This document shows, piece after piece, positions 1-64,000 of a stretch of 64,000 bases of DNA. The stretch spans positions 32,001-96,000 of the IMG/VR virus record IMGVR_UViG_3300046786_000748; one strand, written 5' to 3'. The notes beneath the pieces were generated by a model. That model did not search any database. It was given only the letters and a program-made list of their open reading frames with translations, and had not been told where the DNA came from. This DNA is from a virus. Numbering within the stretch: the stretch's first letter is position 1; each line of letters opens with the position of its first letter. The translations under genes and the position numbers were made by a program.

Positions 1-177
1 AAAAGAAAATGTTCTAGATATAAACATTATTTGTTTATATCACCATCCAACGAAATAGTTAATATACAAAATTTAAAAGAGTTTTGCATTGTTAATGGAT
101 TAAATCAAACGTGTATGTATGATATTCATTCTGAAAAAAAATATAGACATACTCATAAAAGATGGAGAAAAGCTTGA
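1..177 (+). CDS. 3' end of a probable homing endonuclease (C-terminal DNA-binding domain), truncated by window edge
   Basis: Frame +1 is open from base 1 to TGA at 175-177 and reads ...LFISPSNEIVNIQNLKEFCIVNGLNQTCMYDIHSEKKYRHTHKRWRKA*. The SP-x-E..NL-x-x-FC-x4-L...HKxW pattern is typical of phage HNH/GIY-YIG endonuclease C-termini. Not in the ORF track. Confidence 0.55.
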   Translation, partial: KRKCSRYKHYLFISPSNEIVNIQNLKEFCIVNGLNQTCMYDIHSEKKYRHTHKRWRKA

Positions 178-1208
178 ACTTTCCATTACGTAATCTCACC
201 GAGCAGTACATAAGTTCATCTTATCAAGATGTTCTTCAGCAATACTTTCCATCTGATACTTTTTATGTATTGGATGGTTATGGAAACGTAGTATTTACTT
301 TACCATCGGCATCTGTAGGACAAATGTTGATTACGTCAAATTTGACGGCATCAATGACGGTTGCTTCATCATCCTATACTGTAACGCAATCCTACACAAA
401 CGTTTTAATTCAATCGTCTTCGTTTGCTTCCTCATCGGTTTCATCAAGTTATGCGTTAAATTCAACGTTTGCTGAGTCAGCTCTGTATTCTGAATTTTCA
501 GGAACTTCTTCTTTAGCAGCAGATGCTATTTCAGCATCTTACGCATTATCTGCTTCATACGCACCGTTTGTTCAGGTTTACCAAACGAACACAGTATCAT
601 CTAGTTGGGCTAGTAGTTCTTTAAGTTCAAGTTATTCTAATTTAGCATTAACCGCAAGCTATGTTTTAAACGCAGGTCAGTCAGGAGGAACGACTTTAAT
701 TACAAGTTCTTTTTATCCAATAACCAGTAGTTGGTCTGAATCATCATCTTGGGCTCCTGGAAGCGAAACATCTATTTCTTCTAGTTATGCTTTAACTGCA
801 AGTTATGCTTTAAACGCAGGTCAATCTAGCGGAGGGATAACTTTAATAACAGGAAGTTTTTATCCAATTAGTTCAAGTTGGTCTATTTCATCAAGTTGGT
901 CTCCTGGAAGCGGAACGTCTCAAACTTCGTCATATTCATTATTTGCTTTAACTGCTTCTTATGTAAACGTAATTCCAAGCGGTTCAACGGAATCTGCTAG
1001 TTATGCTTTAACTGCTTCTTACGCATCAAATATTGGAGGAATTTCTATACCGACATACGATTATTCAAATATTATTTATAGCGGTCCAAACAGTCAAATA
1101 GGAACGTGTACGTATAGATTGGGTGGAATATCAGGAAGTATTGTAGCAGAAATAACCGCAATTTATAACGGAAACCTATTTATAGGAGTGAGCAAAAGTT
1201 TAGGATAA
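162..1208 (+). CDS. Ser-rich repeat virion (fibre-like) protein
   Basis: 348 aa with SSSYALTASY / SSSWA repeats shared with the 850-aa protein and the right-edge fibre; start overlaps the upstream ORF by 16 nt. Confidence 0.65.
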   Translation: MEKSLNFPLRNLTEQYISSSYQDVLQQYFPSDTFYVLDGYGNVVFTLPSASVGQMLITSNLTASMTVASSSYTVTQSYTNVLIQSSSFASSSVSSSYALNSTFAESALYSEFSGTSSLAADAISASYALSASYAPFVQVYQTNTVSSSWASSSLSSSYSNLALTASYVLNAGQSGGTTLITSSFYPITSSWSESSSWAPGSETSISSSYALTASYALNAGQSSGGITLITGSFYPISSSWSISSSWSPGSGTSQTSSYSLFALTASYVNVIPSGSTESASYALTASYASNIGGISIPTYDYSNIIYSGPNSQIGTCTYRLGGISGSIVAEITAIYNGNLFIGVSKSLG

Positions 1209-1212
1209 TTTT

Positions 1213-4200
1213 ATGGCAAGACTAAGTGTTTTAACCGATATAAATGTAGACACTTTAACGTGGAACAACTTTGATGGGCTCTGGATAAGAAACGGAGCCA
1301 CTCTCACCGTTAGCACCCCACAAGTTAAATGTTGGGCCAACGTTCTTATTGATAATGGTACATTAAATATAGTTAATACATCTAGTACAGTACCCATTAG
1401 ATTTTTGATGGGTAGAAATACAGCAACGCCGTGTATTATTTCCGGATCATCAGGATTGGGAATTATCAATATTACTGGAAGTTGGATTTATTTGAACGGC
1501 AGTGGAAGCGGACAACCATATCAAGTATTTTCACAACCATATACCGATTTTGTTCCTGCTGTTTGGGTTGAAGAAAGTGCTGGTTCAAACACATATAAAC
1601 CTTGGTTAAATTTAACCAGTCAAGTCGGAGAAACACTACAATATTTCAAAAAAGATTTGGAATTTGCTTATACAGGTAGTATGGGCAATTTCTTCTACCA
1701 AGAAACTGTAAAAGAACCGTATCCCTGGTCATTTACAGGCAGTCTTTCTTCCAGTTTATCTTCGTCAATTCGAAGCGGAGTATCATTGCTTTATTCATCC
1801 TCAATTTATTTCGGCAACAATATTAACGGCAATGTCGTTCCATCTGGGTCTAGAATTCGTCTACCAAACATAATGGTGACGGATGTAACTCCGTTAAACT
1901 TGTTATCAGCAACATCTGTTAACTCTGCTAACTTTCAAGGTACTGTCGGTTGTGTATTCAACTTCGACACCGTTTTATTTGATGAATCTTTAGGCACGTT
2001 TAACCAACCGCAATCTCTTACTATGAGAAATTGTGCTTGGTCCGAATATCCAACCATCACTGAATGTTATTCAGTAACTATTGATAATGTCGTTCTAACA
2101 TCACACCCGCCGCGACGATATTATCCTTCTACTAACGCCGGTTGGTCTACCAGAGATTTAAGATGGGGAACTCAAATGGCGTGGAACTATATTAGCAACG
2201 CTAATATAAATGGTCTTTATATCTGTAACCACAGTCCTACTGCGTTGTTCAGTAACCAAAATACAGCAACAGCAGCAACCACTGCAAATACACCCCTTTA
2301 TCTTTCATTCTGTAACAATCTTACTGTAAATAATTTACAAATTTATCGACCGTTTAAATCAAAAAACTTTCAATATGGTCTAATATTGTATTATGTAAAC
2401 AACAGTACGTTTAATAATATAGGATTGTACGGTGGAGATTATTTTAACATTTACAATTCAGGAAATAATACTTTTACTAACATTACGGCCTCTGCTAATT
2501 TTTCTCCAGATACAACGGGGTTTACAACAGCGTGGAGAATCGGTTCTGACCCTGGAACAGGCAATCCGCTTGTTTTAGGTCAAAAATATTACATCAAAAC
2601 AATAGCTTACCGTTCTTGGCAAGATCCAACAGGGTCATTTCCTTTAAATAATTATTTTTTCAATCAAACCGGATCAGAATTTGTAGAAAGTATGCAGTAT
2701 TCTTTTACTCCATACACAGCAAGCAAACAAAGCAGTTCATACAAAAATCATGTTGATTATCTAAGCGTTGTTCCTCAATATGGGTTGAATGTAAATAACT
2801 TTTCAACTCCATCTGCATCTTTTACTTGGGTTCAAAGAGCTCCATTTTTCAACTATGAAATTTATAGAGGAACTACTCCGGAATTTACTGCAAGAAACGG
2901 TTCAACTTTGGTTTATAGTTCATCTACTGCCGCAACCGTAACTTATATAGATACTGGATCTGTATCAAAACCTTTAAATGTGGGTTCGAAATATTACTAC
3001 GTTTTTAGAAAATACGACCAAGCAGGCGTTTGGAGTGATTCTGCAGAACAAGAAGTTTGGTTTCAATCGTTACCAAGTGGTTCAAATTTATTAAGACAAT
3101 CTCAATTATTTAACTTAGCAGAATGGGTTAAAACAGACGTAAGCGCAACCGCTGATCAAAAGTTGTCACCAAATGACGTTCCTATTGCAACATCGGCCAC
3201 ACTAACTGGAGATTTATTAGTCTTTACAAGTGCGGCAGGAAGTGTAGTCCAGACCGCTTCTGTTATAGTAAACAATCCATATTGTTTTTCAATTTATTTA
3301 TCATCACTGACATCCAGTGTATCAATGTCCATTTCCGCATCATCTGGCGGTGGTGGTATGAACATTTCTTCGTCTTATGTAATTGGTCAGACTTGGACGA
3401 AATGTACATTGCCGTTTACACCAACATCTACAACCGCTTCTGTAGGAATATTTGCTAGACCAACTTTTACAGCAGGAACAAAAATATATGCTTTTGGATC
3501 GCAAATAAACACCGGATCTCAAGTTACTCCGTATATAACATCAGTAACTCCGGTTCATCAAAGACCTATGTCAGTAGAACCTACTTCATTAAGATGGTGG
3601 TCTAGAGGATCGAATGGTTCTGGACTTGAAGTAACGTTTGGGGCTGCTCCAGCTGGAACATTATGGTGGGAACTTCATGTAGCAACATCATCTAATTTCA
3701 TACCAACACAAAATACTAGAGCGGCATCATCTATAGCAAGTGGTATTGGGGGGCCATTTTACTTATCTAACGCAAACACAAACACTTTTAATACATTCAA
3801 CCAAATAACTCCATCTGGCTATGGAAACTATTTTATGACTATGGCCAATTCAACATCTAATAATAGATTTTTGAATTTTAACTTAAATTATGCTTATGCT
3901 GGATATCCGTTATTAGTAATTAACACATTAGCAAATGATAATTTCTTGCATAACTGGACTGTAAAAAATTACAGAAACTACGTGTCTAGCATATACTGGA
4001 TAACTGCTGTTAACAACGCTCAAGGATTAACAATACAAAATCTTTATTCCAATAACTCTGATATTCCACTGTATAATTTAAACCTCAATGTTGCGTCAAA
4101 AAATGTATCGGCAGCAAATGGTAGACCAACTACAGCTGCGGTAACATACTTGTTATCAGGAGGAGGAACAGACCAAAATTCTATAGTTTACGGACAGGTA

Positions 4201-5301
4201 TATGATACTATTTTTAATGAATTTGTTTGGAACCCCCCTTCAGGATCAATGACGTTGAATTTTAACGCAAGTTCAAAAACACCGTTGCCTTATGTTATAA
4301 CAGGAAGCATTTTCTTTTCTAATACAGGAAGATTATATTTTAATTCCACCGGAAGTATCGAATATGAATGGCCGTGGAAAATATATGGAATTTCCGGATT
4401 TAGACCTGATCACACATTAGATGCTGGTTCCGCATCAATTGAAATTGTTGGAAATTCATGGCTACCATCAATTGTAGCAAACTCTAGAGATTTAAGTATC
4501 CCAGCAAATGCCGGATATCTAATGGCACCTTGTTTAAAGAAAGAATTTGCGTTTAAAACAGGATCATCTTATGGAGGTTGGATTGAATTGTCAGGATCAC
4601 TATCCGGTTCCAACCCAACGTGGACAGCATTATCTTTTGACCCATCTGTAGGGTTTAATATGAAAGTCAAACTGACTGCTAGACCTTCTTTAAACTTTGA
4701 TGGTCAAGGAACAACACCAACGTCTAGTTTTGTAGTTGGTGAGTATGTTACCGGATCTTTATCAGGTGCAAAAGCTAAAATAATAGATCAGTATCAAATT
4801 GTAGATATATCAACAGATGGCACTTTAGTTTTAGATGATATAACAGGAGTTTTTAGAGATAACGAAATTCTTTTGGGAGCTAATAATAGAAACAAAGGAC
4901 TTGCAAACGGAACGGGGTCAGTAAACTTTATTCCTGCAAACATATTAATGCCACAACCGACATCTTATATTGATCAACTACAATGGTTTACAATAGTAAA
5001 CACATCATCTTTATATCCAGTTTCATCACCAACATTAACCATAACAGGAATGAAATCTGGATCAACAATTGATGTAATAAGACAATCGGATTCATATATT
5101 TTAGATCAAGGCGATATTAGTGTTGATGATGAAGATTACACGTTTACATATGATTATTTCCAAGATACTCCTGTATATTTGGTTATTCAAAACTTAGGAT
5201 ATGTTTATCAAAGGTTAGAAGCCACGCTTACAGAAGACAATTTATCAATTCCAGTTGAACAAACGATAGACAGAAACTATAAAAACCTTCCTGGATCATA
5301 A
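1213..5301 (+). CDS. Large virion fibre/adhesin (beta-helix-like Asn-rich segments, FN3-like and carbohydrate-binding-like domains)
   Basis: 1362 aa. Has NNxTFNNI-type repeats, YEIYRG...TYID...KYYYV (FN3-like), and NLLRQSQLFNLAEW...YCFSIYL...IYAFGSQ (head-spike/CBM-like). Confidence 0.6.
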   Translation: MARLSVLTDINVDTLTWNNFDGLWIRNGATLTVSTPQVKCWANVLIDNGTLNIVNTSSTVPIRFLMGRNTATPCIISGSSGLGIINITGSWIYLNGSGSGQPYQVFSQPYTDFVPAVWVEESAGSNTYKPWLNLTSQVGETLQYFKKDLEFAYTGSMGNFFYQETVKEPYPWSFTGSLSSSLSSSIRSGVSLLYSSSIYFGNNINGNVVPSGSRIRLPNIMVTDVTPLNLLSATSVNSANFQGTVGCVFNFDTVLFDESLGTFNQPQSLTMRNCAWSEYPTITECYSVTIDNVVLTSHPPRRYYPSTNAGWSTRDLRWGTQMAWNYISNANINGLYICNHSPTALFSNQNTATAATTANTPLYLSFCNNLTVNNLQIYRPFKSKNFQYGLILYYVNNSTFNNIGLYGGDYFNIYNSGNNTFTNITASANFSPDTTGFTTAWRIGSDPGTGNPLVLGQKYYIKTIAYRSWQDPTGSFPLNNYFFNQTGSEFVESMQYSFTPYTASKQSSSYKNHVDYLSVVPQYGLNVNNFSTPSASFTWVQRAPFFNYEIYRGTTPEFTARNGSTLVYSSSTAATVTYIDTGSVSKPLNVGSKYYYVFRKYDQAGVWSDSAEQEVWFQSLPSGSNLLRQSQLFNLAEWVKTDVSATADQKLSPNDVPIATSATLTGDLLVFTSAAGSVVQTASVIVNNPYCFSIYLSSLTSSVSMSISASSGGGGMNISSSYVIGQTWTKCTLPFTPTSTTASVGIFARPTFTAGTKIYAFGSQINTGSQVTPYITSVTPVHQRPMSVEPTSLRWWSRGSNGSGLEVTFGAAPAGTLWWELHVATSSNFIPTQNTRAASSIASGIGGPFYLSNANTNTFNTFNQITPSGYGNYFMTMANSTSNNRFLNFNLNYAYAGYPLLVINTLANDNFLHNWTVKNYRNYVSSIYWITAVNNAQGLTIQNLYSNNSDIPLYNLNLNVASKNVSAANGRPTTAAVTYLLSGGGTDQNSIVYGQVYDTIFNEFVWNPPSGSMTLNFNASSKTPLPYVITGSIFFSNTGRLYFNSTGSIEYEWPWKIYGISGFRPDHTLDAGSASIEIVGNSWLPSIVANSRDLSIPANAGYLMAPCLKKEFAFKTGSSYGGWIELSGSLSGSNPTWTALSFDPSVGFNMKVKLTARPSLNFDGQGTTPTSSFVVGEYVTGSLSGAKAKIIDQYQIVDISTDGTLVLDDITGVFRDNEILLGANNRNKGLANGTGSVNFIPANILMPQPTSYIDQLQWFTIVNTSSLYPVSSPTLTITGMKSGSTIDVIRQSDSYILDQGDISVDDEDYTFTYDYFQDTPVYLVIQNLGYVYQRLEATLTEDNLSIPVEQTIDRNYKNLPGS

Positions 5302-5324
5302 TAAGATTGGTGATTTGGTAGGTA

Positions 5325-5332
5325 TATTTATA
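5325..5332 (+). promoter_or_regulatory. TATTTATA putative late promoter motif
   Basis: Exact motif 26 nt upstream of ATG 5359, with AGGA between them; recurs upstream of many structural genes. Confidence 0.55.
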
Positions 5333-5358
5333 TTTATTTACATTAACAGGAACATAAT

Positions 5359-6741
5359 ATGGCAAAGATTACAGACCCAGATCTATTAGTAAAAAATACG
5401 GAGATAACGTTTCTTTCAGGAAGTAAAAGAATTGCTTTGAATATCGCAGGAAATCTTTCTTATGATGGTGCAACGATGCAAGCGGTATATTCTAAATGTA
5501 AGGAACTCTGGAAAACCGATGAATCTCTTGTCAGATACCCATTTCCACTTATTTCCATTACCGAAAAGAAATTCGATTTCATTGACGGTTGGGATTTCAC
5601 CGGTTCAGTTCCATCGAGACCTAATCTGACAAGAGAACTCATTCGTGATGCTGGTTGGTCTGTTCAAAATCCGGCAAATAGTTCAACAGAAGAATGGATG
5701 GGATTTGTATCTTTAGGTACTATTGGTGATACTGATCAAGTTTATATTCAACAAAGTTCTTCGGGAGCACCTTCTAACGTAGTGTTTACGGGGTCTGTCA
5801 ATGAACCTGTTTTGATTTATGCTTCTGCTTCTTTAAATGGATTTGCTGATAGAAATTATAGAGATTATTTCAAACCATTTATTCGTATTCAAGGTAAAAC
5901 ATATGATGCTTCCAACCTTTCTGCAATCGGTGAATCTACTGTAACATATCAAGTTTATTCTTTCCCGCTTGGTAATGCTTCTGATACTAAAATTGAAGCA
6001 ACCGATGCTGAAATTACAAGTTCGTCTCCTTATACGAGCATGTCGATTTATTATTACACCGGGTCTCTTTATAAGCAAGTTGGAGCGTTGTCATATCCAT
6101 TTGATATTATAGTTGATGGGAATAATGGTAGCAAACAAGAAATCTATGAATTTTGTCAATACAAACTCAGACAAAATGCTAATATAAATTCTGGTTCTGG
6201 TGCATCATCAGGAGTGTTTTTAGGAGATGTAACAGGCAAAACCGCTGACCAACTCTGTTCATTCGTTGGAGATACTCTTTATACTGCTGAAGGCGTTTTT
6301 ATAGAAAACATTCAAAATACAGATATTAACTTCTACGTTTTTAGAGACACAGGAAGTTTTCAACATTCTTATCCATACGTCGCTGCTGGAACGATAACTT
6401 TCAACTCGTATTTGAAATCCGATCCTTCTTCTTCTTATAAAATGTTTTTTACATCTACACCATCAAGTAGTTTTGGTTCTGCTTCCGCTGTAATTGTTCA
6501 AGATAATAATGAAAATCCAATCACTGGTTCAGCATACGGTTTAGATTCGGTATCATTTACGTTTGATTACGATGGAAATGTTCAAGGTTCAAGAACTGCT
6601 CAAACAGATGCAGCAGTAACTATCGTGGCAATCGGTTTGAATACAGGACAATACGTTTCTACAGTTGGTACAATCGCTAGAACTAATGCAAATGCATTTT
6701 CATTAGTTGCTGCTCTTGAACGTAATTATAGAAACGTATAA
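5359..6741 (+). CDS. Putative virion structural protein
   Basis: 460 aa with an AGGA RBS; its N-terminal domain (VYSKCKELW..YPFP..FDFIDGW) resembles the 188-aa protein at 8427. Confidence 0.6.
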   Translation: MAKITDPDLLVKNTEITFLSGSKRIALNIAGNLSYDGATMQAVYSKCKELWKTDESLVRYPFPLISITEKKFDFIDGWDFTGSVPSRPNLTRELIRDAGWSVQNPANSSTEEWMGFVSLGTIGDTDQVYIQQSSSGAPSNVVFTGSVNEPVLIYASASLNGFADRNYRDYFKPFIRIQGKTYDASNLSAIGESTVTYQVYSFPLGNASDTKIEATDAEITSSSPYTSMSIYYYTGSLYKQVGALSYPFDIIVDGNNGSKQEIYEFCQYKLRQNANINSGSGASSGVFLGDVTGKTADQLCSFVGDTLYTAEGVFIENIQNTDINFYVFRDTGSFQHSYPYVAAGTITFNSYLKSDPSSSYKMFFTSTPSSSFGSASAVIVQDNNENPITGSAYGLDSVSFTFDYDGNVQGSRTAQTDAAVTIVAIGLNTGQYVSTVGTIARTNANAFSLVAALERNYRNV

Positions 6742-6782
6742 GGTAATTGGTAAAATAGTTATAAACATAGGAAAAATAAATT

Positions 6783-8420
6783 ATGGCATTTAACGGATAT
6801 GTTCAAGTTCCACCGGATGGTACCGGAAAAAAAGTAGGCCATGTAATCTTAATAGAATTAGATTACACCGGAGGTACCTTAGATTTTGTATTGGGAGATA
6901 AAGTTGTAGGACAAACATCTGGTGCAGAAGGATATGTTGTTAAAATTGTTGGAACTACTGCTTCCGGAGAACTTTACCTTTCATTAGATTATGAATCTGT
7001 AATCGCATTTACTGTTGGAGAAAATCTTCAAGTAGATTCCGTAACATATGCTCAATCTGATTCAGTAGGTTCTACACTTTATACACCACAAGTGTCTATT
7101 GTTGACCACGAAAATCCGTTTAATGGTGTAAATGTAACAACCGATGGAGAACTTGTAGTTTCTACTGCTGAAGGTCCATTTGGGTTTGATTCTTTTGGAA
7201 ATCTTTCTGTATCACAAGAATCTTATCTAGGTTTGTATAACTATGAATATGGAATTAACATTTATGAACTAAACGCACAAACAAGTTCTCTTGGAATAGG
7301 TGAAACAATTCTCGCTCCTACTACTGTTAATAATCTTGCTTGGTCTGGAGTACAAATGACTAATCCAGCTACAAGCGGTTCTGTGACAAGACTGGAATCT
7401 AATTTATATCACCCGTACAATGCCGGAACAGGACAAAAATGGATAGGATCGATTAATTTTGGAGATACTGGAACAGCAGGAGTAGTAAGACGATGGGGAT
7501 ATTTTGATAACGAAGATGGTTTATTTTTTGAATTAAGTGGTTCAACAATATTGGCAGTAGTTCGTTCATCCGTTCCAAATGGCGTTGTCACCGAAACTAA
7601 AATTCCACAAACAGAATGGAATGTTGATAGATTAAATGGACAAGGTGGGGATAGAAACATAAGTAACATTGATTTAGATGTTTCTAAAGGAAGAGTATAT
7701 TTTATAGATTTTCAGTGGTTAGGCGTGGGCAGAACAAGATGGGGTATTATTGCAAATGGTAAACGAGTAGTTTGTCATCAAACCTATCATGGTGGGATGG
7801 TAGATTATCCATACATGAGATGTGGTACCCTTCCATCAAGAATTGAACAAATAAATTATCTCACCGCCGGCGGACCAACAGTCATGAGAAATTATTCTAT
7901 GGCTGTAATAGCTGCTTCTCGTTTTGATCCACATACATCTCAAGTTCAGGGTCAAACTACAGATTTAACTAAAGTAGTAGATTGGACTGGTTCGTTTAGA
8001 CCATTGATGTCGGTTAAATCAAAACCATTGTTTAATGGAAGAGAAAATAGATCAATCGCTGTTCCAACAAATCTAAACATTTATAGTTCTCATTGTCCAT
8101 TAGTAGTTCAAATTCACAAATGGCCACTTTTAACTGGAGATACTTGGAACGTACCAACATCATCTACTAGCACGTTAATGGGCGATTATACAGCAACAAC
8201 AGCAAGTCAGGGGTCGATTGAAGGAACATTTTTAGTTCCATCAAATGATGTTTGGGAACACGAATTTCCGGAAGAGTGGGATGAGGCTTGGAAAATCTAT
8301 AGAGCAGAAAGTATCGCAAATGAACGATGTGCGTTTACATTAATGGGTAAACTTTTAAATACGACAACCGCTCCATCTTCCAGTGTAACTGTAACGTTAA
8401 ATTGGAAAGAAATCTATTAA
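6783..8420 (+). CDS. Putative virion protein with concanavalin/lectin-like beta-sandwich
   Basis: 545 aa; RWGYFDNEDGLFFE...YFIDFQWLGVGRTRWG is a recurring phage lectin-like signature; AGGA RBS. Confidence 0.55.
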   Translation: MAFNGYVQVPPDGTGKKVGHVILIELDYTGGTLDFVLGDKVVGQTSGAEGYVVKIVGTTASGELYLSLDYESVIAFTVGENLQVDSVTYAQSDSVGSTLYTPQVSIVDHENPFNGVNVTTDGELVVSTAEGPFGFDSFGNLSVSQESYLGLYNYEYGINIYELNAQTSSLGIGETILAPTTVNNLAWSGVQMTNPATSGSVTRLESNLYHPYNAGTGQKWIGSINFGDTGTAGVVRRWGYFDNEDGLFFELSGSTILAVVRSSVPNGVVTETKIPQTEWNVDRLNGQGGDRNISNIDLDVSKGRVYFIDFQWLGVGRTRWGIIANGKRVVCHQTYHGGMVDYPYMRCGTLPSRIEQINYLTAGGPTVMRNYSMAVIAASRFDPHTSQVQGQTTDLTKVVDWTGSFRPLMSVKSKPLFNGRENRSIAVPTNLNIYSSHCPLVVQIHKWPLLTGDTWNVPTSSTSTLMGDYTATTASQGSIEGTFLVPSNDVWEHEFPEEWDEAWKIYRAESIANERCAFTLMGKLLNTTTAPSSSVTVTLNWKEIY

Positions 8421-8426
8421 TGTTTC

Positions 8427-8993
8427 ATGTGGACTACATCTTTCTATAATTTTAGAGAATACTGGAATCTTCGTCACAAAGTAACATTTGATGGAGATAA
8501 CCGATTAATTATAATTAATTATGGAGAAACAGACGTTGATATAGGAATCGATGTTTATTCTGATTGGAAAGAATGGGCTTTAATCTATGATTATTCAAAG
8601 TATCCTGTAGCAATGTCAGCTATCGGTGGCGAACCTATTGGTGGAGGACAATACGTAGGTTCAACTTATTTCTTGGAAAATGGTTGGAGAATTAAACCGT
8701 GGGAAGGTAGTCACAACTTATCGGTTGTTGGTAATGTTTATACAAGAGAAGAAGGCGATTCGCCGTTTGTAAACACCGATGGGCTTTGGAAGATAAATAT
8801 CATTAATAAAGTATCTTCTATCGTAAGTACTGTTCAGGTATCTACAACAGATACAGGTTCAATCCCAACCGCTGAACAAATTGCAGCTGCTGTCTGGAAT
8901 AAGTTAATTCCAAACAATCCAGATACAGGATCTTATGGAGAACATGTTGCCGGAAGGTTACTAACTATTGCCCATTATTTAGGAATGAAATAA
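8427..8993 (+). CDS. Conserved phage virion-associated protein
   Basis: 188 aa; DVYSDWKEW...GGEPI...YFLENGWRI, with C-terminal AEQIAAAVW motif. Confidence 0.55.
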   Translation: MWTTSFYNFREYWNLRHKVTFDGDNRLIIINYGETDVDIGIDVYSDWKEWALIYDYSKYPVAMSAIGGEPIGGGQYVGSTYFLENGWRIKPWEGSHNLSVVGNVYTREEGDSPFVNTDGLWKINIINKVSSIVSTVQVSTTDTGSIPTAEQIAAAVWNKLIPNNPDTGSYGEHVAGRLLTIAHYLGMK

Positions 8994-9005
8994 GACAATT
9001 TTTCA

Positions 9006-9013
9006 TATTTATA
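9006..9013 (+). promoter_or_regulatory. TATTTATA putative late promoter motif
   Basis: Exact motif 4 nt before ATG 9018. Confidence 0.55.
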
Positions 9014-9017
9014 TCAT

Positions 9018-11570
9018 ATGGCAGTCGTCTATTATCCAAAACAATCTATAGTTCTTAAAAGAGACACGGTTAGTGCATCTTTTGAACAAGTTGTTTTAAA
9101 TACCACACCAAATACAATTCTCTATTTTGGTTCCGGTTCTCTCTCTGAAATATCCGGCTCTACAATTTACATTACTTCTAGTCACGCCCTAACTGCATCT
9201 TATCTCATGGGGTTTATAGAATCCGCTTCATTTGCTTCATTCGCTTTAAGTGCCTCATGGGCTCCTTCAGTTCAAAGCGAAGGTTCTGTTTCGTCATCGT
9301 GGGCTAGTTCAAGTTTATCAGCAAGTTATGCTACACTTGCTTTGAACTCCATCAATGGAAGCGTATCCGCTTCTTATGCTTTAACTGCATCATACTCGTC
9401 GAATGCCTCTTCGGAATCTTCTAGTTACGCACTTACAGCAAGTTATGCTTTAAATGGCGGTTCTGGTGGAACAACACTAACAACGGGTTCTTTTTATCCA
9501 ATAACTTCAAGTTGGTCGGTTTCAGCAAGTTGGGCTCCTAGTTCTCAAACAGTTGCATCTGTATCATCATCTTGGGCTAGTAGTTCACTGAGTTCTAGCT
9601 ATGCTATTTTAGCTTTAAACGTAATTAATGGTAACGTTTCTGCATCTTATGCGTTATCAGCATCCTATGCACCAAGTTCTCCATCTGTTTCTGCTTCATA
9701 TGCTTTAAGTTCTTCATATGCACCATTCACACAAGTTTATCAATCCAACACAACATCGGCAAGTTGGGCTAGCAGTTCTTTAACAGCAAGTTATTTACCT
9801 CCTGGAAATTATGCAATAACTTCTTCATGGACGACAAATTTACCACCCCATACTGCTTCATGGGCAGGGAATGCAATAGTTTCAAATACAAGTTTATATG
9901 CTTCTCAATCTCAGTGGTCAATTTCTTCAAGCTATTCTTCTGGTTCTACTACAGCAGTAACAGCTACAAACCTCGGATTAACAGCTTATAATATTTCTGT
10001 AACCTTTGCTTCTCAAAGTCAATTAGCTATCACTTCATCGTGGGCAAGCAGTTCACTATCTTCATCATTTGCTATAAGTGCAAGTTATTCTGCATATCTC
10101 TATTACAATGTAACGCAATCTTTAACTCTTATAAGTTCAGCTTCGTGGGCTTCAGCAAGCTTAAGTTCAAGTTACTTAACTCCAGGAACATATCAAATAA
10201 CTTCGTCCTGGGTTACAAACCTTCCTGCTCATACAGCTTCTTGGGCTGGTAATGCGAACGTTGCTAATACAAGTTTATATGCTTCTCAATCCAACTGGGC
10301 TATATCTTCCAGTTATGCTTCAGGATCTACAACGTCAGTAACTGCAACTAATCTAGGGTTAACTGCTTATAACATAAGCGTAACTTATGCTTCGCAATCA
10401 AGATGGGCTATATCAGCAAGTTGGGCTTCAAGTTCACTTACATCAAGCCACTTGCCTCCTGGAACTTATCAAATAACTTCTTCTTGGGCTGGAAATTCAA
10501 TAGTATCAAATACTTCTTTGTTTGCTTCACAATCACAATGGTCAGTTTCATCTTCGTATGCTACGAGTTCAACCAGATCCGACGTAAGTTTAGTTCAAAA
10601 TACAGGATCTAATGATACGTCATATTTGACGTTTGTTTTAAATACAGGAAGTTATCAGAACAACTACGTCACAACATCAATAACTGTTAATGCTGGATTG
10701 GGCAGATTAACTGCCACAAGTTTTACAGGAAGTCATTTCGGAAATACAATAGGAACGTCAAGTTGGTCAGTTTCAGCTTCATGGGCTCCATCAAACGGTG
10801 TTGTAAGTTCAGCTTCGTGGTCTTCAGCAAGCTTAAGTTCAAGTTACTTAACTCCAGGAATTTATTCAATAACTTCATCGTGGGTAGTTAATTTGCCTGC
10901 TCATACAGCTTCATGGGCAGGAAACGCAATAGTTTCAAATACAAGTTTATACTCTTCACAATCTCAGTGGAGTATATCTGCTTCATATGCTTCAAGTTCA
11001 ACAATTGCTAATACAGCTACAACAGCTACTAATCTTGGATTAACATCTTATAATATTTCTGTCATTCACGCTTCGCAATCTCATTGGGCTACTTCAGCAA
11101 GTTATGCATCAAGTTCAACATCCGCTTCTTATGCTACACTTGCTCTCAATGTATTGAACGGAGGAGTTTCTTCATCATACGCATTATCTGCAAGTTATGC
11201 TCTTAATGGTGGTGGTGGACCAAGCATTTCTTCATCATACGCATCTACTTCTAGTTGGGCAAGTAATTTAGTAATAACATCTTCCGCACAAACTACCGGA
11301 AGTTACATCTTAGTTAGCGATGATAATGGTAAAGTAATTACATTCCAAAATGCTACAACTAATAGCATTGTTATTCCAGCTTCATTACCAACGAATTTTA
11401 ACTGTTTTTTGGTATCAGTATCTACCAGCAGTGTACAAGTTACTGGATCTGGTGGTATTCAACTTAATAATGCTAATAACTGTTTCAAGTTAAGTGGAAG
11501 ATATTCAGCCGCTTCCATTGTTGGATACTTGCCAGAAAAATACATTCTATTTGGTGATGTTTCTTTATGA
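9018..11570 (+). CDS. Ser-rich repeat tail fibre with C-terminal adaptor domain
   Basis: 850 aa; SASYA/SSSWA repeats and ~100-130-aa internal repeats; C-terminal YILVSDDNGKVI...YILFGD domain; ATGA overlap with next gene. Confidence 0.65.
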   Translation: MAVVYYPKQSIVLKRDTVSASFEQVVLNTTPNTILYFGSGSLSEISGSTIYITSSHALTASYLMGFIESASFASFALSASWAPSVQSEGSVSSSWASSSLSASYATLALNSINGSVSASYALTASYSSNASSESSSYALTASYALNGGSGGTTLTTGSFYPITSSWSVSASWAPSSQTVASVSSSWASSSLSSSYAILALNVINGNVSASYALSASYAPSSPSVSASYALSSSYAPFTQVYQSNTTSASWASSSLTASYLPPGNYAITSSWTTNLPPHTASWAGNAIVSNTSLYASQSQWSISSSYSSGSTTAVTATNLGLTAYNISVTFASQSQLAITSSWASSSLSSSFAISASYSAYLYYNVTQSLTLISSASWASASLSSSYLTPGTYQITSSWVTNLPAHTASWAGNANVANTSLYASQSNWAISSSYASGSTTSVTATNLGLTAYNISVTYASQSRWAISASWASSSLTSSHLPPGTYQITSSWAGNSIVSNTSLFASQSQWSVSSSYATSSTRSDVSLVQNTGSNDTSYLTFVLNTGSYQNNYVTTSITVNAGLGRLTATSFTGSHFGNTIGTSSWSVSASWAPSNGVVSSASWSSASLSSSYLTPGIYSITSSWVVNLPAHTASWAGNAIVSNTSLYSSQSQWSISASYASSSTIANTATTATNLGLTSYNISVIHASQSHWATSASYASSSTSASYATLALNVLNGGVSSSYALSASYALNGGGGPSISSSYASTSSWASNLVITSSAQTTGSYILVSDDNGKVITFQNATTNSIVIPASLPTNFNCFLVSVSTSSVQVTGSGGIQLNNANNCFKLSGRYSAASIVGYLPEKYILFGDVSL
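10132..10860 (+). repeat. Near-identical 57-nt direct repeat pair (10132-10188 and 10804-10860) in the fibre gene
   Basis: taagttcagcttcgtgg[g/t]cttcagcaagcttaagttcaagttacttaactccaggaa, 1 mismatch. Confidence 0.85.
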
Positions 11571-12796
11571 TCAACCACGGTTCAATTACTGCTTACTTAG
11601 ATCCAGATGCCGCTAAAATTAGAAATGATGTATTAGCGGCAAGTGGTTCTGTTTCTAATTTCGGTGAATTAAATACTGCTTGGAAAAATTTGAATAGATG
11701 TTTGAATTTGAGTTCGTCCGTTGAAAAATATGTAGCAACAACTACAAATGGATATGAATTTCTTGCCGCATTAAGCCAAAGTATATTAGCTATTACAACT
11801 TCTGATAGAATAGATACACAAATAACAAGCAGTGTTGGTAGTGGTGGTGGAAGTTCTACTTTACGTCCTATCTTGTGTCCAGATGGTACTATCTATTGTC
11901 CACCTTACGGTGCTACTAATGCTGGATATTATTATTTACCTGATACCAATCAATTCTTTACGGCTTCTGGTCAAGCAGCCGTAGCTGCTAATCAATATGT
12001 AAGTGCCGTGTTACAGCCAGATGGAAAAGTATTTTGTGTTCCTTATTCGATGACAGCAAGTCGTGTATTTGATCCAGCAACTAAATCGGTTGTGTTTAAA
12101 GGTAAGTTCGCTGGTGGTGGACAATTTGCTGGTGGTGTTCAACTACCAAACGGTAAAATATTTTGCAATCCGTATAATGGCACAAGAGCAATTATATGGG
12201 ACCCATTAACCGAAACTTCCAGTTCTTCCGATGGTTTAACTTATTCTGGCAGTGCTGCGTCACATGGTTGTGTATTGGCGGCAAATGGTAAAGTATATTC
12301 AATTCCATTTAACGCAACTAAAGTATATGTTTATGACTATAGAACAAATTTAACAACTACTGGAAGTGGAACATATGCTGGTAGTCAGGCATTTTTAAGC
12401 GGTGTATTATTACCTAATGGTAAAATATTTTTCCATCCTTGGCTTTCAACATCAGCAAGAATATATGATCCAGAAACGGATATAGTGACTACACCAGCAC
12501 CAACATTTCCGGGAACCAGCGGATATCTTGGCAGTGTGTTAATGCTTGATGGAAGAGTTATATTAATTCCATCTAATCAATTAAGGCCCGGTTTTTATAA
12601 TTACACAACAGATACTTATTCAACTGGTTCGGTAGCTTGGCACGCTGGGACATTTGGTTTTTATAGTGGTGCGTTAATGAAGAATGGAAAAATATTTGCT
12701 TGTGGTTATAATCATGTACGAAACGAAATTTTTACACCAAATTATGTTAGTGCATCAAGCACACTAGCATTATCAACATTTTTAAACAAAGCCTAA
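11567..12796 (+). CDS. Beta-propeller repeat protein, probable receptor-binding tip
   Basis: About 7 repeats of G-x-V-L-x-P-[ND]-G-K-[IV]-F-x-x-P-Y...YDP spaced ~43 aa apart. Confidence 0.6.
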   Translation: MINHGSITAYLDPDAAKIRNDVLAASGSVSNFGELNTAWKNLNRCLNLSSSVEKYVATTTNGYEFLAALSQSILAITTSDRIDTQITSSVGSGGGSSTLRPILCPDGTIYCPPYGATNAGYYYLPDTNQFFTASGQAAVAANQYVSAVLQPDGKVFCVPYSMTASRVFDPATKSVVFKGKFAGGGQFAGGVQLPNGKIFCNPYNGTRAIIWDPLTETSSSSDGLTYSGSAASHGCVLAANGKVYSIPFNATKVYVYDYRTNLTTTGSGTYAGSQAFLSGVLLPNGKIFFHPWLSTSARIYDPETDIVTTPAPTFPGTSGYLGSVLMLDGRVILIPSNQLRPGFYNYTTDTYSTGSVAWHAGTFGFYSGALMKNGKIFACGYNHVRNEIFTPNYVSASSTLALSTFLNKA

Positions 12797-12802
12797 TCTA
12801 TT

Positions 12803-13285
12803 ATGAATGTATTTGTATTTGACAACTATTTGGAATATGTTTCACCAGCAGACGGTGTAACGGTATTGCGACATATGTTATTGGAACTGCCTAGTTTTAA
12901 AGATCATACAATTTTATATGATTTCACTTATAGTGATTTGGCACCGGAACAAAAAGCAATCCTACATGAAAGCGGTGATCCAGTTGCTGTAAGATTGCTA
13001 AATAACTTGCCAGCAAGAAGTAAAGAAGAACTAAGGAAATTAATGATAGTCACTCCTGCTCAGTTAAGGTTGGCATTACTTCAATCAGGCATTTTACCAT
13101 CCCAAATCACCGATGTAATCAGTCAATTGCCTGATGCTGCGCAACGTGAGACTGTCGGTATTCTTTGGGAATATGCCACACAGTTTGAAAGAAATCATCC
13201 GTTTGTTGCTCAAATTGGAATTATGTTTGGTAAGACGGAAGAAGAAATTGACCAGATTTTCACAGTCGCTAAGACACTGAACTAA
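12803..13285 (+). CDS. Tail-fibre-associated/assembly chaperone-like protein
   Basis: C-terminal VTPAQLRLALL...WEYATQFERNHP...TEEEIDQIF domain, commonly found downstream of fibre genes. Confidence 0.55.
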   Translation: MNVFVFDNYLEYVSPADGVTVLRHMLLELPSFKDHTILYDFTYSDLAPEQKAILHESGDPVAVRLLNNLPARSKEELRKLMIVTPAQLRLALLQSGILPSQITDVISQLPDAAQRETVGILWEYATQFERNHPFVAQIGIMFGKTEEEIDQIFTVAKTLN

Positions 13286-13306
13286 CTATTTATATCTATA
13301 CACTTT

Positions 13307-14185
13307 TTAAACTCTTGGTGTAAAATTAACAGGGTCATAAATAGCTGTCATTTCTTTAATAAACGGTTTCATTACTTCATCTTTTAATGCTTCCTGAAAA
13401 CAGTCTTCCCAAGATTTTACTTTTGGATTTCCAATCTCGTTTAATTCAGGATTGTTATGAATTTCCCTAGCTTTTGAAGCCCATTTGGAAGCAGCCTGTG
13501 TTCTCCACTTGTCTTTATCACCACTCTTTTTGTTTCTAAAAGTCAATTCAAAAGATAATTGTTTACCATTCTCAAATATAGCAGAAATTGATTGACTTCC
13601 TTCATGTACAAACCACCCATCTCCCTGTCTAAAACTTTCATTAATTGGTGCTGTTTCCTGAGTTTCCCTAGACATCCCCTTCCAATCAGAATGGTCTACA
13701 CCCCAGTTTTTAACATAAGGTTTCATTCTTTCACTACTTAATGCTTCGACAAAACATTCTTTCCAAGATTTTCTTTTGAAATAAGGATCATTTGGATCTG
13801 TTGGACGAATTCTTGAGTTGTGTAGTCTATGAATCTTTTGAGTTTCAATCATCCACCTTCTAACCGCCTTTTTACCCCACTCTTGTATCTTTCTAAACTC
13901 CGGTCTGTAAGGACCAATAGAATTACCAACCAATTCTCCAAGTTCTTGTGGATATTGAACTTCAAACCAAATTCTTGCTTGTTCTCGGTGATATCCCTCA
14001 GGACCTATGTAAACACAAGCACCTGTAGTTCCACTTTCCCAATCATTTGCTCCTTGATAAGCAGACCAACCATTCCCCTGTTCAAACATATCAAAATTTT
14101 CAGGAACACGAAATGGTTTGGCGTCTTTAGACGACACAAACCCAGGAACATAGAGTTCTTCTAAAAGGTGTTTTAAGTGAATCAT
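13307..14185 (-). CDS. Hypothetical two-repeat protein with head-targeting-like leader and capsid-identical C-terminal peptide
   Basis: 292 aa; starts MIHLKHLLEE; two copies of F-x-QG-x-GW...KSW-x-x-CF-x-EAL...MKP; ends YDPVNFTPRV. Confidence 0.75.
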   Translation of the reverse strand: MIHLKHLLEELYVPGFVSSKDAKPFRVPENFDMFEQGNGWSAYQGANDWESGTTGACVYIGPEGYHREQARIWFEVQYPQELGELVGNSIGPYRPEFRKIQEWGKKAVRRWMIETQKIHRLHNSRIRPTDPNDPYFKRKSWKECFVEALSSERMKPYVKNWGVDHSDWKGMSRETQETAPINESFRQGDGWFVHEGSQSISAIFENGKQLSFELTFRNKKSGDKDKWRTQAASKWASKAREIHNNPELNEIGNPKVKSWEDCFQEALKDEVMKPFIKEMTAIYDPVNFTPRV

Positions 14186-14186
14186 A

Positions 14187-14990
14187 TCAAATTATAAATA
14201 TCGGATTCTTATTACAAAACTCGTCTAATGCTTTGAATAATTCAACATTATTAGCCCACTCCTTAAGTGGTTTCTGTTCATCTTCCGGATTTTCATCCGA
14301 AACAACAGGTTCTTCTTCTGGCTCTTGTGGAGTTTGCATCGGATCATCAACAGGTTTTGTAGCTACTGTAGGTTCTAGTTCTGGCTCAGGAGTTTGAGTT
14401 GGATCAATCGGTTTTTCCAATTCTGGCTCAGGTTCTTCTGGTGGTAATTTTTCCTTGGGAGGAGTTGTTGGAACAGCCACAGGAGTTTGATTGGGTGGTT
14501 GTGTTGGGTCGGGAGAAGGAACAGGTTCGCCTTCAATATTAGTTCTTAAATACTCTTTTAAAGCAATAAGATGTTTACAAAGACCAGGACCACGGTTAAT
14601 AGAAGATGGATAGTTCAATCCTTTGTTCAAACTACCAGGACCGTTTTCACCTGCGTCTTGTTGTTTATTAGCATAACTAAATCTAAACCTATAATCAGGA
14701 CAACTGCAATCAACTGAACAAGGAACTTTCATTGCGTTATCGCCAGGATTCATTTCTTCTTTGTAAAAATAAATAAACCCTTGGTGTCTCAATCCCGTAG
14801 TATTTTCGTCTCTAGGAGTTTTATAAGAAAATTTCCAAGCCTCTCTGTCGTTTATAGATTTAGCTACAAGAGATTTTGCTGGGATTCTATTCGCTCTGTC
14901 TTTTCTAGCAGAATCAGAAGCACGCATGAGATCTTCATAAGACATTTTCTCAACAAGCATTTCTGAAATTAATGAACGAAGTTTAATCAT
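14187..14990 (-). CDS. SWIM zinc-finger protein with Pro/Glu-rich tail
   Basis: VDCSCPDY...GLCKHLIAL (CxC-xn-CxH); leader MIKLRSLISE. Confidence 0.7.
   Translation of the reverse strand: MIKLRSLISEMLVEKMSYEDLMRASDSARKDRANRIPAKSLVAKSINDREAWKFSYKTPRDENTTGLRHQGFIYFYKEEMNPGDNAMKVPCSVDCSCPDYRFRFSYANKQQDAGENGPGSLNKGLNYPSSINRGPGLCKHLIALKEYLRTNIEGEPVPSPDPTQPPNQTPVAVPTTPPKEKLPPEEPEPELEKPIDPTQTPEPELEPTVATKPVDDPMQTPQEPEEEPVVSDENPEDEQKPLKEWANNVELFKALDEFCNKNPIFII
14193..14200 (-). promoter_or_regulatory. TATTTATA putative late promoter motif
   Basis: 7 nt before ATG 14185, embedded in the 3' end of the upstream gene. Confidence 0.5.
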
Positions 14991-14991
14991 A

Positions 14992-15549
14992 TTAGTTGAA
15001 TCCCAATCTCATAACCATCGTTGTTAAAATTGGACATTGAAATTTGTTTTTATCATAATACATCCATTCAATAGTACCTTCACTATCAAACTTAGAACCA
15101 TCTCCTGTTTTTTTAGAAGGTTCTTTATCACCAACATCAACTGCGTATAAATAATAAATAGTATCTGTTGATTTAGTACCTCTACAAGTTCCCAATGATT
15201 TCAAATCTTTCTCTTTTACTTCATATCCACTTTCTTCTTTAATTTCTTTTACAGCAGTTTCTTCAGGAGACATGCCTTTTTCACAACCACCTGTCAAAGC
15301 AGATAAGTTCTTTTCTTTCCCCCAAGCAGGAGTAACTTCTTTTCTAACCCCATATTCCCACGCATCCCTACCTTTTCTTCTATACAATAAAACCCCTACT
15401 ATTTTACCCTGACAACGTTCTTCGTGGAGATAAAAATAACCATCTTCGTCTTTAACAAGTTTAATTTTTTTAATGGAAATCCACTCGTTTTCATAAACGG
15501 TTTCTTCTTTTTTATTTCCTTCACAGAGAAGATGTTTTAACTTAATCAT
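14992..15549 (-). CDS. NUDIX hydrolase
   Basis: Variant Nudix box GGCEKGMSPEETAVKEIKEESGY; leader MIKLKHLLCE. Confidence 0.85.
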   Translation of the reverse strand: MIKLKHLLCEGNKKEETVYENEWISIKKIKLVKDEDGYFYLHEERCQGKIVGVLLYRRKGRDAWEYGVRKEVTPAWGKEKNLSALTGGCEKGMSPEETAVKEIKEESGYEVKEKDLKSLGTCRGTKSTDTIYYLYAVDVGDKEPSKKTGDGSKFDSEGTIEWMYYDKNKFQCPILTTMVMRLGFN

Positions 15550-15557
15550 AAATCAAA

Positions 15558-15565
15558 TATAAATA
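15558..15565 (-). promoter_or_regulatory. TATTTATA putative late promoter motif
   Basis: 8 nt before ATG 15549. Confidence 0.55.
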
Positions 15566-16333
15566 TTACGATATTAACTCGTTCTTAAGTTTTCTTTTAT
15601 GATACTTTACAGCACTTATACTGATTTTATATTTTGTTGAAAGTTGAATAATTGTATGTTGGTCGGATAAAATATCTTTAATTAAGTCCGATTTAATTTT
15701 CTTTAAAATTTGTTTATTGAGTTTTATTTTCTGTTTGTTTTCTTCTGACATTGGACCCAAAACCATTCCGGACCTTCGGTTTGGATTACTGTAGTTCATT
15801 GTTCTATTTTTTAACATAATTCGCCGATCATTAAACTTTTGTTGACCCACTTCTTTTCCATATTTGTTTGTAAACCACTCCATAGAGAACCTACCCTTCG
15901 CTTTTTCTTTTTGTAGTTGTTTGGATTCCTCTGTGTGGTTTCTGCCATACATAGGATTGTTTTCACCTAATGAAATAGTCCTCATTTTTTCAATAAACAC
16001 ATCTCTATTTGGATTATATGTTATATTATCACCACCGTTGGCTGTCGGACATATGTTATATCCGATATCTCTCATGTAAGGTTTAAACAAATCCAGATAA
16101 TGTTGTTCTCTATCCAAGAGAATAATTTTTTCCGAAAGAGTTTCTTCAACAATTTCAAACAGGAATTTATCGTTGCCATAAAAATCCCAGGCGTGTTGAA
16201 GTTTTGGGTTTATATGATATCCACCATTTAGATATTGTTTGTGTTCTTCCCACCTATAATCTATATCTTTAGCAGAACCGATATAAAATTTTCCGTTAAC
16301 AGTATTAGTTATTTTGTAAATTCCACTTTTCAT
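15566..16333 (-). CDS. Free-standing GIY-YIG homing endonuclease (NUMOD3 and C-terminal HTH)
   Basis: SGIYKITNTVNGKFYIGS...REQHYLD...GYNI; GENNPMYGRNHTEESK; lies directly downstream of the capsid gene. Confidence 0.9.
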   Translation of the reverse strand: MKSGIYKITNTVNGKFYIGSAKDIDYRWEEHKQYLNGGYHINPKLQHAWDFYGNDKFLFEIVEETLSEKIILLDREQHYLDLFKPYMRDIGYNICPTANGGDNITYNPNRDVFIEKMRTISLGENNPMYGRNHTEESKQLQKEKAKGRFSMEWFTNKYGKEVGQQKFNDRRIMLKNRTMNYSNPNRRSGMVLGPMSEENKQKIKLNKQILKKIKSDLIKDILSDQHTIIQLSTKYKISISAVKYHKRKLKNELIS

Positions 16334-16338
16334 ATGTC

Positions 16339-16381
16339 TATAAATATCATGAATTTTACGGAATAATCAAACATTTGTCAA
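16339..16381 (-). promoter_or_regulatory. Tandem sigma70-type promoter (TTGACA-17-TAAAAT) and TATTTATA motif
   Basis: TTGACA 16381-16376, TAAAAT 16358-16353, TATTTATA 16346-16339. Confidence 0.6.
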
Positions 16382-16432
16382 CATTTTATTTTGAACATAT
16401 TATATGAAATTTATTGAGTAAATAAATGCAAG

Positions 16433-16460
16433 AAAAAGAGCCTCATTTCTGAGGCTCTTT
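16433..16460 (-). terminator. Intrinsic terminator after major capsid gene
   Basis: 11-bp stem AAAGAGCCTCA/TGAGGCTCTTT, GAAA loop on minus strand, U-tract. Confidence 0.85.
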
Positions 16461-16487
16461 GCGTTTATAAGTTATTGGTTACCAAGA

Positions 16488-18215
16488 TTATACTTGATTT
16501 AAATCGCCTACCAAAATGCGCCCGTAAAATTCTGGGCGGACTATCTTCTTCGCATATCTTGTCATTACACCACGTCTTGGCGTGAAGTTCACTGGATCGT
16601 AGACTAGAGGAGTCTGAACGAGTGGGATATATGGAGCATAGACAGCACCAGTTTCGAGGAAGTTATTTCCACGGAAACCAACAAGAATTACGTTGTCGGT
16701 CATATATGGGTTCTTGTAAACCTGGAATCTTGAAGCAAAGCTTCCGACTCTGGTTACGCCCATTGCGAACTTGGCTTGGTCACCATCGGTATTTACTGCC
16801 CATCCTGGGATGGATTCAAGGATGGTTGCGACATCTGGCGAGCAAACGAGGAAGTTAGCACCACCACGGAGGGTCAACTGGTGAATCTTGTTACTAACCT
16901 TCTGAATCTTGATACCCAACGTGCGGTACCATGTATCCTTGGTGTAATATCCACCTGTTCCTGCAACGGATTGATCAACGACTGCGTATGTTCCATCACC
17001 GTTGGAGAGGATTTCACGATTGAGCTTAGCAGACCATCTTTCGGTGGTGATTGCTGGAGCATTCGTGATTAACATGTCGAGGATTTCAAGGTCGATTTCC
17101 ATTGAAACGTACTCAGACAACAGAGCAGTAAGTTCTGCTTCTGCGTCAATGCTGTGATAAGCATTCAAGTCTTGAGCAAGTTCTGGAGTCCAGACTGCTT
17201 TCAACTTACGAGTCTTGGCGACGATAGGTTCGCTCTTAAGTTCCAAATTAACTTCTGGGATACCGATATCGTTATTTAATCCAAATGTAGCATCTGGAGA
17301 ACCACGATCTTCGAAGTCACCACGGTTGGCATCTTTAGGCTGTACTGAGTAAATAACAGTCCAAGTTCCACCAGCGGCATTTGCACCACCACCACCCATA
17401 CCTGGAGCACCACCCAATGTTGCGGAAGCAGTTACGAGGAAGACAACTTCGGTTCCGAATTGTTTGGTTAATGCTGGGTAATACGATGCGGATGTATTAG
17501 TTGGAGTAAACAACGATGCGGATTGTGCTGGTCCATAAAGAACAAAGCTACGAACTCCATTTGCGTCGAATACGTTACCAGCTGCTGTGGTCTGTGAATA
17601 GAGGTTAGTTGTAGCAACCTTCCAAATCTTACCAGCGGCCAGTGAAGATGACAAACTTACATCCCAGTTGATATCTTCCATCGAAGCAGAAGAAACTAAG
17701 ACTGTAGCGGTTGTGTTTTTATCATTTACAGTATATCCGAAACGGCCGGAACCATAAAGACCACCGGTTGCTGAATCAGTCGAACCGAGTTTCGTACCCG
17801 TTCCACCGTAAAGAGATTGCGAGGTTGTTCCACCACCCTGACCGTCCTTGTAGAACTGACCTTGGTTTGTTCCATACTTGAAATCAAGATAGAATACGAG
17901 ACCAGAAGGAAGATTCATTGGCTGAACCGAGACGAATTCCTTAGCAGCGATTTCTGCGAATACACGACGAACGAGTGGAAGAGCGACGCCTGCCCATTGT
18001 TCGGAGTTTGAAGATACACCAGTCTGACTGGCTTCTTCGATAAGCTGCTTGGCTTGGTTTTCAAGCAATACAGCCATGTTGGATTTTTCCATGTCATTCT
18101 TCAAACCTTCAAGCAAGCCTGTCTTATCCCACTTGGAGACGAGACCACGGGTTTCTTGCATCAAACGAGCCTGAGGATTCATGGTGTTTGTCAATAGTGA
18201 CTTTACATCATTCAT
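16488..18215 (-). CDS. gp23: Major capsid protein (T4 gp23-like)
   Basis: LPLVRRVF...VQPMNLPSGLVF, AKTRKLKAVWTPELAQDLNAYH, YAPYIPL...FTPRRGVMTRY; AAGGA RBS. Confidence 0.97.
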   Translation of the reverse strand: MNDVKSLLTNTMNPQARLMQETRGLVSKWDKTGLLEGLKNDMEKSNMAVLLENQAKQLIEEASQTGVSSNSEQWAGVALPLVRRVFAEIAAKEFVSVQPMNLPSGLVFYLDFKYGTNQGQFYKDGQGGGTTSQSLYGGTGTKLGSTDSATGGLYGSGRFGYTVNDKNTTATVLVSSASMEDINWDVSLSSSLAAGKIWKVATTNLYSQTTAAGNVFDANGVRSFVLYGPAQSASLFTPTNTSASYYPALTKQFGTEVVFLVTASATLGGAPGMGGGGANAAGGTWTVIYSVQPKDANRGDFEDRGSPDATFGLNNDIGIPEVNLELKSEPIVAKTRKLKAVWTPELAQDLNAYHSIDAEAELTALLSEYVSMEIDLEILDMLITNAPAITTERWSAKLNREILSNGDGTYAVVDQSVAGTGGYYTKDTWYRTLGIKIQKVSNKIHQLTLRGGANFLVCSPDVATILESIPGWAVNTDGDQAKFAMGVTRVGSFASRFQVYKNPYMTDNVILVGFRGNNFLETGAVYAPYIPLVQTPLVYDPVNFTPRRGVMTRYAKKIVRPEFYGRILVGDLNQV

Positions 18216-18255
18216 AATATATGTTTCCTTAATTTATCTAACTTTTTTTGCTCAA

Positions 18256-19545
18256 TTACTTTTTCGCAGGAATACCAGCGAGCTTCTGGAATCTCTGTGC
18301 CATCTGATTAACACCTTCGGTGATAACCTCTTTAGATGGTTTCGTTGACGCTACAGGCTTGGATGCTGCACCCTCGGTGATCGTAGTAACTTGATTGATT
18401 GGGTTCTGCGAGAGAGCCTTTCTCTTCAAGTTTCCACCAAGATTTAATGATTCACACCAATTTGCGTATGTCATCTTAACTTCACGAACGCATTTTGTAA
18501 GATCAAATGCTTCCACGACCTTTGTTTTTTGGTCACGGTTCATACCAAACTCCTTAAACAGCTTGTTCGTGTAAAGCAGTTTTGCGTTTAGTAGATTGAT
18601 CTCATTAAGTTGTTTCTGTAAATACTCTACAGTCTTGTAGGCTTCATTACGTTCAGAAGTTACTTCATTAAGTTGAGTTTGAAGAGCAACGGTTTCATCA
18701 CACTTCTCTTCCTTATCGTCTTCTTCCTTCTCTTCTTCCTTCTCTTCTTTAGCCTCTTCATTGAGACTTGCGAGTAATTCATTCAAATCAATTTCTTCCT
18801 CTTCCATAGGAGCTGGTTCCTCAGTTGGAGGAGCACCGGCGTCTGGTCCACCCATTGGAGGAACTTCGCCGCCTGGAGGAGGAGGCGTTCCACCAACAGG
18901 AGCTTCAACCTTAGAAATTACAACAGTGTCACCACTCTTGATTTCTTGAGATTCTTCGCCTGGGGTTTCTTCGCCTGGAACTTCATCGTCACCTGGAACT
19001 GGAGGTCCGCCGGCGTCACCACCTGGAACTGGAGGCATGTCATCCATAGGAGCAGCACCAGCTTCGGCTTCAAGCTCACGAATAATTTCATCCAAATCTT
19101 CGTTTGTTACAGTTTCTTCAACTGATTCCTCTTCAACAGCACCTTCTGTTGCGTTTTCTTTAACTCCTTTGGGAGTTCCGTCAAATGCGTTACCTTTGTT
19201 ATCCTTAGACCAACCTTTGGTTCCATCTCCACCGTCTTTAGCAGAAGGAATTGTGTTTGGGGTGATGTTTTTATCGGTAGGTTTTGGACCTGCGTTGTCT
19301 TTAGACCAACTCTTAGTGCCATCGTTCTTAGATGGTTTTGCATCCTTTGGTTCTACAGTTTCAGCAACAGGGGCATCGACTGATGGTTGGGATTCGGTTG
19401 CAGAATCTTCTCTCAATTTATCTGCAAATACAGCCGAAAAACGACTGTTAAAAGCTTCCTCAAGGGATGCTTTAGCATTTGCTAATGCTGTGGCTCTAAC
19501 GGCCTTTGCATCGGCAATAGCTTCTTTTAATAGATTACTATTCAT
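18256..19545 (-). CDS. Prohead core/scaffold protein (gp22-like)
   Basis: Immediately upstream of the capsid gene; acidic, Pro-rich and coiled-coil; many [LIV]-x-E sites; LNEINLLNAKLLY...FQKLAGI. Confidence 0.8.
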   Translation of the reverse strand: MNSNLLKEAIADAKAVRATALANAKASLEEAFNSRFSAVFADKLREDSATESQPSVDAPVAETVEPKDAKPSKNDGTKSWSKDNAGPKPTDKNITPNTIPSAKDGGDGTKGWSKDNKGNAFDGTPKGVKENATEGAVEEESVEETVTNEDLDEIIRELEAEAGAAPMDDMPPVPGGDAGGPPVPGDDEVPGEETPGEESQEIKSGDTVVISKVEAPVGGTPPPPGGEVPPMGGPDAGAPPTEEPAPMEEEEIDLNELLASLNEEAKEEKEEEKEEDDKEEKCDETVALQTQLNEVTSERNEAYKTVEYLQKQLNEINLLNAKLLYTNKLFKEFGMNRDQKTKVVEAFDLTKCVREVKMTYANWCESLNLGGNLKRKALSQNPINQVTTITEGAASKPVASTKPSKEVITEGVNQMAQRFQKLAGIPAKK

Positions 19546-19644
19546 AATTACAAGTTTCCTACTTTTGTTTCTGGGGTTATTAGAAGAACCACAATTTAAG
19601 TTAATTTATTTGTGGCGGCGAAGAAGTCGCAGCATTTTTACAAA

Positions 19645-19696
19645 TATAAATATAGAAGAAAAAATCAAAATTATAAAAAACTTCAAGATATTTATT
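19645..19696. promoter_or_regulatory. Back-to-back TATTTAT motifs driving divergent late units
   Basis: TATTTATA on minus strand at 19652-19645 (toward scaffold/capsid); ATATTTATT on plus strand at 19688-19696 (toward ATG 19722). Confidence 0.55.
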
Positions 19697-19721
19697 GATA
19701 ACCGTATCTAAATGTAAACAT

Positions 19722-20429
19722 ATGCCCGCCAAAAGTGAAAAACAACGTAGATTTTTCTACTTGGTAAAAGCCCTTCAAAAAGGAAAGGTTTCACCAAAAA
19801 GAGTTGGTAGTAAAGTTTCCAAAGCAGCATCATCTATGTCATCTAAAGATGTTGATGATTTTACTCATGGAAAAAACCTACCTAAGAAAAAACTAGAAGA
19901 AATTATAGGAGTGTTAAAAAACTTATCGGCTAACGATGAAAATCCAGCCTTTCAAGATCCTGTAACCGATTTAAGAACAGGAGTTGCGAATCCAGATTTA
20001 ACTTTGGAAAACCAATTTGATGATCCAAATCAAACCGAACAAAACCCTATAGCTAAAACTTTTAATCAACAAGGTAACTTTGAAGAATATATTGGAAAGT
20101 TTTCTGGACTAGAACTAAAACCGAAAGAAATAGAATCCATTACTAATTATACTAATGCTAAGCCTACTAAGATGGATAAATTCTTAGTTAGATATGAATC
20201 AACAGACGAGTTTAATAACAACACTATAACCGTAGTTAAAAAATTAAGAGAAGGCACAGATTTAGTATTTACTATTTTTCAATCATCTACACAACAAGGT
20301 GGAACGGAACCTCAAGGTGAAGAACCAACAGGACAAAACGAAATTATAGTAACTAAATCTCGTTCGTTTGTTAATGAAATTGAAGGTGGTAAAATTTTAG
20401 CAGACTTATTACAGAAATTGGACGTATGA
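19722..20429 (+). CDS. DUF3008-like N-terminal domain protein
   Basis: MPAKSEKQRRFF...AASSMSSKDVDDF...LPKKK; start refined from TTG 19695 to ATG 19722. Confidence 0.55.
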   Translation: MPAKSEKQRRFFYLVKALQKGKVSPKRVGSKVSKAASSMSSKDVDDFTHGKNLPKKKLEEIIGVLKNLSANDENPAFQDPVTDLRTGVANPDLTLENQFDDPNQTEQNPIAKTFNQQGNFEEYIGKFSGLELKPKEIESITNYTNAKPTKMDKFLVRYESTDEFNNNTITVVKKLREGTDLVFTIFQSSTQQGGTEPQGEEPTGQNEIIVTKSRSFVNEIEGGKILADLLQKLDV

Positions 20430-20794
20430 TAAAATTAAAACAACTACTAAAAGAAGTTGACGAGGATAAAAACTCAAACATTGCTTCTGTTGAAGATGAA
20501 CGGGAATGGAAAATGCCCGATGTCGATCATATGCTTTCTATGAAATTTGAAAGAGAAGGAGATTCGGTTTTTATTCTAGCAAATCCAGCGATGAAGGTTT
20601 ATAAGATAAAAAACGGACCTTTTGTTTTGGAAGAACCTATAGAAAATCACGAACACAATTTTCAAAAAGGAATTGTTTCACCTATAAAACCACACGGATT
20701 AGCAGCATTTAACCAAAGTAAACAAATCAAAAAGTATGAGTTTCCAACATTTATCAAACTCATAAGATTTTTCGATAACTATAAACAAGATTAA
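20426..20794 (+). CDS. Hypothetical protein with head-targeting-like leader
   Basis: 122 aa; MIKLKQLLKE; ATGA overlap with upstream gene. Confidence 0.7.
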   Translation: MIKLKQLLKEVDEDKNSNIASVEDEREWKMPDVDHMLSMKFEREGDSVFILANPAMKVYKIKNGPFVLEEPIENHEHNFQKGIVSPIKPHGLAAFNQSKQIKKYEFPTFIKLIRFFDNYKQD

Positions 20795-20820
20795 GGATTT
20801 TGAACAATATTTATAAACGT

Positions 20821-21807
20821 ATGAAACTCAAAAAGATTGTAGAAAACATGGACAAAATGCCTTCGACATTGAAGGGATTTAATGAGTCGCCAAAACTTTC
20901 TCCTGAACAAAAGAGAAAATTAATGGAAATGGTAGGTCAATATAACACCCTCGGACAGAAATTAAGAATGGAAGGTGCTTTGATTGAAACTGCCACAGCT
21001 TTAGCTGAAATAGCCGAACTAGCAGAAACCTATGCTTGTAATGAAGCATCCGATTGGTTCGCAACTGAAGTGGTTAAAACCGATTTTAAACGAGCTAAGG
21101 GAATTACAGAAACATTTCAAAAACTCGCCCGTGAATGTCATGGTAAAGTTCAACAGTTGAATGCTCTTTATGAAGACATGGGACACATTCTTGGGCGTTA
21201 TTATGAAATCGCCGACCCAATGGCCGAAGTCTGTCCAAATCCAACAAATGTTAAGAGTCAACGTGGTTTGCCAAATGCACAACCTCAGACAATCATGCAG
21301 GAAGTTAAACCTAATGATAAAAATATCAAATCTCAAAGACAACTCCCATCCGGCGGTTCTGCTCCAACGCAAGTAAAAGAAGTTGCTGTTGACGATAAAC
21401 ACGCAAACATCAAAGGACAACGTGAACTTCCTCACACCAACGGCCCAGCAACGCCTCAAGTAAAAGAAGTTGCTGTTGATGACAAACACGCTAATGTTAA
21501 AGGTCAACGAGATTTGCCTTCTGGCGGACCTACTCCTTATCATCCACCAAAAGATCCACAAGATACCGGTTCAGTTAAAGAAGTAACTGTAAATGATTCC
21601 AATCTTCAATCTCAACGTGAACTTCCACAAGGCGGTCCAGAAGGATATACACCACCCAAGTTAGAAAATCCAAGCCCAGAAGTAAATCCTGCTGGTGCTG
21701 GTGAAATGAATGTTAAAGGTGAAAGAGATGTTCCACAAGGAGGACCATCTAAAGATGTCGCTTATGAGTCTTTTAGATTCAAAGACATTCTAAAATCAAT
21801 TAAGTAA
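20821..21807 (+). CDS. Helical domain plus six-unit peptide array protein
   Basis: Start refined to ATG 20821 (MKLKKIVE), 5 nt after TATTTATA 20808-20815; six N-[VIL]-[KQ]-[SG]-[QE]-R-x-[LV]-P repeats. Confidence 0.75.
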   Translation: MKLKKIVENMDKMPSTLKGFNESPKLSPEQKRKLMEMVGQYNTLGQKLRMEGALIETATALAEIAELAETYACNEASDWFATEVVKTDFKRAKGITETFQKLARECHGKVQQLNALYEDMGHILGRYYEIADPMAEVCPNPTNVKSQRGLPNAQPQTIMQEVKPNDKNIKSQRQLPSGGSAPTQVKEVAVDDKHANIKGQRELPHTNGPATPQVKEVAVDDKHANVKGQRDLPSGGPTPYHPPKDPQDTGSVKEVTVNDSNLQSQRELPQGGPEGYTPPKLENPSPEVNPAGAGEMNVKGERDVPQGGPSKDVAYESFRFKDILKSIK

Positions 21808-21831
21808 TCTGTTGAGTCATATTCATACTAG

Positions 21832-21863
21832 AAGACCGTCAGAAATGACGGTCTTTTTATTTT
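21832..21863 (+). terminator. Intrinsic terminator between convergent units
   Basis: Stem AAGACCGTCA/TGACGGTCTT, GAAA loop, T-tract. Confidence 0.85.
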
Positions 21864-22258
21864 GGCCAAATATAAGGCAAATCAGGAGGTTCATTCCACC
21901 CAAACTGACCATACCAAATTGGATTTTTCCTAATCAAATTTGATCGATGTGATGCGTGGAACTTGTCATCACCAAACCAATTTGGTAATCCTGTATCAGT
22001 AAATTTAGACATTTCCATTTTAATTCTTTCAATCACTGCTGGATAAGGTTTGCCTCTTTCTTCTAAAATTTGACATCCAGCGAGGAGATATAGACCAAGT
22101 TGATATTCATAACCACGCCACATTTTTGAAGCAGGGTGATTCTTCCAACCGCCTCGTATCAATGTATATCCTTCACGCCATATCTGATTCCCCAAACGAG
22201 TTCTATCAAGAACTCGCATGGATTCTAAGAAATTTGGTAATGGAAGAAATGTTTGCAT
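21857..22258 (-). CDS. Pyrimidine-dimer DNA glycosylase family (MSMEG_6728-like)
   Basis: MQTFLP...LDRTRLGNQ...WKNHPASKMWRGY...HASHRSNLIRKNP...LPYIWP; start refined to 22258. Confidence 0.8.
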   Translation of the reverse strand: MQTFLPLPNFLESMRVLDRTRLGNQIWREGYTLIRGGWKNHPASKMWRGYEYQLGLYLLAGCQILEERGKPYPAVIERIKMEMSKFTDTGLPNWFGDDKFHASHRSNLIRKNPIWYGQFGWNEPPDLPYIWPK

Positions 22259-22259
22259 A

Positions 22260-22475
22260 TCAAAACGGAACATCTCCAGTTGGTACAGACCCTAATGAAA
22301 TAGGAAAGTCTCCACGACCATACCACTTTTCTCTAACATTAACAGTGGTGTCATAAGCATCAAGACATCCAACTAAATAATCGGCTAGAATAAAATCTGG
22401 AGTATTCGATCCGTTTTCCATTGAATATTTGTTTATTAGACGTTCAAGTTCTTTTTTAAATTCTTCTTTATTCAT
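22260..22475 (-). CDS. Conserved small phage hypothetical protein
   Basis: LINKYSMENGSNTPDFILADYLVGCL motif; coupled to neighbouring genes. Confidence 0.7.
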   Translation of the reverse strand: MNKEEFKKELERLINKYSMENGSNTPDFILADYLVGCLDAYDTTVNVREKWYGRGDFPISLGSVPTGDVPF

Positions 22476-22999
22476 ACGTCAAATTCTTTTCCATCTAGAT
22501 AACCTTTCTTACCTAAGAAAGCATCTAAATATCTAATAGTAATACCGGCTTCGTTAAACATTTGTTTTGATCTGTGATAATGTTCTGCCCAAGGCCTACC
22601 TACAGTAGTAATTTGTGTTGAAATATCTTCCCACTGTTTGTGAAGAACAATTTCAACAATTCCGCAATTTACAACTCCTCTAGCACAATCCACACAAGGC
22701 ATTCCTTGTGTATAAAGCATTCCACATTCTGTAGGAATACCAAATTTTGCTGCCATGTTAATAACATTTCTTTCAGCATGTTCCATCCAGTGATACTTTT
22801 CAGGACGAACCATTCTTTCGGAGAGATCCTCAACTCCTCTACAAATGCCGTTAAATCCTTCAAGCGGAGCATATCCGTTTTTTACAAGAACCGCTCCAAC
22901 TTTGGTTCGTGGATCTTTTGATTTACGAGCAATTTCATAAACCTTGCCCATAAATAATTCATCCCAAGTAGGCGGTATATAATTTTCAAATTCTTTCAT
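22472..22999 (-). CDS. dCMP deaminase
   Basis: SKDPRTKVGAVLV, HAERN, PCVDC zinc-deaminase motifs. Confidence 0.92.
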   Translation of the reverse strand: MKEFENYIPPTWDELFMGKVYEIARKSKDPRTKVGAVLVKNGYAPLEGFNGICRGVEDLSERMVRPEKYHWMEHAERNVINMAAKFGIPTECGMLYTQGMPCVDCARGVVNCGIVEIVLHKQWEDISTQITTVGRPWAEHYHRSKQMFNEAGITIRYLDAFLGKKGYLDGKEFDV

Positions 23000-23696
23000 T
23001 AACAAAGATTACATCACAATCATCACATCCGTCAACATAATCTATCTGTTTTGCCTTTTCTACAAAACCAAATTGATTAAGATAATCACAAACGTCTTTA
23101 TAAGATGGTTGGTTTTTATATTTAGGTTTCCAACTACATTCTGCTTGAATGACAGATACATTTTTAATCATATCTTCAAACCCTTTAAAAACTTCTATTT
23201 CAAATCCTTGAACATCTATATAAACCAAATCTACTTTTTTTATGTTATTATTTAAACAATAAGTTTTCGCTTTAGCAATAGGAACGGCTTCTGCAAGAAG
23301 TTTTTTGTCAAATAACTCTAAATCAGAACATTCTTCTAAAAAAGAATTTAACCCAGGATTTCTAAACAAATTTAAAATCGCCGATCCATCTGAATTTCCC
23401 AATCCACATAAAACTGATGTTATATTAGGAATACCGGAAACATTATCAAGAATCAATTTGAATGGTACCAGTGATGCTTCAAATAAAAAAACATGAGATT
23501 TCGGAAGGTAGTTGCTCAACAAAATAGCTTCTACGCCATTTAAAGCGCCAATATTAAAAACAACATCCATTTTAATCGGATCAACAAATGTCATCAAAAA
23601 ATCTATCTGTTTTTTGATATTGTCAATTATAAGACCAAATTCACCGTTAAGATTATCATTATAATAAAGTAAATGATTAACTAAATGGTCTTTCAT
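22986..23696 (-). CDS. FkbM-family methyltransferase
   Basis: VFNIGALNG...FEAS...VDLVYIDVQGFEIEVFKG; start refined to 23696. Confidence 0.85.
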   Translation of the reverse strand: MKDHLVNHLLYYNDNLNGEFGLIIDNIKKQIDFLMTFVDPIKMDVVFNIGALNGVEAILLSNYLPKSHVFLFEASLVPFKLILDNVSGIPNITSVLCGLGNSDGSAILNLFRNPGLNSFLEECSDLELFDKKLLAEAVPIAKAKTYCLNNNIKKVDLVYIDVQGFEIEVFKGFEDMIKNVSVIQAECSWKPKYKNQPSYKDVCDYLNQFGFVEKAKQIDYVDGCDDCDVIFVNERI

Positions 23697-23697
23697 T

Positions 23698-24213
23698 TTA
23701 TTTTTTCCAAAATTTTCTGACAACCATTAAAATTTCTCCGAGTTTATTCTGTCCTTTTCCTTCATAAACTCCCCAACAAACATCTTTCCAATGATTCGTT
23801 TCTTCAAGATAAGCATTATCTGTCGATAAAAGTTTTTCTCTTAACCCCTTGTGAACAGCAAATTTTTGAGTAACCAGTTGAAGCATAACATCATATTTAA
23901 CATTATCCCACTCCTTTTTATCCAATAACACACTGCCACCAAGTCTTTTAACTTCTTTAGCATTACACGTTGTAAAAGGTAAACGATCATGCGAATCAAC
24001 CTTCGCAGCTTGATAAGCATGTTCCGTGGAGGGATACTTCAATCCTTCATACCAAATTCCCAATGGACATGGATAAAAGTTGCTCAAATAACGATAATCT
24101 CCAAAAAACCCTTTGATTTCTTTTTCGGAATGAACCGCGTATTCCGGAACTTTTACTTCCGAAACATATTGTTTCTTATCAAGAGCTTTTTTGAGCAATT
24201 CAATTTCTGTCAT
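23698..24213 (-). CDS. NADAR-family protein (YbiA/DUF1768)
   Basis: YLSNFYP...YPSTEHAYQAAK...KF..H..L..KLLST...EE...D..WG...GQNKLGEILM; start refined to 24213. Confidence 0.9.
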   Translation of the reverse strand: MTEIELLKKALDKKQYVSEVKVPEYAVHSEKEIKGFFGDYRYLSNFYPCPLGIWYEGLKYPSTEHAYQAAKVDSHDRLPFTTCNAKEVKRLGGSVLLDKKEWDNVKYDVMLQLVTQKFAVHKGLREKLLSTDNAYLEETNHWKDVCWGVYEGKGQNKLGEILMVVRKFWKK

Positions 24214-24442
24214 TTTTTGACCTTTCTTCTTTACATTCTTCATCTGCTTTTTTGATTGCATCAACCAATTCCTGCCCATCTCCCTTTTTGATTATTTGAA
24301 GCGGCGTTAATCCTTTATAATCTTTCAAAGGAGTATTCAACCATTCTCGGACAACCGCATCTAAAAAGACAGATTTAACCTTTTTTATCATAAGGTTAAT
24401 CTGCTCGGATTGAGAGAGTTCGTCTTTTTGTTTTTTATCCAT
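24200..24442 (-). CDS. Xre/MbcA/ParS antitoxin C-terminal (toxin-binding) domain protein, orphan
   Basis: VF...VREWLNTPLKDYKGLTPLQII..G.G.ELV matches the DUF2384-type W-L-x-x-P-x3-L-x-G-x-x-P-L pattern. Confidence 0.65.
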   Translation of the reverse strand: MDKKQKDELSQSEQINLMIKKVKSVFLDAVVREWLNTPLKDYKGLTPLQIIKKGDGQELVDAIKKADEECKEERSKNDRN

Positions 24443-24443
24443 A

Positions 24444-24665
24444 TCAATCGCTCATATCAGCGTGATGAACATATTTACACTCATCACAAATTGTTACTAC
24501 ATCCGTACATCTATTCATATACTGCGAATTATCAAATTCCCGAGTTTTGTGTTTTGCTTCCATACACTCTTTGACTTTTGGATGATTCCATAATTGCCAT
24601 CCCAAATCAGTGTAATCAACGGGTTTAACAAAACGACCTGCGTTTGGATTTCTTATTAAGACCAT
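24444..24665 (-). CDS. Small Cys/His-containing hypothetical protein
   Basis: 73 aa; C-x4-H...C-x6-CDEC; first gene after a sigma70-type promoter. Confidence 0.6.
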   Translation of the reverse strand: MVLIRNPNAGRFVKPVDYTDLGWQLWNHPKVKECMEAKHKTREFDNSQYMNRCTDVVTICDECKYVHHADMSD

Positions 24666-24671
24666 GATAAG

Positions 24672-24700
24672 ATAATAAACGAAAAAAGAGAGAATGTCAA
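24672..24700 (-). promoter_or_regulatory. Sigma70-type promoter TTGACA-17-TATTAT, probably giving a leaderless transcript
   Basis: -35 at 24700-24695, -10 at 24677-24672, 6 nt before ATG 24665. Confidence 0.65.
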
Positions 24701-24713
24701 TTCTCTCTTTTTT
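24682..24713 (-). terminator. Intrinsic terminator hairpin after nucleotidyltransferase
   Basis: AAAAAAGAGAGAAT/ATTCTCTCTTTTTT inverted repeat with 4-nt loop. Confidence 0.7.
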
Positions 24714-24715
24714 GT

Positions 24716-25834
24716 TTAACGAAGACGTTTGATGTCGTGATATAAACCGTTGATTTTTTTAAAGTCAACTGTTTTTGGAAGTTTGGTGACTTTGTATGCT
24801 TCGTCCAATTTAACTTGCATTTCTTCGGCATACTCCATCACCTTATCATAACTCCAAGCACCCTTCTTGATTGATAAGATTTCGTCTCGATCTGGCCTTT
24901 TAACGATTACTTTGCCTTCCGTTAAGATTTCATAACCCATTCTCATCAACCTAACAAGGTGTGAAGCGTGTTTCGTGTCATATCCTGATTTCTCTTCAAG
25001 AACAGCACGTTCTTTGTTACGATTCTTCTTCCAGTTAACCCAAGACTGATATTTCTCAACCGATCTTTTATAAGCGTATTCAGCTTGAATCAACTTAGCA
25101 ACCTGTTCTGACAAACCAAGGTCATGAACAAGTTTTTGTTGAGCAGATAACCAATAGGCTTCCGGCCAATTATCCCAAGAAACAGATGCTCCAGAAACTT
25201 CTATGATTAACTCCCAGATAGTTTCTTTCAAATCATTTCTCGTCATTTCATCCAAAGGAAACTTGCTAAGGTTCCATTCTTCAAGCTTCTGCTTGACATA
25301 CTTGTTAACCTCGTCAAATCCCCTCGGTGAAGTATCAGGAAGACCAAAATCGGCCCGAGAAGGCTCTTTTAATTCTCCTTCGACAATCCATTTTCGGTGT
25401 CTTTCGATTTTAGCTGCCTGAGCAAAGGCATATCCACTAAACGTGAACTTTGCTTTTGAACTCAAGAATAAATCTCTGTGTTCAAATAAAGAAGATATGC
25501 TCTTATGATACATCAACCTATCGCTTTCATGAGTCCACAATAACTCGATGATGTTTGGGTTAATGTTTGCTGCCAAGATAAAAAACTTTCTCAAAGAATA
25601 AACCGTAGACTCCAGTTTTGGGTTCTTGGGGTTCTTGAGATAAGCACATTGAACTTCAACATCAGGATGATTTTCCGCCTGTTCAAAGTGTTGAAACAAG
25701 TCGTTTTCCACTTCGTCCGGAGGAATACAAATCCCTTTAACGTCAACGTCAGAGGATTCCGTAGCAAGACCATACGCTCGACTTCCGTGGACCGTTAAAT
25801 ATACGAGATTGTCTTTTAACCAGTTAAGATTCAT
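24716..25834 (-). CDS. Pol-beta-superfamily nucleotidyltransferase (RlaP/YcgL-like)
   Basis: HGSRAYGLATESSDVDVKG, NPNIIELLW, GYDTKHASHLVRL; start refined to ATG 25834. Confidence 0.85.
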   Translation of the reverse strand: MNLNWLKDNLVYLTVHGSRAYGLATESSDVDVKGICIPPDEVENDLFQHFEQAENHPDVEVQCAYLKNPKNPKLESTVYSLRKFFILAANINPNIIELLWTHESDRLMYHKSISSLFEHRDLFLSSKAKFTFSGYAFAQAAKIERHRKWIVEGELKEPSRADFGLPDTSPRGFDEVNKYVKQKLEEWNLSKFPLDEMTRNDLKETIWELIIEVSGASVSWDNWPEAYWLSAQQKLVHDLGLSEQVAKLIQAEYAYKRSVEKYQSWVNWKKNRNKERAVLEEKSGYDTKHASHLVRLMRMGYEILTEGKVIVKRPDRDEILSIKKGAWSYDKVMEYAEEMQVKLDEAYKVTKLPKTVDFKKINGLYHDIKRLR

Positions 25835-25841
25835 AATAACT

Positions 25842-25870
25842 ACTTTACAGTATAAAAACAGAAGAGTCAA
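25842..25870 (-). promoter_or_regulatory. Sigma70-type promoter TTGACT-17-TAAAGT
   Basis: -35 at 25870-25865, -10 at 25847-25842, 7 nt before ATG 25834. Confidence 0.55.
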
Positions 25871-25872
25871 AC

Positions 25873-25902
25873 AAAAAGCCCCTTCCGGTTAAGAAAGGGG
25901 CT
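25873..25902 (-). terminator. Intrinsic terminator after prohead protease
   Basis: Minus strand AGCCCCTTTC-TTAACC-GGAAGGGGCT-TTTT. Confidence 0.8.
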
Positions 25903-25924
25903 CAACAACAACATGAATTACAAT

Positions 25925-26542
25925 TTAAACGATTTCACTGAAAATGTCTTGAATGATACTTTCTGCTGTAACCCATTTTCCGTTAATTGGGTTTTGTACA
26001 ACTTGTTTTACACCTTCTGTTAAAGCACCAGATGGAAACATAAATGCTCCTCTTGTTGAAGGATTGGAAACAAAATCAAAAGCAATCAATTCAAAATCGT
26101 CTTGAACCTGATCAACACCTTCGGAAATTTTCTTAATAGTTCCAAGACCACGACTGGAAATTCCAAGACGAATGTTGGAACGGAAAAGTTCTTTCAAGAT
26201 GTTACCGCTTGGAGTTCCAAGAACTTCAACGGTTCCCATAAGATCTTTACCTTCCCAATGCATTTCAATTATGTTATGGGAAACGTTTTTGAGGTTAACT
26301 ACTTGAGATTCTGGATGATCAAGTTCACCAAGAGCACGTCTTTCTTTTATAAAACCCTCTGTATATTTTTGGGCCTCACGCATTAGAGTTTCATATGGAT
26401 AACTACGTCCATTTTGGTTTGTGGCTTCTGCACGCTGGAGAATGCCCTTTACAACGAATGGACCTTTACCGGATAAGGCTTCGGTAAGAGTTTGTCTCAA
26501 AGGTTCAAACGTTATTACGTCAATTAAGAGTTTCTTTTCCAT
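25925..26542 (-). CDS. gp21: Prohead core protease (T4 gp21-like)
   Basis: NQNGRSYP, ALGELDHP, VSHNI, TPSGNI, GISSRGLG, DFVSNPS. Confidence 0.95.
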   Translation of the reverse strand: MEKKLLIDVITFEPLRQTLTEALSGKGPFVVKGILQRAEATNQNGRSYPYETLMREAQKYTEGFIKERRALGELDHPESQVVNLKNVSHNIIEMHWEGKDLMGTVEVLGTPSGNILKELFRSNIRLGISSRGLGTIKKISEGVDQVQDDFELIAFDFVSNPSTRGAFMFPSGALTEGVKQVVQNPINGKWVTAESIIQDIFSEIV

Positions 26543-26543
26543 A

Positions 26544-27014
26544 TTATCTTCCTAAAGCTGGTTGTTTACCTGCTCCAGTAGGTTGTTGACCTTGAGGGTT
26601 TACAGGCGGTTGTGAAGGTTGTTGAACCGTTGGTTCCGGTTGTTGTGGAGTTTCTGCTGCTCCTGGTTCTGGAGCAATACCACCACCAACAACTTTAATT
26701 TTGTAACCGGCTGTTAAAAAATGTTCTTTGTTATTTTCGTTTTTCAATACAACAACCCAATCATCATAAAAGTCGTTTATATTGACGCCGGTAACTCTAC
26801 TAATTGTATAATCTTTGACAGGTTGTTTGTATCCTCTTGAGGCATTGACAACCACAGATTTGTTTAAAATTTTAGAAGCAAGAGCTTTTTCAAACTTTGA
26901 CTTAGCTTGTTCAGTTGTAGAGTTTATCGTGGATTTAAACGCATCAAAATCTCTGGTCCAGTCATAAAACTGTCCCTGATCAACCTGTTCAAGAATGTGG
27001 GATAAAAGCATCAT
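26544..27014 (-). CDS. Hypothetical head-region protein
   Basis: 156 aa; leader MMLLSHILE; Pro/Gln-rich tail. Confidence 0.7.
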   Translation of the reverse strand: MMLLSHILEQVDQGQFYDWTRDFDAFKSTINSTTEQAKSKFEKALASKILNKSVVVNASRGYKQPVKDYTISRVTGVNINDFYDDWVVVLKNENNKEHFLTAGYKIKVVGGGIAPEPGAAETPQQPEPTVQQPSQPPVNPQGQQPTGAGKQPALGR

Positions 27015-27721
27015 TAGGTTACCTTTCCACCAACACTTTTGGCAGCAATAGATTTCATTTTTTTCCTATCAGGATCAGGATCTACCCAATTTTTACCGTA
27101 AAATCCTTGAGCAGCAGATGTTCCTGTCATCTCGTCTATATCACCCTTCCACTTCTTATCACGGTTTCTATCATACTTTGGTTTAGGACCTTCTTTTCCC
27201 TGACCGTGTATTCTCGAAACGGGATTTACATCACCCCAAGATTTTCTAACTTTTGGTGTAGAAGGAGCTTTTATTGTAATACTTCCTTCTTTGATATTAT
27301 GCATTTTTTTAAAAGTTTCGTAAGAATAAGTTACATCACCAGCAGTTGAATAAACAGCAACATCAATCTTTCCATTTGGATACCTGGCATTCACAAATTC
27401 ATATTTAGTCCCACCCATTATAAAAGGCTCTTCGCCTGTACGTCTACTATGGTATTCAACATATTGCGGATCTTCTTCGACTTCATCCAATCCTCCTAAT
27501 CCCATTTTATTAAGTTGATCGGTTCCAGCTTTTAAATCATCCATCTGTTTGTTATAATCAACTTTTGGTGGTTTTCCTGGTTTTGAACTTGGAGTAGGTG
27601 TTGTAAACCCATCGGGTTTATCACCCCAATTGCCATGTTTATCTAACTGTTGGACACCATTTTCAATTAGGACTTCTTTAATACATTCCCTAATGAGTTT
27701 TTTAAATTCTTTCTTATCCAT
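27014..27721 (-). CDS. Hypothetical head-region protein, segmented
   Basis: 235 aa; leader MDKKEFKKLIRECIKEVLIE; segments bounded by LIE, LDE, IKE, IDE. Confidence 0.7.
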   Translation of the reverse strand: MDKKEFKKLIRECIKEVLIENGVQQLDKHGNWGDKPDGFTTPTPSSKPGKPPKVDYNKQMDDLKAGTDQLNKMGLGGLDEVEEDPQYVEYHSRRTGEEPFIMGGTKYEFVNARYPNGKIDVAVYSTAGDVTYSYETFKKMHNIKEGSITIKAPSTPKVRKSWGDVNPVSRIHGQGKEGPKPKYDRNRDKKWKGDIDEMTGTSAAQGFYGKNWVDPDPDRKKMKSIAAKSVGGKVT

Positions 27722-28613
27722 TTGGAGCCTCTTCCTTCTTCAATTGTTTCGTAACTTCTTTTAAAAGTTCATAGGAAAGCAAAAGTGACATAATTTGGTT
27801 ATCTTTAACTATACTGTTTGTAGGTCTAACTTTATCAAGTTGTTTGGTCACTTCGTTAATTTTGATCTTTATTACTTCTGAATCCAAAATTTTACCTGAA
27901 ACCTCAACAAGCTTTTGTTTTACTTCATCTATCTTGCCACAAACATATTCACCAAGAGAATTGGTATTACTTACATTATTGATGTATTCACGTAATATAG
28001 ATTTTTGATTATCATCCAAATTGGAATATTTCTTGTTAAGACCTTCGACCAAAAGTTTATAAGAAAGCAATCTGATATCTTCTGACTGTTGTTGATAAAA
28101 TTTTATCAACTCTTCGGATTCAGTGATGGATCTTTTATTTGAATCGGCTATGTTTTCAATAATACAAGTTTTTGCTTGAAATACTTCTTTTACGTCAAAC
28201 TTAGCATCTTTAGAGGAAGCATCTTCAAAAATTTTGTAAGTTGAAGCTAAAACTTTATAATTCTTAATACTGGCTTTTAGAAACTGATCTATAGGATATA
28301 ACTCTTTCATTTCCTTGATTAAGTTATACTTTTCTTCCGCCAACTTGTTATTGTGAAGTTTCTTTCTCTGTTCTACAATTACAGATAAAAACCGTTCTGC
28401 GTGAACTTCATCTTTAACTTTTTCGTTAAGCAAAAAATTATAAAGACGCCACTCCTTACCCAGTTCAGTATTTTCCTTGAAATACTTGAAGAGCAAGGTT
28501 TTAGCTTCGGAGTTTTCTTTCCCAGCTAGGATGTCGGCAGTAATTTGTTTAGTCAAGAGCTCAAACAAAATGCCTGTGTTTCTAAATTTACTATGACGCA
28601 ATTTTTTTTGCAT
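27714..28613 (-). CDS. Conserved helical head-assembly-region protein
   Basis: RHSKFRNTGILFELL N-terminus; directly downstream of the portal; palindromic TATAAATATTTATA at 28636-28649 upstream. Confidence 0.7.
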   Translation of the reverse strand: MQKKLRHSKFRNTGILFELLTKQITADILAGKENSEAKTLLFKYFKENTELGKEWRLYNFLLNEKVKDEVHAERFLSVIVEQRKKLHNNKLAEEKYNLIKEMKELYPIDQFLKASIKNYKVLASTYKIFEDASSKDAKFDVKEVFQAKTCIIENIADSNKRSITESEELIKFYQQQSEDIRLLSYKLLVEGLNKKYSNLDDNQKSILREYINNVSNTNSLGEYVCGKIDEVKQKLVEVSGKILDSEVIKIKINEVTKQLDKVRPTNSIVKDNQIMSLLLSYELLKEVTKQLKKEEAPNG

Positions 28614-28678
28614 ATACTTACTCTTCAACTTAATTTATAAATATTTATAGACTTTCCCATAATATAGAAATATTTACC

Positions 28679-31600
28679 TTATTCTAATATGTTGGCTTCG
28701 TCCAAAATTGATTTATCTTTGGATTCTGTCATTAATTCTTTCTTGACATCTTTACCGGATGACATGAAATTATCTAAACTATTAAAAACACTCTTCATTT
28801 CCAACGCCAGTGGACTTTCCTTACTTACTTTTGGAGTGAGAGTTCGATCTGTCTTGGATGAATCACGGGTTCTTTCCAAATCTCCTAAAGGATCTTCGCC
28901 GAACGGATAGTCAGACGCTTTCTTTTCGCCTGCTTGTGAAGGCCTTACATAATCATGAGCCGACTCTCCTTGTTTTTCAGAAACTACTACAGATTCTTTA
29001 ACTGGACCCTCTTCTCCAGGACCACCTTCCGGTCCACCGCCAGGTTCACCCTCCGGACCACCTTCTTCGTCTCCTAAATCAGGTCCTGATCCGCCTCCGC
29101 CACCTGGACCGGACAATCCACCACCATCACCATCACCATCACCACCATCTGATTGTGGATTAATCTTCTTGAATGGTTTAGCTGGGTCGTTACCATCTTC
29201 GGTAATCTGTTTCAATCTCCAAAGTTGCTTACAATCTTCCACAACATCTTGTTCATTTTTTTGAATGTCATCATCCGACATACGAAAAATCTTCTTGAAA
29301 ACAAACTTTCTTGAAAAGAATGGGCCGGAACTATCACTCATCTCCGACATTGTTTTAGCATTTTCCATCTTAGCAGCCCAAATTTCCATCTTTTCTTTCT
29401 CAAACACAGTGGATGGATTAGTTAAACCAATAGTAAAATCTACGATAGAAGCGTCTCTATAACCTTGAGCATATAAATGAACTTGAGCAATCTTATTAAG
29501 TTCAGAAATAACCATCTTTTGAATACGAGAAATTGTTCTAGCAAATCTGACATCTTCTGCTGCTAAAGTAGCTTTTCCAGAGGTATTTTCATCAAAACCA
29601 ATGAAAGGTTTTGGAACCTTGAAAGCTGCCATCATTTTGTTTTTCACATACTCCAAGTCATCAATTCCAGTAAATTCCATGCCAGGAAGAGTATCAATTG
29701 ACGTTCCTGAATCGGCTCCACGGGTAGGAAGGAAAATATCTTCCACCATGTTCATGAGGTTAAACCGAAGATTGTAGTCACCAGTTCTCTCGTCAATATA
29801 AGGAACTTTCTTCATCTTAGAGATGATTTGTTCCATAAAATTATCAACTTCGTTTGGTGGAATGTTGCCGATATCAATCTTGAAAATTCTCTTTTCAGGG
29901 GCTCTCATAATACGATGAATTAACATTGCATCTTCAAGTAATGAAAGCTGCTTCCAAACACGACGGCCGGGCTCAATCATTGACCGACCATAAGGTAGAA
30001 AGTTTGAATCCGCAAGCAATCGAAAGTGAGCTACTTGAAAAGATTCAAGAATTTCCGCTTGTGATGTATCGACGGGTCTAATTTGAAATTTAACGTAGTT
30101 TTTGTTAAGAGGGTCTGAATTTTCAATACGTTCTACGTTATAAGCAGAAATAGGTTCTACAAGGTAAACTCCGTATTCAGGACTTATGTTAAGTTTGAGA
30201 TAGAAATCTCCATACTTACACATGTTTCTAATCCAAGACCAAAGGTTGAATTCGACATTTAAAATATCGTAGAATAGGTTATGAAGAATATCTTTGATGT
30301 TGTTATTTTTGGAATCAATAGTCAACATTTCACCCATTTCATTCTCAGTAAGACATTCATCAGCATAAATGTCCAATACAGAAGATATGATCGGATCCAT
30401 ATCCATTGTATTGTGGACGAAACAACTATCAGTTGCAAAGTTTTGATATTTTTCTACAGTAACATCATAAACTTCTATTTCTCCAACATATTCGATGGAC
30501 ACTATTTTATGATTTAATGTAGAAACAATTTCTTGTTTAAAAGTATCCCAATCATACTCACCGTCTATCAGCCTGTTACGAACTGTAGAATAATCGCATC
30601 CAACATATTTACTTAATCCAAATATATCTAATTTTCCGTAAGTTTTGTAATATTCAAACGCATAATCACTTATAATATCAAAACTAATATCGTTTCTTGC
30701 ATTTGGATTTCTAAATCTAGATTGATTTCTCTTTTTTAACGATGTTTTTAACGATTCTGAACGAAGTTGATTTGATTTTTTAGAATGTGATTTTCCATAA
30801 AACGGATTGTTTTTTCCAGCACGTTTGCCATTCCACTTATTAAACTTTCTGTTTTTATAACCATCAGATGATTGAACTTTTTCAATAGTTTTTTGTTTAT
30901 TTGCAGGAGACCATATAACATCATTATTTAAATGCATATGAAATGCTCTATGGTCCGAATCCGTCATAATTTGAAGATTTGACGGTAGATTGTTAGTTTT
31001 ATCAAAGTTTCTATGATGAACTACTTCATTATCATTCAATGGTCGTTCAAACTGTTCTGCAACAATAACATGTTCAGATTGCCATCCTTTTGAAAAGTTA
31101 TAAATAGATCTATATCCATTATTATAGAAATCTTTTTGATAGAACGGCATTACAGATTCACCGACAGATAAATTCTCAAGTTTTTTATATTCTCCATTTC
31201 GCATTAAAAACGGATGTCCGGCACTGCCTATAACATATTGTCCATTATCAAAAATAACTTTCCACGATTTTCTAGCACCACCTTCTTTTTTACGAGGATG
31301 ATAGGCCTTTCCAAGTTTTATAGAATCGGTTTCGTGGTCATATGAAAATACTAAAAATCGTTCTTGTGGATTGTCTTTATATTTCTCCGCAAGTTCTGCT
31401 ATTGTTGGAGTAGTCCCATCAGGCAGTGGTATTATTGTATCTGGTCCTACGCAATCGTAGTCACGGAAAAGGTCTAATCTGGCTGCTTGATAAGATAAAG
31501 CGAAATCACGGGTATATGCGTTTACGTTTGATGAACGAACTCGGTTCCATCTATCTCTAAACGAATTTCGGTCAGTCGCATACTGAATTTCATCGCTATC

Positions 31601-31741
31601 TTTTATCTTGAGTTTCTTCCCACCAACGTTTCTTACTATTACATCAGTTGAAAACAATCTCTTTAAACGAGCATATAGTGATTGTTGTTTTACATCAATC
31701 ACGTCGTCTACAGATATCCTTGTTAAATTGTTAGTGGCCAT
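28679..31741 (-). CDS. gp20: Portal protein (T4 gp20-like) with intein
   Basis: LLEDAMLIHRIMRAPEKRIFKIDIGNIPP, EDIFLPTRG..GTSIDTLPG; intein after DYD; TATTTATA at 31768-31761 upstream. Confidence 0.95.
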   Translation of the reverse strand: MATNNLTRISVDDVIDVKQQSLYARLKRLFSTDVIVRNVGGKKLKIKDSDEIQYATDRNSFRDRWNRVRSSNVNAYTRDFALSYQAARLDLFRDYDCVGPDTIIPLPDGTTPTIAELAEKYKDNPQERFLVFSYDHETDSIKLGKAYHPRKKEGGARKSWKVIFDNGQYVIGSAGHPFLMRNGEYKKLENLSVGESVMPFYQKDFYNNGYRSIYNFSKGWQSEHVIVAEQFERPLNDNEVVHHRNFDKTNNLPSNLQIMTDSDHRAFHMHLNNDVIWSPANKQKTIEKVQSSDGYKNRKFNKWNGKRAGKNNPFYGKSHSKKSNQLRSESLKTSLKKRNQSRFRNPNARNDISFDIISDYAFEYYKTYGKLDIFGLSKYVGCDYSTVRNRLIDGEYDWDTFKQEIVSTLNHKIVSIEYVGEIEVYDVTVEKYQNFATDSCFVHNTMDMDPIISSVLDIYADECLTENEMGEMLTIDSKNNNIKDILHNLFYDILNVEFNLWSWIRNMCKYGDFYLKLNISPEYGVYLVEPISAYNVERIENSDPLNKNYVKFQIRPVDTSQAEILESFQVAHFRLLADSNFLPYGRSMIEPGRRVWKQLSLLEDAMLIHRIMRAPEKRIFKIDIGNIPPNEVDNFMEQIISKMKKVPYIDERTGDYNLRFNLMNMVEDIFLPTRGADSGTSIDTLPGMEFTGIDDLEYVKNKMMAAFKVPKPFIGFDENTSGKATLAAEDVRFARTISRIQKMVISELNKIAQVHLYAQGYRDASIVDFTIGLTNPSTVFEKEKMEIWAAKMENAKTMSEMSDSSGPFFSRKFVFKKIFRMSDDDIQKNEQDVVEDCKQLWRLKQITEDGNDPAKPFKKINPQSDGGDGDGDGGGLSGPGGGGGSGPDLGDEEGGPEGEPGGGPEGGPGEEGPVKESVVVSEKQGESAHDYVRPSQAGEKKASDYPFGEDPLGDLERTRDSSKTDRTLTPKVSKESPLALEMKSVFNSLDNFMSSGKDVKKELMTESKDKSILDEANILE
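30410..31453 (-). mobile_element. 348-aa intein with HNH endonuclease and NUMOD3-like motif in portal
   Basis: Begins CVGPDT (Cys97); block B SAGHPF; VVHHRNFDKTNNLPSNL (HNH); GKNNPFYGKSHS; ends VYDVTVEKYQNF...VHN followed by Thr. Confidence 0.93.
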
Positions 31742-31783
31742 AAATCTTTAAACTACCATGTATAAATATATGTCAAATCACGG

Positions 31784-33400
31784 TTATAATAACCATTTAA
31801 GACTTTCTACTTGTCCTTGTCTCCCAAGTTTCATATTCCAAGCCTCCTGACCAGTATTTGCGGTTCTGTTGGTGAAAACCGGAGCAGAACCGGTGTATTG
31901 AACTCTTTCTATTTTATCCATCATAATTCGGTTATAAGCCATAGATTCGTGTTTCAACCTTAATGCGGTATCTCTAACCCATAAACCTATGCCTAATGCC
32001 ATAACCAAATCGTCGTTGTATCCTTCCATAGCAACCGCTTTACCTTTATCCCAAATAAAAGTCTCAAGTTCCCCCAATGTTCTGGTAGAAAACACGTTTA
32101 CCGATTTATCTCTAAAATACTGTTCTAATCTTGAAATTATAAGAGGACGAGTTCTCAAAGTAGTGGAAAATCCAGGAACCATTTTCTTTTCTTCGGAATA
32201 ATACTTCGTAACTAATTGTTTCTGAACTTCAACGTACTTCAAATCTACAGTACTATAAAATGTATTTGGATATCCGCTATCAACTATAGTTTGAATAGTA
32301 CCAAATCCTACTCCAGTATTTTCAACGATTAACAAAGCCTTGTTATACATTGTGGCTATATTAACTAATTGATGACCAAAAGACACCAAATCTATCTGCC
32401 CTTTGTATTCCACACATTGGTTAAGCGTCTCTGCATCCAAAACATGATAAGCAGAATAGTCTCCGCCGTCGCCTCTAGCTACGTCAGCACAAACTATATA
32501 AGTTCTTGAATAATCAGGATATTCATAAATCCATTCTGATCTATCTATGCCACGACATTCAACTGGGTCTCGTTTTAAACTTTCTTTATAGTATTCTATT
32601 ATAGCCAAATCAACTACTGTAGCACCTGATGTAAGAAAATCACAATCGCATTCCTGAGCAGCTTCTTTCGGAGACTTAGCAACTTCTGTTTGTGCATCTC
32701 TCCAGACTTGATCACGTTCTGGATGAAGATGCCAAGGAAGTTTAATGGTGTTGAATTTGTTCTTTTTAGCTTCCGAATCTTTCCACATTCTATGAAAAAA
32801 ATTACCAACACCGTTTGGTGTTGATAGAATAATGGAACGTCCACCAGTTGACAACGTAGGATAAGCAGCCGTCCAAATTTCATCAATACCGTCAATAAAT
32901 GCCGCTTCGTCAATAATCAAAAGAGACAAAGCAAATGAACGACCTGCGTCCGATGCTGAAGATGTTGCTAAAATCCGTGAACCGTTTTTAAGTTTAAGAG
33001 ATAATTTATTGTTATCTAAAGCTTGAATTTTCAACCAAGATGGTAAATTATCATTGGCAAATCTAACTTTTGCAACAATTTCTTTTGAAACTTCTTGTGT
33101 TCTTGAAATAACTAGAATATTCTTATCAGAATGAAACAACATCAACCATAAAGCGTAAGCAGCTACGAGAGTTGAAATACCCATCTGACGAGATTTTAGA
33201 ACAATATTAAAATCAAATTCATAAAACTCTCTTAAAGATTTCTCTTGAAAATCAAAAAGAAGAAAAGGAATTGTTCCCCGAATAGGGTGCTGAATCTTAA
33301 CATATTTCTTCATGAAATACACCGGGTCCGAAGCACACTTGGCGTATTCCGATTTGATTATGTCTTTAAGAGTTTGTTGGTTGTTTTGATTTGAGCTCAT
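31784..33400 (-). CDS. gp17: Terminase large subunit (T4 gp17-like)
   Basis: C-x-x-DPVYF, KSRQMGIST, LLIIDEAAFI, STPNG, ADVARG, YNDDLVMAL. Confidence 0.95.
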   Translation of the reverse strand: MSSNQNNQQTLKDIIKSEYAKCASDPVYFMKKYVKIQHPIRGTIPFLLFDFQEKSLREFYEFDFNIVLKSRQMGISTLVAAYALWLMLFHSDKNILVISRTQEVSKEIVAKVRFANDNLPSWLKIQALDNNKLSLKLKNGSRILATSSASDAGRSFALSLLIIDEAAFIDGIDEIWTAAYPTLSTGGRSIILSTPNGVGNFFHRMWKDSEAKKNKFNTIKLPWHLHPERDQVWRDAQTEVAKSPKEAAQECDCDFLTSGATVVDLAIIEYYKESLKRDPVECRGIDRSEWIYEYPDYSRTYIVCADVARGDGGDYSAYHVLDAETLNQCVEYKGQIDLVSFGHQLVNIATMYNKALLIVENTGVGFGTIQTIVDSGYPNTFYSTVDLKYVEVQKQLVTKYYSEEKKMVPGFSTTLRTRPLIISRLEQYFRDKSVNVFSTRTLGELETFIWDKGKAVAMEGYNDDLVMALGIGLWVRDTALRLKHESMAYNRIMMDKIERVQYTGSAPVFTNRTANTGQEAWNMKLGRQGQVESLKWLL

Positions 33401-34004
33401 TTAGTTCAGTTTCTAGCATTTCTATAGACACATCACACAAAATCAAAGACTTATTCACTTCGGCCAAATCATTCTCGGCTTCAGTAACAAACGTTTCTCT
33501 TGATAAATCTGTCCAAGTATCTCTACTACCATCTTCGTTGAGGTATTCAATTTTATTAGATTTGTTATGTAACCAATTTATAGATTCTTCTATTTTTCCT
33601 TTTAAATCTCGGAGATAAGAACGTTGGTTTTTAATTACCTTAATTTTTTCATACGTTTCAAAAGTTCCATCAAGACGCATTTGATGTTCTTCTTCAACTA
33701 CACAGTCATAACATTTTCCTGTTTTGTTAAAAAACTTTACGTCGTTTTGATTATTTGACCAAGCTACATCTCTCCCACATGAAGAACAAACTTGACGAGT
33801 TAATTCTCTAGTATCATGTAATTTTTTAGATATTCTACTGGCGCCTAATTGTATCCATTCAACTCCATCTTTGTCAGTCCATACATCTCCATCGTTGTGT
33901 TTTTCTTCTTTTGGTGGTTCATATCCTACTTGAACAAATGGACGCTCTCCAGCAAGATAATTTTTTACTATTTCAATGTTTGATTTGCCTGATGCTTTTT
34001 TCAT
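33366..34004 (-). CDS. Zn-finger/coiled-coil protein upstream of terminase (small-subunit candidate)
   Basis: CSSC...CYDC and C-terminal coiled coil; overlaps terminase start. The function is a positional guess. Confidence 0.5.
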   Translation of the reverse strand: MKKASGKSNIEIVKNYLAGERPFVQVGYEPPKEEKHNDGDVWTDKDGVEWIQLGASRISKKLHDTRELTRQVCSSCGRDVAWSNNQNDVKFFNKTGKCYDCVVEEEHQMRLDGTFETYEKIKVIKNQRSYLRDLKGKIEESINWLHNKSNKIEYLNEDGSRDTWTDLSRETFVTEAENDLAEVNKSLILCDVSIEMLETELNELKSKQPTNS

Positions 34005-34058
34005 AACAAGTTTATTCTAACATACATACTGATTAAGTATCTAAAATGTGATATTTTA

Positions 34059-36323
34059 TTATATCAACGACTGCCCTCCGCCTGGAGAAGTATTGGTTTT
34101 AAGAACCGATACATTTCTTCCTTCTACACTAGGAATTAATCTAAAAATATCAGGCTCAGTATTGGAGGAATTCTTTTCATATAACTTTATTTTAACAGTC
34201 TTCGTACCTTCGTGGTCAATATCATTTATGTTTGTGTAAGAAACTTTATGTGTTGTGGGATGCCAAGTCATCATCCTTTCTGATGTATATGTCGATTCTT
34301 GTATCCCCTCAAATGTTACAGCACCACCCACTTGAAAAGAACCTGTAACAGTGGCATCATCGCCCACCCATAAACTTTGAGAAATTAACAAACTTCCTGA
34401 TAAAAACGTAGTTTTGTTTGGATCTTTTAAACCAGGTATATATACCGACAATGACGACCCCGATGGATCAAATGCAGCGACTGTTCTTAAATCGGAATAA
34501 ACCAAATTTGAGTTAACGTCGAAAAGTTCGGATTTGATTTCAAACGCTTCGTTTGCAATGTTAATCGGAAAAGGTATTCTTGTAACAAGCGTATCAGGAG
34601 AATATCCAAAATCTCCATACGATTTCATAGAAAGTTCTGAAATTATAACAGAACATTTTCTCGGAACCATAACCAACGTACCGTATAAATCGTTGGTAAG
34701 AGAAAACATGAAACTTGTTTTTGTATAAACTTTTTCTTCTATCGGTTCATATGCTGAAACAAATCCCAATTTTAATAACCCCGGCTGATTCTTAACAGCA
34801 TTCCTTTCAAGGTTTATTGCAGATAAAGAACTTGTAAAATAAAACTCCAATCCAGCATCAGTCTCCGATAAACCTGAACCGTCTTTTCTTAATATAGCAT
34901 TTAAAGAAACTATATAGTTTACATTTTTTTTAAGTTCTATAAAATTGGAATCGTAAGAAGAACCAGACGTAGAAGTAAACTCTGATAGACTATATGGAAA
35001 ATAAGTCGCGTTTCTCTCCAAATAAGAAGCATTATCTTTTAAAATAACATAATTGGATAAAGAATCATATTGAATGTGTTCGACTGTCGTGTTAATACGG
35101 ATTGCGTCAATTAATCTATCCGACGAATGAACTATAGATAGATTATTACTTCCTGTAAACCAATATTTGTTTATGTGTCGTTGATTGTAAAACGACCCCA
35201 TTTTATCAAAAGATTTATTTGTAGTAAGTTTGTCTTGTAATAACTCACCAGATGTTAACGGTTCGTCAGATATAACTTCAAAATCTCCAGGAGAAAATAA
35301 CGACTTTCTGTATAGTTTATGACGAGCAATAAACCCTGAAAACGTTCTTATGTTTTTATAAACTATATCAGCAAAAGATTGTTTTACAAAAACCTGACCG
35401 TCTCTTACATTGGTAACCAAATAACTTTGACTTTCAGATGCAGTATTATAAACTATATAAGGATATTTTACAAAAAAATCTCCATCTACAATGTTAACAA
35501 CAATATCGTTCTTGTTTCTGTCTTTATATGAAATAACATCATTTACTACTATCGTAGAATTATTAATTACTTTCTTAACAGATAATGACGTTGTAAAATC
35601 TACATTAGTGTTTTTGTAAGAAAATGGCTCTTGAACTGTTCTAACTCTAAAATCAACCTTGAAATCTTTCAACTGACTATTAAAAGAACCTGTTGGATCC
35701 ACATCGGACGGCAAGTTTTTTGCATATATTCTATAATCTATATCTATATTTCGTTTACTTAATTTTGGTGTATCTTTAGGAGGAGTGACTGCGAAACTAT
35801 AAAACGAACCGCTCATCTCAACCTGTTGATTCAAGTCTCCAACGTTAGCTAATACATTGGATAAAATAGGCAACACTTCTAATGTCGGTTTGTTATAAAA
35901 ACGGACTGAAGATACATTAGATTTGGTTTTGTTGATAGATATGTTACCAACCCATTTTACAGTAGCTCCGTTTACAGCCGTTCCGTACAAAATGAGTTTG
36001 CCGGGACCATTTGAGGTCTCGGCATAAACGTGAACTGAGAGAATGTAAGCAGAAGATTCTTTGTAAACTAAACTGATTTTAGTAGTAGCTTCAATATACA
36101 ACGGTTCACCGGCCGAATCAACACATTCTACGAGAACCTCAGATCCTTTTTTTAAATACTCCGAACCATTAAAGGTTACTGAATTCTTACCAGCAGTAAA
36201 CTCTGGTGAGAATTCTTGCAAAACAAAATATTTTGATAGGTATTCCGTGTCATTTAAATCGGTTTGTTTTGTCAACAAACCCAAATCTACACCACGTTTA
36301 CCAAATCCAGACAGTAATTCCAT
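34059..36323 (-). CDS. Putative virion structural protein
   Basis: 754 aa, beta-rich with SGS/TGS motifs; TATTTATT at 36351-36344 upstream. Confidence 0.55.
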   Translation of the reverse strand: MELLSGFGKRGVDLGLLTKQTDLNDTEYLSKYFVLQEFSPEFTAGKNSVTFNGSEYLKKGSEVLVECVDSAGEPLYIEATTKISLVYKESSAYILSVHVYAETSNGPGKLILYGTAVNGATVKWVGNISINKTKSNVSSVRFYNKPTLEVLPILSNVLANVGDLNQQVEMSGSFYSFAVTPPKDTPKLSKRNIDIDYRIYAKNLPSDVDPTGSFNSQLKDFKVDFRVRTVQEPFSYKNTNVDFTTSLSVKKVINNSTIVVNDVISYKDRNKNDIVVNIVDGDFFVKYPYIVYNTASESQSYLVTNVRDGQVFVKQSFADIVYKNIRTFSGFIARHKLYRKSLFSPGDFEVISDEPLTSGELLQDKLTTNKSFDKMGSFYNQRHINKYWFTGSNNLSIVHSSDRLIDAIRINTTVEHIQYDSLSNYVILKDNASYLERNATYFPYSLSEFTSTSGSSYDSNFIELKKNVNYIVSLNAILRKDGSGLSETDAGLEFYFTSSLSAINLERNAVKNQPGLLKLGFVSAYEPIEEKVYTKTSFMFSLTNDLYGTLVMVPRKCSVIISELSMKSYGDFGYSPDTLVTRIPFPINIANEAFEIKSELFDVNSNLVYSDLRTVAAFDPSGSSLSVYIPGLKDPNKTTFLSGSLLISQSLWVGDDATVTGSFQVGGAVTFEGIQESTYTSERMMTWHPTTHKVSYTNINDIDHEGTKTVKIKLYEKNSSNTEPDIFRLIPSVEGRNVSVLKTNTSPGGGQSLI

Positions 36324-36357
36324 AATTTATCGCTTCTATAAGCAATAAATATAGGAT

Positions 36358-39300
36358 TTACACAAAATTGACTACCGAAAACCCGTTATCCTTCTTGATT
36401 TCAATTTGTTTATCTACCATATCCCTCAATACGTCAAGGTGAGATATGATGATTATAAAATCAAAATTGGTCTTCAGGAACGCAAATAACGTCTGAACGG
36501 AAGGCATATTATTAGCATCAATAACGCCAAAACCTTCATCTACTACCAAGAAATTTGGACGTGGTAGGTTTGATACATTGACTAATGCTACACGAATTGC
36601 CAATGAAGACACAAACTTTTCAAACCCACTGGCCATTTCTATAGGCCATCGTTTGTCGTCATAAACAATATACGGAGTTACACTCTTGCCATCAGTTTCA
36701 ATAACAAGATGGAAATCTACCATTTGAGTTAAGATGTTGTTTACTTCACGCTCAACTTCCGGAACAATTCTTTGAATAACCATATATGGCAACCCATCTC
36801 TATTTACGGATTTTACATAAAGAGAATAAGCCTCATATTCCTTTTCCAACTTCTTGACCTTTTCGATAGATTCAACTATCTGTTGAATCTGAGTAGTCAA
36901 TACAGCCATCTTATTATTGACTTCTTGAACTCGTTTATTTTTCTGACCAATATTGAAATCTAAGTTTTTGATTTCAAGCTTTAACTTATCAATTTTCAAC
37001 TGAATGTCTTTGTTGGATTCAATCGTTTTCAATTGTTTGTTGTATTCATCAAGGTCTCTCTTTAAAGATTCAATTTCTTTTTCGTGTTTTTGAATCTCCA
37101 TTTGTCCCAACGAAACCGTCCGTTCCCATATGGAAACTTTATCTTTTACATTATTCAACTCTTTAAGCAACTTGGAATATTCCGTTTGAATTTCCAATAT
37201 CCAATTCAAAGAATCAAGTTCAAACTTTAATTTGTTTTTCTCCTCTAAAGCATTTTTTACTATAATCTTGTCAGCTTCAAGCTCGTCATTAAGTTGTTTC
37301 TGTTCATCTGCTACTGATTTGTTTCTACTGATACAATATTTACAATTTGAATCAAATTCATGTTTTTTTAACGATTCTCTTCTAGAAACTTTACTGCCGA
37401 CTTCAACTTTTTTAATGCCAAGATGACTTTCCAATTTGTCTAATTCTGACTTGATTTTATCGTATTTCTTACGATTGGTTTCAAAATCTCTGTCTTCTAT
37501 TTCTTTAATCTTCGACTTTAAAGAATTCACCGTTCCATCAGATGCAGATATATTAGCCTTAGTTTCAAATATAACTTGAGAATCGGATCCCCGGCGTTTA
37601 TTCAAATCACTAATTCTTCTATTTACATTATCGACGTTGATTGACATGTATTTAGATTCAACAGGTTTCAATAAACCAATTTGAACCATAAGGCTTTCAT
37701 TAACCTCTTCTCTAGAAAAAGTTAACTTAGACAATTGATTGGTTTCATCGTTAAAAACTTGAGTCAAAACCGACAGTTCATTTTCAAAAGCAACTTTTTT
37801 GGATTCAAGGTCATCTTTTTTATAAAGCTTTAATGAAGCTCCTACAGACTTTGATTCATCCGAAGCAACTTCCAACAACTTATCAAACAAAGTAAGACCT
37901 ATAAACTGGGAAAGCAAATCCTTTCTTTCGCTCTGTCCCATATCAATAAAAGAAGAGACGTTTTTTCCAGATTGAACCGAAAGAGACGTAAGAATGAAAT
38001 CCTCATAAGAACCAACAATCTCTTTTATAACATCATTTGTATTCCGTCTTGCTTCACCATTCAATTCTATGTCTTTGCCACCTTCTACTTTCCAGAATTT
38101 AACATCAACTTTGACATCACCCTTTCTGTTGGCAAGACCTTTTCGTTCAATGAAATAATCCACACCATTGACTTCAAAGTTAAACTTACATGAAAAGTTG
38201 GATTTTTGAACATTCAACACGTCTTTGGCTTTATAACCTCGGTCGAACTTATCGAAGATACAAAATGACAACGCTGAGAAAACACTTGATTTACCACAGG
38301 TGTTTGGTCCAAAAAGCCCCATTACATCTTTGGTTTTCGAAAAATCTATGACATTGGCTTCGCCATAACTGAACATATTAGAGAACTCAAATTTCTTGGG
38401 TTTCCATCGTATATTCCTAGATAAGTTATCCTTATCTACTTTGGTGTTTATGTTAGTGTTAATAGCCAATACCGAATCTACAACCGATTGATCAACGATT
38501 TTACACTTCTCCTTCAAAAACTCAGCAAGCAATTGATTTTGATAAGTGACATCGGCTATGTCCGCTAGATTTATGTTAGTAGCAACTTGTAGTTTTTTCT
38601 GGTCTTCATCGGACGGAACTCTTCCATAAGAAATTTCATCTATTAGAGACGACTTCTTGATATCAGCCACTACCGCTTTTACTTCGGAAATTACAGATTC
38701 GAAACATTTAACGTGAACCCTAGCCTTCTTTGGAATGTTTGTTAAATCCGTAACCAACTTTCCTTTGTTCACTTCAACAGTAAAAAAACCATAATCGTTT
38801 GGTATATTCGTATGAACGTATTTTTTAGTAGACAAATCCCACAACGAAAACCCATGACCATCAATTGATTCGCCGTGATTCTGTTGAATCATTGAACCTG
38901 GATAATGAACTGCTGGTTTAGATAAGAAACTCTCATAATATTGAAGGTCTTGTTTTTTATGAATATCTCCCAACAAAGCTATATGATGCCCATCGAAAAC
39001 CTCAACAGGCATTGCTTTGTTTACCATATAAAACCCTAAATCTGTCAAAGCAGAATTAACAGGTCCGTGATAAAGAGCTATGTGATGTAAATATTCATTT
39101 TTGTAGTTTTGAGGAATGTCGGCGTAAGAAAGATAATCTTCCGGTTCCGTAAAGACTGACATGTTATTAAACAAAATATCTCCGATAGAATACAATCCGT
39201 TATCTCGTAAATAAAACAACCAAGGGTGGTTTAACGCTCCGACAATTGGAGTTAAACTATCCAATCGATTTCTGTTAGTCAGAGTAGCATCGTGATTTCC

Positions 39301-39570
39301 AGCAACAAGAACGGTTGGACGAATTTCTGCACAATTGAAAAGAAATTCTCTTGCAGATTGAACACACTCAGGACTCAAATCAGATTTATTATGAAACAAA
39401 TCTCCCAAAACTGCTATCAATGTTGTCGTAGGCGTCTTCTTTACCTCTTCATAAAACTTGTTAAAAACTTCTGTATATTCATCATGTCGTTTTGTTAAAC
39501 GGATGTGAATATCAGCCACATGAACAATGTGAGTAAACTTTTTAATGGAACACTGTAATTTGTTAAGCAT
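36358..39570 (-). CDS. Fused Mre11/SbcD nuclease - Rad50/SbcC ATPase (gp47-gp46-like)
   Basis: ADIH, GDLFH, GNHD, LGDIH (Mre11); GPNTCGKSS Walker A, CKYC hook, ASGFE signature, VVDEG Walker B, ISH (Rad50); all in one ORF. Confidence 0.93.
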   Translation of the reverse strand: MLNKLQCSIKKFTHIVHVADIHIRLTKRHDEYTEVFNKFYEEVKKTPTTTLIAVLGDLFHNKSDLSPECVQSAREFLFNCAEIRPTVLVAGNHDATLTNRNRLDSLTPIVGALNHPWLFYLRDNGLYSIGDILFNNMSVFTEPEDYLSYADIPQNYKNEYLHHIALYHGPVNSALTDLGFYMVNKAMPVEVFDGHHIALLGDIHKKQDLQYYESFLSKPAVHYPGSMIQQNHGESIDGHGFSLWDLSTKKYVHTNIPNDYGFFTVEVNKGKLVTDLTNIPKKARVHVKCFESVISEVKAVVADIKKSSLIDEISYGRVPSDEDQKKLQVATNINLADIADVTYQNQLLAEFLKEKCKIVDQSVVDSVLAINTNINTKVDKDNLSRNIRWKPKKFEFSNMFSYGEANVIDFSKTKDVMGLFGPNTCGKSSVFSALSFCIFDKFDRGYKAKDVLNVQKSNFSCKFNFEVNGVDYFIERKGLANRKGDVKVDVKFWKVEGGKDIELNGEARRNTNDVIKEIVGSYEDFILTSLSVQSGKNVSSFIDMGQSERKDLLSQFIGLTLFDKLLEVASDESKSVGASLKLYKKDDLESKKVAFENELSVLTQVFNDETNQLSKLTFSREEVNESLMVQIGLLKPVESKYMSINVDNVNRRISDLNKRRGSDSQVIFETKANISASDGTVNSLKSKIKEIEDRDFETNRKKYDKIKSELDKLESHLGIKKVEVGSKVSRRESLKKHEFDSNCKYCISRNKSVADEQKQLNDELEADKIIVKNALEEKNKLKFELDSLNWILEIQTEYSKLLKELNNVKDKVSIWERTVSLGQMEIQKHEKEIESLKRDLDEYNKQLKTIESNKDIQLKIDKLKLEIKNLDFNIGQKNKRVQEVNNKMAVLTTQIQQIVESIEKVKKLEKEYEAYSLYVKSVNRDGLPYMVIQRIVPEVEREVNNILTQMVDFHLVIETDGKSVTPYIVYDDKRWPIEMASGFEKFVSSLAIRVALVNVSNLPRPNFLVVDEGFGVIDANNMPSVQTLFAFLKTNFDFIIIISHLDVLRDMVDKQIEIKKDNGFSVVNFV

Positions 39571-39574
39571 AATT

Positions 39575-40519
39575 TTATGTATTCATCTTCATCGAAATGA
39601 TATCAGAAAACTCTATAGTCCTTGTAGAATTTATTTCCGAAGTCGTCTTTTCAAAACCTAAACTGGACGGATCATGTCCTCCCAACTTTATCAAACTAAC
39701 ATCAATACCTTGGTTGCTAAGATAATTAGAAATCTCCAATGCGTTTTTTACAGCATCATCATCAAGACAAACATTGACTTTACAGACATCATATTCAAAT
39801 ATTGCCTCTTTCAAAGACTGCGATATTATCTTACCAAACAATGGAATCGCATTTCTTCGTATAGATATAGCGTCAAAAACACCTTCAACCAAAGTGATTG
39901 GTTCATTCCAATTGATATATAATTCGAAACCAATAAAATCTTTCGACCAATCGGGAGTTAAATATTTCAAATAGGACGAATTTAAAAAATCTCTGGCGGT
40001 GAAGAAATTCAAATCACCATTGGCATCGTAAGACGGAACCACAATTCTGTTTCTATACTTACCATCCTCACAATAACCTATATTGTACCGTAAAATATCA
40101 TCCCTAGTTATGTTTCTATTTTTAAGATACCTAACCGCATGTTTGTAACAAATCGAATTTGATGGAACAGCAATACTCAAAAATTCATCTGGTAGTTTTA
40201 GTAAATCTTGTTCTTTCTTTACTCTACCATAATTCGGTTTAAAGTGTTCGCCAATGATGCCATACAGTTCTTTGTATAAAGCAGGTGAAGCCTTGAGTTT
40301 CTTAAACAGAGTCTTGAAACTCTTTCCCGATTCACCACAAGCAAAACAGTTATACTCCGCTGTATCAAGATTAATTCCAAACTTCTTACGAGATACGTTA
40401 TTGATTGCCTTATGAAAAGGACAAACATAAGTAACTTCAAAATCAGAAGTTTGTTTACCTTCCTGTTTGAGTACTTTGTTTAAAAGAAAAGTAAGTTTAG
40501 ATTTCTGTACCAAGTCCAC
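39575..40519 (-). CDS. DNA primase (Zn-finger and TOPRIM)
   Basis: CPFH...CFAC; YLKNRNI; RIVVP; LVEGVFDA; CLDDDA. Confidence 0.88.
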   Translation of the reverse strand: MDLVQKSKLTFLLNKVLKQEGKQTSDFEVTYVCPFHKAINNVSRKKFGINLDTAEYNCFACGESGKSFKTLFKKLKASPALYKELYGIIGEHFKPNYGRVKKEQDLLKLPDEFLSIAVPSNSICYKHAVRYLKNRNITRDDILRYNIGYCEDGKYRNRIVVPSYDANGDLNFFTARDFLNSSYLKYLTPDWSKDFIGFELYINWNEPITLVEGVFDAISIRRNAIPLFGKIISQSLKEAIFEYDVCKVNVCLDDDAVKNALEISNYLSNQGIDVSLIKLGGHDPSSLGFEKTTSEINSTRTIEFSDIISMKMNT

Positions 40520-40525
40520 AACTCA

Positions 40526-40554
40526 AGATTATCAGAAAGAGACACTTAAAACAA
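40526..40554 (-). promoter_or_regulatory. Sigma70-type promoter TTGTTT-17-(TGn)TAATCT upstream of primase
   Basis: Extended -10 at 40531-40526, 6 nt before GTG 40519. Confidence 0.45.
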
Positions 40555-40560
40555 CTTTTA

Positions 40561-40962
40561 TTATTTTTGGTTGCGGATTCTCAAATTTAAAACTTCGTTG
40601 TAATATTCTAAACTAAACAAAGCGTTTCTATCGACAATTTCTTTGGTTTCGTGATAAGCTAACAAAAGTTTTGAGGGGTGAAATGATAAAATATCAAACT
40701 GAAAGTTTTCTTTACCAAGAGTCTCTATATCCAAATTGAGTTTCGGAGATGAACCGGTGTATTCTTTCCAATCGCTCTCAACCTTATAACGTCTAGCATT
40801 GACACGTCCTTTCAGGGGTTTTCTCTTCTTTTTATTCTCCAGTAACTTTTTACCAACATATTTTCGGCTGTTGGTTTTGTTAGTGATGATATAAACAAAC
40901 CCCAAAGAACCTTCCGGTATTATTTCTAAATTATTTGGTAAATTCCAATGTCCTGTATCCAT
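40561..40962 (-). CDS. Small GIY-YIG nuclease (Seg/EndoII-like)
   Basis: GFVYIITNKTNSRKYVGKK...SDWKEYTGSS...YYN. Confidence 0.8.
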   Translation of the reverse strand: MDTGHWNLPNNLEIIPEGSLGFVYIITNKTNSRKYVGKKLLENKKKRKPLKGRVNARRYKVESDWKEYTGSSPKLNLDIETLGKENFQFDILSFHPSKLLLAYHETKEIVDRNALFSLEYYNEVLNLRIRNQK

Positions 40963-40969
40963 ATAAAGT

Positions 40970-41003
40970 AAATAGGACGATATACTTTACTATCGTCCTA
41001 TTT
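40970..41003 (-). terminator. Hairpin/terminator
   Basis: AAATAGGACGATA/TATCGTCCTATTT inverted repeat. Confidence 0.7.
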
Positions 41004-41025
41004 TAATTCTACAATGTTGTTAAGT

Positions 41026-41265
41026 TTATGGTTTATACTTCTGTGTAGTGTGACCACTTGCAGCAGCAGTATTTAATGCCTTATCGCTAAACGTCTCAGG
41101 AGCAAGACCAGAGGGGGTCTGCAATACTTTATTTTGATGACCAAAATCGATGGGTTGTTTCTTGACCTCCTTTGCGTCAAAAGCTCCTCCTACTTTTTGA
41201 TTGGCATATCTCTCCTCTAATGTCATTTCAAGAGAAGGTCTTTCAGTTGGCGTTTGTATTGGCAT
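41026..41265 (-). CDS. Small hypothetical protein
   Basis: 79 aa; AGGA RBS and TATTTATT (41291-41284) upstream. Confidence 0.65.
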   Translation of the reverse strand: MPIQTPTERPSLEMTLEERYANQKVGGAFDAKEVKKQPIDFGHQNKVLQTPSGLAPETFSDKALNTAAASGHTTQKYKP

Positions 41266-41294
41266 AATAGTGTCCTATCTTATAATAAATATGG

Positions 41295-43796
41295 TTAGAA
41301 ATCTAATTTCACTACAAAATTGATTGGAAAATCTTGAGCGAGTTTAATTGGACTTCCCAATTTAGCTACAGCAACTAAATCCAATCCGTTGTAAAGTCCT
41401 ATGGACGTAACATATGGAGCTAAATAAGAACCCGTCTTATCAGCGTTGGATTGAGAAACATAAGTTAAGAACTCGTCTTTGATCAAAGGTGCTTTGTTTC
41501 GTTTTGTTCTACTATCCAAGTGGTCTATAATATCACTGAACAATTTTCGTTTGGAATTTGGCGTTATGTAAGATTGATAATTAACTTGGTTTAATCTATT
41601 CGAACAATATTTCCAGAATATCTTCATATCATTCAAATCAATTTTAGAATCTTGGTTAAAATCAAATTCATAAATACCAATATTATTTAGTATGTTGAAG
41701 AAAGACTGAGAAATATAATCATCTCCTGTGTTATAATAAGAACTGTTAGCCGATTGGAAATTATAGAAGGAAATTTCATCATCTTCTGTAAGCAAAGACG
41801 CACTCCAATTTGATGTAGGTGTTGTGTTATATCGCGTGTTTATATTTTGCATATAACGAAGAATAACATCCAAATCTTGCCAATCAAAATAACCGTTCCC
41901 ATTTATATCAAACAGTGCTCTTTCCCAAGTTGTCGCAGATGGGTTTGTGGAAACATTGAACTCTCCTGGTTCAACTGTACACACAATTTGTTTTTCGTAT
42001 AAAGTCTGTTTGCTATCAAAATGAACTTCATATTCATAACTCCATTCACTAATAGGATTGAACCACATTCCTTCAAAAACGGACCCTGATGTATTCAATA
42101 CAACTTTACCATTTCTGTAAAATACATTACCTACATGAAATTCGTCACGAAAATTATTCCAGTTGTAAATATACGTTTTTCCAGCTAAATCTTCTAACTC
42201 CAATAAGTCATTACCAATAAAACTAGCGGTGTTAGTAATGTTTAGTTCTCTATTATCATCATAAATTATCAAAGGAGCACCAACAACCAAGCTCTTATCA
42301 GTTAGAGCAACATCATATCCAAATCCTCTGAATGGTGCTAAATATCTCTTTTTACGTTGATATACATTAACAACATCCCAATCCAATGAATCTACTGACG
42401 ATGTATCTTTTTGCATCAAAATAACTTGCCCATGAATGTAATTTTCTAAATCTGAATAACAATAATTTTGTTGCCAAACAGAACCTTCAATATAACAAGA
42501 ATTTATAGTTTCGACGTTTGATTTAGGACATCCAATAAGACATTTGTCGTCCCATAAATCAACTGAAAATCCCATCTTGTTATTCTTCAAAGTTTTATCG
42601 TTTCCGTAAAACTTTTTAACTAAACTCCATCCTCTAGTTGTATTGGAACATCTATGATATAGATAACAAGCACCTTGTTTGTAAGCTCTTGAACCGGAAT
42701 ACTCATAAATCCATCGGTCTGTAGGAGCACCAATAGCTATATCATTCCCCCACAAAGCCACAGAGTTTCCATAACCATCTATTGTATAATCTTCACAACG
42801 GGGTATAGGATTTACATCATAAAACGGAAGATATCGTAAAGTTCTATCTGCTTCAAAAGTATTTTTTTCCTTCCAGTTAACACCATCAAATTCAAAGAAA
42901 TAAGCTTTACTACCAGCAGTAGTTTTATTTCCATTGCCCACAATTAAACTTGAACTATATGATTGAGTAGCTTTATTCAAATCCAAAGAATAACCAAAGT
43001 AATCTCCAACAGCATTTGAACTTCCTGTTATAGTTTGAAAGAATGTAAAATTAATGTTTTGAGAGTTTCCCGGCTCATCTCGTCTGTATATATGAACTCC
43101 TCCCAAAGAGTTATTCCAATCAGGAGAACCTACTGCTAACCATTCATCATTAACAGAAACGCAAAAACCAAAACTTCCTGTGACCGGTTCATCCACAGGC
43201 GGTTGAATGGCTTGTGATAAAAACGCTGAACCGGTTGAAATATACCCATCTAATGCACTTGAATTAAGAAGTGTTAAGTTATAGATGTCTACAGAAGAAC
43301 CTGTTGCAAAAATTTCTTTATCAGAAATGTTTATGTAATGATTGTGCCATCTACTACCCACTGCTAATACATTGTTATAAACATCTATAGCATGTCCGTA
43401 ATCGTCTTCATATGTAGACGTATAAGATTGTGCATCTATTTCAATCTGTAAATCTCCAAGCAACCATTGATACCAATATAAATGAACATAAGGAGTTCCC
43501 CACCAATGAACAATTGGTATCCAATAATTTTTGACGGTATCCGTATGAATTTCCGCCGAAGAAGTATCTTCTGCTAATACAACAAAATCTCCGCCGTTTA
43601 TTGGTTTGTATAGAGTAAGAAGTAAATCGTGTTGGTCGGTTAATGTATTATATTTGTAAACATCAACTGAACCTGTTCTCCAAAAAGAAGCACTATTCGT
43701 ATCATATTTGAATGAAGAAGGATTTCCAACAACAACCCAATCGTCATGAGTGGTTACTGCGTATCCATTATTTTCATTTTGAACATGTACTAACAT
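41295..43796 (-). CDS. Baseplate/tail protein with FG-GAP beta-propeller and paired EF-hand/dockerin-like loops
   Basis: Repeats such as FGFCVSV..WLAVGSP and YGNSVAL..IAIGAP; DINGNGYFDWQD and DFNQDSKIDLND; C-terminus PYVTSIGLYN..LVAVAKL..PI...KLDF. Confidence 0.7.
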   Translation of the reverse strand: MLVHVQNENNGYAVTTHDDWVVVGNPSSFKYDTNSASFWRTGSVDVYKYNTLTDQHDLLLTLYKPINGGDFVVLAEDTSSAEIHTDTVKNYWIPIVHWWGTPYVHLYWYQWLLGDLQIEIDAQSYTSTYEDDYGHAIDVYNNVLAVGSRWHNHYINISDKEIFATGSSVDIYNLTLLNSSALDGYISTGSAFLSQAIQPPVDEPVTGSFGFCVSVNDEWLAVGSPDWNNSLGGVHIYRRDEPGNSQNINFTFFQTITGSSNAVGDYFGYSLDLNKATQSYSSSLIVGNGNKTTAGSKAYFFEFDGVNWKEKNTFEADRTLRYLPFYDVNPIPRCEDYTIDGYGNSVALWGNDIAIGAPTDRWIYEYSGSRAYKQGACYLYHRCSNTTRGWSLVKKFYGNDKTLKNNKMGFSVDLWDDKCLIGCPKSNVETINSCYIEGSVWQQNYCYSDLENYIHGQVILMQKDTSSVDSLDWDVVNVYQRKKRYLAPFRGFGYDVALTDKSLVVGAPLIIYDDNRELNITNTASFIGNDLLELEDLAGKTYIYNWNNFRDEFHVGNVFYRNGKVVLNTSGSVFEGMWFNPISEWSYEYEVHFDSKQTLYEKQIVCTVEPGEFNVSTNPSATTWERALFDINGNGYFDWQDLDVILRYMQNINTRYNTTPTSNWSASLLTEDDEISFYNFQSANSSYYNTGDDYISQSFFNILNNIGIYEFDFNQDSKIDLNDMKIFWKYCSNRLNQVNYQSYITPNSKRKLFSDIIDHLDSRTKRNKAPLIKDEFLTYVSQSNADKTGSYLAPYVTSIGLYNGLDLVAVAKLGSPIKLAQDFPINFVVKLDF

Positions 43797-43799
43797 AAA

Positions 43800-44543
43800 T
43801 TACCAAGGTTGACAGTTAACAGGTGATAAATAACTGGATGTACTTGAACTACCATAATAACTTCCAGTTACTCCTGATTGACGAGACTCAATATTAGTAT
43901 AATAAAATTCACATACAGAAGATGTTTCTGTCGTATTAACTCTGTTATAAAACTTTCTAACTTCTTGAACTCTTGAGAAAAGGTTTTCTTTAGCAACTAT
44001 GTTTCCTTTACCATCATCTACTATTTGAAAATTATCATCCAAAGCATTGTCAATTAAAAGAATTGTATTTTCCAACATCTTTTCACCAAAGTAGTTTTTG
44101 GGAATTGTAAAAACTCTAAATTCATCCGATAAAAATTTCTTGATATTAGATGTTTGAAAATCTATATTTTCCATACCAAACATTTTTGTCGGATCATTCC
44201 ACTCATTATAGAAAGCATTCTTAATCTGAGTGTAAACAAGACGCTTATATGTTCCTGTGTTATTCTTCGGATCGGTTTCGCTGAACATTCCTTCACTCTT
44301 TTTACCTTCATCGTAAAGAACATTATCAGGATCTTGTTGTTCCAAAGCAATATTACATTCTCGATTTAGAATTGGAAGACCATCGCCGCCTTCATAATCA
44401 ATGAATTCCTGAGAAACAAATATTTCTTGTGGTTTTTCTTCTACTAAAACCAAATCTTGATTTTGAAAAGACGTAAGAACCCAGGGTTTTGTAGCAACAA
44501 AAGGGATATTTTGTATATCGTTTCTCTTAAAGTTCTTAATCAT
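43800..44543 (-). CDS. Structural protein, paralog of the N-terminal half of the 421-aa protein
   Basis: MIKNFKRNDI, VYTQIKN, IPKNYFGEKM, IVDDGKGN; TATTTATA at 44557-44550 upstream. Confidence 0.6.
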   Translation of the reverse strand: MIKNFKRNDIQNIPFVATKPWVLTSFQNQDLVLVEEKPQEIFVSQEFIDYEGGDGLPILNRECNIALEQQDPDNVLYDEGKKSEGMFSETDPKNNTGTYKRLVYTQIKNAFYNEWNDPTKMFGMENIDFQTSNIKKFLSDEFRVFTIPKNYFGEKMLENTILLIDNALDDNFQIVDDGKGNIVAKENLFSRVQEVRKFYNRVNTTETSSVCEFYYTNIESRQSGVTGSYYGSSSTSSYLSPVNCQPW

Positions 44544-44570
44544 CTACAGTATAAATATACAGAGAGTACA

Positions 44571-44605
44571 AAATAAAAATGACCTTAAACAGGTCATTTT
44601 TATTT
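44571..44605 (-). terminator. Intrinsic terminator
   Basis: AAATAAAAATGACCT/AGGTCATTTTTATTT inverted repeat. Confidence 0.75.
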
Positions 44606-44625
44606 AATTTGTTACCCCATTCCTA

Positions 44626-45891
44626 TCAAAAATCCAATCTGATCTTAATCAAAAGTTCGTTTTCAAACGATTTAACTGCTGGACGACTTAGTTTAGCAAC
44701 CGCAACTAATTCATTTGTATCATTATACAAACCAATTGTTGTGATATAAGTTCTTGGATCTGTATAAAACTCTTCATTTCTAATAGTACCAGCCGTTGGT
44801 TTAGTTCCGTCAATTAAAGTTTCTGTTCCATCATACACATAAGTAGGATTGTTAGAAAAATTAAAATCACGATTCTTAACTCTCACGAAATAATGTTTCG
44901 AAGGAACATATTCGCTTTTACGAACAACCATTGACTTCTGAGAATGTCTGATAGACCAGAAAAATACTTGAGTATTGTTTTGATTTCCTAAATCGGCATC
45001 CAGTGTAGAATTCCATCCAACATCACCATCATTCAAAGCAGAATAACCCAACCCTGGGTTCATACCATCACTCTTGGAACCTGTCCAATAACTTGCAGAA
45101 GGTGGTTCTGCAAAATTTGCACCATCGCTGTTAGTTACAAACCTATTGGCAATAGTATTATTTGTTGACGACAATCCACCTTTATACCCCAACAATTCAT
45201 TTAATTTAGAAGCATTAAATACAACAATGCCATCGTTTGGATAAAGCAATCCAATTGCGTTATAATCTGGTCTTGATCTAGGAACATTAGCAAGAGATCC
45301 TGTTACCAATTGATACACCGATTGGACTTTTCCTGTATAGAACGAATCGTCTATAAAAGTCATCACCGTGTTGGTGCCATTAGTAGCAGCCAAAGAAATT
45401 TCAAACACACCTTCATCAATTTTATCTTTGGTTTTGTATGTAGAAAAGTTAACTACATAGATATCTTCAGCGTTTACTTCCGTACTTCCTGATTTCATGG
45501 TAAACCTACCATCCAAATCAGTATTTCCTAAAAGTAAATTCTTGTATTGGTTATAAATTACTTTTGTTGGAAATGCTTTGATTGATCCTGTTTCGAAATC
45601 AAATGATCCGCTTCCACCAACATGTCCATATGCTATAGAAAAATATGGTTCCTTGTAGGTATTCTTATAAACCAAACTTGGATAGACATCGGTGTAGTAC
45701 AAAGTCTTTCTTATGTCATATGGAGAAGAACCAAACGCTGTGGAAGGAGTTTGTGTGTTTGATAATTCCCAGAAGTTACTTTCAAAAAAGCTTGATGTCC
45801 AGTACGTGCTGCCGTCAGGCCAAAATCCACTGGAAACTTTTGTAGTCCTTCCTTCTACAATATCAGTTGGGTCAAATGTTTTGAATATCAT
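44626..45891 (-). CDS. Baseplate/tail structural protein
   Basis: 421 aa; FNFSNNPT...TYITTIGLYND..ELVAVAKLSRP...RLDF. Confidence 0.65.
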   Translation of the reverse strand: MIFKTFDPTDIVEGRTTKVSSGFWPDGSTYWTSSFFESNFWELSNTQTPSTAFGSSPYDIRKTLYYTDVYPSLVYKNTYKEPYFSIAYGHVGGSGSFDFETGSIKAFPTKVIYNQYKNLLLGNTDLDGRFTMKSGSTEVNAEDIYVVNFSTYKTKDKIDEGVFEISLAATNGTNTVMTFIDDSFYTGKVQSVYQLVTGSLANVPRSRPDYNAIGLLYPNDGIVVFNASKLNELLGYKGGLSSTNNTIANRFVTNSDGANFAEPPSASYWTGSKSDGMNPGLGYSALNDGDVGWNSTLDADLGNQNNTQVFFWSIRHSQKSMVVRKSEYVPSKHYFVRVKNRDFNFSNNPTYVYDGTETLIDGTKPTAGTIRNEEFYTDPRTYITTIGLYNDTNELVAVAKLSRPAVKSFENELLIKIRLDF

Positions 45892-45904
45892 ATTTTTCTA
45901 AAAT

Positions 45905-46543
45905 TTAGCTTGTTGGAACAGTGACAGTCACTTCAATGCTTGTCGAACCACCACTTTCATTTCCAACGATGGTTAGATTAGTCGTAGTAGTTTTGCTCAA
46001 AGAACTGTTAGGAACAAATCGGAATTTTTTACCAACCGCTACTTGAGCAGATGTTGTCTGAACATCACCGGCAAACGTTGGAATGGTATTTGAAACAGAA
46101 TTGACAGCGTTTGTTTCTTCAACAATCAAAACCCCCACGTTTTTGTTTCCAAGAATAGCTGTATATCCAAGAGTAAGGTTGTATGCTGGGTTTGTGGAGG
46201 GTGAAACAATAATCTCTCCCGTATAATCTCTAGATACCGAAATCTTATCTTGAGCAATAGTGATTGTTGGAATAGAAGTTACACCTTGGTTTAACGTAAC
46301 AAGTTTATACTTCATTGTTTGCGTTTCATCAGACAATGGTTCAAAGATTGGTGTATTCCTCAAAGCGATATCATAAAACGCACTGCCGTTTGGATGATCT
46401 GAGTTATAAAGGCTGTAGTCGATTTCGTCATCGGCTAAAGCAAAAGCGGTGATATTCAAATTGCCGTTCTTAGCAAGCAGTTCACGACCTTTTTTGGTCA
46501 AAATTGCGTCCACCGTAATAGTTTGATTGTCGATATATGCCAT
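45905..46543 (-). CDS. Baseplate/tail structural protein
   Basis: MAYIDN..ITVDAILTKKGRELLA...FALADDEIDY; variant motif TACTTATA at 46579-46572 upstream. Confidence 0.65.
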   Translation of the reverse strand: MAYIDNQTITVDAILTKKGRELLAKNGNLNITAFALADDEIDYSLYNSDHPNGSAFYDIALRNTPIFEPLSDETQTMKYKLVTLNQGVTSIPTITIAQDKISVSRDYTGEIIVSPSTNPAYNLTLGYTAILGNKNVGVLIVEETNAVNSVSNTIPTFAGDVQTTSAQVAVGKKFRFVPNSSLSKTTTTNLTIVGNESGGSTSIEVTVTVPTS

Positions 46544-46609
46544 AAACTTACTCTTATTTGGTTATCTTAGTTATAAGTATCAATGTATCCGTGAATTTTT
46601 ACATTTTAT

Positions 46610-49600
46610 TTACGACAACACATTCTCCGTTTTAACTACATTAATGTTAGAAACATTAATGGTTTGAACAGGAATCGTATTGTCTTCCAACCCATCTTGA
46701 CCAACAGTTGTCATTTCAGTTTGTCTAGATTTAATATATCTATCAAAAGATTGTTGTATAGATCTAAAATATGAAACTGGTCTATTTCCATAAGTGTCAG
46801 GAGATCCTAACGAAGACGAAATAACAATGTTTAAATTGACCGTTTTTGGTTTGGATTCTTTAGAGAAGATGATCTTTTTATGATTCAAATGGTTTCTTGA
46901 ATATCCATCAAATGTCTCATAGTATTGTTCAGCGTCCGAATAAACTATATAATAATTACTTAATCCGCTCCCTCCTGCCATGACAGACGAGTAGTAAATG
47001 TTATTGGTTTTAACATTAGGTCTGGACTTAAACGTTCCAACATCAAAATATAAAATTGCATTATCTGCATCAACACTAATTTTTGGTGAATATTGAGGCA
47101 AATTTGGTTGGAACAATGAAGTCAAAGGTATTGTTAACGATAAGGAAGAAGTATATACCAAACTTTCGTAAACGACTCCCTTCCACACTTCGGTTTTATA
47201 AAGCATCACCGATTGTGAACCTACGGTTTGGGGTTGTGAATATTCGCCGACTCTATACCAAACGTTTTCTTTATTCCAATTCTTAATAAGGTATCTATCG
47301 TCACTTCCAGAAAATTTCGTCTCTACTATTTTGCCGTTTTTATCACAATGAACGCCTAATTCATCCGGATTCTCAATATCCAAAATTATTCCAGAACGTA
47401 TCGTTGATTTATAATCTTGAGTTGGTTTTCTTACTAAAGATAAGTTTATTGGTGCTGTTAAATTTTTCTCCAGACTATTAACCACGGTTGTTAAGTTTTC
47501 ATCGGTTTTGGTATAATAATAACAATTCTTTAAATAGAAGAATCCGCTTCCTGTATAATAAAATCCAGGAGCTACTTGATTTCCTAATGAAAATTGTGAA
47601 ATGTATTTTATTTGATTTCCGTTTGGAATAACAATTGGCCATTCAGGATGATTTTCTATAGAGTTTATACCGCCAACATCAGGATATTGTTTTATCCACC
47701 CCTCACTAACATATTTCAAAAGCGGTTTTAATCTAAGAAACTCTTTATAATCAACGCTTGTTATATTGTGTGGCCCTGGACTTAAGTAAAACGGTATGTT
47801 TTCATACATCTGCGAACCATACAAATCCTTATTCATTCGGAAATCGGCGGATATAACATCTCCACCAACACTTCCACCAGCGTAAACTTTGTCTAATACA
47901 GATACACTTTGTTTCCAAGGCGTGTTTGAACTTGTTGTGGCTTCACACGTATCAGAAGTGATGGGTTTATATTGATATTTTGGCCTTTCCAACACAGTTG
48001 GTTCAATTAAAATTCCAGTCAAAATAGTATTTCTAGATGGAACCAACTGTTTTACAGTTTCAAAGATAGACTTATCAAAGTAGAACTTATACAATGTAAA
48101 CATTTCATTATAATATGTTCTTTTATTTCCGCTTTCGTTGTAAGTCTCCCGTACATCTTTCAACAAACGATATCGGTCTTCAAACATCTGAGATGGTTCA
48201 GCAATCAAACTCATTACACCATAATCGCCTAAATATCTGAAAATGTCTCGGTTTTTATAACTGTTTGGATCCGCAAATAAACCTATTTGATTTGAATCGG
48301 GAGCAACAAATTGATTCGGAGAATAAGTCGATCTATCGTTTGGATCTAATCTTGCTGCTAATTCCAATTCAGTTTTCTTTACCTTTTGATTTTTAAACTT
48401 ATTCGGACCATAACTAGTTATCGTATAAGTTTGATTATACGAAATGTCTTGGAATTGATAAGGATATACTGAATGAGAAGTGTTGACACAACTATCTACA
48501 GAAGACGACGATTCTTGTATTCCGAAGTTATGAGCCGTCATCCAAATTGAAGATGAATACGTTTCGTTTTGATTGACGATTACACAAGGATTTGCTAAGT
48601 TCAAATCCACTGGATAATCAAAATTCATTCTAAAATACAGTGTATCGTGCGTATCAAACGAGCCAGTACAACTGTAAGAATTAATATTGTTACAATGATC
48701 GTTAAACGTATTATCAGATATAGGAGAATCCCAAATTAAAACTTTGTCTAAAATTCCTTCGAAACTAGAAGAACTTTCGTAATTGCCGAAGTGTAAAGTA
48801 CCTATTTCCGAAAATTTAGAATTATATGTTTGGGTAAAAACATCCGATTTTGAAGAACTAAAAATAGTTCTTCCATCTTCTTTCCTTTGAGCCCATAAAT
48901 CGTATTTAGTAGGAATCAAATCATCTGTAGCATTGTATTCAAAAAGTCCATCTGGATCATTCTTACGAACCATTAAATTAAAAATTTCTCCCGTGAATAT
49001 AGGAATTGGATCTGATAAAAGATACTTATCAGATTGTCTAAACGGTCTTTCTGAAAGAGCAACGTAATTTTTTTCAATTACCAAAGAACCTTCTACAATG
49101 CTGTGACTTGGAAGTGTACAAATTCCTGTATCAGGAATGAAATTTCCATACATGTCATAGAGAGAGAACGTGAGTTTATTTCCTCTAGATTCTATTAAGC
49201 TATATCCGTGGTTTGAATTCCATCTGAATTTACTTTGAGCTGGATTATTTGGGAACGAATACAACGTATCTCCTCCTGCTCCTTGTATAATTAACGTTAC
49301 GTTGTTAGATTCCAATCTTTCATAGAAATGATCGTGGCCTGTCAAACACAAATCTATTCCCCACGCGTTCCAAGGCCATTCCATCCAAGTTCCCAAATGG
49401 CCAACTACTCCGGAAGAAATCCAAGGATGATGAAAAACAGCGACCCTCCAAAGAATATTTTTATCGGATACCGAACTAGAAATTTGTTGCTTCAACCATT
49501 TAGATTGAACAGACGTTTGCGTTACACCATCTGGTTCACTATTATCCGAATTCAAACAGAAAAATTGAACGTTTCCTTTCTTAAATGTATAATATCTATG

Positions 49601-52363
49601 ATGTGGTCTTACACTTCCCGTGTCTTGATCCCACGGAGACAGGTTTGAAAAGAAAGCGGTGTAGTGGTTATAATTTACATCTCCTGGAATATCATTATCA
49701 TACTCACCAATTACAGGGAAAAACCTATTAATCAATGCTCCAGAACCACTGACTCCGGTATAAGGATACATGAACTGATGATATAACCGTCCGACGGTAT
49801 CATCAAACGAATTTGTATTGGTTTGATAATTGTTATCCCCAGTGGTTAAAATAAAATCAGGATTTTCAGCAGTCAACGATTCAGCTACTTGAAACGATTG
49901 TGTAGTTGCACCTTGTACAATTCCGTAATCACCAATAACACCAATTGTATAACTAGGATAACCCAATTCGAAATAAGCTCTACCTAAGTGTTTTTCTTTC
50001 TCCTTATAAACTCCCAATGTCCAATCGGCCTGATTATATTTGTTGTATTTAACAGCTAAAGGTATTTTTTGATTTACTATCCAATCTTTAGTAGTATCCA
50101 ATGAAACCTTCATTTCTACCGTCTTTATAGTAGGAACAAACGCAATAGAAAGATATTCTCCATAACCTTTGAAAGTTAACATGAAGAGTTTTTCTTCAAT
50201 CGTGTAAGAGGTTTTGTCCGTATCAGTATAATCCGTACCACCATATTCACGAATGCTTACTAATGTTGAAGGTATTCCATAACAAGCAAGAATCAATTTG
50301 ATACACTCTTCTGTTCCTTTGGTTTTGTAAATTAAAGGAAGTGTGTTAAGAATTCTATTCCACGCCTGTCTAGTTCTTTCATCAGCAGAAATTTCACTAG
50401 ACCCACCTAAATTTGAATCCAAATAGTTATCAGAAATACTCAACGATTCCAATGAAGCGTCTAGTTTCCATCCAAAAGACTGAAGCATATTCTGCAACAA
50501 ATTTTTGGAATATTCGTCTGAATTATCGGCTGATTTTTGGGAAGGCAAATACTTTATGTAAAGATACAAGTTGTCAAAATAGTGACCTACCATTGACAAG
50601 AAAATGAGATAATCATCATTTCCAGAATCGTTAATGATATGTTCAGGAGTGTTATTTACTAAACTATCTCTATTGAACTTATCATATCTAACAGATTCAT
50701 CATCCATATTTTCCACAAACGAAGCACTGTAAAAAGATCTGTCTGAATATTGATAATAACCCGTCTTGTAGAGATACGACTCAAATCCATCAAACGAATC
50801 TATAATTTCATTCTTTTGGTCCTGTATAGTTTCTTTTTCCGATGTATAGTAAGGATATGAATATCCCGAACTAGAGTAATTTGTTTCAAGCGTAATTAAA
50901 CTACTATCCAAGCCCGAAATGGAAATCATTTTGTTCTTGAAAATGTTGTGTCTCAACTCCGCTGATGAAAATATAACGAAATTACTAAACGAAGAATAAT
51001 CTACGTTCAATTCCTTAATCTTTTTGTTTACATCAACATCCTGTATATTGGAAGCATCAGTTTCCAAATCTTGATAATTGAAGTAAGTGTTTGTATTTGA
51101 AAAGGTTACGTCTGCAACATTGGTTGTAAAATCTGGAGGAGAAATTTTTAATGTTTTGATTAAACCGCTTTCTTGTATGATAACGTTAAACAAGAACGGT
51201 ATCATTGCTATGTTTGATACCCAAACTTTAGATTTAATTGAAAGTTCGTCTGAAAGAGGATTTTGAAGTTTGACGAGTAATGTTAATGGATCTTTTTCAG
51301 AAATCCGTTCATCAACATAAGATGTATTTAAAATCGGATTATATTTTCCACCTTCCCAAGACAAAGCGTTTTTGATAGGACCACGATATTTCTCATTATA
51401 TCTAGTTTTCAAAAGTTCGTGGATTTCGTAAAAATAATACTTTGTAAAAACATCAAAAACGTATTGTCTGGCAGATTTATATTGTTCAGATTTGAAATTT
51501 ATAAACAGTATATCCAATCTTTGATTTACCGATTTATCAAACTCGTTTTTGATTTCGTCAAATTTAAAAATCAAATCCGTCTTTGAAATTAAAAAGTTAT
51601 TGAAATAAGTTCTTATGCCTTGTATTCTTACAAACGGATTGTTTTTGCCTTCCGATGTAGAATACTGAATGAAGTCTTCATATAAGAATTTTAGAAATTC
51701 CACGAATTTACCGTCACTTGGAATAAAGAACATGTTTTTTATCAAAACAATTTCATCTTCATTTCCTGGTTGGGAGTTTTTGTAAACTTTATTGTATGGA
51801 CAATCCTTAACAAGTTGTAAATATAATGGTGAAACATCGTCCAACGGAACTTTGTCTAAACAAAAAGCATTATAATACTGAGTAGTTTGTTCAAACGGAA
51901 TTAACTTGATTTCCGTTTTACTTGGCGAGATGTCTTTTATAACAAGCGGCGCCGTCGGCGTCCCTGCGAGGTAACGTGTGAGCTGATAACCGACAATGTA
52001 GTTGCCATAAGGCAAATTAGATTGAGACAAATGTAACGCAGGCTCGACAAGAACCTTTTCGGTTTTGTACAGCGGCAAACCATACACAAACTGCCTATAC
52101 TCATAAGGGATTGCTTGATTTTTGTTATCATAATAAGTTAAGATTGCAGTTTTGTATTCACCGAGGTTTTCAAAATATTTCCAACTTAACAAATTCTCGT
52201 TTAAATCGTAAACAGAAAACTCTATAGAATCTTTTTCAGAAATTCCATACCAAAAATCTCCCTGTGGATTTTTAACAAAAAGTTGATAATCAGATTCATT
52301 TATGTATGAACCTGAATCGATACTTGCTGTCACATTAGACGTGTATGGATACAAAAATGACAT
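46610..52363 (-). CDS. Large baseplate wedge-like protein with LamG-like domain and inserted metallophosphoesterase
   Basis: 1917 aa; LIYKTKGTEECIKLIL (wedge/gpI-type KGT motif); FEGILDKVLIWDSPIS (LamG end); GDYG/GDNNY/HHP/GHDH insert. Confidence 0.7.
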   Translation of the reverse strand: MSFLYPYTSNVTASIDSGSYINESDYQLFVKNPQGDFWYGISEKDSIEFSVYDLNENLLSWKYFENLGEYKTAILTYYDNKNQAIPYEYRQFVYGLPLYKTEKVLVEPALHLSQSNLPYGNYIVGYQLTRYLAGTPTAPLVIKDISPSKTEIKLIPFEQTTQYYNAFCLDKVPLDDVSPLYLQLVKDCPYNKVYKNSQPGNEDEIVLIKNMFFIPSDGKFVEFLKFLYEDFIQYSTSEGKNNPFVRIQGIRTYFNNFLISKTDLIFKFDEIKNEFDKSVNQRLDILFINFKSEQYKSARQYVFDVFTKYYFYEIHELLKTRYNEKYRGPIKNALSWEGGKYNPILNTSYVDERISEKDPLTLLVKLQNPLSDELSIKSKVWVSNIAMIPFLFNVIIQESGLIKTLKISPPDFTTNVADVTFSNTNTYFNYQDLETDASNIQDVDVNKKIKELNVDYSSFSNFVIFSSAELRHNIFKNKMISISGLDSSLITLETNYSSSGYSYPYYTSEKETIQDQKNEIIDSFDGFESYLYKTGYYQYSDRSFYSASFVENMDDESVRYDKFNRDSLVNNTPEHIINDSGNDDYLIFLSMVGHYFDNLYLYIKYLPSQKSADNSDEYSKNLLQNMLQSFGWKLDASLESLSISDNYLDSNLGGSSEISADERTRQAWNRILNTLPLIYKTKGTEECIKLILACYGIPSTLVSIREYGGTDYTDTDKTSYTIEEKLFMLTFKGYGEYLSIAFVPTIKTVEMKVSLDTTKDWIVNQKIPLAVKYNKYNQADWTLGVYKEKEKHLGRAYFELGYPSYTIGVIGDYGIVQGATTQSFQVAESLTAENPDFILTTGDNNYQTNTNSFDDTVGRLYHQFMYPYTGVSGSGALINRFFPVIGEYDNDIPGDVNYNHYTAFFSNLSPWDQDTGSVRPHHRYYTFKKGNVQFFCLNSDNSEPDGVTQTSVQSKWLKQQISSSVSDKNILWRVAVFHHPWISSGVVGHLGTWMEWPWNAWGIDLCLTGHDHFYERLESNNVTLIIQGAGGDTLYSFPNNPAQSKFRWNSNHGYSLIESRGNKLTFSLYDMYGNFIPDTGICTLPSHSIVEGSLVIEKNYVALSERPFRQSDKYLLSDPIPIFTGEIFNLMVRKNDPDGLFEYNATDDLIPTKYDLWAQRKEDGRTIFSSSKSDVFTQTYNSKFSEIGTLHFGNYESSSSFEGILDKVLIWDSPISDNTFNDHCNNINSYSCTGSFDTHDTLYFRMNFDYPVDLNLANPCVIVNQNETYSSSIWMTAHNFGIQESSSSVDSCVNTSHSVYPYQFQDISYNQTYTITSYGPNKFKNQKVKKTELELAARLDPNDRSTYSPNQFVAPDSNQIGLFADPNSYKNRDIFRYLGDYGVMSLIAEPSQMFEDRYRLLKDVRETYNESGNKRTYYNEMFTLYKFYFDKSIFETVKQLVPSRNTILTGILIEPTVLERPKYQYKPITSDTCEATTSSNTPWKQSVSVLDKVYAGGSVGGDVISADFRMNKDLYGSQMYENIPFYLSPGPHNITSVDYKEFLRLKPLLKYVSEGWIKQYPDVGGINSIENHPEWPIVIPNGNQIKYISQFSLGNQVAPGFYYTGSGFFYLKNCYYYTKTDENLTTVVNSLEKNLTAPINLSLVRKPTQDYKSTIRSGIILDIENPDELGVHCDKNGKIVETKFSGSDDRYLIKNWNKENVWYRVGEYSQPQTVGSQSVMLYKTEVWKGVVYESLVYTSSLSLTIPLTSLFQPNLPQYSPKISVDADNAILYFDVGTFKSRPNVKTNNIYYSSVMAGGSGLSNYYIVYSDAEQYYETFDGYSRNHLNHKKIIFSKESKPKTVNLNIVISSSLGSPDTYGNRPVSYFRSIQQSFDRYIKSRQTEMTTVGQDGLEDNTIPVQTINVSNINVVKTENVLS

Positions 52364-52367
52364 AGTA

Positions 52368-52808
52368 TTATTTAGTTATAGGCAGATATGGGAAAGTGAC
52401 AGAGAAATCTCTTTCCGCAATTCCCTGTTTCAAAGAAATTCTCAACTCAAGTATCACTTGTTTGATAGCCAATCTTTCCGATTCTGTTATGTTTTCATCT
52501 ACCATCTCGGTAAGAAATGATAACCGTTCTTTCAGTTCTTTATTTTCAGTTTCCAAATTGGATGATTCTTGATTTTCAGATACAACTACTGATTGAACAG
52601 TTGTTGGAAGAAATTCAGAAAACTCCGTATTATAAAAAGAAGAAATCTTCTGATTATCGTATACATAATCGATTAATGGTATAGAAAGATACTGTTCAGT
52701 AAAATCCGTTGGAATCTTTTTGAAAACCAAGTTTCCGCCTTCATCAAACTTGTAATCATAAGTTCCATATTTCTGAAAGGCATCAATTTCCTTTGAAAAA
52801 TCAGTCAT
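52368..52808 (-). CDS. Hypothetical baseplate-region protein
   Basis: 146 aa with C-terminal coiled coil; within the baseplate operon. Confidence 0.65.
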   Translation of the reverse strand: MTDFSKEIDAFQKYGTYDYKFDEGGNLVFKKIPTDFTEQYLSIPLIDYVYDNQKISSFYNTEFSEFLPTTVQSVVVSENQESSNLETENKELKERLSFLTEMVDENITESERLAIKQVILELRISLKQGIAERDFSVTFPYLPITK

Positions 52809-52812
52809 AAAA

Positions 52813-54963
52813 TTATCTTCTTACTTGAAATATAGCATTGTTATCGAATGTATAAACATTTCCATCCAAACACTCCACCTTGATTACAATTTTGTAATAT
52901 CTCTCCTTTTCAAGAGCAGACGTGTTTAAATCAAAATAATGACCATCTAAGTCACAACTTATCTTAGTATAATTATCGAAACTGACTACAAATTCTTCAG
53001 TTTCATTATCTTGAATAGCATAAAAACTACTGCTTGGAAGAAGTTTTGTTTTCACATAAGCCGATTGTTGTGATGCTTTCTCAAACGTCTTCAATGGCAT
53101 ATTTTCTCTAGCAAAAATGTTTATTCTAGGATTATCACCGAAAGTATATTCTCTTTTTAAATTTTGAATAGTTATCACAAACGGTTTCTCGGAACTTATA
53201 GTTGAAAACGAACTTCCTGTAATAACGACGCTGCTTGTAAAAGCAACACTTGAAGTTAAATACGAATGACTTCCAGTGAATGGAATAACCGCTGTCGCTC
53301 CTTTCAACAAACCGCTTACAAACACTCCACTAAACGTACCTCCTGAAAAACTACTGGAATAAACATATCCCAACAAACTTCCACCAATTGAAGAATTTTG
53401 TAAAGCAACTGTTGTCAATCCATGTAAAGTAGGGATGCTTCCTGACAAACCATAACTTAGAAAAACGTTTTCATTGAAAGACCCCGATAAGAATCCCGTT
53501 ATCATCGACTGACTTACTTCACCCTCGACCTGACATCCAGTAAAATCACCAGTAGTTAATGATGCAGATATAAACCTAGTACCGTTAATATCAAGGGATG
53601 ATGTTCCCAAAATGTTTCCTTCTATTAGAAGTCCGTTGATTGTCTCTGAGTTTCCGTATGTTAAAATGGATGATCCGGAACCTATTACTCCATCTTGGTC
53701 TGTTATTAAAAACGAGTTTCCGGACAAACTTCCATACGCTGTTTTTCCTGTTATAGAAACGCCGTTAGAAATACTTCCACTAAATCGGGGCGGATATGTT
53801 GTAATCGTTACACTTCCTGTCCCAAAGCTTCCTGTTAACCAAACACTATCATCCCACGCGATATCCAAATGTGGTGAGTAAATAGTGTTTGTTTCTCGGC
53901 TGAAGAAGAACAAATGAGCATTTGAACCGGAAGGGTTGGTTTCTTCAGAACACATTACTATGAAACCATTGTTAGGAACTGATTGATTCAACCAAGCATT
54001 AACTATTGATGTCACATCTATATTAAGATCTGCGGATTCATAAGAGAACGATTGACTACATGGAATGTTATACCAAGTTCCTCCTCCTCTTAAAAACGAT
54101 TCGCTAACATATCCATAATTGCCAAGATAATCTATAGATGATGTTATAATATCACTTCGTTGTGGAGTAAACCAAACACTTCCTGAATATTGATTCCTCC
54201 AATTCCAACTTACTCCTTCGTTTCCACCAGCATCCGACCAATATCCATCACCTTGTACCCAAGTCTGAGAAATCGGAAATGTAAACACAGAGTATTCAAC
54301 TGGAAGTTCTCTTCCTTGAGTTATATACATCTTTAGATAAAACTTAGGATTTGTAATATCACCGGATACAATTGACTGCGAGATGAAAGATAAATCAAAT
54401 TTCAACAGAGAACGTTTAATAAATCGTCTATTAACTATAGATGTGTTTTGTTCATCTCTTATATCATCACCTGTTAAGTATCCAGTTAAACTTCCGGTCG
54501 CATCGTTTAATATTCCAGTAAATGTCGAAAAACAAGTTGTATTCAATGAACCAGATACCCAACCAATAATTGCATTCGCAACAATCGATCCATTAAATCC
54601 CCGAAGACTTCCACTAAAATTGAAACTTGTGAAGGACGATCCTGTTTCATATCCAGTAACACTGCCGGTTAAACTTCCTGAAAAATATCCGGAAGAAAAA
54701 TTGTTATATCCACCAACAATACTTCCTGTGGATATTGAAGAATACAAAAACGCAGAACCAGTAAATCTTCCAGTAAAACTTTCTACTGGCATACCAGAAA
54801 CATAATCGTTAGAATAAGAATATGTTTTAGTATAGTTAATTACTCTAGCGTAACTTTGGCTCACACCCACAACCAACATTTCATCGAGGCCGAAATTCTT
54901 ATCAATTTCAGCCGACTTGTTGCTTACGTAAGCATCTTGTGTTGGATATATGAAATGGTGCAT
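52813..54963 (-). CDS. Structural protein with DNRLRE/CBM96-like domain and [FL]-[TS]-G-S repeats
   Basis: YPTQDAYV...NFGLDEML...RSLLKFDL...DVTSIVNAW...NNGF...FFSRE...PHL. Confidence 0.6.
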   Translation of the reverse strand: MHHFIYPTQDAYVSNKSAEIDKNFGLDEMLVVGVSQSYARVINYTKTYSYSNDYVSGMPVESFTGRFTGSAFLYSSISTGSIVGGYNNFSSGYFSGSLTGSVTGYETGSSFTSFNFSGSLRGFNGSIVANAIIGWVSGSLNTTCFSTFTGILNDATGSLTGYLTGDDIRDEQNTSIVNRRFIKRSLLKFDLSFISQSIVSGDITNPKFYLKMYITQGRELPVEYSVFTFPISQTWVQGDGYWSDAGGNEGVSWNWRNQYSGSVWFTPQRSDIITSSIDYLGNYGYVSESFLRGGGTWYNIPCSQSFSYESADLNIDVTSIVNAWLNQSVPNNGFIVMCSEETNPSGSNAHLFFFSRETNTIYSPHLDIAWDDSVWLTGSFGTGSVTITTYPPRFSGSISNGVSITGKTAYGSLSGNSFLITDQDGVIGSGSSILTYGNSETINGLLIEGNILGTSSLDINGTRFISASLTTGDFTGCQVEGEVSQSMITGFLSGSFNENVFLSYGLSGSIPTLHGLTTVALQNSSIGGSLLGYVYSSSFSGGTFSGVFVSGLLKGATAVIPFTGSHSYLTSSVAFTSSVVITGSSFSTISSEKPFVITIQNLKREYTFGDNPRINIFARENMPLKTFEKASQQSAYVKTKLLPSSSFYAIQDNETEEFVVSFDNYTKISCDLDGHYFDLNTSALEKERYYKIVIKVECLDGNVYTFDNNAIFQVRR

Positions 54964-54964
54964 A

Positions 54965-56944
54965 TTACAATACTGTTCCTTTGATATCTACGTCTGGATA
55001 TTTTACTTCAAACACCGATGGGTCTAATGATGAATAAACGATTTTATTTTTAGTAGCCGAATCAATATCATACTCAACTACCGAATAATTTCCGTGATTA
55101 ACATTCTTATTTGTAATCTTAACATTAGCAACTGACTGAACTCCATCAACTTTAGCTATTTCTAACTCTAACTGACTTAAATTTATAGATTGTGAAAAAT
55201 TCCAGAAATCTACATCGAAAAAATTCTTTACTGATGAAATACAACTTTTAAGAACATCTTTTTTGTTATATCCTTTATAGACAAGAATGCTAAACTCTAC
55301 ACCAATGTTAACGACATACCCATCAATAATATTAATACCATCTGTCATCATTCTGAATTTTTTTAGATATTTAATCAAATTTGCTGCAAGAGCATCATTG
55401 ATGGAAGTTAAGTTCTTATTAGAATCATAAGACAAAACATACAAATTTATAGAAAACGGATTGTTTACATCACATGATATTTTTCTAAAATAATTGTTTA
55501 AACTATTATCATAAACGGTAGCAACGTTTTCTGTATCTATTGTTCCTGTCAACATTCTCTTGACATTAATGTTTAAACTATTATTGGTAATTACTTGAGC
55601 TTTGGCAATGGAACCATACCTAGAAGGCATAGAGTAAACTCTGACTAAATAATCGTCTTTAGTAACCGACCTGTTTTGAGTTGGGAAATTCGAAAGAGCA
55701 TTTTGTTTTATTTCAATGTCGGTTTCTGAATCTCTTCCTCCTGTAGCAGGAGTGGTATTGTTTACTTTAAAGGAATTCTTGACAGTGTTTAACAAACTAA
55801 CTTCATCAGGAGTCAATCCGTCATCAGAATTTTCAAACTCTACAGAAAGAACCGTTCTGATATCATTCGACGGACAATTAGATGTAATTCCACCGCCGAT
55901 GACATACTTTACAGTAATTACCGTGTTAGACGGAGCAATTCCATATGATTCATTTTTCATAAAATTGCTTGGGTCAAGCGGAACCCTAGTAATATCAATT
56001 CCCGACAAACCTATACCGACAGATTGGGAACTCATATTTACTATTTCATCAGTAAAACCTTCTGACCCTGCTCCAAACTGTATTGTCGTTTTGTTTTTAT
56101 CATCAACATCAACAATAAATCTTCTTGGTGTTCTGAGATATTTCAAGATATACGGAACAGTATCTTTGTATTGAGATAACATTCCTTCAAACGAAACATC
56201 ATTAGGAACTTCTGTTAAAATCAATTCTTGAGCAAGATAATCGACTTCATACCATTTATTATTGTCGGAATCTCTTACATCCAAAATTTCCAACACATTA
56301 TCTTCATCTAATTGAAGTTTGAGAAAGGATTGAAGTGTTCCCAATGTAAATTCCTTGGTTACAATTTTTCCACTAGAAATTTTTGATGTTTTCTTTACTA
56401 AGAAAAAATTTGGCAAATTAGAATCGTCTCTAGAATAAACCGTTACTTCTCTGGGAGAAAGTAAAGTATCTACAGAAAAATCCACCGAATCCTCCAAAAT
56501 GTAAAATTGATTTGATGAATTTGAAAATTGAGCGTGTTCTCTAATAGAAAGCAAATAATCTGGATCAGGAACATAATTTCCTGTAGAATCCATTATTGCT
56601 GGACAAAGTTGATACAATTCCACTTCCGCAGTAGCAGATTTAGATGGTTTTACCTTATACCCAAGAAACTTCGCTAGAGAAAGAATATTTTTTCTTTCTG
56701 TGGAATTTTGTATCATTCCTTCTTTGAAAGCTTGGTCAGTATAGAATGAAAGAACGTCGCCAACATAGGCTGCCATTTCTATAAACATCATGCCAGGAGA
56801 AGCATCAGAGAAATCTTTGTAGGAATTAGGAAAATATGTCTTAGCAAAGTTTATCAAATCTGTTTTAAGACTGGAAAAATCTTTGTTAACATATTTCACA
56901 TCCTTGCTTCCGGGTTGAAATGATTTTTGTGATGTGGTTGCCAT
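54965..56944 (-). CDS. gp6: Baseplate wedge subunit (T4 gp6-like)
   Basis: KDFSSLK...DFSDASPGMMFIE..AYVGDVLSFY, IQFG, GGRDSET, QNRSVTKDDY. Confidence 0.9.
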   Translation of the reverse strand: MATTSQKSFQPGSKDVKYVNKDFSSLKTDLINFAKTYFPNSYKDFSDASPGMMFIEMAAYVGDVLSFYTDQAFKEGMIQNSTERKNILSLAKFLGYKVKPSKSATAEVELYQLCPAIMDSTGNYVPDPDYLLSIREHAQFSNSSNQFYILEDSVDFSVDTLLSPREVTVYSRDDSNLPNFFLVKKTSKISSGKIVTKEFTLGTLQSFLKLQLDEDNVLEILDVRDSDNNKWYEVDYLAQELILTEVPNDVSFEGMLSQYKDTVPYILKYLRTPRRFIVDVDDKNKTTIQFGAGSEGFTDEIVNMSSQSVGIGLSGIDITRVPLDPSNFMKNESYGIAPSNTVITVKYVIGGGITSNCPSNDIRTVLSVEFENSDDGLTPDEVSLLNTVKNSFKVNNTTPATGGRDSETDIEIKQNALSNFPTQNRSVTKDDYLVRVYSMPSRYGSIAKAQVITNNSLNINVKRMLTGTIDTENVATVYDNSLNNYFRKISCDVNNPFSINLYVLSYDSNKNLTSINDALAANLIKYLKKFRMMTDGINIIDGYVVNIGVEFSILVYKGYNKKDVLKSCISSVKNFFDVDFWNFSQSINLSQLELEIAKVDGVQSVANVKITNKNVNHGNYSVVEYDIDSATKNKIVYSSLDPSVFEVKYPDVDIKGTVL

Positions 56945-56946
56945 AA

Positions 56947-57372
56947 TTAAATTCCGTTAGAATCAATAATCATTTCAATTGTGTCGGTTTTGTTAAGAAC
57001 CTCAACTGTAAATGTTACTGCAACATATATCTTATAAATATCAGTATCGTTGGTTTCTTCGTTCTGATAAAATTTAACATCAACTTTATTTACAATGACA
57101 TTTGGTATCCAATTACCAACGTCTTCTTTTACTATGTTTTTGATATATTCTGGTAATATCTCCGTATTTTGTTCAAACACAGCATTTTGTAGTCTACAAC
57201 CAAACAAAGGTTGCATTCGTCTCTCTCCCGGTCTAGTCCTCAACAAATTGATGATATTAGTCTTTGTAGCAGTAAATGTATCATAAGTCTGTTCAAAAAA
57301 CCCAATACCACTGTTTTGAATTGGTAAGGTCAATCCAATTGGTGTTTTGACTTTTATAGTTGATTGTGGCAT
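56947..57372 (-). CDS. gp25: Baseplate gp25-like protein
   Basis: NIINLLRTRPGERRMQPLFGCRL...WIPNV. Confidence 0.9.
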   Translation of the reverse strand: MPQSTIKVKTPIGLTLPIQNSGIGFFEQTYDTFTATKTNIINLLRTRPGERRMQPLFGCRLQNAVFEQNTEILPEYIKNIVKEDVGNWIPNVIVNKVDVKFYQNEETNDTDIYKIYVAVTFTVEVLNKTDTIEMIIDSNGI

Positions 57373-57375
57373 AAA

Positions 57376-57939
57376 TTACCAACTTTGTATTGCTCCCGAG
57401 AAGTTTCCACTGTGACCTCTTTTAGATTGATCTAAAATAGCTTTAAAATTCTTATTAAAAAGTTTAGATAAATCCGGACCTACTGACGGTTGAATTTCTT
57501 CAACTACTTCTTCGGTTTGAGGTTGATCAATAGAAATGTTAGATTCGTTTAAAATTTCTTTCATTTCACCTAGAAACTCTTTAGAAACTCCTACTTTAGA
57601 AAATTGTGGTAACGGAACTCCTTCATCTATTCCAGTCTGCGGAAGGCCAGGGGTAGTTTCATTCAGAATCGCATTTAAAATTGGGTCTTTAGCATACTTT
57701 TTAACAACTTTTTTCTGTGGTTGTATAGGGGCTGGTGTTTTTCTCGGAACGGGTACAGCATCTGGATCAGAAGCTACATCCTCTCTGACTAATGTTTGTT
57801 GAACAGGTGCAGAAGGTCTTTGACCCAACATTTCGAACAATAACTTTGGTAATTGTTTAGATACTTGACGTTGAACTTCACGTTCAACTTCTTCAAGTAC
57901 GAGTTGTCTAATTACAGCTTTGAATTCGCTTGCTTTCAT
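57376..57939 (-). CDS. Hypothetical protein with helical K-x-x-E-F-K leader
   Basis: MKASEFKAVIRQLVLEEV; DPILNAILNET; TATTTATA at 57951-57944 upstream. Confidence 0.7.
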   Translation of the reverse strand: MKASEFKAVIRQLVLEEVEREVQRQVSKQLPKLLFEMLGQRPSAPVQQTLVREDVASDPDAVPVPRKTPAPIQPQKKVVKKYAKDPILNAILNETTPGLPQTGIDEGVPLPQFSKVGVSKEFLGEMKEILNESNISIDQPQTEEVVEEIQPSVGPDLSKLFNKNFKAILDQSKRGHSGNFSGAIQSW

Positions 57940-57962
57940 GGTTTATAAATATGTGTGTATTC

Positions 57963-59582
57963 TTACGAAGGTCTATAATTTTTCCCCTTAAACCCGCCCG
58001 GGACGCCCGTTCCAGACTTAGTATCTATCTTAACTGGGTCTACACCGTCTTGGATTTTACCACCATCCTTGCCTGGTGCTAATCCACCACCAGTCACAAA
58101 CACTCTTCTACTCATTAGAGTATGTAGTTTATCCCTCAAAGATATCAATGCCTGTTGTTGTACAGGGAGTTGTGTCTGAGAAGGAGATTCTTGACCAGCA
58201 TCTACATGTGAGTGTCTATACCAATGGGTATGTGCAAGTAACCAATTACAAAGTTCATACAACCAATTAACGGTTGTTTGACCCAATAATACAGGTTCGT
58301 CGGTTATATTGTATTCGCCTAAGTAAATTGATGGAGAGTTAATTACAGTTTTTTGATTTGTGTTTAAAACCAATTGGTCATGTGAATCAACTGTAAATTC
58401 GGAATCGGTCACTATTCCGAATCTCTTCTTGGAATACATGAAGGTTTCTGCTAATCTAGAAGACATTATGATTCTATCCGTATTGATAACAATCTGATCC
58501 TTATCCAATTGTGGGAATTTAAACTCAGAACATCCAGATGGTGAGAATGATCCTTGTTCTTCTTTTTTTTCTTCCCACATCTGTTTGTAACACGTAGTTA
58601 CCCACTTCGTAATAGTCTGTCCTGATGTTATAGCAATGGTAGAACCATCATTATTTATGTCTTCCTCAAGAACTCCGCCCACATTTTTCTCTAATTTAGT
58701 TCCGACAGCCGGTGGAAGTTTTTTATGAGCTTTGTAAACCTGTTCATGTTTCAAGATAGGTCGTTGACGATTACGAATAATAATCATCGGATTGCCTCCG
58801 CCAGTAGGTTTCTTAGTAAAAGGATTGTCTATTTCATTGTAGTAATCTTTGTATTCCTTTAATCCAGTGTCGTTTTCTCGTTTATTGTCATACGCAGCAA
58901 AACGAATAGATTGACCGAATCTACTTTCAAACACCAAATCTCCCTCAAATCGTTTTATTGTTCTTATATTCTTATTTACCCAAAAATACCTTCCGACTAC
59001 ACCTTCAAATCCATATCCCCCACTATGCCTAGATTTGGAAGATGGACCTTTAAACTCTGTATTTGGTTCATTTAATTCTCGGTTTCCTTTTTGAATCCCG
59101 TTTTGTGTAAATCCACCAAGTAACTGTTCTAACCCAAACCTTTCATTCGAATGAACGTGGTTATATTGATTCAACTTTCTTGTATAAAAAACTTGATCTA
59201 GGTATTTTACAACAACCACCACTTCATTTATTAATGGATATTCACTTACATTAGATTCTAGTGGATATGCCCAAACCAATTGCTCCTTTTCAACCTTATT
59301 CTGTGTAAAGACAGTTCTGACCAACACTCTTCCAATCCAAGAGTAATCCACATCATCTGGCAACGGTTTCTTGCCTTCCACATCTGAAGGTAACCTGTCA
59401 AAATCAATTTTAGTCAGTTCTTTGTTCTGAAAAATTTTATGGGTTTCATCAAGTATTACATCTAAAACCACAGCCGGTTCGAATTCATAAAATTCATTGC
59501 TGTTAACCGGACTTTGTGATAAATTATCAAATCTATCCAAAGATTGGTAATTCTTAGCCGAAGTTTTTTTCCAATATGACAT
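57963..59582 (-). CDS. Baseplate central spike/hub (gp5/gpV-like)
   Basis: N-terminal OB-fold-like GRV...AYPL...YPLINEVV, EGDLVFESRFGQSIRF, beta-helix repeats, C-terminal HTHWYRHSH. Confidence 0.65.
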   Translation of the reverse strand: MSYWKKTSAKNYQSLDRFDNLSQSPVNSNEFYEFEPAVVLDVILDETHKIFQNKELTKIDFDRLPSDVEGKKPLPDDVDYSWIGRVLVRTVFTQNKVEKEQLVWAYPLESNVSEYPLINEVVVVVKYLDQVFYTRKLNQYNHVHSNERFGLEQLLGGFTQNGIQKGNRELNEPNTEFKGPSSKSRHSGGYGFEGVVGRYFWVNKNIRTIKRFEGDLVFESRFGQSIRFAAYDNKRENDTGLKEYKDYYNEIDNPFTKKPTGGGNPMIIIRNRQRPILKHEQVYKAHKKLPPAVGTKLEKNVGGVLEEDINNDGSTIAITSGQTITKWVTTCYKQMWEEKKEEQGSFSPSGCSEFKFPQLDKDQIVINTDRIIMSSRLAETFMYSKKRFGIVTDSEFTVDSHDQLVLNTNQKTVINSPSIYLGEYNITDEPVLLGQTTVNWLYELCNWLLAHTHWYRHSHVDAGQESPSQTQLPVQQQALISLRDKLHTLMSRRVFVTGGGLAPGKDGGKIQDGVDPVKIDTKSGTGVPGGFKGKNYRPS

Positions 59583-59584
59583 GG

Positions 59585-59962
59585 TTATTTAGGTTCGGGG
59601 GTTTTAACTTCTGGAAGTTTTTCTTTAGTTGACAAATTGACTTCTTTGATGGTTTTTAACAACTGTTCCTTCTCAGCATCACTCAATATACCTCCAGAAT
59701 CTTCTCCGCTTGACTGAGCCGATATAAGTCGTTGAACGACTGCTGCTAATTTTACTAACTCGTCGTCGTTTTTGATTCCTATATCTAAATAAGTTTGAAT
59801 AATTGGAGCCAGAACGATAGCATCATTAATAGTTTTTATTTGGTCACGAAGGTCTGAAATCACTATATCAATTTGATCACGTTTATTTTCCGTATTCGTA
59901 ACAATATCTTTCATCAAATCTTTATATGATTTACCTTCAAAAAGTTCAAATTCTACACTCAT
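59585..59962 (-). CDS. Conserved helical hypothetical protein
   Basis: 125 aa; KNDDELVKLAAVVQR; TATTTATT at 59975-59968 upstream. Confidence 0.7.
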   Translation of the reverse strand: MSVEFELFEGKSYKDLMKDIVTNTENKRDQIDIVISDLRDQIKTINDAIVLAPIIQTYLDIGIKNDDELVKLAAVVQRLISAQSSGEDSGGILSDAEKEQLLKTIKEVNLSTKEKLPEVKTPEPK

Positions 59963-59976
59963 ACGTTAATAAATAG

Positions 59977-60005
59977 AAAACCATACTGAAAATACAGTAT
60001 GGTTT
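59977..60005 (-). terminator. Intrinsic terminator after sigma-like gene
   Basis: AAACCATACTG/CAGTATGGTTT stem with U-tract on minus strand. Confidence 0.75.
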
Positions 60006-60033
60006 GGTGGTTTATAAGACTTTTACGTTAAAA

Positions 60034-60933
60034 TTAAGCTTTAGATAAAGACAAGGAATTAGAGATTGTTCCTGTAGATAAATAGGATTTACTCAAATTT
60101 ATATGACACGTTTTCATTTTATTTATAACCTTAGTAATTTGTTGGGTTTTACAATTGGAGATTTCTCTAATGTATAAATATAAAGCTTTCTTATTGAAAG
60201 CATCAATTCTATCTGACCGTCTAAATAACTCTATAACTGCATTTGCTATATTTAAATCCCTCGGTTTTGTAAAAATCTTATTTACGTTTTGTTCCCAATA
60301 CCCTATCATCAACCGCATAAACTCAGACATTTCTGCTTCTTTATGATATTTGTCTTCGGATTGAAGTTGAATGGTATGTTCTTCTTTCTCCTCGCCAATT
60401 TCTACAGAAGAATTAAATCGTTTGTAATTAGAATTGTTAAGAAATATAAAATAATGTTTAGCTACAATTGAAAAATAAGCAAATGCTTTACCTTTGCTTT
60501 TTTCAAATCTGTGCATGTTTGCTACTAAATGAGAAATGGCCTCTTTTTGAACATCTAACGGACCTGTTTCAAAGTAAGAGAACTTAAACGTATTGAAAAC
60601 ATTTTCAACAAGCTTTTCAAATGGAAATTTAATTCTAGTCTCAAAGATATATTCTCGTTCTTCCATCCCATCTGTGTGATTGTATAATTCTATGGCATCT
60701 TCTGTATCTTGTGTAAAATACATTTTATTAGAAGATTTCTTGCGTTTTCTAGTAGGTTTGACTTCGGCTACAACGGGGTTTGTTTCAACAACAGACGGTT
60801 TTTGTAAAGAAGGTTTTTTAACTCTTTTTTGACTTTTATAACACTTTTTTTCAAACAAACGTTCTTTATTATTTTTTGTTTGTTTCTTGATTTTCTTTGG
60901 TATGTTAAGTTTCTTAGTAATGCGTTTCTTCAT
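60034..60933 (-). CDS. Phage late-transcription sigma factor (gp55-like)
   Basis: Region-2-like LVENV...DVQKEAI...RFEKSKGKAFAYFSIVAKHYF (compare gp55 FD....NPFAYFT); long basic N-terminal tail; start refined to 60933. Confidence 0.6.
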   Translation of the reverse strand: MKKRITKKLNIPKKIKKQTKNNKERLFEKKCYKSQKRVKKPSLQKPSVVETNPVVAEVKPTRKRKKSSNKMYFTQDTEDAIELYNHTDGMEEREYIFETRIKFPFEKLVENVFNTFKFSYFETGPLDVQKEAISHLVANMHRFEKSKGKAFAYFSIVAKHYFIFLNNSNYKRFNSSVEIGEEKEEHTIQLQSEDKYHKEAEMSEFMRLMIGYWEQNVNKIFTKPRDLNIANAVIELFRRSDRIDAFNKKALYLYIREISNCKTQQITKVINKMKTCHINLSKSYLSTGTISNSLSLSKA

Positions 60934-60937
60934 AGAG

Positions 60938-61225
60938 TTATTGTTCAATTCTATCATTCAACCGTTTTAACAAATTGAGTAACTCTGAAAAAACAACACC
61001 TACTTCATCATCTTTAAAGAAAATGCCTTTGTCATCCAGTTTTTTCATCTGGATGTAAGTGGCTCGTATAGCATTTCTAACAGATTCTATCCACTCATCT
61101 GAGTCAATAACTAACTGTTCGTAGTTTTTGACTTTTTTAAGTTGAGCAGACAAAACTCTGTATAAGAATATGTTTATTAGTATAGATAATACTAGTCCTA
61201 CTATAAGCAGCGTTGTTGTTAACAT
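60938..61225 (-). CDS. Small membrane-anchored coiled-coil protein
   Basis: N-terminal hydrophobic helix LLIVGLVLSILINIFLY; D-x-x-G-x-F-x-x-DDEVG motif. Confidence 0.65.
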   Translation of the reverse strand: MLTTTLLIVGLVLSILINIFLYRVLSAQLKKVKNYEQLVIDSDEWIESVRNAIRATYIQMKKLDDKGIFFKDDEVGVVFSELLNLLKRLNDRIEQ

Positions 61226-61227
61226 AA

Positions 61228-61365
61228 TTACTCTTCGTCGGAGTATTTAGAACCGTCAATGTTTTCTTCCAAATACTGTTGAGCCTCTTTTACGAGTTCC
61301 CAATCCCGATTTTCAACTGCCTCTTGTAATATTTCTAATACGTATTCGATATCGTCTCGATTCAT
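61228..61365 (-). CDS. 45-aa acidic hypothetical protein (absent from ORF track)
   Basis: MNRDDIEYVLEILQEAVENRDWELVKEAQQYLEENIDGSKYSDEE*; fills the gap, with its stop 2 nt before the next ATG. Confidence 0.65.
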   Translation of the reverse strand: MNRDDIEYVLEILQEAVENRDWELVKEAQQYLEENIDGSKYSDEE

Positions 61366-61424
61366 ATGAATTGAAAATACATAGTATCAATTATTTACAA
61401 ACGACAATTTTGTTATATGTTCTT

Positions 61425-61453
61425 ACAATAGTACATTTTCATTAACATGTCAA
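61425..61453 (-). promoter_or_regulatory. Sigma70-type promoter TTGACA-17-TATTGT for the unit containing the sigma-like gene
   Basis: -35 at 61453-61448, -10 at 61430-61425. Confidence 0.55.
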
Positions 61454-61456
61454 TCC

Positions 61457-62497
61457 TTATTGTTTGAACATTCGTTTAAAATAACTATCCATTCCTTGCG
61501 GTTCGTTTTTCAAAACAGTTGGATTTTCATTAGATACAATTTCTTGAGGAATATTCGAAACTTCTTCATTTTTAACCTCGTCCTGATTTGTGTGTCTAAT
61601 TTCTTGAATTATAGGTTTGGTTTCTACAGGTCCAACAATTTCAAGTTCTTTCTTCACTTCTGATTCAATAACGGTCGTCGGTTCAATAATTCTATCATCC
61701 TCTCTTCTGTAAACAGCAACATTATAAGCTAAAATTAATGCTATAGCTAACGGATCAAATACAAAAATTAAAGAGACAATAAACCACTTTGCCACCGTAT
61801 CCAAATCGGTTCCCAAAGCATCTGCCAAAAACTTAAAGGTTTGTATATCTTTCTTTTCAGCAGCCCCAAGTTTCATAGTATTAACTTTTTCATCAATACT
61901 CAACATCTGATTTCTAGATTGTTCTATTTTACCATTCTCATTTTTAATATCTTCATTAGCTTGGTCAATCAACTTAATTGTTTGTTGTTGAATCTGTTGG
62001 AGTTGAATTGGATTTCTCGCCAGAAATGTATTGGTTAATGCTTCAGAAAGTCTTGCTTCCTGAACAGTACGAGTTTGATTCAACACTTTTATTCGGTTTT
62101 CTGACAACTGAACTTGGTTTGTATAAAAACCTTTGGAGTGTTCAATTGAAGTAATTCTTTCTTGGTTTAATTTAAACTCCAAAGAAGATTTTTGATAAGC
62201 AGCAGATAAAAATCCAAATATACCAGCAGAAGTGATTACCATCAATGCTATTACAGCTGTAACTAAGTAAAGTTTAACTAATCCTATAGTTTTTTGCCAA
62301 TATCTGTACAGAAATGTAGTAGCAACTAACTTTCCAACTTCTAAACTACCAGCCATAATCATAGCTGAAATTGCTGCTCCCGCAAACAAACTTCCAATAC
62401 CATATACAGAGAAAAACGCTGCACATAGGGCTATTAACAAAGCAGTAAGTCCCAAAAATAATGGAAATCGTTTATTGGTAATTATTAAATCTTTCAT
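61457..62497 (-). CDS. Multi-pass membrane protein with long coiled coil
   Basis: Three N-terminal TM helices (AAFFSVYG, LEVGKLV, ITSAGIFGFLS), coiled coil, TM VFDPLAIAL; TATTTATG at 62510-62503 upstream. Confidence 0.75.
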   Translation of the reverse strand: MKDLIITNKRFPLFLGLTALLIALCAAFFSVYGIGSLFAGAAISAMIMAGSLEVGKLVATTFLYRYWQKTIGLVKLYLVTAVIALMVITSAGIFGFLSAAYQKSSLEFKLNQERITSIEHSKGFYTNQVQLSENRIKVLNQTRTVQEARLSEALTNTFLARNPIQLQQIQQQTIKLIDQANEDIKNENGKIEQSRNQMLSIDEKVNTMKLGAAEKKDIQTFKFLADALGTDLDTVAKWFIVSLIFVFDPLAIALILAYNVAVYRREDDRIIEPTTVIESEVKKELEIVGPVETKPIIQEIRHTNQDEVKNEEVSNIPQEIVSNENPTVLKNEPQGMDSYFKRMFKQ

Positions 62498-62524
62498 ATC
62501 TTCATAAATATGACCACTTAAAAC

Positions 62525-62556
62525 AAAACTCTCCTTCTCAAAAGGAAGGAGAGTTT
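62525..62556 (-). terminator. Intrinsic terminator
   Basis: AAACTCTCCTTC/GAAGGAGAGTTT stem. Confidence 0.8.
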
Positions 62557-62574
62557 ATTGTAAATGGTTTATCG

Positions 62575-63999
62575 TCAATTTTTTTCAACAGGAATTTGGC
62601 TTACATTGTGACCAACCAACTTCTTGCTGCCAAGAACATAAGCTTTTCTATCAACTTCAAGATGTCTGAACAAACCACGTTTCAAAAAGTAAACGTCGTC
62701 TATGCTAATATAGTTGCCACGGGAATCCATTATAAAATCGTGTTGTTTTAACTCGGTGACACGTTTCCACGTATTCTTTTCTACTAACCAAAGATGGCTT
62801 ATATCAACATCGTAGTTTTCTTCGTTGACAACGACTCTCCAAATATCAGCCTCTTCATTGTAAGCGTTAAATACTAAGTTCCAACCGTCTACACCACGAA
62901 GATGCATTCCCTTTTCAACTTTTTCAGCAGGAATAAACCCCAATTCCAACGTTTCGATTTCTTGCCAGATAGCAGGACATCCTCCGCCGCCACCACCTGA
63001 TGGCGGAGTTGTTACTGGATTAGAAGGCGGAGTTACAGGAGGAATCAAAGCCGGTGTCCAAGGTGGAGCCACCGATGAATTAACTAAAATACCATTGTTA
63101 AACGTCAAATACGTTCTACTTGCCACTCCATTTGGATCACTTGTATTGAAGACAATCCAAGTTCCTGAAACACCTTTTAAGTAATTTGCACCATCTTTAA
63201 CATAATATTCAGGAGAAGAAAAAGAACCAATTGTTTCTAATCTTGTTTGTGGTTGAGTAGTACCAATACCAACCTGACCAAGTTTTGTTACATATAACCC
63301 GAGATAAGTTAAATTTGTAGAAGGATTAGTTGCTTCTGTAACAAACATTGGAACAGTATCAGTAGTTGAACCGCTTACATGTAACCTCGCACCTACTCCT
63401 GTTCTTGACATTAAATGACCAACGCCTGCATATTCGTGTACAAACAAAGATCCACTAATATCAACAAGTGTATCATCTAAATTTGGTTTAATTATTACAT
63501 GTTCTCTTCTTCTTTGTAAACCGGATTCATACGTTCTAAACAACCAAGGTTCATCAGCGTCGTAATAATTCTCAAAAATCATTGAACCATGATCCCAACT
63601 TCCATCGTAATATGAAGAACTGAAATAAATTCTACAATCGTCCTGAGCCAATTGATTTGAAAAAATCAACATAGGACTCATTGATTTTTTAATAGAAGAT
63701 TCATCATCTCCGGAAAAAGCAGCACTTCCGGTTATGATTATATGACCACCCATATAAACCATACCCACTTTTAATACATTTTTTGCATTAAATGTATTAA
63801 CCGCTTCGGTTTCATCAGTAGCTCCTATAACAATCATCTGTCCATTATCCCAAACAGTACTGTTTTCAAGTGGTTGATTTACTCCAGTAGAACTCCATTT
63901 GGTAACGTAATTGTCTGTTCCTGTTCCGGAAATACCAACACCGCCTTGAATATTCAATGCAACAGATGCTACTGAAGCTGTTAAAGCATAAGAAGCCGA
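62575..63999 (-). CDS. Tail fibre (5'-truncated) with C-terminal Hint domain
   Basis: Frame is open to the window edge (SASYALTASVASVALN...); GQVGIGTTQP..RL fibre repeat; Pro/Gly linker followed by C...SHLW...GHN. Confidence 0.75.
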   Translation of the reverse strand, partial: SASYALTASVASVALNIQGGVGISGTGTDNYVTKWSSTGVNQPLENSTVWDNGQMIVIGATDETEAVNTFNAKNVLKVGMVYMGGHIIITGSAAFSGDDESSIKKSMSPMLIFSNQLAQDDCRIYFSSSYYDGSWDHGSMIFENYYDADEPWLFRTYESGLQRRREHVIIKPNLDDTLVDISGSLFVHEYAGVGHLMSRTGVGARLHVSGSTTDTVPMFVTEATNPSTNLTYLGLYVTKLGQVGIGTTQPQTRLETIGSFSSPEYYVKDGANYLKGVSGTWIVFNTSDPNGVASRTYLTFNNGILVNSSVAPPWTPALIPPVTPPSNPVTTPPSGGGGGGCPAIWQEIETLELGFIPAEKVEKGMHLRGVDGWNLVFNAYNEEADIWRVVVNEENYDVDISHLWLVEKNTWKRVTELKQHDFIMDSRGNYISIDDVYFLKRGLFRHLEVDRKAYVLGSKKLVGHNVSQIPVEKN

Positions 64000-64000
64000 A

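Follow-up and report, generated by a model that had tools for sequence, protein, structure and literature searches.

Introduction

Encapsulin cargo-loading peptides attach to the inside of an HK97-fold shell, and C-terminal elements of the HK97 maturation protease and of the P22 scaffolding protein contact the coat protein for incorporation into the procapsid. Capsid proteins can also act as triggers: the Gol peptide, which comprises residues 93-122 in the N-terminal part of T4 gp23, is sensed by the Lit protease. The internal proteins of T4 carry a capsid targeting leader that ends in L/I-x-E and is removed by the gp21 protease (PMC9958956). In phage P1, DarA and Hdf are injected anti-restriction proteins located on the inner capsid surface at capsomer junctions, and they affect head morphogenesis (PMC12810830). 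In the T4 shell, three P-loops meet hydrophobically at the quasi-threefold axis and anchor the lattice, and these contacts join the capsomers both before and after expansion (PMC9546572; PMC9958956).

Here, we describe a protein of 292 amino acids from a distant T4-like phage. It is probably an internal protein of the head-packaged type, as judged from its sequence features, and it ends in a copy of a segment of the major capsid protein (MCP) of the same phage. The window, i.e., the whole stretch of 64,000 nt that was analysed, is part of a viral record of 105 kb in IMG/VR.

Results

Head genes and neighbours of the 292-aa protein

The gene for the 292-aa protein lies in a window that also encodes the MCP, a prohead protease, a gp20-type portal with an intein, and the large terminase. 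The following genes are needed for the description of the locus:

16488 to 18215, minus strand: MCP of the gp23 type, 575 amino acids (PF07068, E 4e-77)
25925 to 26542, minus strand: T4-type prohead core serine protease, S77 (PF03420, E 5e-26)
14992 to 15549, minus strand: NUDIX hydrolase of 185 amino acids with the leader MIKLKHLLCE, without a capsid-like tail (PF00293, E 1.9e-8)
14187 to 14990, minus strand: neighbouring protein of 267 amino acids with the leader MIKLRSLISE, without a capsid-like tail (PHROG 18980, function unassigned there)

Compared to the MCPs of cultured phages, the MCP is 54% identical to that of Flavobacterium phage immuto, 52% to that of Microcystis phage Mel-JY01 and 39% to that of Rhodothermus phage RM378, and it matches the T4 gp23 structures 5VF3, 6UZC, and 7VS5. 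A gene for a GIY-YIG homing endonuclease is located directly downstream of the MCP gene. The S77 protease is presumed to be the enzyme for cuts after L/I-x-E. A late-type TATTTATA motif is found 8 nt upstream of the start codon of the 292-aa gene.

The 292-aa protein consists of a leader, two paralogous modules and a tail predicted to be disordered

The gene and its parts are as follows:

13307 to 14185, minus strand: gene for the 292-aa protein, with leader, module 1, protease-type site, module 2 and P-loop-like tail (open reading frame and homologs)
14156 to 14185, minus strand: leader MIHLKHLLEE of the capsid-targeting type, residues 1-10, ending in L-x-E, the T4 gp21-type cleavage motif
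13688 to 14098, minus strand: module 1, about residues 30-166, with a beta-meander, a long helix and short helices; it ends in NWGVDHSDWKGM, without the capsid motif
13640 to 13651, minus strand: P-I-N-E, residues 179-182, predicted cleavage site of the prohead protease, in the disordered linker that joins the modules
13349 to 13639, minus strand: module 2, residues 183-279, a conserved carrier of about 100 amino acids (alignments A1, A2, and A4)
13310 to 13348, minus strand: disordered tail, residues 280-292, with YDPVNFTPR and one last residue (AF2)

A leader of the head-targeting type, which the preliminary description had named as putative, is indeed present, and the gene for a T4-type (S77) prohead protease is found nearby. 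A leader of the MIKLKxLLxE type is carried by three more proteins of the window, namely the 267-aa protein, the NUDIX hydrolase, and a 122-aa protein (MIKLKQLLKE), and many unrelated proteins of related contigs also begin with it.

The two modules were found to be paralogous when the halves of the protein were compared by BLASTP (E 6e-9). In the AF2 model (mean pLDDT 70), they are similar as well: each combines a meander of four strands with one long and two short helices. The model shows disorder at residues 1-29, 167-184, and 280-292, and the pLDDT falls below 50 for 167-184 and 280-292. Module 2 is recognised by GxGW strands, an AASKW helix, NNPELNE.GNP, and a W..CF.EAL helix. Between the modules, homologs have kept [VIL]-x-E and the subsequent S/T-F. 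The minimal member of the family (L008, 121 aa) contains only the leader, one module and the tail, and its leader, which ends in IQE, is joined directly to SFRKGDGW. From the leader, the conserved inter-module site, and this minimal form, we infer that the 292-aa protein is a two-module polyprotein that would be packaged into the head and cleaved.

Neither the protein nor its module of about 110 amino acids belongs to a family in Pfam, PHROG, or NCBIfam. A Foldseek search of the model against the PDB gave no match at E <= 0.001, the ESM Atlas gave no usable match for the module, and tblastn with the 292-aa protein remained without a match among 50,697 phage records.

The C-terminus is identical to nine residues of the MCP

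The 292-aa protein ends in EMTAIYDPVNFTPRV followed by the stop codon. In this sequence, YDPVNFTPR (nt 13313-13339) occupies residues 283-291 and is followed by a final V. In the MCP, the same motif stands in the context TPLVYDPVNFTPRRGVMTRY.

16575 to 16601, minus strand: YDPVNFTPR in the MCP, residues 539-547, 28 amino acids from the MCP end
Form of the tail peptide: TAIYDPVNFTPRV

All nine residues of the two copies are identical, while seven of the nine codons differ, every difference being synonymous. Both points had been made in the preliminary description, and the sequences of the two open reading frames bear them out. YDPVNFTPR is the sole 9-mer shared among the 47 non-repeat ORFs in the window. 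With shuffled proteins, about 0.03 or fewer shared 8-mers are expected per window, which argues against coincidence. Another sequence observation had been the recurrence of AGA TAT past the stop codon, taken as the trace of an old capsid-gene fragment. This interpretation did not hold: AGA TAT is part of an AT-rich promoter-like octamer, TATTTATA/TATAAATA, at 13287-13294, and it is also absent past the stop codon in a homolog that is about 90% identical (L001) and in L008.

The similarity to the MCP is short. BLASTP of the 292-aa protein against the MCP aligned the motif stretch alone (12 of 23 residues identical), and profile-profile comparison (hhalign) of the 292-aa family with the MCP covered 13 columns with a probability of 92% and an E-value of 6e-7. 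By eye, the consensus KPFIKETDRTPVFDPVNFTPR can be placed on the MCP sequence APYIPLVQTPLVYDPVNFTPR without gaps, with 11 of 21 residues identical. This longer candidate region was rejected; since the profile comparison backs 13 columns only, a longer shared origin is not claimed. The 292-aa protein gave no match to the Pfam Gp23 family (PF07068), and homology to the HK97-fold domain was not found. A third match to DP.NF in the window, LDPSNFMKN in a 659-aa ORF (55961-55975), is at chance level for a pattern of four residues and was not considered further.

The tail is conserved at a fixed distance from the C-terminus

Homologs were obtained from a word-indexed search (19), from an exhaustive search with the module-only profile A4 (98 clusters at 50% identity), and from scans of viral and metagenome contigs (about 50 loci). 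The pattern DP[VIT]NF[TS] is present in 44 of the 113 family proteins; about 60% of the module proteins are without the tail. In 38 of the 44 carriers, the stop codon follows exactly three residues after the T of the motif, usually as P-R-x. The linker between the last conserved helix (W..CF.EAL) and the motif is variable and comprises 25 to 57 residues. In alignment A2, conservation reaches 90% or more at P285, N287, and F288, and P-[IV]-x-D-P-[VI]-N-F-T-P-R is kept across module proteins that are only 26-40% identical to each other. Every synonymous codon occurs at the tail positions D, P, V/I, T, P, and R, and the residues remain fixed.

These results agree with the selection at the protein level that the preliminary description had proposed: residues are fixed and codons vary among proteins of 26-40% identity. 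Homologs had been named there as the place to look for the tail, and it is kept in 44 of 113, in 38 of them at an equal distance from the C-terminus. The tail is therefore not a one-off relic of recombination. When DP[VI]NFTPR followed by a residue with T at the second codon position was searched in IMG/VR outside the MCPs, it was found only behind the module; this codon rule excludes R, which is the next residue in the MCPs of the same clade.

A few variants of the tail were observed, namely DPTNFTQR (P0028), DAVNFT (L064 and L065), DPMNFT (L093), and DPVNFS (P0072 and P0076), as well as a change of PR to KS. In L058, L061, and L063, the tail is truncated away and the MCP is unchanged. Since the tail can be lost next to an unchanged MCP and about 60% of the module proteins are without it, it is not needed for the module as such.

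Of the features of a C-terminal cargo peptide of the encapsulin type, the conserved short peptide at the extreme C-terminus and the flexible linker of variable length were found here. Fixed residues with freely varying codons, a constant end position, and a variable linker are the signature of a functional short linear motif that is under strong purifying selection on a flexible tether, and docking peptides typically combine such a constant motif with a tether of variable length.

Extended members carry additional domains behind the motif

Many contigs encode proteins in which the motif is internal and is directly followed by [LI]-x-E (LGE, IGE, LQE, LEE, or LAE) and then a domain of about 135 amino acids, with the junctions PRLGE, PRIGE, PRLQE, PRLEE, and PRKQLAE. 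After a protease cut at this predicted site, the motif would come to lie close to a newly formed C-terminus. The domain of about 135 amino acids contains two H-x-T motifs (AHHMTI and PHITL) and has a weak match to tRNA_lig_CPD (E 0.0047); searches of the PDB and NCBIfam gave no match. On the basis of these motifs, we tentatively regard it as 2H-phosphoesterase-like. Clear 2_5_RNA_ligase2 domains are present in larger module-bearing proteins. The module was also found in giant polyproteins (700-2,230 residues), which additionally contain NUDIX plus thymidylate kinase, 2H/LigT, InPase, and RNA polymerase Rpb1 domains as well as inteins. These partners fit the role of a carrier for virion-delivered enzymes.

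The copied segment aligns next to the length-determining residues of T4 gp23

In a phmmer alignment, the MCP motif corresponds to S462-DPKNFQP-469 of T4 gp23. This places it outside the Gol segment, and the parallel to Lit and Gol that had been drawn earlier is not supported. Residues 462-469 directly follow the length-determining residues 457-461 of T4. The T4 head-length mutations T457A, R460C, and G461S are close to the quasi-threefold axes (PMC9546572). The alignment to T4 462-469, combined with the T4 work on the adjacent residues, suggests that what the tail copies is a lattice-contact element, either the P-loop or the sequence directly flanking it. The loop was mapped with the T4 alignment and the T4 paper; the AF2 model of the MCP, which was calculated from 14 sequences, reached a mean pLDDT of 40.

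In the MCP alignment, D540, P541, N543, F544, T545, P546, R547, G549, M551, T552, R553, and Y554 are invariant. This applies to two clades that are 32-34% identical overall, and few blocks of the MCP are as invariant as the motif. The cyanophage-like MCP clade has IDP[VI]NFTPRVG and reads either DPVNF or DPINF, so that the alternation between V and I matches that of the tails. With regard to co-variation of tail and MCP, a stretch of 21 amino acids of the MCP, QTPLVYDPVNFTPRRGVMTRY, is identical in 17 of 17 non-redundant MCP-bearing contigs, and 11 of these 17 also hold a family protein with the motif. The module was not found in the cultured relatives that have other loops (Mel-JY01 with DPQNF, LR756508 with DPNNF, and RM378 with DPVNFSY).

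Discussion

A self-mimicking docking peptide as the favoured reading

The tail is identical to an invariant loop of the capsid, and therefore the binding partner is most likely common to both. In the T4 structures, the P-loop has adjacent capsomers as its known partners, and by analogy these may be the partners of the tail. The reading that we favour, to which we give slightly less than an even chance, is that the tail is a self-mimicking docking peptide, which would use the contacts of the P-loop itself in order to hold the module and its cargo on the capsid protein during prohead assembly. The N-terminal leader of the MIKLKxLLxE type would deliver the protein to the scaffolding core within the prohead, and the tail would then dock the module and any fused cargo on the capsid protein via P-loop contacts at capsomer junctions. 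Subsequently, the S77 protease would cut after L/I-x-E, so that the leader is removed, the modules are separated and, in extended members, the enzyme-like cargo of about 135 amino acids is set free. At a finished quasi-threefold junction, all three P-loop positions are filled; a fourth copy therefore needs a vacancy or a transient state. Free capsomers, the growing edge of the shell, or the five portal-adjacent junctions that are without a third P-loop might provide such sites, which is speculative.

An anchor or docking function is favoured over a decoy by the context: packaging of the protein is probable, its tail, on a linker of variable length, is predicted to be disordered, and the loop that it copies is one of lattice contact. 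The tolerance of V to I in the tail, the same swap as in natural P-loops of the MCP, also counts for docking. A co-fold of the full MCP (A3) with module 2 and the tail (A2, residues 183-292) scored 0.00 and was counted neither way. Other leader-bearing proteins of the phage are without the tail, so the leader alone may suffice for packaging. A broader version of this idea is that self-mimicry serves as a capsid-loading signal: the copy of the P-loop would plug cargo into capsomer junctions, the protease would free the enzymes, and the phage would have a second addressing system of a kind not described before. We consider this version possible, and we hold it with considerable doubt.

Alternative explanations

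The partner of both the tail and the loop could also be another head factor, such as the scaffold, the S77 protease, the portal, or a chaperone, which recognises the P-loop of the MCP as well; internal proteins would then borrow the recognition peptide of the capsid for recruitment or processing. This would account equally well for the identity with an invariant loop and for the head-gene context, and in extended forms the motif is indeed located directly upstream of protease-type sites. The C-terminal tail of the HK97 protease, which mediates encapsidation, is a precedent, but we know of no P-loop reader of this kind in T4. Moreover, the T4 papers describe P-loops that touch each other (PMC9546572; PMC9958956), and most family members have the motif at the C-terminus without a cleavage site behind it. 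We regard recognition by such a factor as unlikely. If the tail binds capsomers after all, it might do so in order to regulate assembly, capping the P-loop contact surface, competing with the joining of capsomers, and thereby tuning nucleation, head size and shape, or the timing of closure. Two observations on T4 are in line with this: the mutations T457A, R460C, and G461S beside the aligned segment alter head length (PMC9546572), and core proteins are made in hundreds of copies (PMC9958956). However, a fusion to enzyme-like cargo is more suggestive of a delivery function than of a regulatory one. As some lineages with the same MCP have dropped the tail and the module is absent from cultured relatives, the protein is not a core assembly factor, and we rate a modulating role as improbable.

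It is also conceivable that the tail acts in the host, where after injection it would occupy a sensor of the capsid P-loop and blunt a later abortive infection triggered by the capsid. An invariant loop would make a good immune target, and the neighbours resemble counter-defence enzymes (the NUDIX hydrolase, and the 2H-phosphoesterase-like cargo in relatives). We know of no sensor of the P-loop segment, which speaks against a decoy, and the capsid triggers that are known map elsewhere than 462-469. A faithful copy of a trigger is expected to activate a sensor rather than to block it, and the fixed C-terminal position and the subsequent protease site point to head maturation. Even though T4 IPI, an injected anti-restriction protein (PMC9958956), provides an argument in its favour, we consider an antagonist of this type quite unlikely. 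Finally, a 3' fragment of the capsid gene could have been copied by recombination, for example driven by the GIY-YIG endonuclease, or the match could be a coincidence. The endonuclease gene adjoins the MCP gene, and no more than 13 columns resemble the MCP. However, dozens of clusters with 26-40% identity have retained the motif, its synonymous changes are saturated, and its distance to the end is fixed. A relic is effectively refuted by these conservation data, and for a neutral origin of any kind we see hardly any probability left.

Significance

If the docking reading is true, proteins could be directed into T4-like heads with a simple, portable tag of 8-11 residues. The tail would also reveal how cargo in the head is positioned against the shell, and it would lend itself as a natural probe of the quasi-threefold contact, by which head geometry is set. 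If, on the other hand, the tail is a decoy, it points to a host sensor, as yet undescribed, of the most invariant capsid loop. In either case, the 98 clusters at 50% identity represent a sizeable unannotated family of carrier modules in uncultured phages, with fusions to NUDIX, 2H-phosphoesterase-like, pyrophosphatase, and RNA-polymerase-like domains. From the sequences of its members, we infer that this is a family of head-packaged carriers in one clade of distant T4-like phages.

Comparison with known systems

The T4 proteins IPI, IPII, IPIII, and Alt are like the 292-aa protein in that they combine an N-terminal L/I-x-E leader, genes in the head block, an S77 protease of the gp21 type, and diverse, partly enzymatic payloads that are delivered with the DNA. 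They have no sequence relationship to it, as no Pfam, PHROG, or NCBIfam match was obtained. In addition, no second signal, located at the C-terminus and copied from the capsid protein, is known to us in T4 internal proteins. The HK97 protease and the P22 scaffolding protein are similar in that a C-terminal element of an internal protein serves as the encapsidation signal, as the tail would here, but we know of no segment of their coat proteins that these elements resemble. P1 DarA and Hdf bind via helical bundles at penton-hexon junctions, without a capsid-mimicking peptide (PMC12810830). In the case of Gol/Lit and CapRel(SJ46), the trigger is the capsid protein itself, whereas here the copy is carried by another protein. 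In our literature search, we found no described case of a loading tag that copies the contact loop of the shell protein itself. Encapsulin cargo-loading peptides share with the tail the conserved peptide at the extreme C-terminus, the disordered linker of variable length, the varied cargo, and the HK97-fold shell. Their targeting peptides, however, have another sequence, whereas the peptide described here is a copy of the inter-capsomer loop of its own shell, to which it putatively binds.

Neighbouring genes and mobile elements

The gene for the 292-aa protein lies in a head gene block that contains leader-bearing genes and mobile elements.

14187-14990, minus strand: 267-aa leader-bearing protein with the Cys/His pattern CSVDCSCPDY...LCKHL
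14992-15549, minus strand: NUDIX hydrolase that carries the head-targeting leader MIKLKHLLCE and has a TATTTATA motif of its own
15566-16333, minus strand: GIY-YIG/NUMOD3 homing endonuclease gene
28679-31741, minus strand: gp20-type portal gene with an intein at residues ~104-444

The NUDIX hydrolase is a candidate injected enzyme. In the 267-aa protein, the Cys/His pattern, a putative SWIM-type zinc finger, is followed by a long acidic Pro/Glu-rich stretch; a similar pattern is found at the N-terminal start of the profile-search match P0066 (MVDCDCPDYRYRF). The homing endonuclease gene is an insertion that separates the major capsid protein gene from the series of leader-bearing genes, and the portal intein contains an HNH endonuclease and a NUMOD3 motif.

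Carrier module and its partners

Module 1 of the 292-aa protein ends in ...NWGVDHSDWKGM (residues ~156-166; 13688-13720, minus strand), and the corresponding position in module 2 reads ...AIYDPVNFTPRV. Both ends have the pattern D-x-x-(D/N)-(W/F), which is kept in homologs. This shared pattern could represent a decayed sister version of the capsid-like tail.

In extended family members, a domain of ~135 aa with two H-x-T motifs (AHHMTI, PHITL) directly follows the capsid-like motif and the [LI]-x-E site.

L009:10424-10813; also contig loci L010, L013, L015, L029 and many of L067-L092: ~135-aa H-x-T domain

The domain resembles an enzyme of the 2H-phosphoesterase type that would be packaged in the head, the sole direct support for that identity being a weak Pfam match to tRNA_lig_CPD (E 0.0047). 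The target of the putative enzyme is possibly cyclic-nucleotide or 2'-5' signalling.

The carrier module was also found inside polyproteins of 700-2,230 aa (profile-search matches P0102, P0095, P0109, P0107, P0092, P0040, P0070 and P0031), together with InPase, RNA polymerase Rpb1 domain 2, 2'-5' RNA ligase/LigT, NUDIX plus thymidylate kinase, and inteins. In uncultured phages, these may be giant multi-enzyme proteins delivered by the virion.

Repeats in the window

Nearly all long peptide words common within the window trace to two paralogous Ser-rich repeat proteins, which are probably fibres.

162-1208 and 9018-11570, plus strand: Ser-rich repeat proteins, units SASYALSASY and VSSSWASSSL

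At the DNA level, many genes of both strands are preceded, at a distance of a few bases, by the octamer TATTTATA (sense orientation).

13287-13294, 14193-14200, 15558-15565, 16339-16346, 19645-19652 and others: octamer copies

One copy lies inside the 21-nt gap of two convergent genes (ends at 13285 and 13307). The octamer looks like the late promoter of this phage; compared with T4 TATAAATA, it reads as the reverse complement.

Follow-up and report, generated by a model that had tools for sequence, protein, structure and literature searches.

Why do otherwise unrelated proteins of one distant T4 relative begin with nearly the same ten residues? The question is raised by the 64,000-nt window analysed here, positions 32,001 to 96,000 of the 104,993-bp viral contig IMGVR_UViG_3300046786_000748, which amounts to about 30% of a genome. 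A preliminary description had proposed that this shared leader routes diverse cargo into the prohead, where a protease releases it. On balance we think it probable that the leader is this clade's counterpart to the T4 capsid targeting sequence (CTS), and the finding is an extension of known biology rather than a new principle.

The class-1 leader, M-I-K-L-K-x-L-L-x-E, is present in its strict 10-residue N-terminal form on six proteins of the 105-kb phage contig and as shorter variants on three. A strict pattern (M[IMK]?[KHLI][LF]..[LIV][LIV].E) searched in all six frames matched only six sites of the contig, and all six are gene starts. The preliminary description had also suggested a profile scan of the genome and its relatives, and a PSSM trained on the relatives alone, with a cut-off of at least 12 bits without the Met column, retrieved six of the contig's 84 N-termini compared with one of 32,915 internal windows. 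The leader pattern is beyond chance. Class-1 leaders outside the window lie at genome positions 26826, 28904 (a looser match) and 100590. All eight N-termini quoted in the preliminary description were correctly located and are true ORF starts; its strict members hold up as leaders at gene starts, but some of those listed, MKLKKIVE (20821) and MMLLSHILE (27014), are weaker, shorter variants that, like MMLKQILTE (genome 28904), keep the [LI]-x-E ending. Its second leader class is real as well. This class-2 leader has 12 residues (M-x-K-x-E-F-K-x-x-I-R-E), begins three further proteins of the contig (27721, 57939 and genome 24536) and is also found in relatives, where L074 has five such proteins, L004 one and the cultured phage immuto two. 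A 71-aa protein at 22475 has a class-2-like look and probably does not belong to the class; its N-terminus is covered by PHROG families.

The tagged proteins of the window have little in common behind the leader. On the minus strand, a 292-aa protein (13307..14185; leader MIHLKHLLEE at 14156-14185, PSSM 22 bits) contains an internal duplication and matched no family in Pfam, PHROG or NCBIfam. Its C-terminal peptide YDPVNFTPR is identical to a peptide of the capsid protein, nine identical residues for which seven of nine codons differ; we count this copy, kept by synonymous codons, as support for the capsid-targeting reading. The adjoining 267-aa protein (14187..14990, minus strand; MIKLRSLISE) has a Pro/Glu-rich tail and was earlier called a SWIM protein. 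The SWIM-like CxC...CxH signature is there, but the domain match is sub-threshold (E 0.03 here, 0.005 in an orthologue); the orthologue in relative L011 is also tagged (MIRLKDLLLE). The NUDIX assignment of the 185-aa protein (14992..15549, minus strand; MIKLKHLLCE) is borne out by Pfam (NUDIX, 1.9e-8); the protein is nearest to ADP-ribose pyrophosphatases, and its alignment to solved members is shifted by +9 residues, approximately the length of the leader. Two proteins are encoded on the plus strand: one of 122 aa (20426..20794; MIKLKQLLKE) with the top PSSM score of the genome, 33.6 bits, and no Pfam or PHROG family match, and one of 328 aa (20821..21807) with the short leader MKLKKIVE, a peptide-repeat array in its C-terminal part and an N-terminal domain homologous to a tagged protein that follows the protease gene in relatives, directly so in some. 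The weak member MMLLSHILE starts a 156-aa protein (26544..27014, minus strand) immediately upstream of the protease, where T4 has gp68, which itself starts MLLIPE and directly precedes gp21; the start at this position in the closest relative, L004, is MLTLSQILE. The class-2 leaders belong to a 235-aa protein between portal and protease (27014..27721, minus strand; MDKKEFKKLIRE...VLIE), whose L004 orthologue starts MDKTEFRALIRE, and, in a class-2-like form (MKASEFKAVIRQLVLEE), to a 187-aa protein (57376..57939, minus strand).

A shared gene start need not be a protein signal, and several leader genes had been described as having a motif directly upstream. This was confirmed: TATTTATA lies on the sense strand roughly 5-12 nt 5' of five leader genes (four of class 1, one of class 2), for example at 14193..14200 (minus strand), 7 nt upstream of a leader gene, with other sites at 15558-15565, 20808-20815 and 57944-57951 and before structural genes. 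The spacing is 8 nt before the NUDIX gene, 5 nt before the 328-aa gene and 4 nt before the 187-aa gene, and the window has 20 matches against 7.1 expected, a number that no shuffle reached. Many structural genes are also preceded by the motif, it stands 4-13 nt from many start codons, and there is no Shine-Dalgarno-like sequence upstream. Together with the A/T-rich leader codons, this would fit an element acting as RNA or DNA, whether an enhancer of translation initiation or a recombination cassette placed at the 5' ends of genes. We nevertheless hold such an origin to be highly improbable. The Leu, Ile and Lys codons vary freely among leader copies and the residues stay constant, which argues that selection acts on the peptide; moreover, the tag persists in cargo families that have diverged to ~30% identity, and the highly expressed capsid and portal genes do without it.

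The tag is portable. In 80 related viral contigs gathered via the protease, 69 tagged ORFs form 26 unrelated clusters, that is, the tag is found on at least 26 protein families; as the protease was the collecting query, its co-occurrence with the tag in these 80 relatives is given by construction. An alignment of 27 tagged ORFs has invariant M1 and E10, a nearly invariant K3 and L/I at positions 7 and 8; the consensus is MIKLK[DE]LLKE, and sequence similarity among the tagged proteins ends at the Glu. Matches in relatives with an ORF of at least 50 aa all lie no more than 33 aa from an upstream stop. Scanned with the tag alone, a viral contig collection contained at least 120 tagged stretches, and 85 of 92 matches were at ORF starts. 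The cargo includes the NUDIX hydrolase, a CCA-adding enzyme, a 598-aa OB-fold protein and, in relative L005, a stand-alone 238-aa ADP-ribosyltransferase (ART-PolyVal, 6.5e-19). Homologues of the 598-aa protein in Aeh1, ValKK3 and D533 lack the tag and start ~30 residues later, and the untagged CCA enzyme of ValKK3 begins directly at the catalytic domain; because of these homologues and the NUDIX offset, we regard the tag as an add-on. In two AlphaFold models (mean pLDDT ~84.5), residues 1-17 and 1-11, respectively, score below 50 and are placed outside the fold.

Several leaders are found around a T4-type head module. Proteins in the places of T4 gp67 and gp68, and those encoded behind the protease gene, carry leaders, and the variable region that in relatives separates the protease from the scaffold and capsid genes is taken up by leader genes. 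The gp21 homologue that had been noted at 25925..26542 (minus strand) is a prohead protease of the T4 gp21 family (Peptidase S77; Pfam PF03420, 5.4e-26; PHROG 207, head maturation protease, 1e-50) and is 32% identical to T4 gp21 (BLASTP, 2e-22). Its ELDHP and ISSRG motifs align to ELNHP and VSSRG of T4 gp21, so that His76 and Ser129 correspond to the catalytic T4 residues His85 and Ser140. This S77 protease is the presumed leader-removing enzyme. The major capsid protein (gp23 family; 16488..18215, minus strand; PHROG 138, 1e-72) matches solved T4 gp23 at 1e-28, with residue 27 of mature gp23 corresponding to residue 75 here. Conserved sites of its N-terminal propeptide are TGLLE|G, LLE|N and Q-L-[LIV]-x-E|A, the last of which is kept in the capsid propeptide of 22 relatives and aligns to where T4 gp23 is cut; this predicted maturation site ends, like the leader, in L-[LIV]-x-E. 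In the gp22 position, immediately upstream of the capsid gene, an acidic scaffold-like protein (18256..19545, minus strand), assigned by position and composition alone and with no family match, starts MNSNLLKE|A, and this N-terminus (..LLKEAIADAKAVR) is kept in relatives. The module is marked by a portal gene (gp20 family; 28679..31741, minus strand; Portal_T4, 5.5e-69), which is split by an intein with an HNH endonuclease (Pfam Intein_splicing, 4e-14; HNH_3, 4e-7).

If the system works as in T4, tagged proteins would be made late, together with the head proteins, and the amphipathic 10-residue N-terminus, with its hydrophobic positions 4, 7 and 8, would dock them on the scaffold core during prohead assembly. 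The gp21-type serine protease would then cut after the invariant Glu10, reading L-[LIV]-x-E as in the capsid propeptide. The released mature proteins would remain in the head with the DNA and, in what is the least certain step, might enter the next host along with it. By this analogy the tagged proteins are probably head-packaged cargo. We found no virion proteome paper for the cultured relatives immuto and Mel-JY01.

The capsid-loading interpretation of the preliminary description has partial support. Every sequence-level prediction tested agrees with it, but two observations on gene context sit poorly with it. In immuto and Mel-JY01, the strict leader genes are outside the head cluster, in the company of genes for nucleotide metabolism and replication; T4 keeps its ip genes outside the head cluster too. 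The 207-kb contig G007, rated 100% complete, has a true leader ORF, yet neither a T4-type protease nor a T4-type capsid gene was detectable in it. Among the ten largest contigs found with the tag alone, an S77 protease was detected in six, including three of the four rated complete, and was not detectable in the other four, G007 among them. Both observations would be accounted for if the tag were unrelated to the capsid and were a peptide recognised by something else, for example a modifying enzyme, a chaperone or an intracellular compartment. We judge this improbable: no other gene was seen travelling with the tag, and the invariant Glu with its preceding hydrophobic residues corresponds to the protease motif of the capsid protein. 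A radical-SAM/SPASM gene is absent from the contig (~30% complete), from Mel-JY01 (complete, with four leaders) and from G002 and G003, and those of G001 and immuto are far from the leader genes.

It is also unlikely, in our view, that nothing is delivered and the tag is a removable propeptide that times or restrains activity in a zymogen-like manner, or a mark of assembly helpers that are degraded and expelled. T4 gp22, gp67 and gp68, which have similar N-termini, are degraded and not delivered (PMC5694885), proteins at the gp67/gp68 positions are tagged here too, and the 187-aa class-2 protein has eight hydrophobic-hydrophobic-x-Glu sites, a cutting-motif density 10 times the genome mean that fits a degraded core protein. 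However, folded enzymes that contain few internal sites or none (NUDIX, the CCA-adding enzyme and the ADP-ribosyltransferase of the relative) are unlikely scaffolds, and T4 proteins that are cut once behind the CTS stay in the head (PMC8442874). Counted against packaging, the CCA-adding enzyme, the NUDIX protein and the OB-fold protein would serve equally well as ordinary cytoplasmic enzymes.

Under the capsid-targeting reading, and provided that the tag has its T4 function here, the 10-residue motif would allow head-packaged and probably injected proteins to be listed from sequence alone for many uncultured T4-like phages of fresh water and the sea. Because injected proteins meet host defences first, such a list would narrow the search for candidate anti-defence proteins. 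The rule for T4 targeting (hydrophobic 4, 7 and 8; Glu 10) would hold in a distant branch of the family as well, and those who load foreign proteins into phage heads would gain a second natural tag. More tentatively, and with some doubt, the tag of either class might be a shipping label throughout a large clade of uncultured aquatic T4-like and jumbo phages, with the cargo pre-loaded and injected as a counter-defence kit that acts before phage gene expression. The manifest of such a label (CCA-adding enzyme, ADP-ribose-pyrophosphatase-like NUDIX, ADP-ribosyltransferase and OB-fold protein) reads as RNA-repair, ADP-ribose-directed and DNA-binding.

The closest known system is that of T4, which has the same gp20-gp21-gp22-gp23 head module with a gp21-family protease. 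As in the T4 CTS, the tag is an N-terminal peptide of ~10 residues on unrelated proteins, with hydrophobic positions 4, 7 and 8 and a final Glu, although the class-1 consensus MIKLKxLLxE differs from the T4 sequence MKTYQEFIAE (PMC8442874), in which targeting depends on residues 4 and 7 and processing on residues 8 and 10 (PMC9026906). The class-2 leader (M-x-K-x-E-F..I-x-E) is a closer match to the T4 CTS. For class 1, the propeptide of T4 gp24, MAKINELLRE, has the same length and six of ten residues of the consensus, including K3, L7, L8 and E10, but gp24 is a shell protein, unlike the leader cargo; no gp24 paralogue was seen in a rough gene list of the partial contig. The [LI]-x-E ending recurs at the N-termini of T4 gp24, gp22, gp67, gp68 and gp21. 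Whereas T4 CTS cargo consists of small basic proteins, large enzymes are among the cargo here (NUDIX, CCA-adding enzyme and the 598-aa OB-fold protein), and the phages are distant, uncultured T4 relatives, the nearest isolates of which infect Flavobacterium and Microcystis.

T4 Alt is a packaged and injected ADP-ribosyltransferase, to which the tagged protein of L005 is comparable, although the latter is small and stand-alone, comes from a different ART family and is encoded in a relative and not in the window. Alt is trimmed by gp21 at both termini (PMC5694885, PMC9026906). In giant phages, a prohead protease of the same superfamily likewise removes N-terminal propeptides of head-internal proteins, and the ejection proteins of phiKZ, 201phi2-1 and SPN3US have propeptides of 80-280 residues with the cutting motif (S/A/G)-x-E (PMC5694885, PMC7411985). 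The tag here, in contrast, has 10-12 residues and the T4-like motif [LI]-x-E.

The preliminary description held that otherwise unrelated proteins of this phage begin with near-identical leaders, and all eight N-termini it quoted are genuine starts of open reading frames (ORFs). For the first leader class, the 10-residue N-terminus M-I-K-L-K-x-L-L-x-E, a strict regular expression run over the six frames of the contig gave six matches, all of them at gene starts (window positions 14185, 14990, 15549 and 20426; genome positions 26826 and 100590). A position-specific scoring matrix (PSSM) trained on relatives only, and hence independent of this genome, scores the six strict leaders at 20-34 bits and the next-best N-terminus at 0.3 bits; with the Met column left out and a cut-off of 12 bits, it retains 6 of 84 N-termini vs 1 of 32,915 internal windows. 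The regular expression, the PSSM and shuffle-type controls rule out a chance origin. Short variants with the ending [LI]-x-E are MKLKKIVE (20821), MMLLSHILE (27014) and MMLKQILTE (genome 28904), the last on a CCA-adding enzyme whose orthologues start MMLKQILTE or MVNFKTLLTE. The N-terminus of the large terminase (..LKDIIKSEY) is leader-like, but it belongs to a conserved domain, falls below PSSM scoring and was rejected. An element acting at the RNA or DNA level is an unlikely explanation for the leader, since Leu, Ile and Lys codons vary synonymously among the copies, which indicates that the peptide and not the DNA is conserved.

A single viral contig of 104,993 bp, an IMG/VR record with a CheckV estimate of ~30% completeness, contains the window at bases 32001-96000. 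The phage is a distant relative of T4, and its major capsid protein shares 54% identity with that of the Flavobacterium phage immuto, 52% with that of the Microcystis phage Mel-JY01 and 39% with that of Rhodothermus phage RM378. On the minus strand, the head module runs from the portal gene (28679-31741) through three small genes, the prohead protease (25925-26542) and an acidic scaffold-like protein (18256-19545) to the major capsid protein (16488-18215). The proposed homolog of gp21, the T4 prohead protease, at 25925-26542 is indeed a Peptidase S77 with 32% identity to gp21, and it conserves the motifs surrounding His85 and Ser140 of T4. The portal gene carries an intein with an HNH endonuclease and a NUMOD3 motif inside; portals in three related contigs (L004, L011 and L013) are uninterrupted and ~620-690 aa long. 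Directly after the capsid gene lies a gene (15566-16333) with a GIY-YIG-like N-terminus (..GIYKITN..YIGS..), an arrangement that resembles segD after gene 23 in T4.

The leader observation is confirmed and generalises widely. Among eighty related viral contigs gathered through the protease (59-83% identity) we found 63 further leader ORFs; the stop codon upstream is never more than 33 residues away, and a single one of these ORFs lies off the protease strand. In these relatives, tagged genes are dense in the variable stretch that separates the protease gene from those for scaffold and capsid. Clustering the 69 tagged ORFs without their first 12 residues gives 26 unrelated groups, and in an alignment of 27 tagged ORFs Met1 and Glu10 alone are invariant, with Lys3 nearly so. 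When viral contigs were scanned for nothing but the back-translated leader, at least 120 stretches matched, and 85 of the 92 matches listed begin an ORF no shorter than 50 residues. Four strict leaders occur in Mel-JY01, on genes at 60276, 60923, 62056 and 62733. Immuto carries a single strict one, at 24977, and some looser matches a little upstream of its head module; neither RM378 nor LR756508 yielded a match to the strict back-translated pattern. Another motif, W-x-R-K-F-G-E-P-L-P-T-L, is conserved within a few residues downstream of the leader Glu in 27 tagged ORFs from relatives, on proteins that differ elsewhere (for example L031:8035-8760, L059:6774-7499 and L072:6040-7365, all on related contigs); it may be a second tag module or a shared small domain. 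The window gene at 19722-20429 starts MPAKSEKQRRFF, and in relatives it is conserved beside leader genes, starting MPAQSKQQQKFM or MPSKSKSQQRFM; its first 70 residues match PHROG families of unknown function.

Several lines of evidence show that the leader is an add-on to the proteins that bear it. Nearly all of the 114 homologues of a tagged 598-aa protein start M[IV]KL..L[IV]; in two T4-family phages, Aeh1 and ValKK3, and Vibrio phage D533 the homologues start ~30 residues later, directly at the conserved core; the CCA enzyme of ValKK3 likewise starts at the catalytic domain. The alignment of the tagged NUDIX protein to solved ADP-ribose pyrophosphatases is shifted by +9 residues. AlphaFold models of the 598-aa protein and of a tagged 425-aa protein (mean pLDDT 84.5 and 84.6) fall below 50 at residues 1-17 and 1-11, with essentially no regular structure there save one four-residue helical turn in the 425-aa model, and confident folds begin at about residues 23 and 12, respectively. 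In Vibrio phage ValKK3 and Aeromonas phage Aeh1 (contigs L115 and L114) the untagged 598-aa homologue lies near the gene for the prohead-protease inhibitor Inh, and in ValKK3 it also adjoins a tRNA nucleotidyltransferase gene, which recalls the cargo set here.

The tagged proteins themselves are diverse. The NUDIX assignment made earlier stands, with ADP-ribose pyrophosphatases as nearest relatives of the hydrolase, while the SWIM assignment holds only as a SWIM-like, sub-threshold match. A small operon of four genes (L001:6826-10331 on a stretch of the same genome, or genome 26826-30331) is headed by the tagged 425-aa protein and further encodes a 97-aa protein, a 2H-phosphoesterase/LigT-like protein and, downstream of the latter, the tagged CCA-adding tRNA nucleotidyltransferase with an HD domain; its content has an RNA-repair or nucleotide-signal-degrading flavour. 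The 2H-phosphoesterase/LigT-like protein has a weak, below-cut-off match to the anti-CBASS protein Acb1. In the 425-aa protein, an invariant HEGRH motif hints at a possible metallopeptidase; Pfam, PHROG, NCBIfam, Foldseek and VIA-align returned generic helical hairpins at most. The C-terminal third of the 598-aa protein consists of tandem OB folds like those of SSB or RPA, and its ESM Atlas matches were unnamed viral clusters only. A tagged 292-aa protein with an internal duplication (blastp 1e-4) ends YDPVNFTPR (13307-13354), and the identical nine residues occur at 539-547 of the capsid protein; seven of the nine codons differ between the copies, so the peptide itself is under selection, and it may help the cargo to dock on the shell or imitate a capsid strand. 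The rest of the set comprises several small proteins without a known family. The related contig L005 encodes a tagged ART-PolyVal ADP-ribosyltransferase (6.5e-19) of 238 aa. T4 Alt is a packaged ADP-ribosyltransferase. It is trimmed by gp21 (PMC5694885, PMC9026906).

The second leader class that had been proposed, the 12-residue M-x-K-x-E-F-K-x-x-I-R-E (27721 and 57939, and also genome 24536), proved real and portable: five different proteins on the related contig L074 begin MKKSELRQxIREE, two immuto proteins begin MKKSQLR, and the leader ends in hydrophobic-hydrophobic-x-Glu. We removed a 71-aa protein (22260-22475, starting MNKEEFKK) from this class because PHROG families span its N-terminus. 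The 187-aa class-2 protein (57376-57939) has eight hydrophobic-hydrophobic-x-Glu sites, or 4.3 per 100 residues vs a genome mean of 0.43, a density that would suit a core protein cut to small peptides, but its gene sits amid tail and baseplate genes.

Upstream of leader genes, and 4-13 nt before the ATG of many structural genes, stands a TATTTATA motif, with no Shine-Dalgarno-like sequence. On the sense strand (A)TATTTATA is enriched, with 20 copies in the window vs 7.1 expected (14193-14200, 15558-15565, 16339-16346, 20808-20815, 28636-28643, 44550-44557, 57944-57951 and others), and suggests a late-type promoter that would yield nearly leaderless mRNAs. Identity with the T4 late promoter was rejected, as the sense strand reads TATTTATA and not TATAAATA, two positions apart, and we treat the motif as a putative clade-specific late-type one.

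Tag and protease are coupled less cleanly than one would wish. The eighty relatives were sampled through the protease; when contigs were retrieved by the tag alone, six of the ten largest had S77, including three of the four rated complete. A T4-type protease or capsid gene was not detected in G005 (= L149, 68% complete, with three tandem genuine MIKLK..LL.E genes) or in G007 (= L169, 207,029 bases, rated 100% complete, linear without terminal repeats, with one genuine leader ORF), and in immuto and Mel-JY01 strict-pattern leader genes also lie outside the head cluster. A literature search on these two phages, the peptide itself and tags of this kind in metagenomic T4-like phages found neither a prior description of the leader consensus or cargo list nor a virion proteome of any relative. 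Given these points, we infer packaging, cleavage and ejection from T4. A recognition tag for a radical-SAM enzyme finds no support here: in the contigs surveyed, the tag has no linked enzyme of that type.

In T4, the capsid targeting sequence (CTS) reads MKTYQEFIAE and is cut once, after the Glu (PMC8442874), and mutational work assigns targeting mainly to residues 4 and 7 and processing to residues 8 and 10 (PMC9026906). The leader consensus, M-I-K-L-K-[D/E]-L-L-K-E, matches the CTS in length, with hydrophobic residues at 4, 7 and 8 and Glu at 10. T4 gp24, in our translation of head genes in the public T4 record, begins MAKINELLRE, which shares 6 of 10 residues with the consensus and is cut after Glu10. 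The gp24 propeptide is 10-20 residues long (PMC5694885), and gp22, gp67, gp68 and gp21 likewise carry short N-terminal peptides ending [LI]-x-E. Solved mature chains of gp23 have 456 residues vs 521 in the precursor, which locates the T4 cut after ..FLTE; the mature N-terminus aligns near residue 49 of the capsid protein here, beside VLLE52 and QLIE60. Across 22 relatives the capsid propeptide conserves TGLLE|G, LLE|N and Q-L-[LIV]-x-E|A, and the last of these shows the four-residue pattern that closes the leader, so a recognition motif common to the leader and the protease's main substrate is predicted. A T4-type tag for capsid targeting plus protease cleavage is the best explanation of the leader and somewhat more likely than not to be right; delivery of the cargo into the host is less likely than not. 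The principle of such a tag is textbook T4 biology, and reviewers of the field had anticipated it (PMC9026906).
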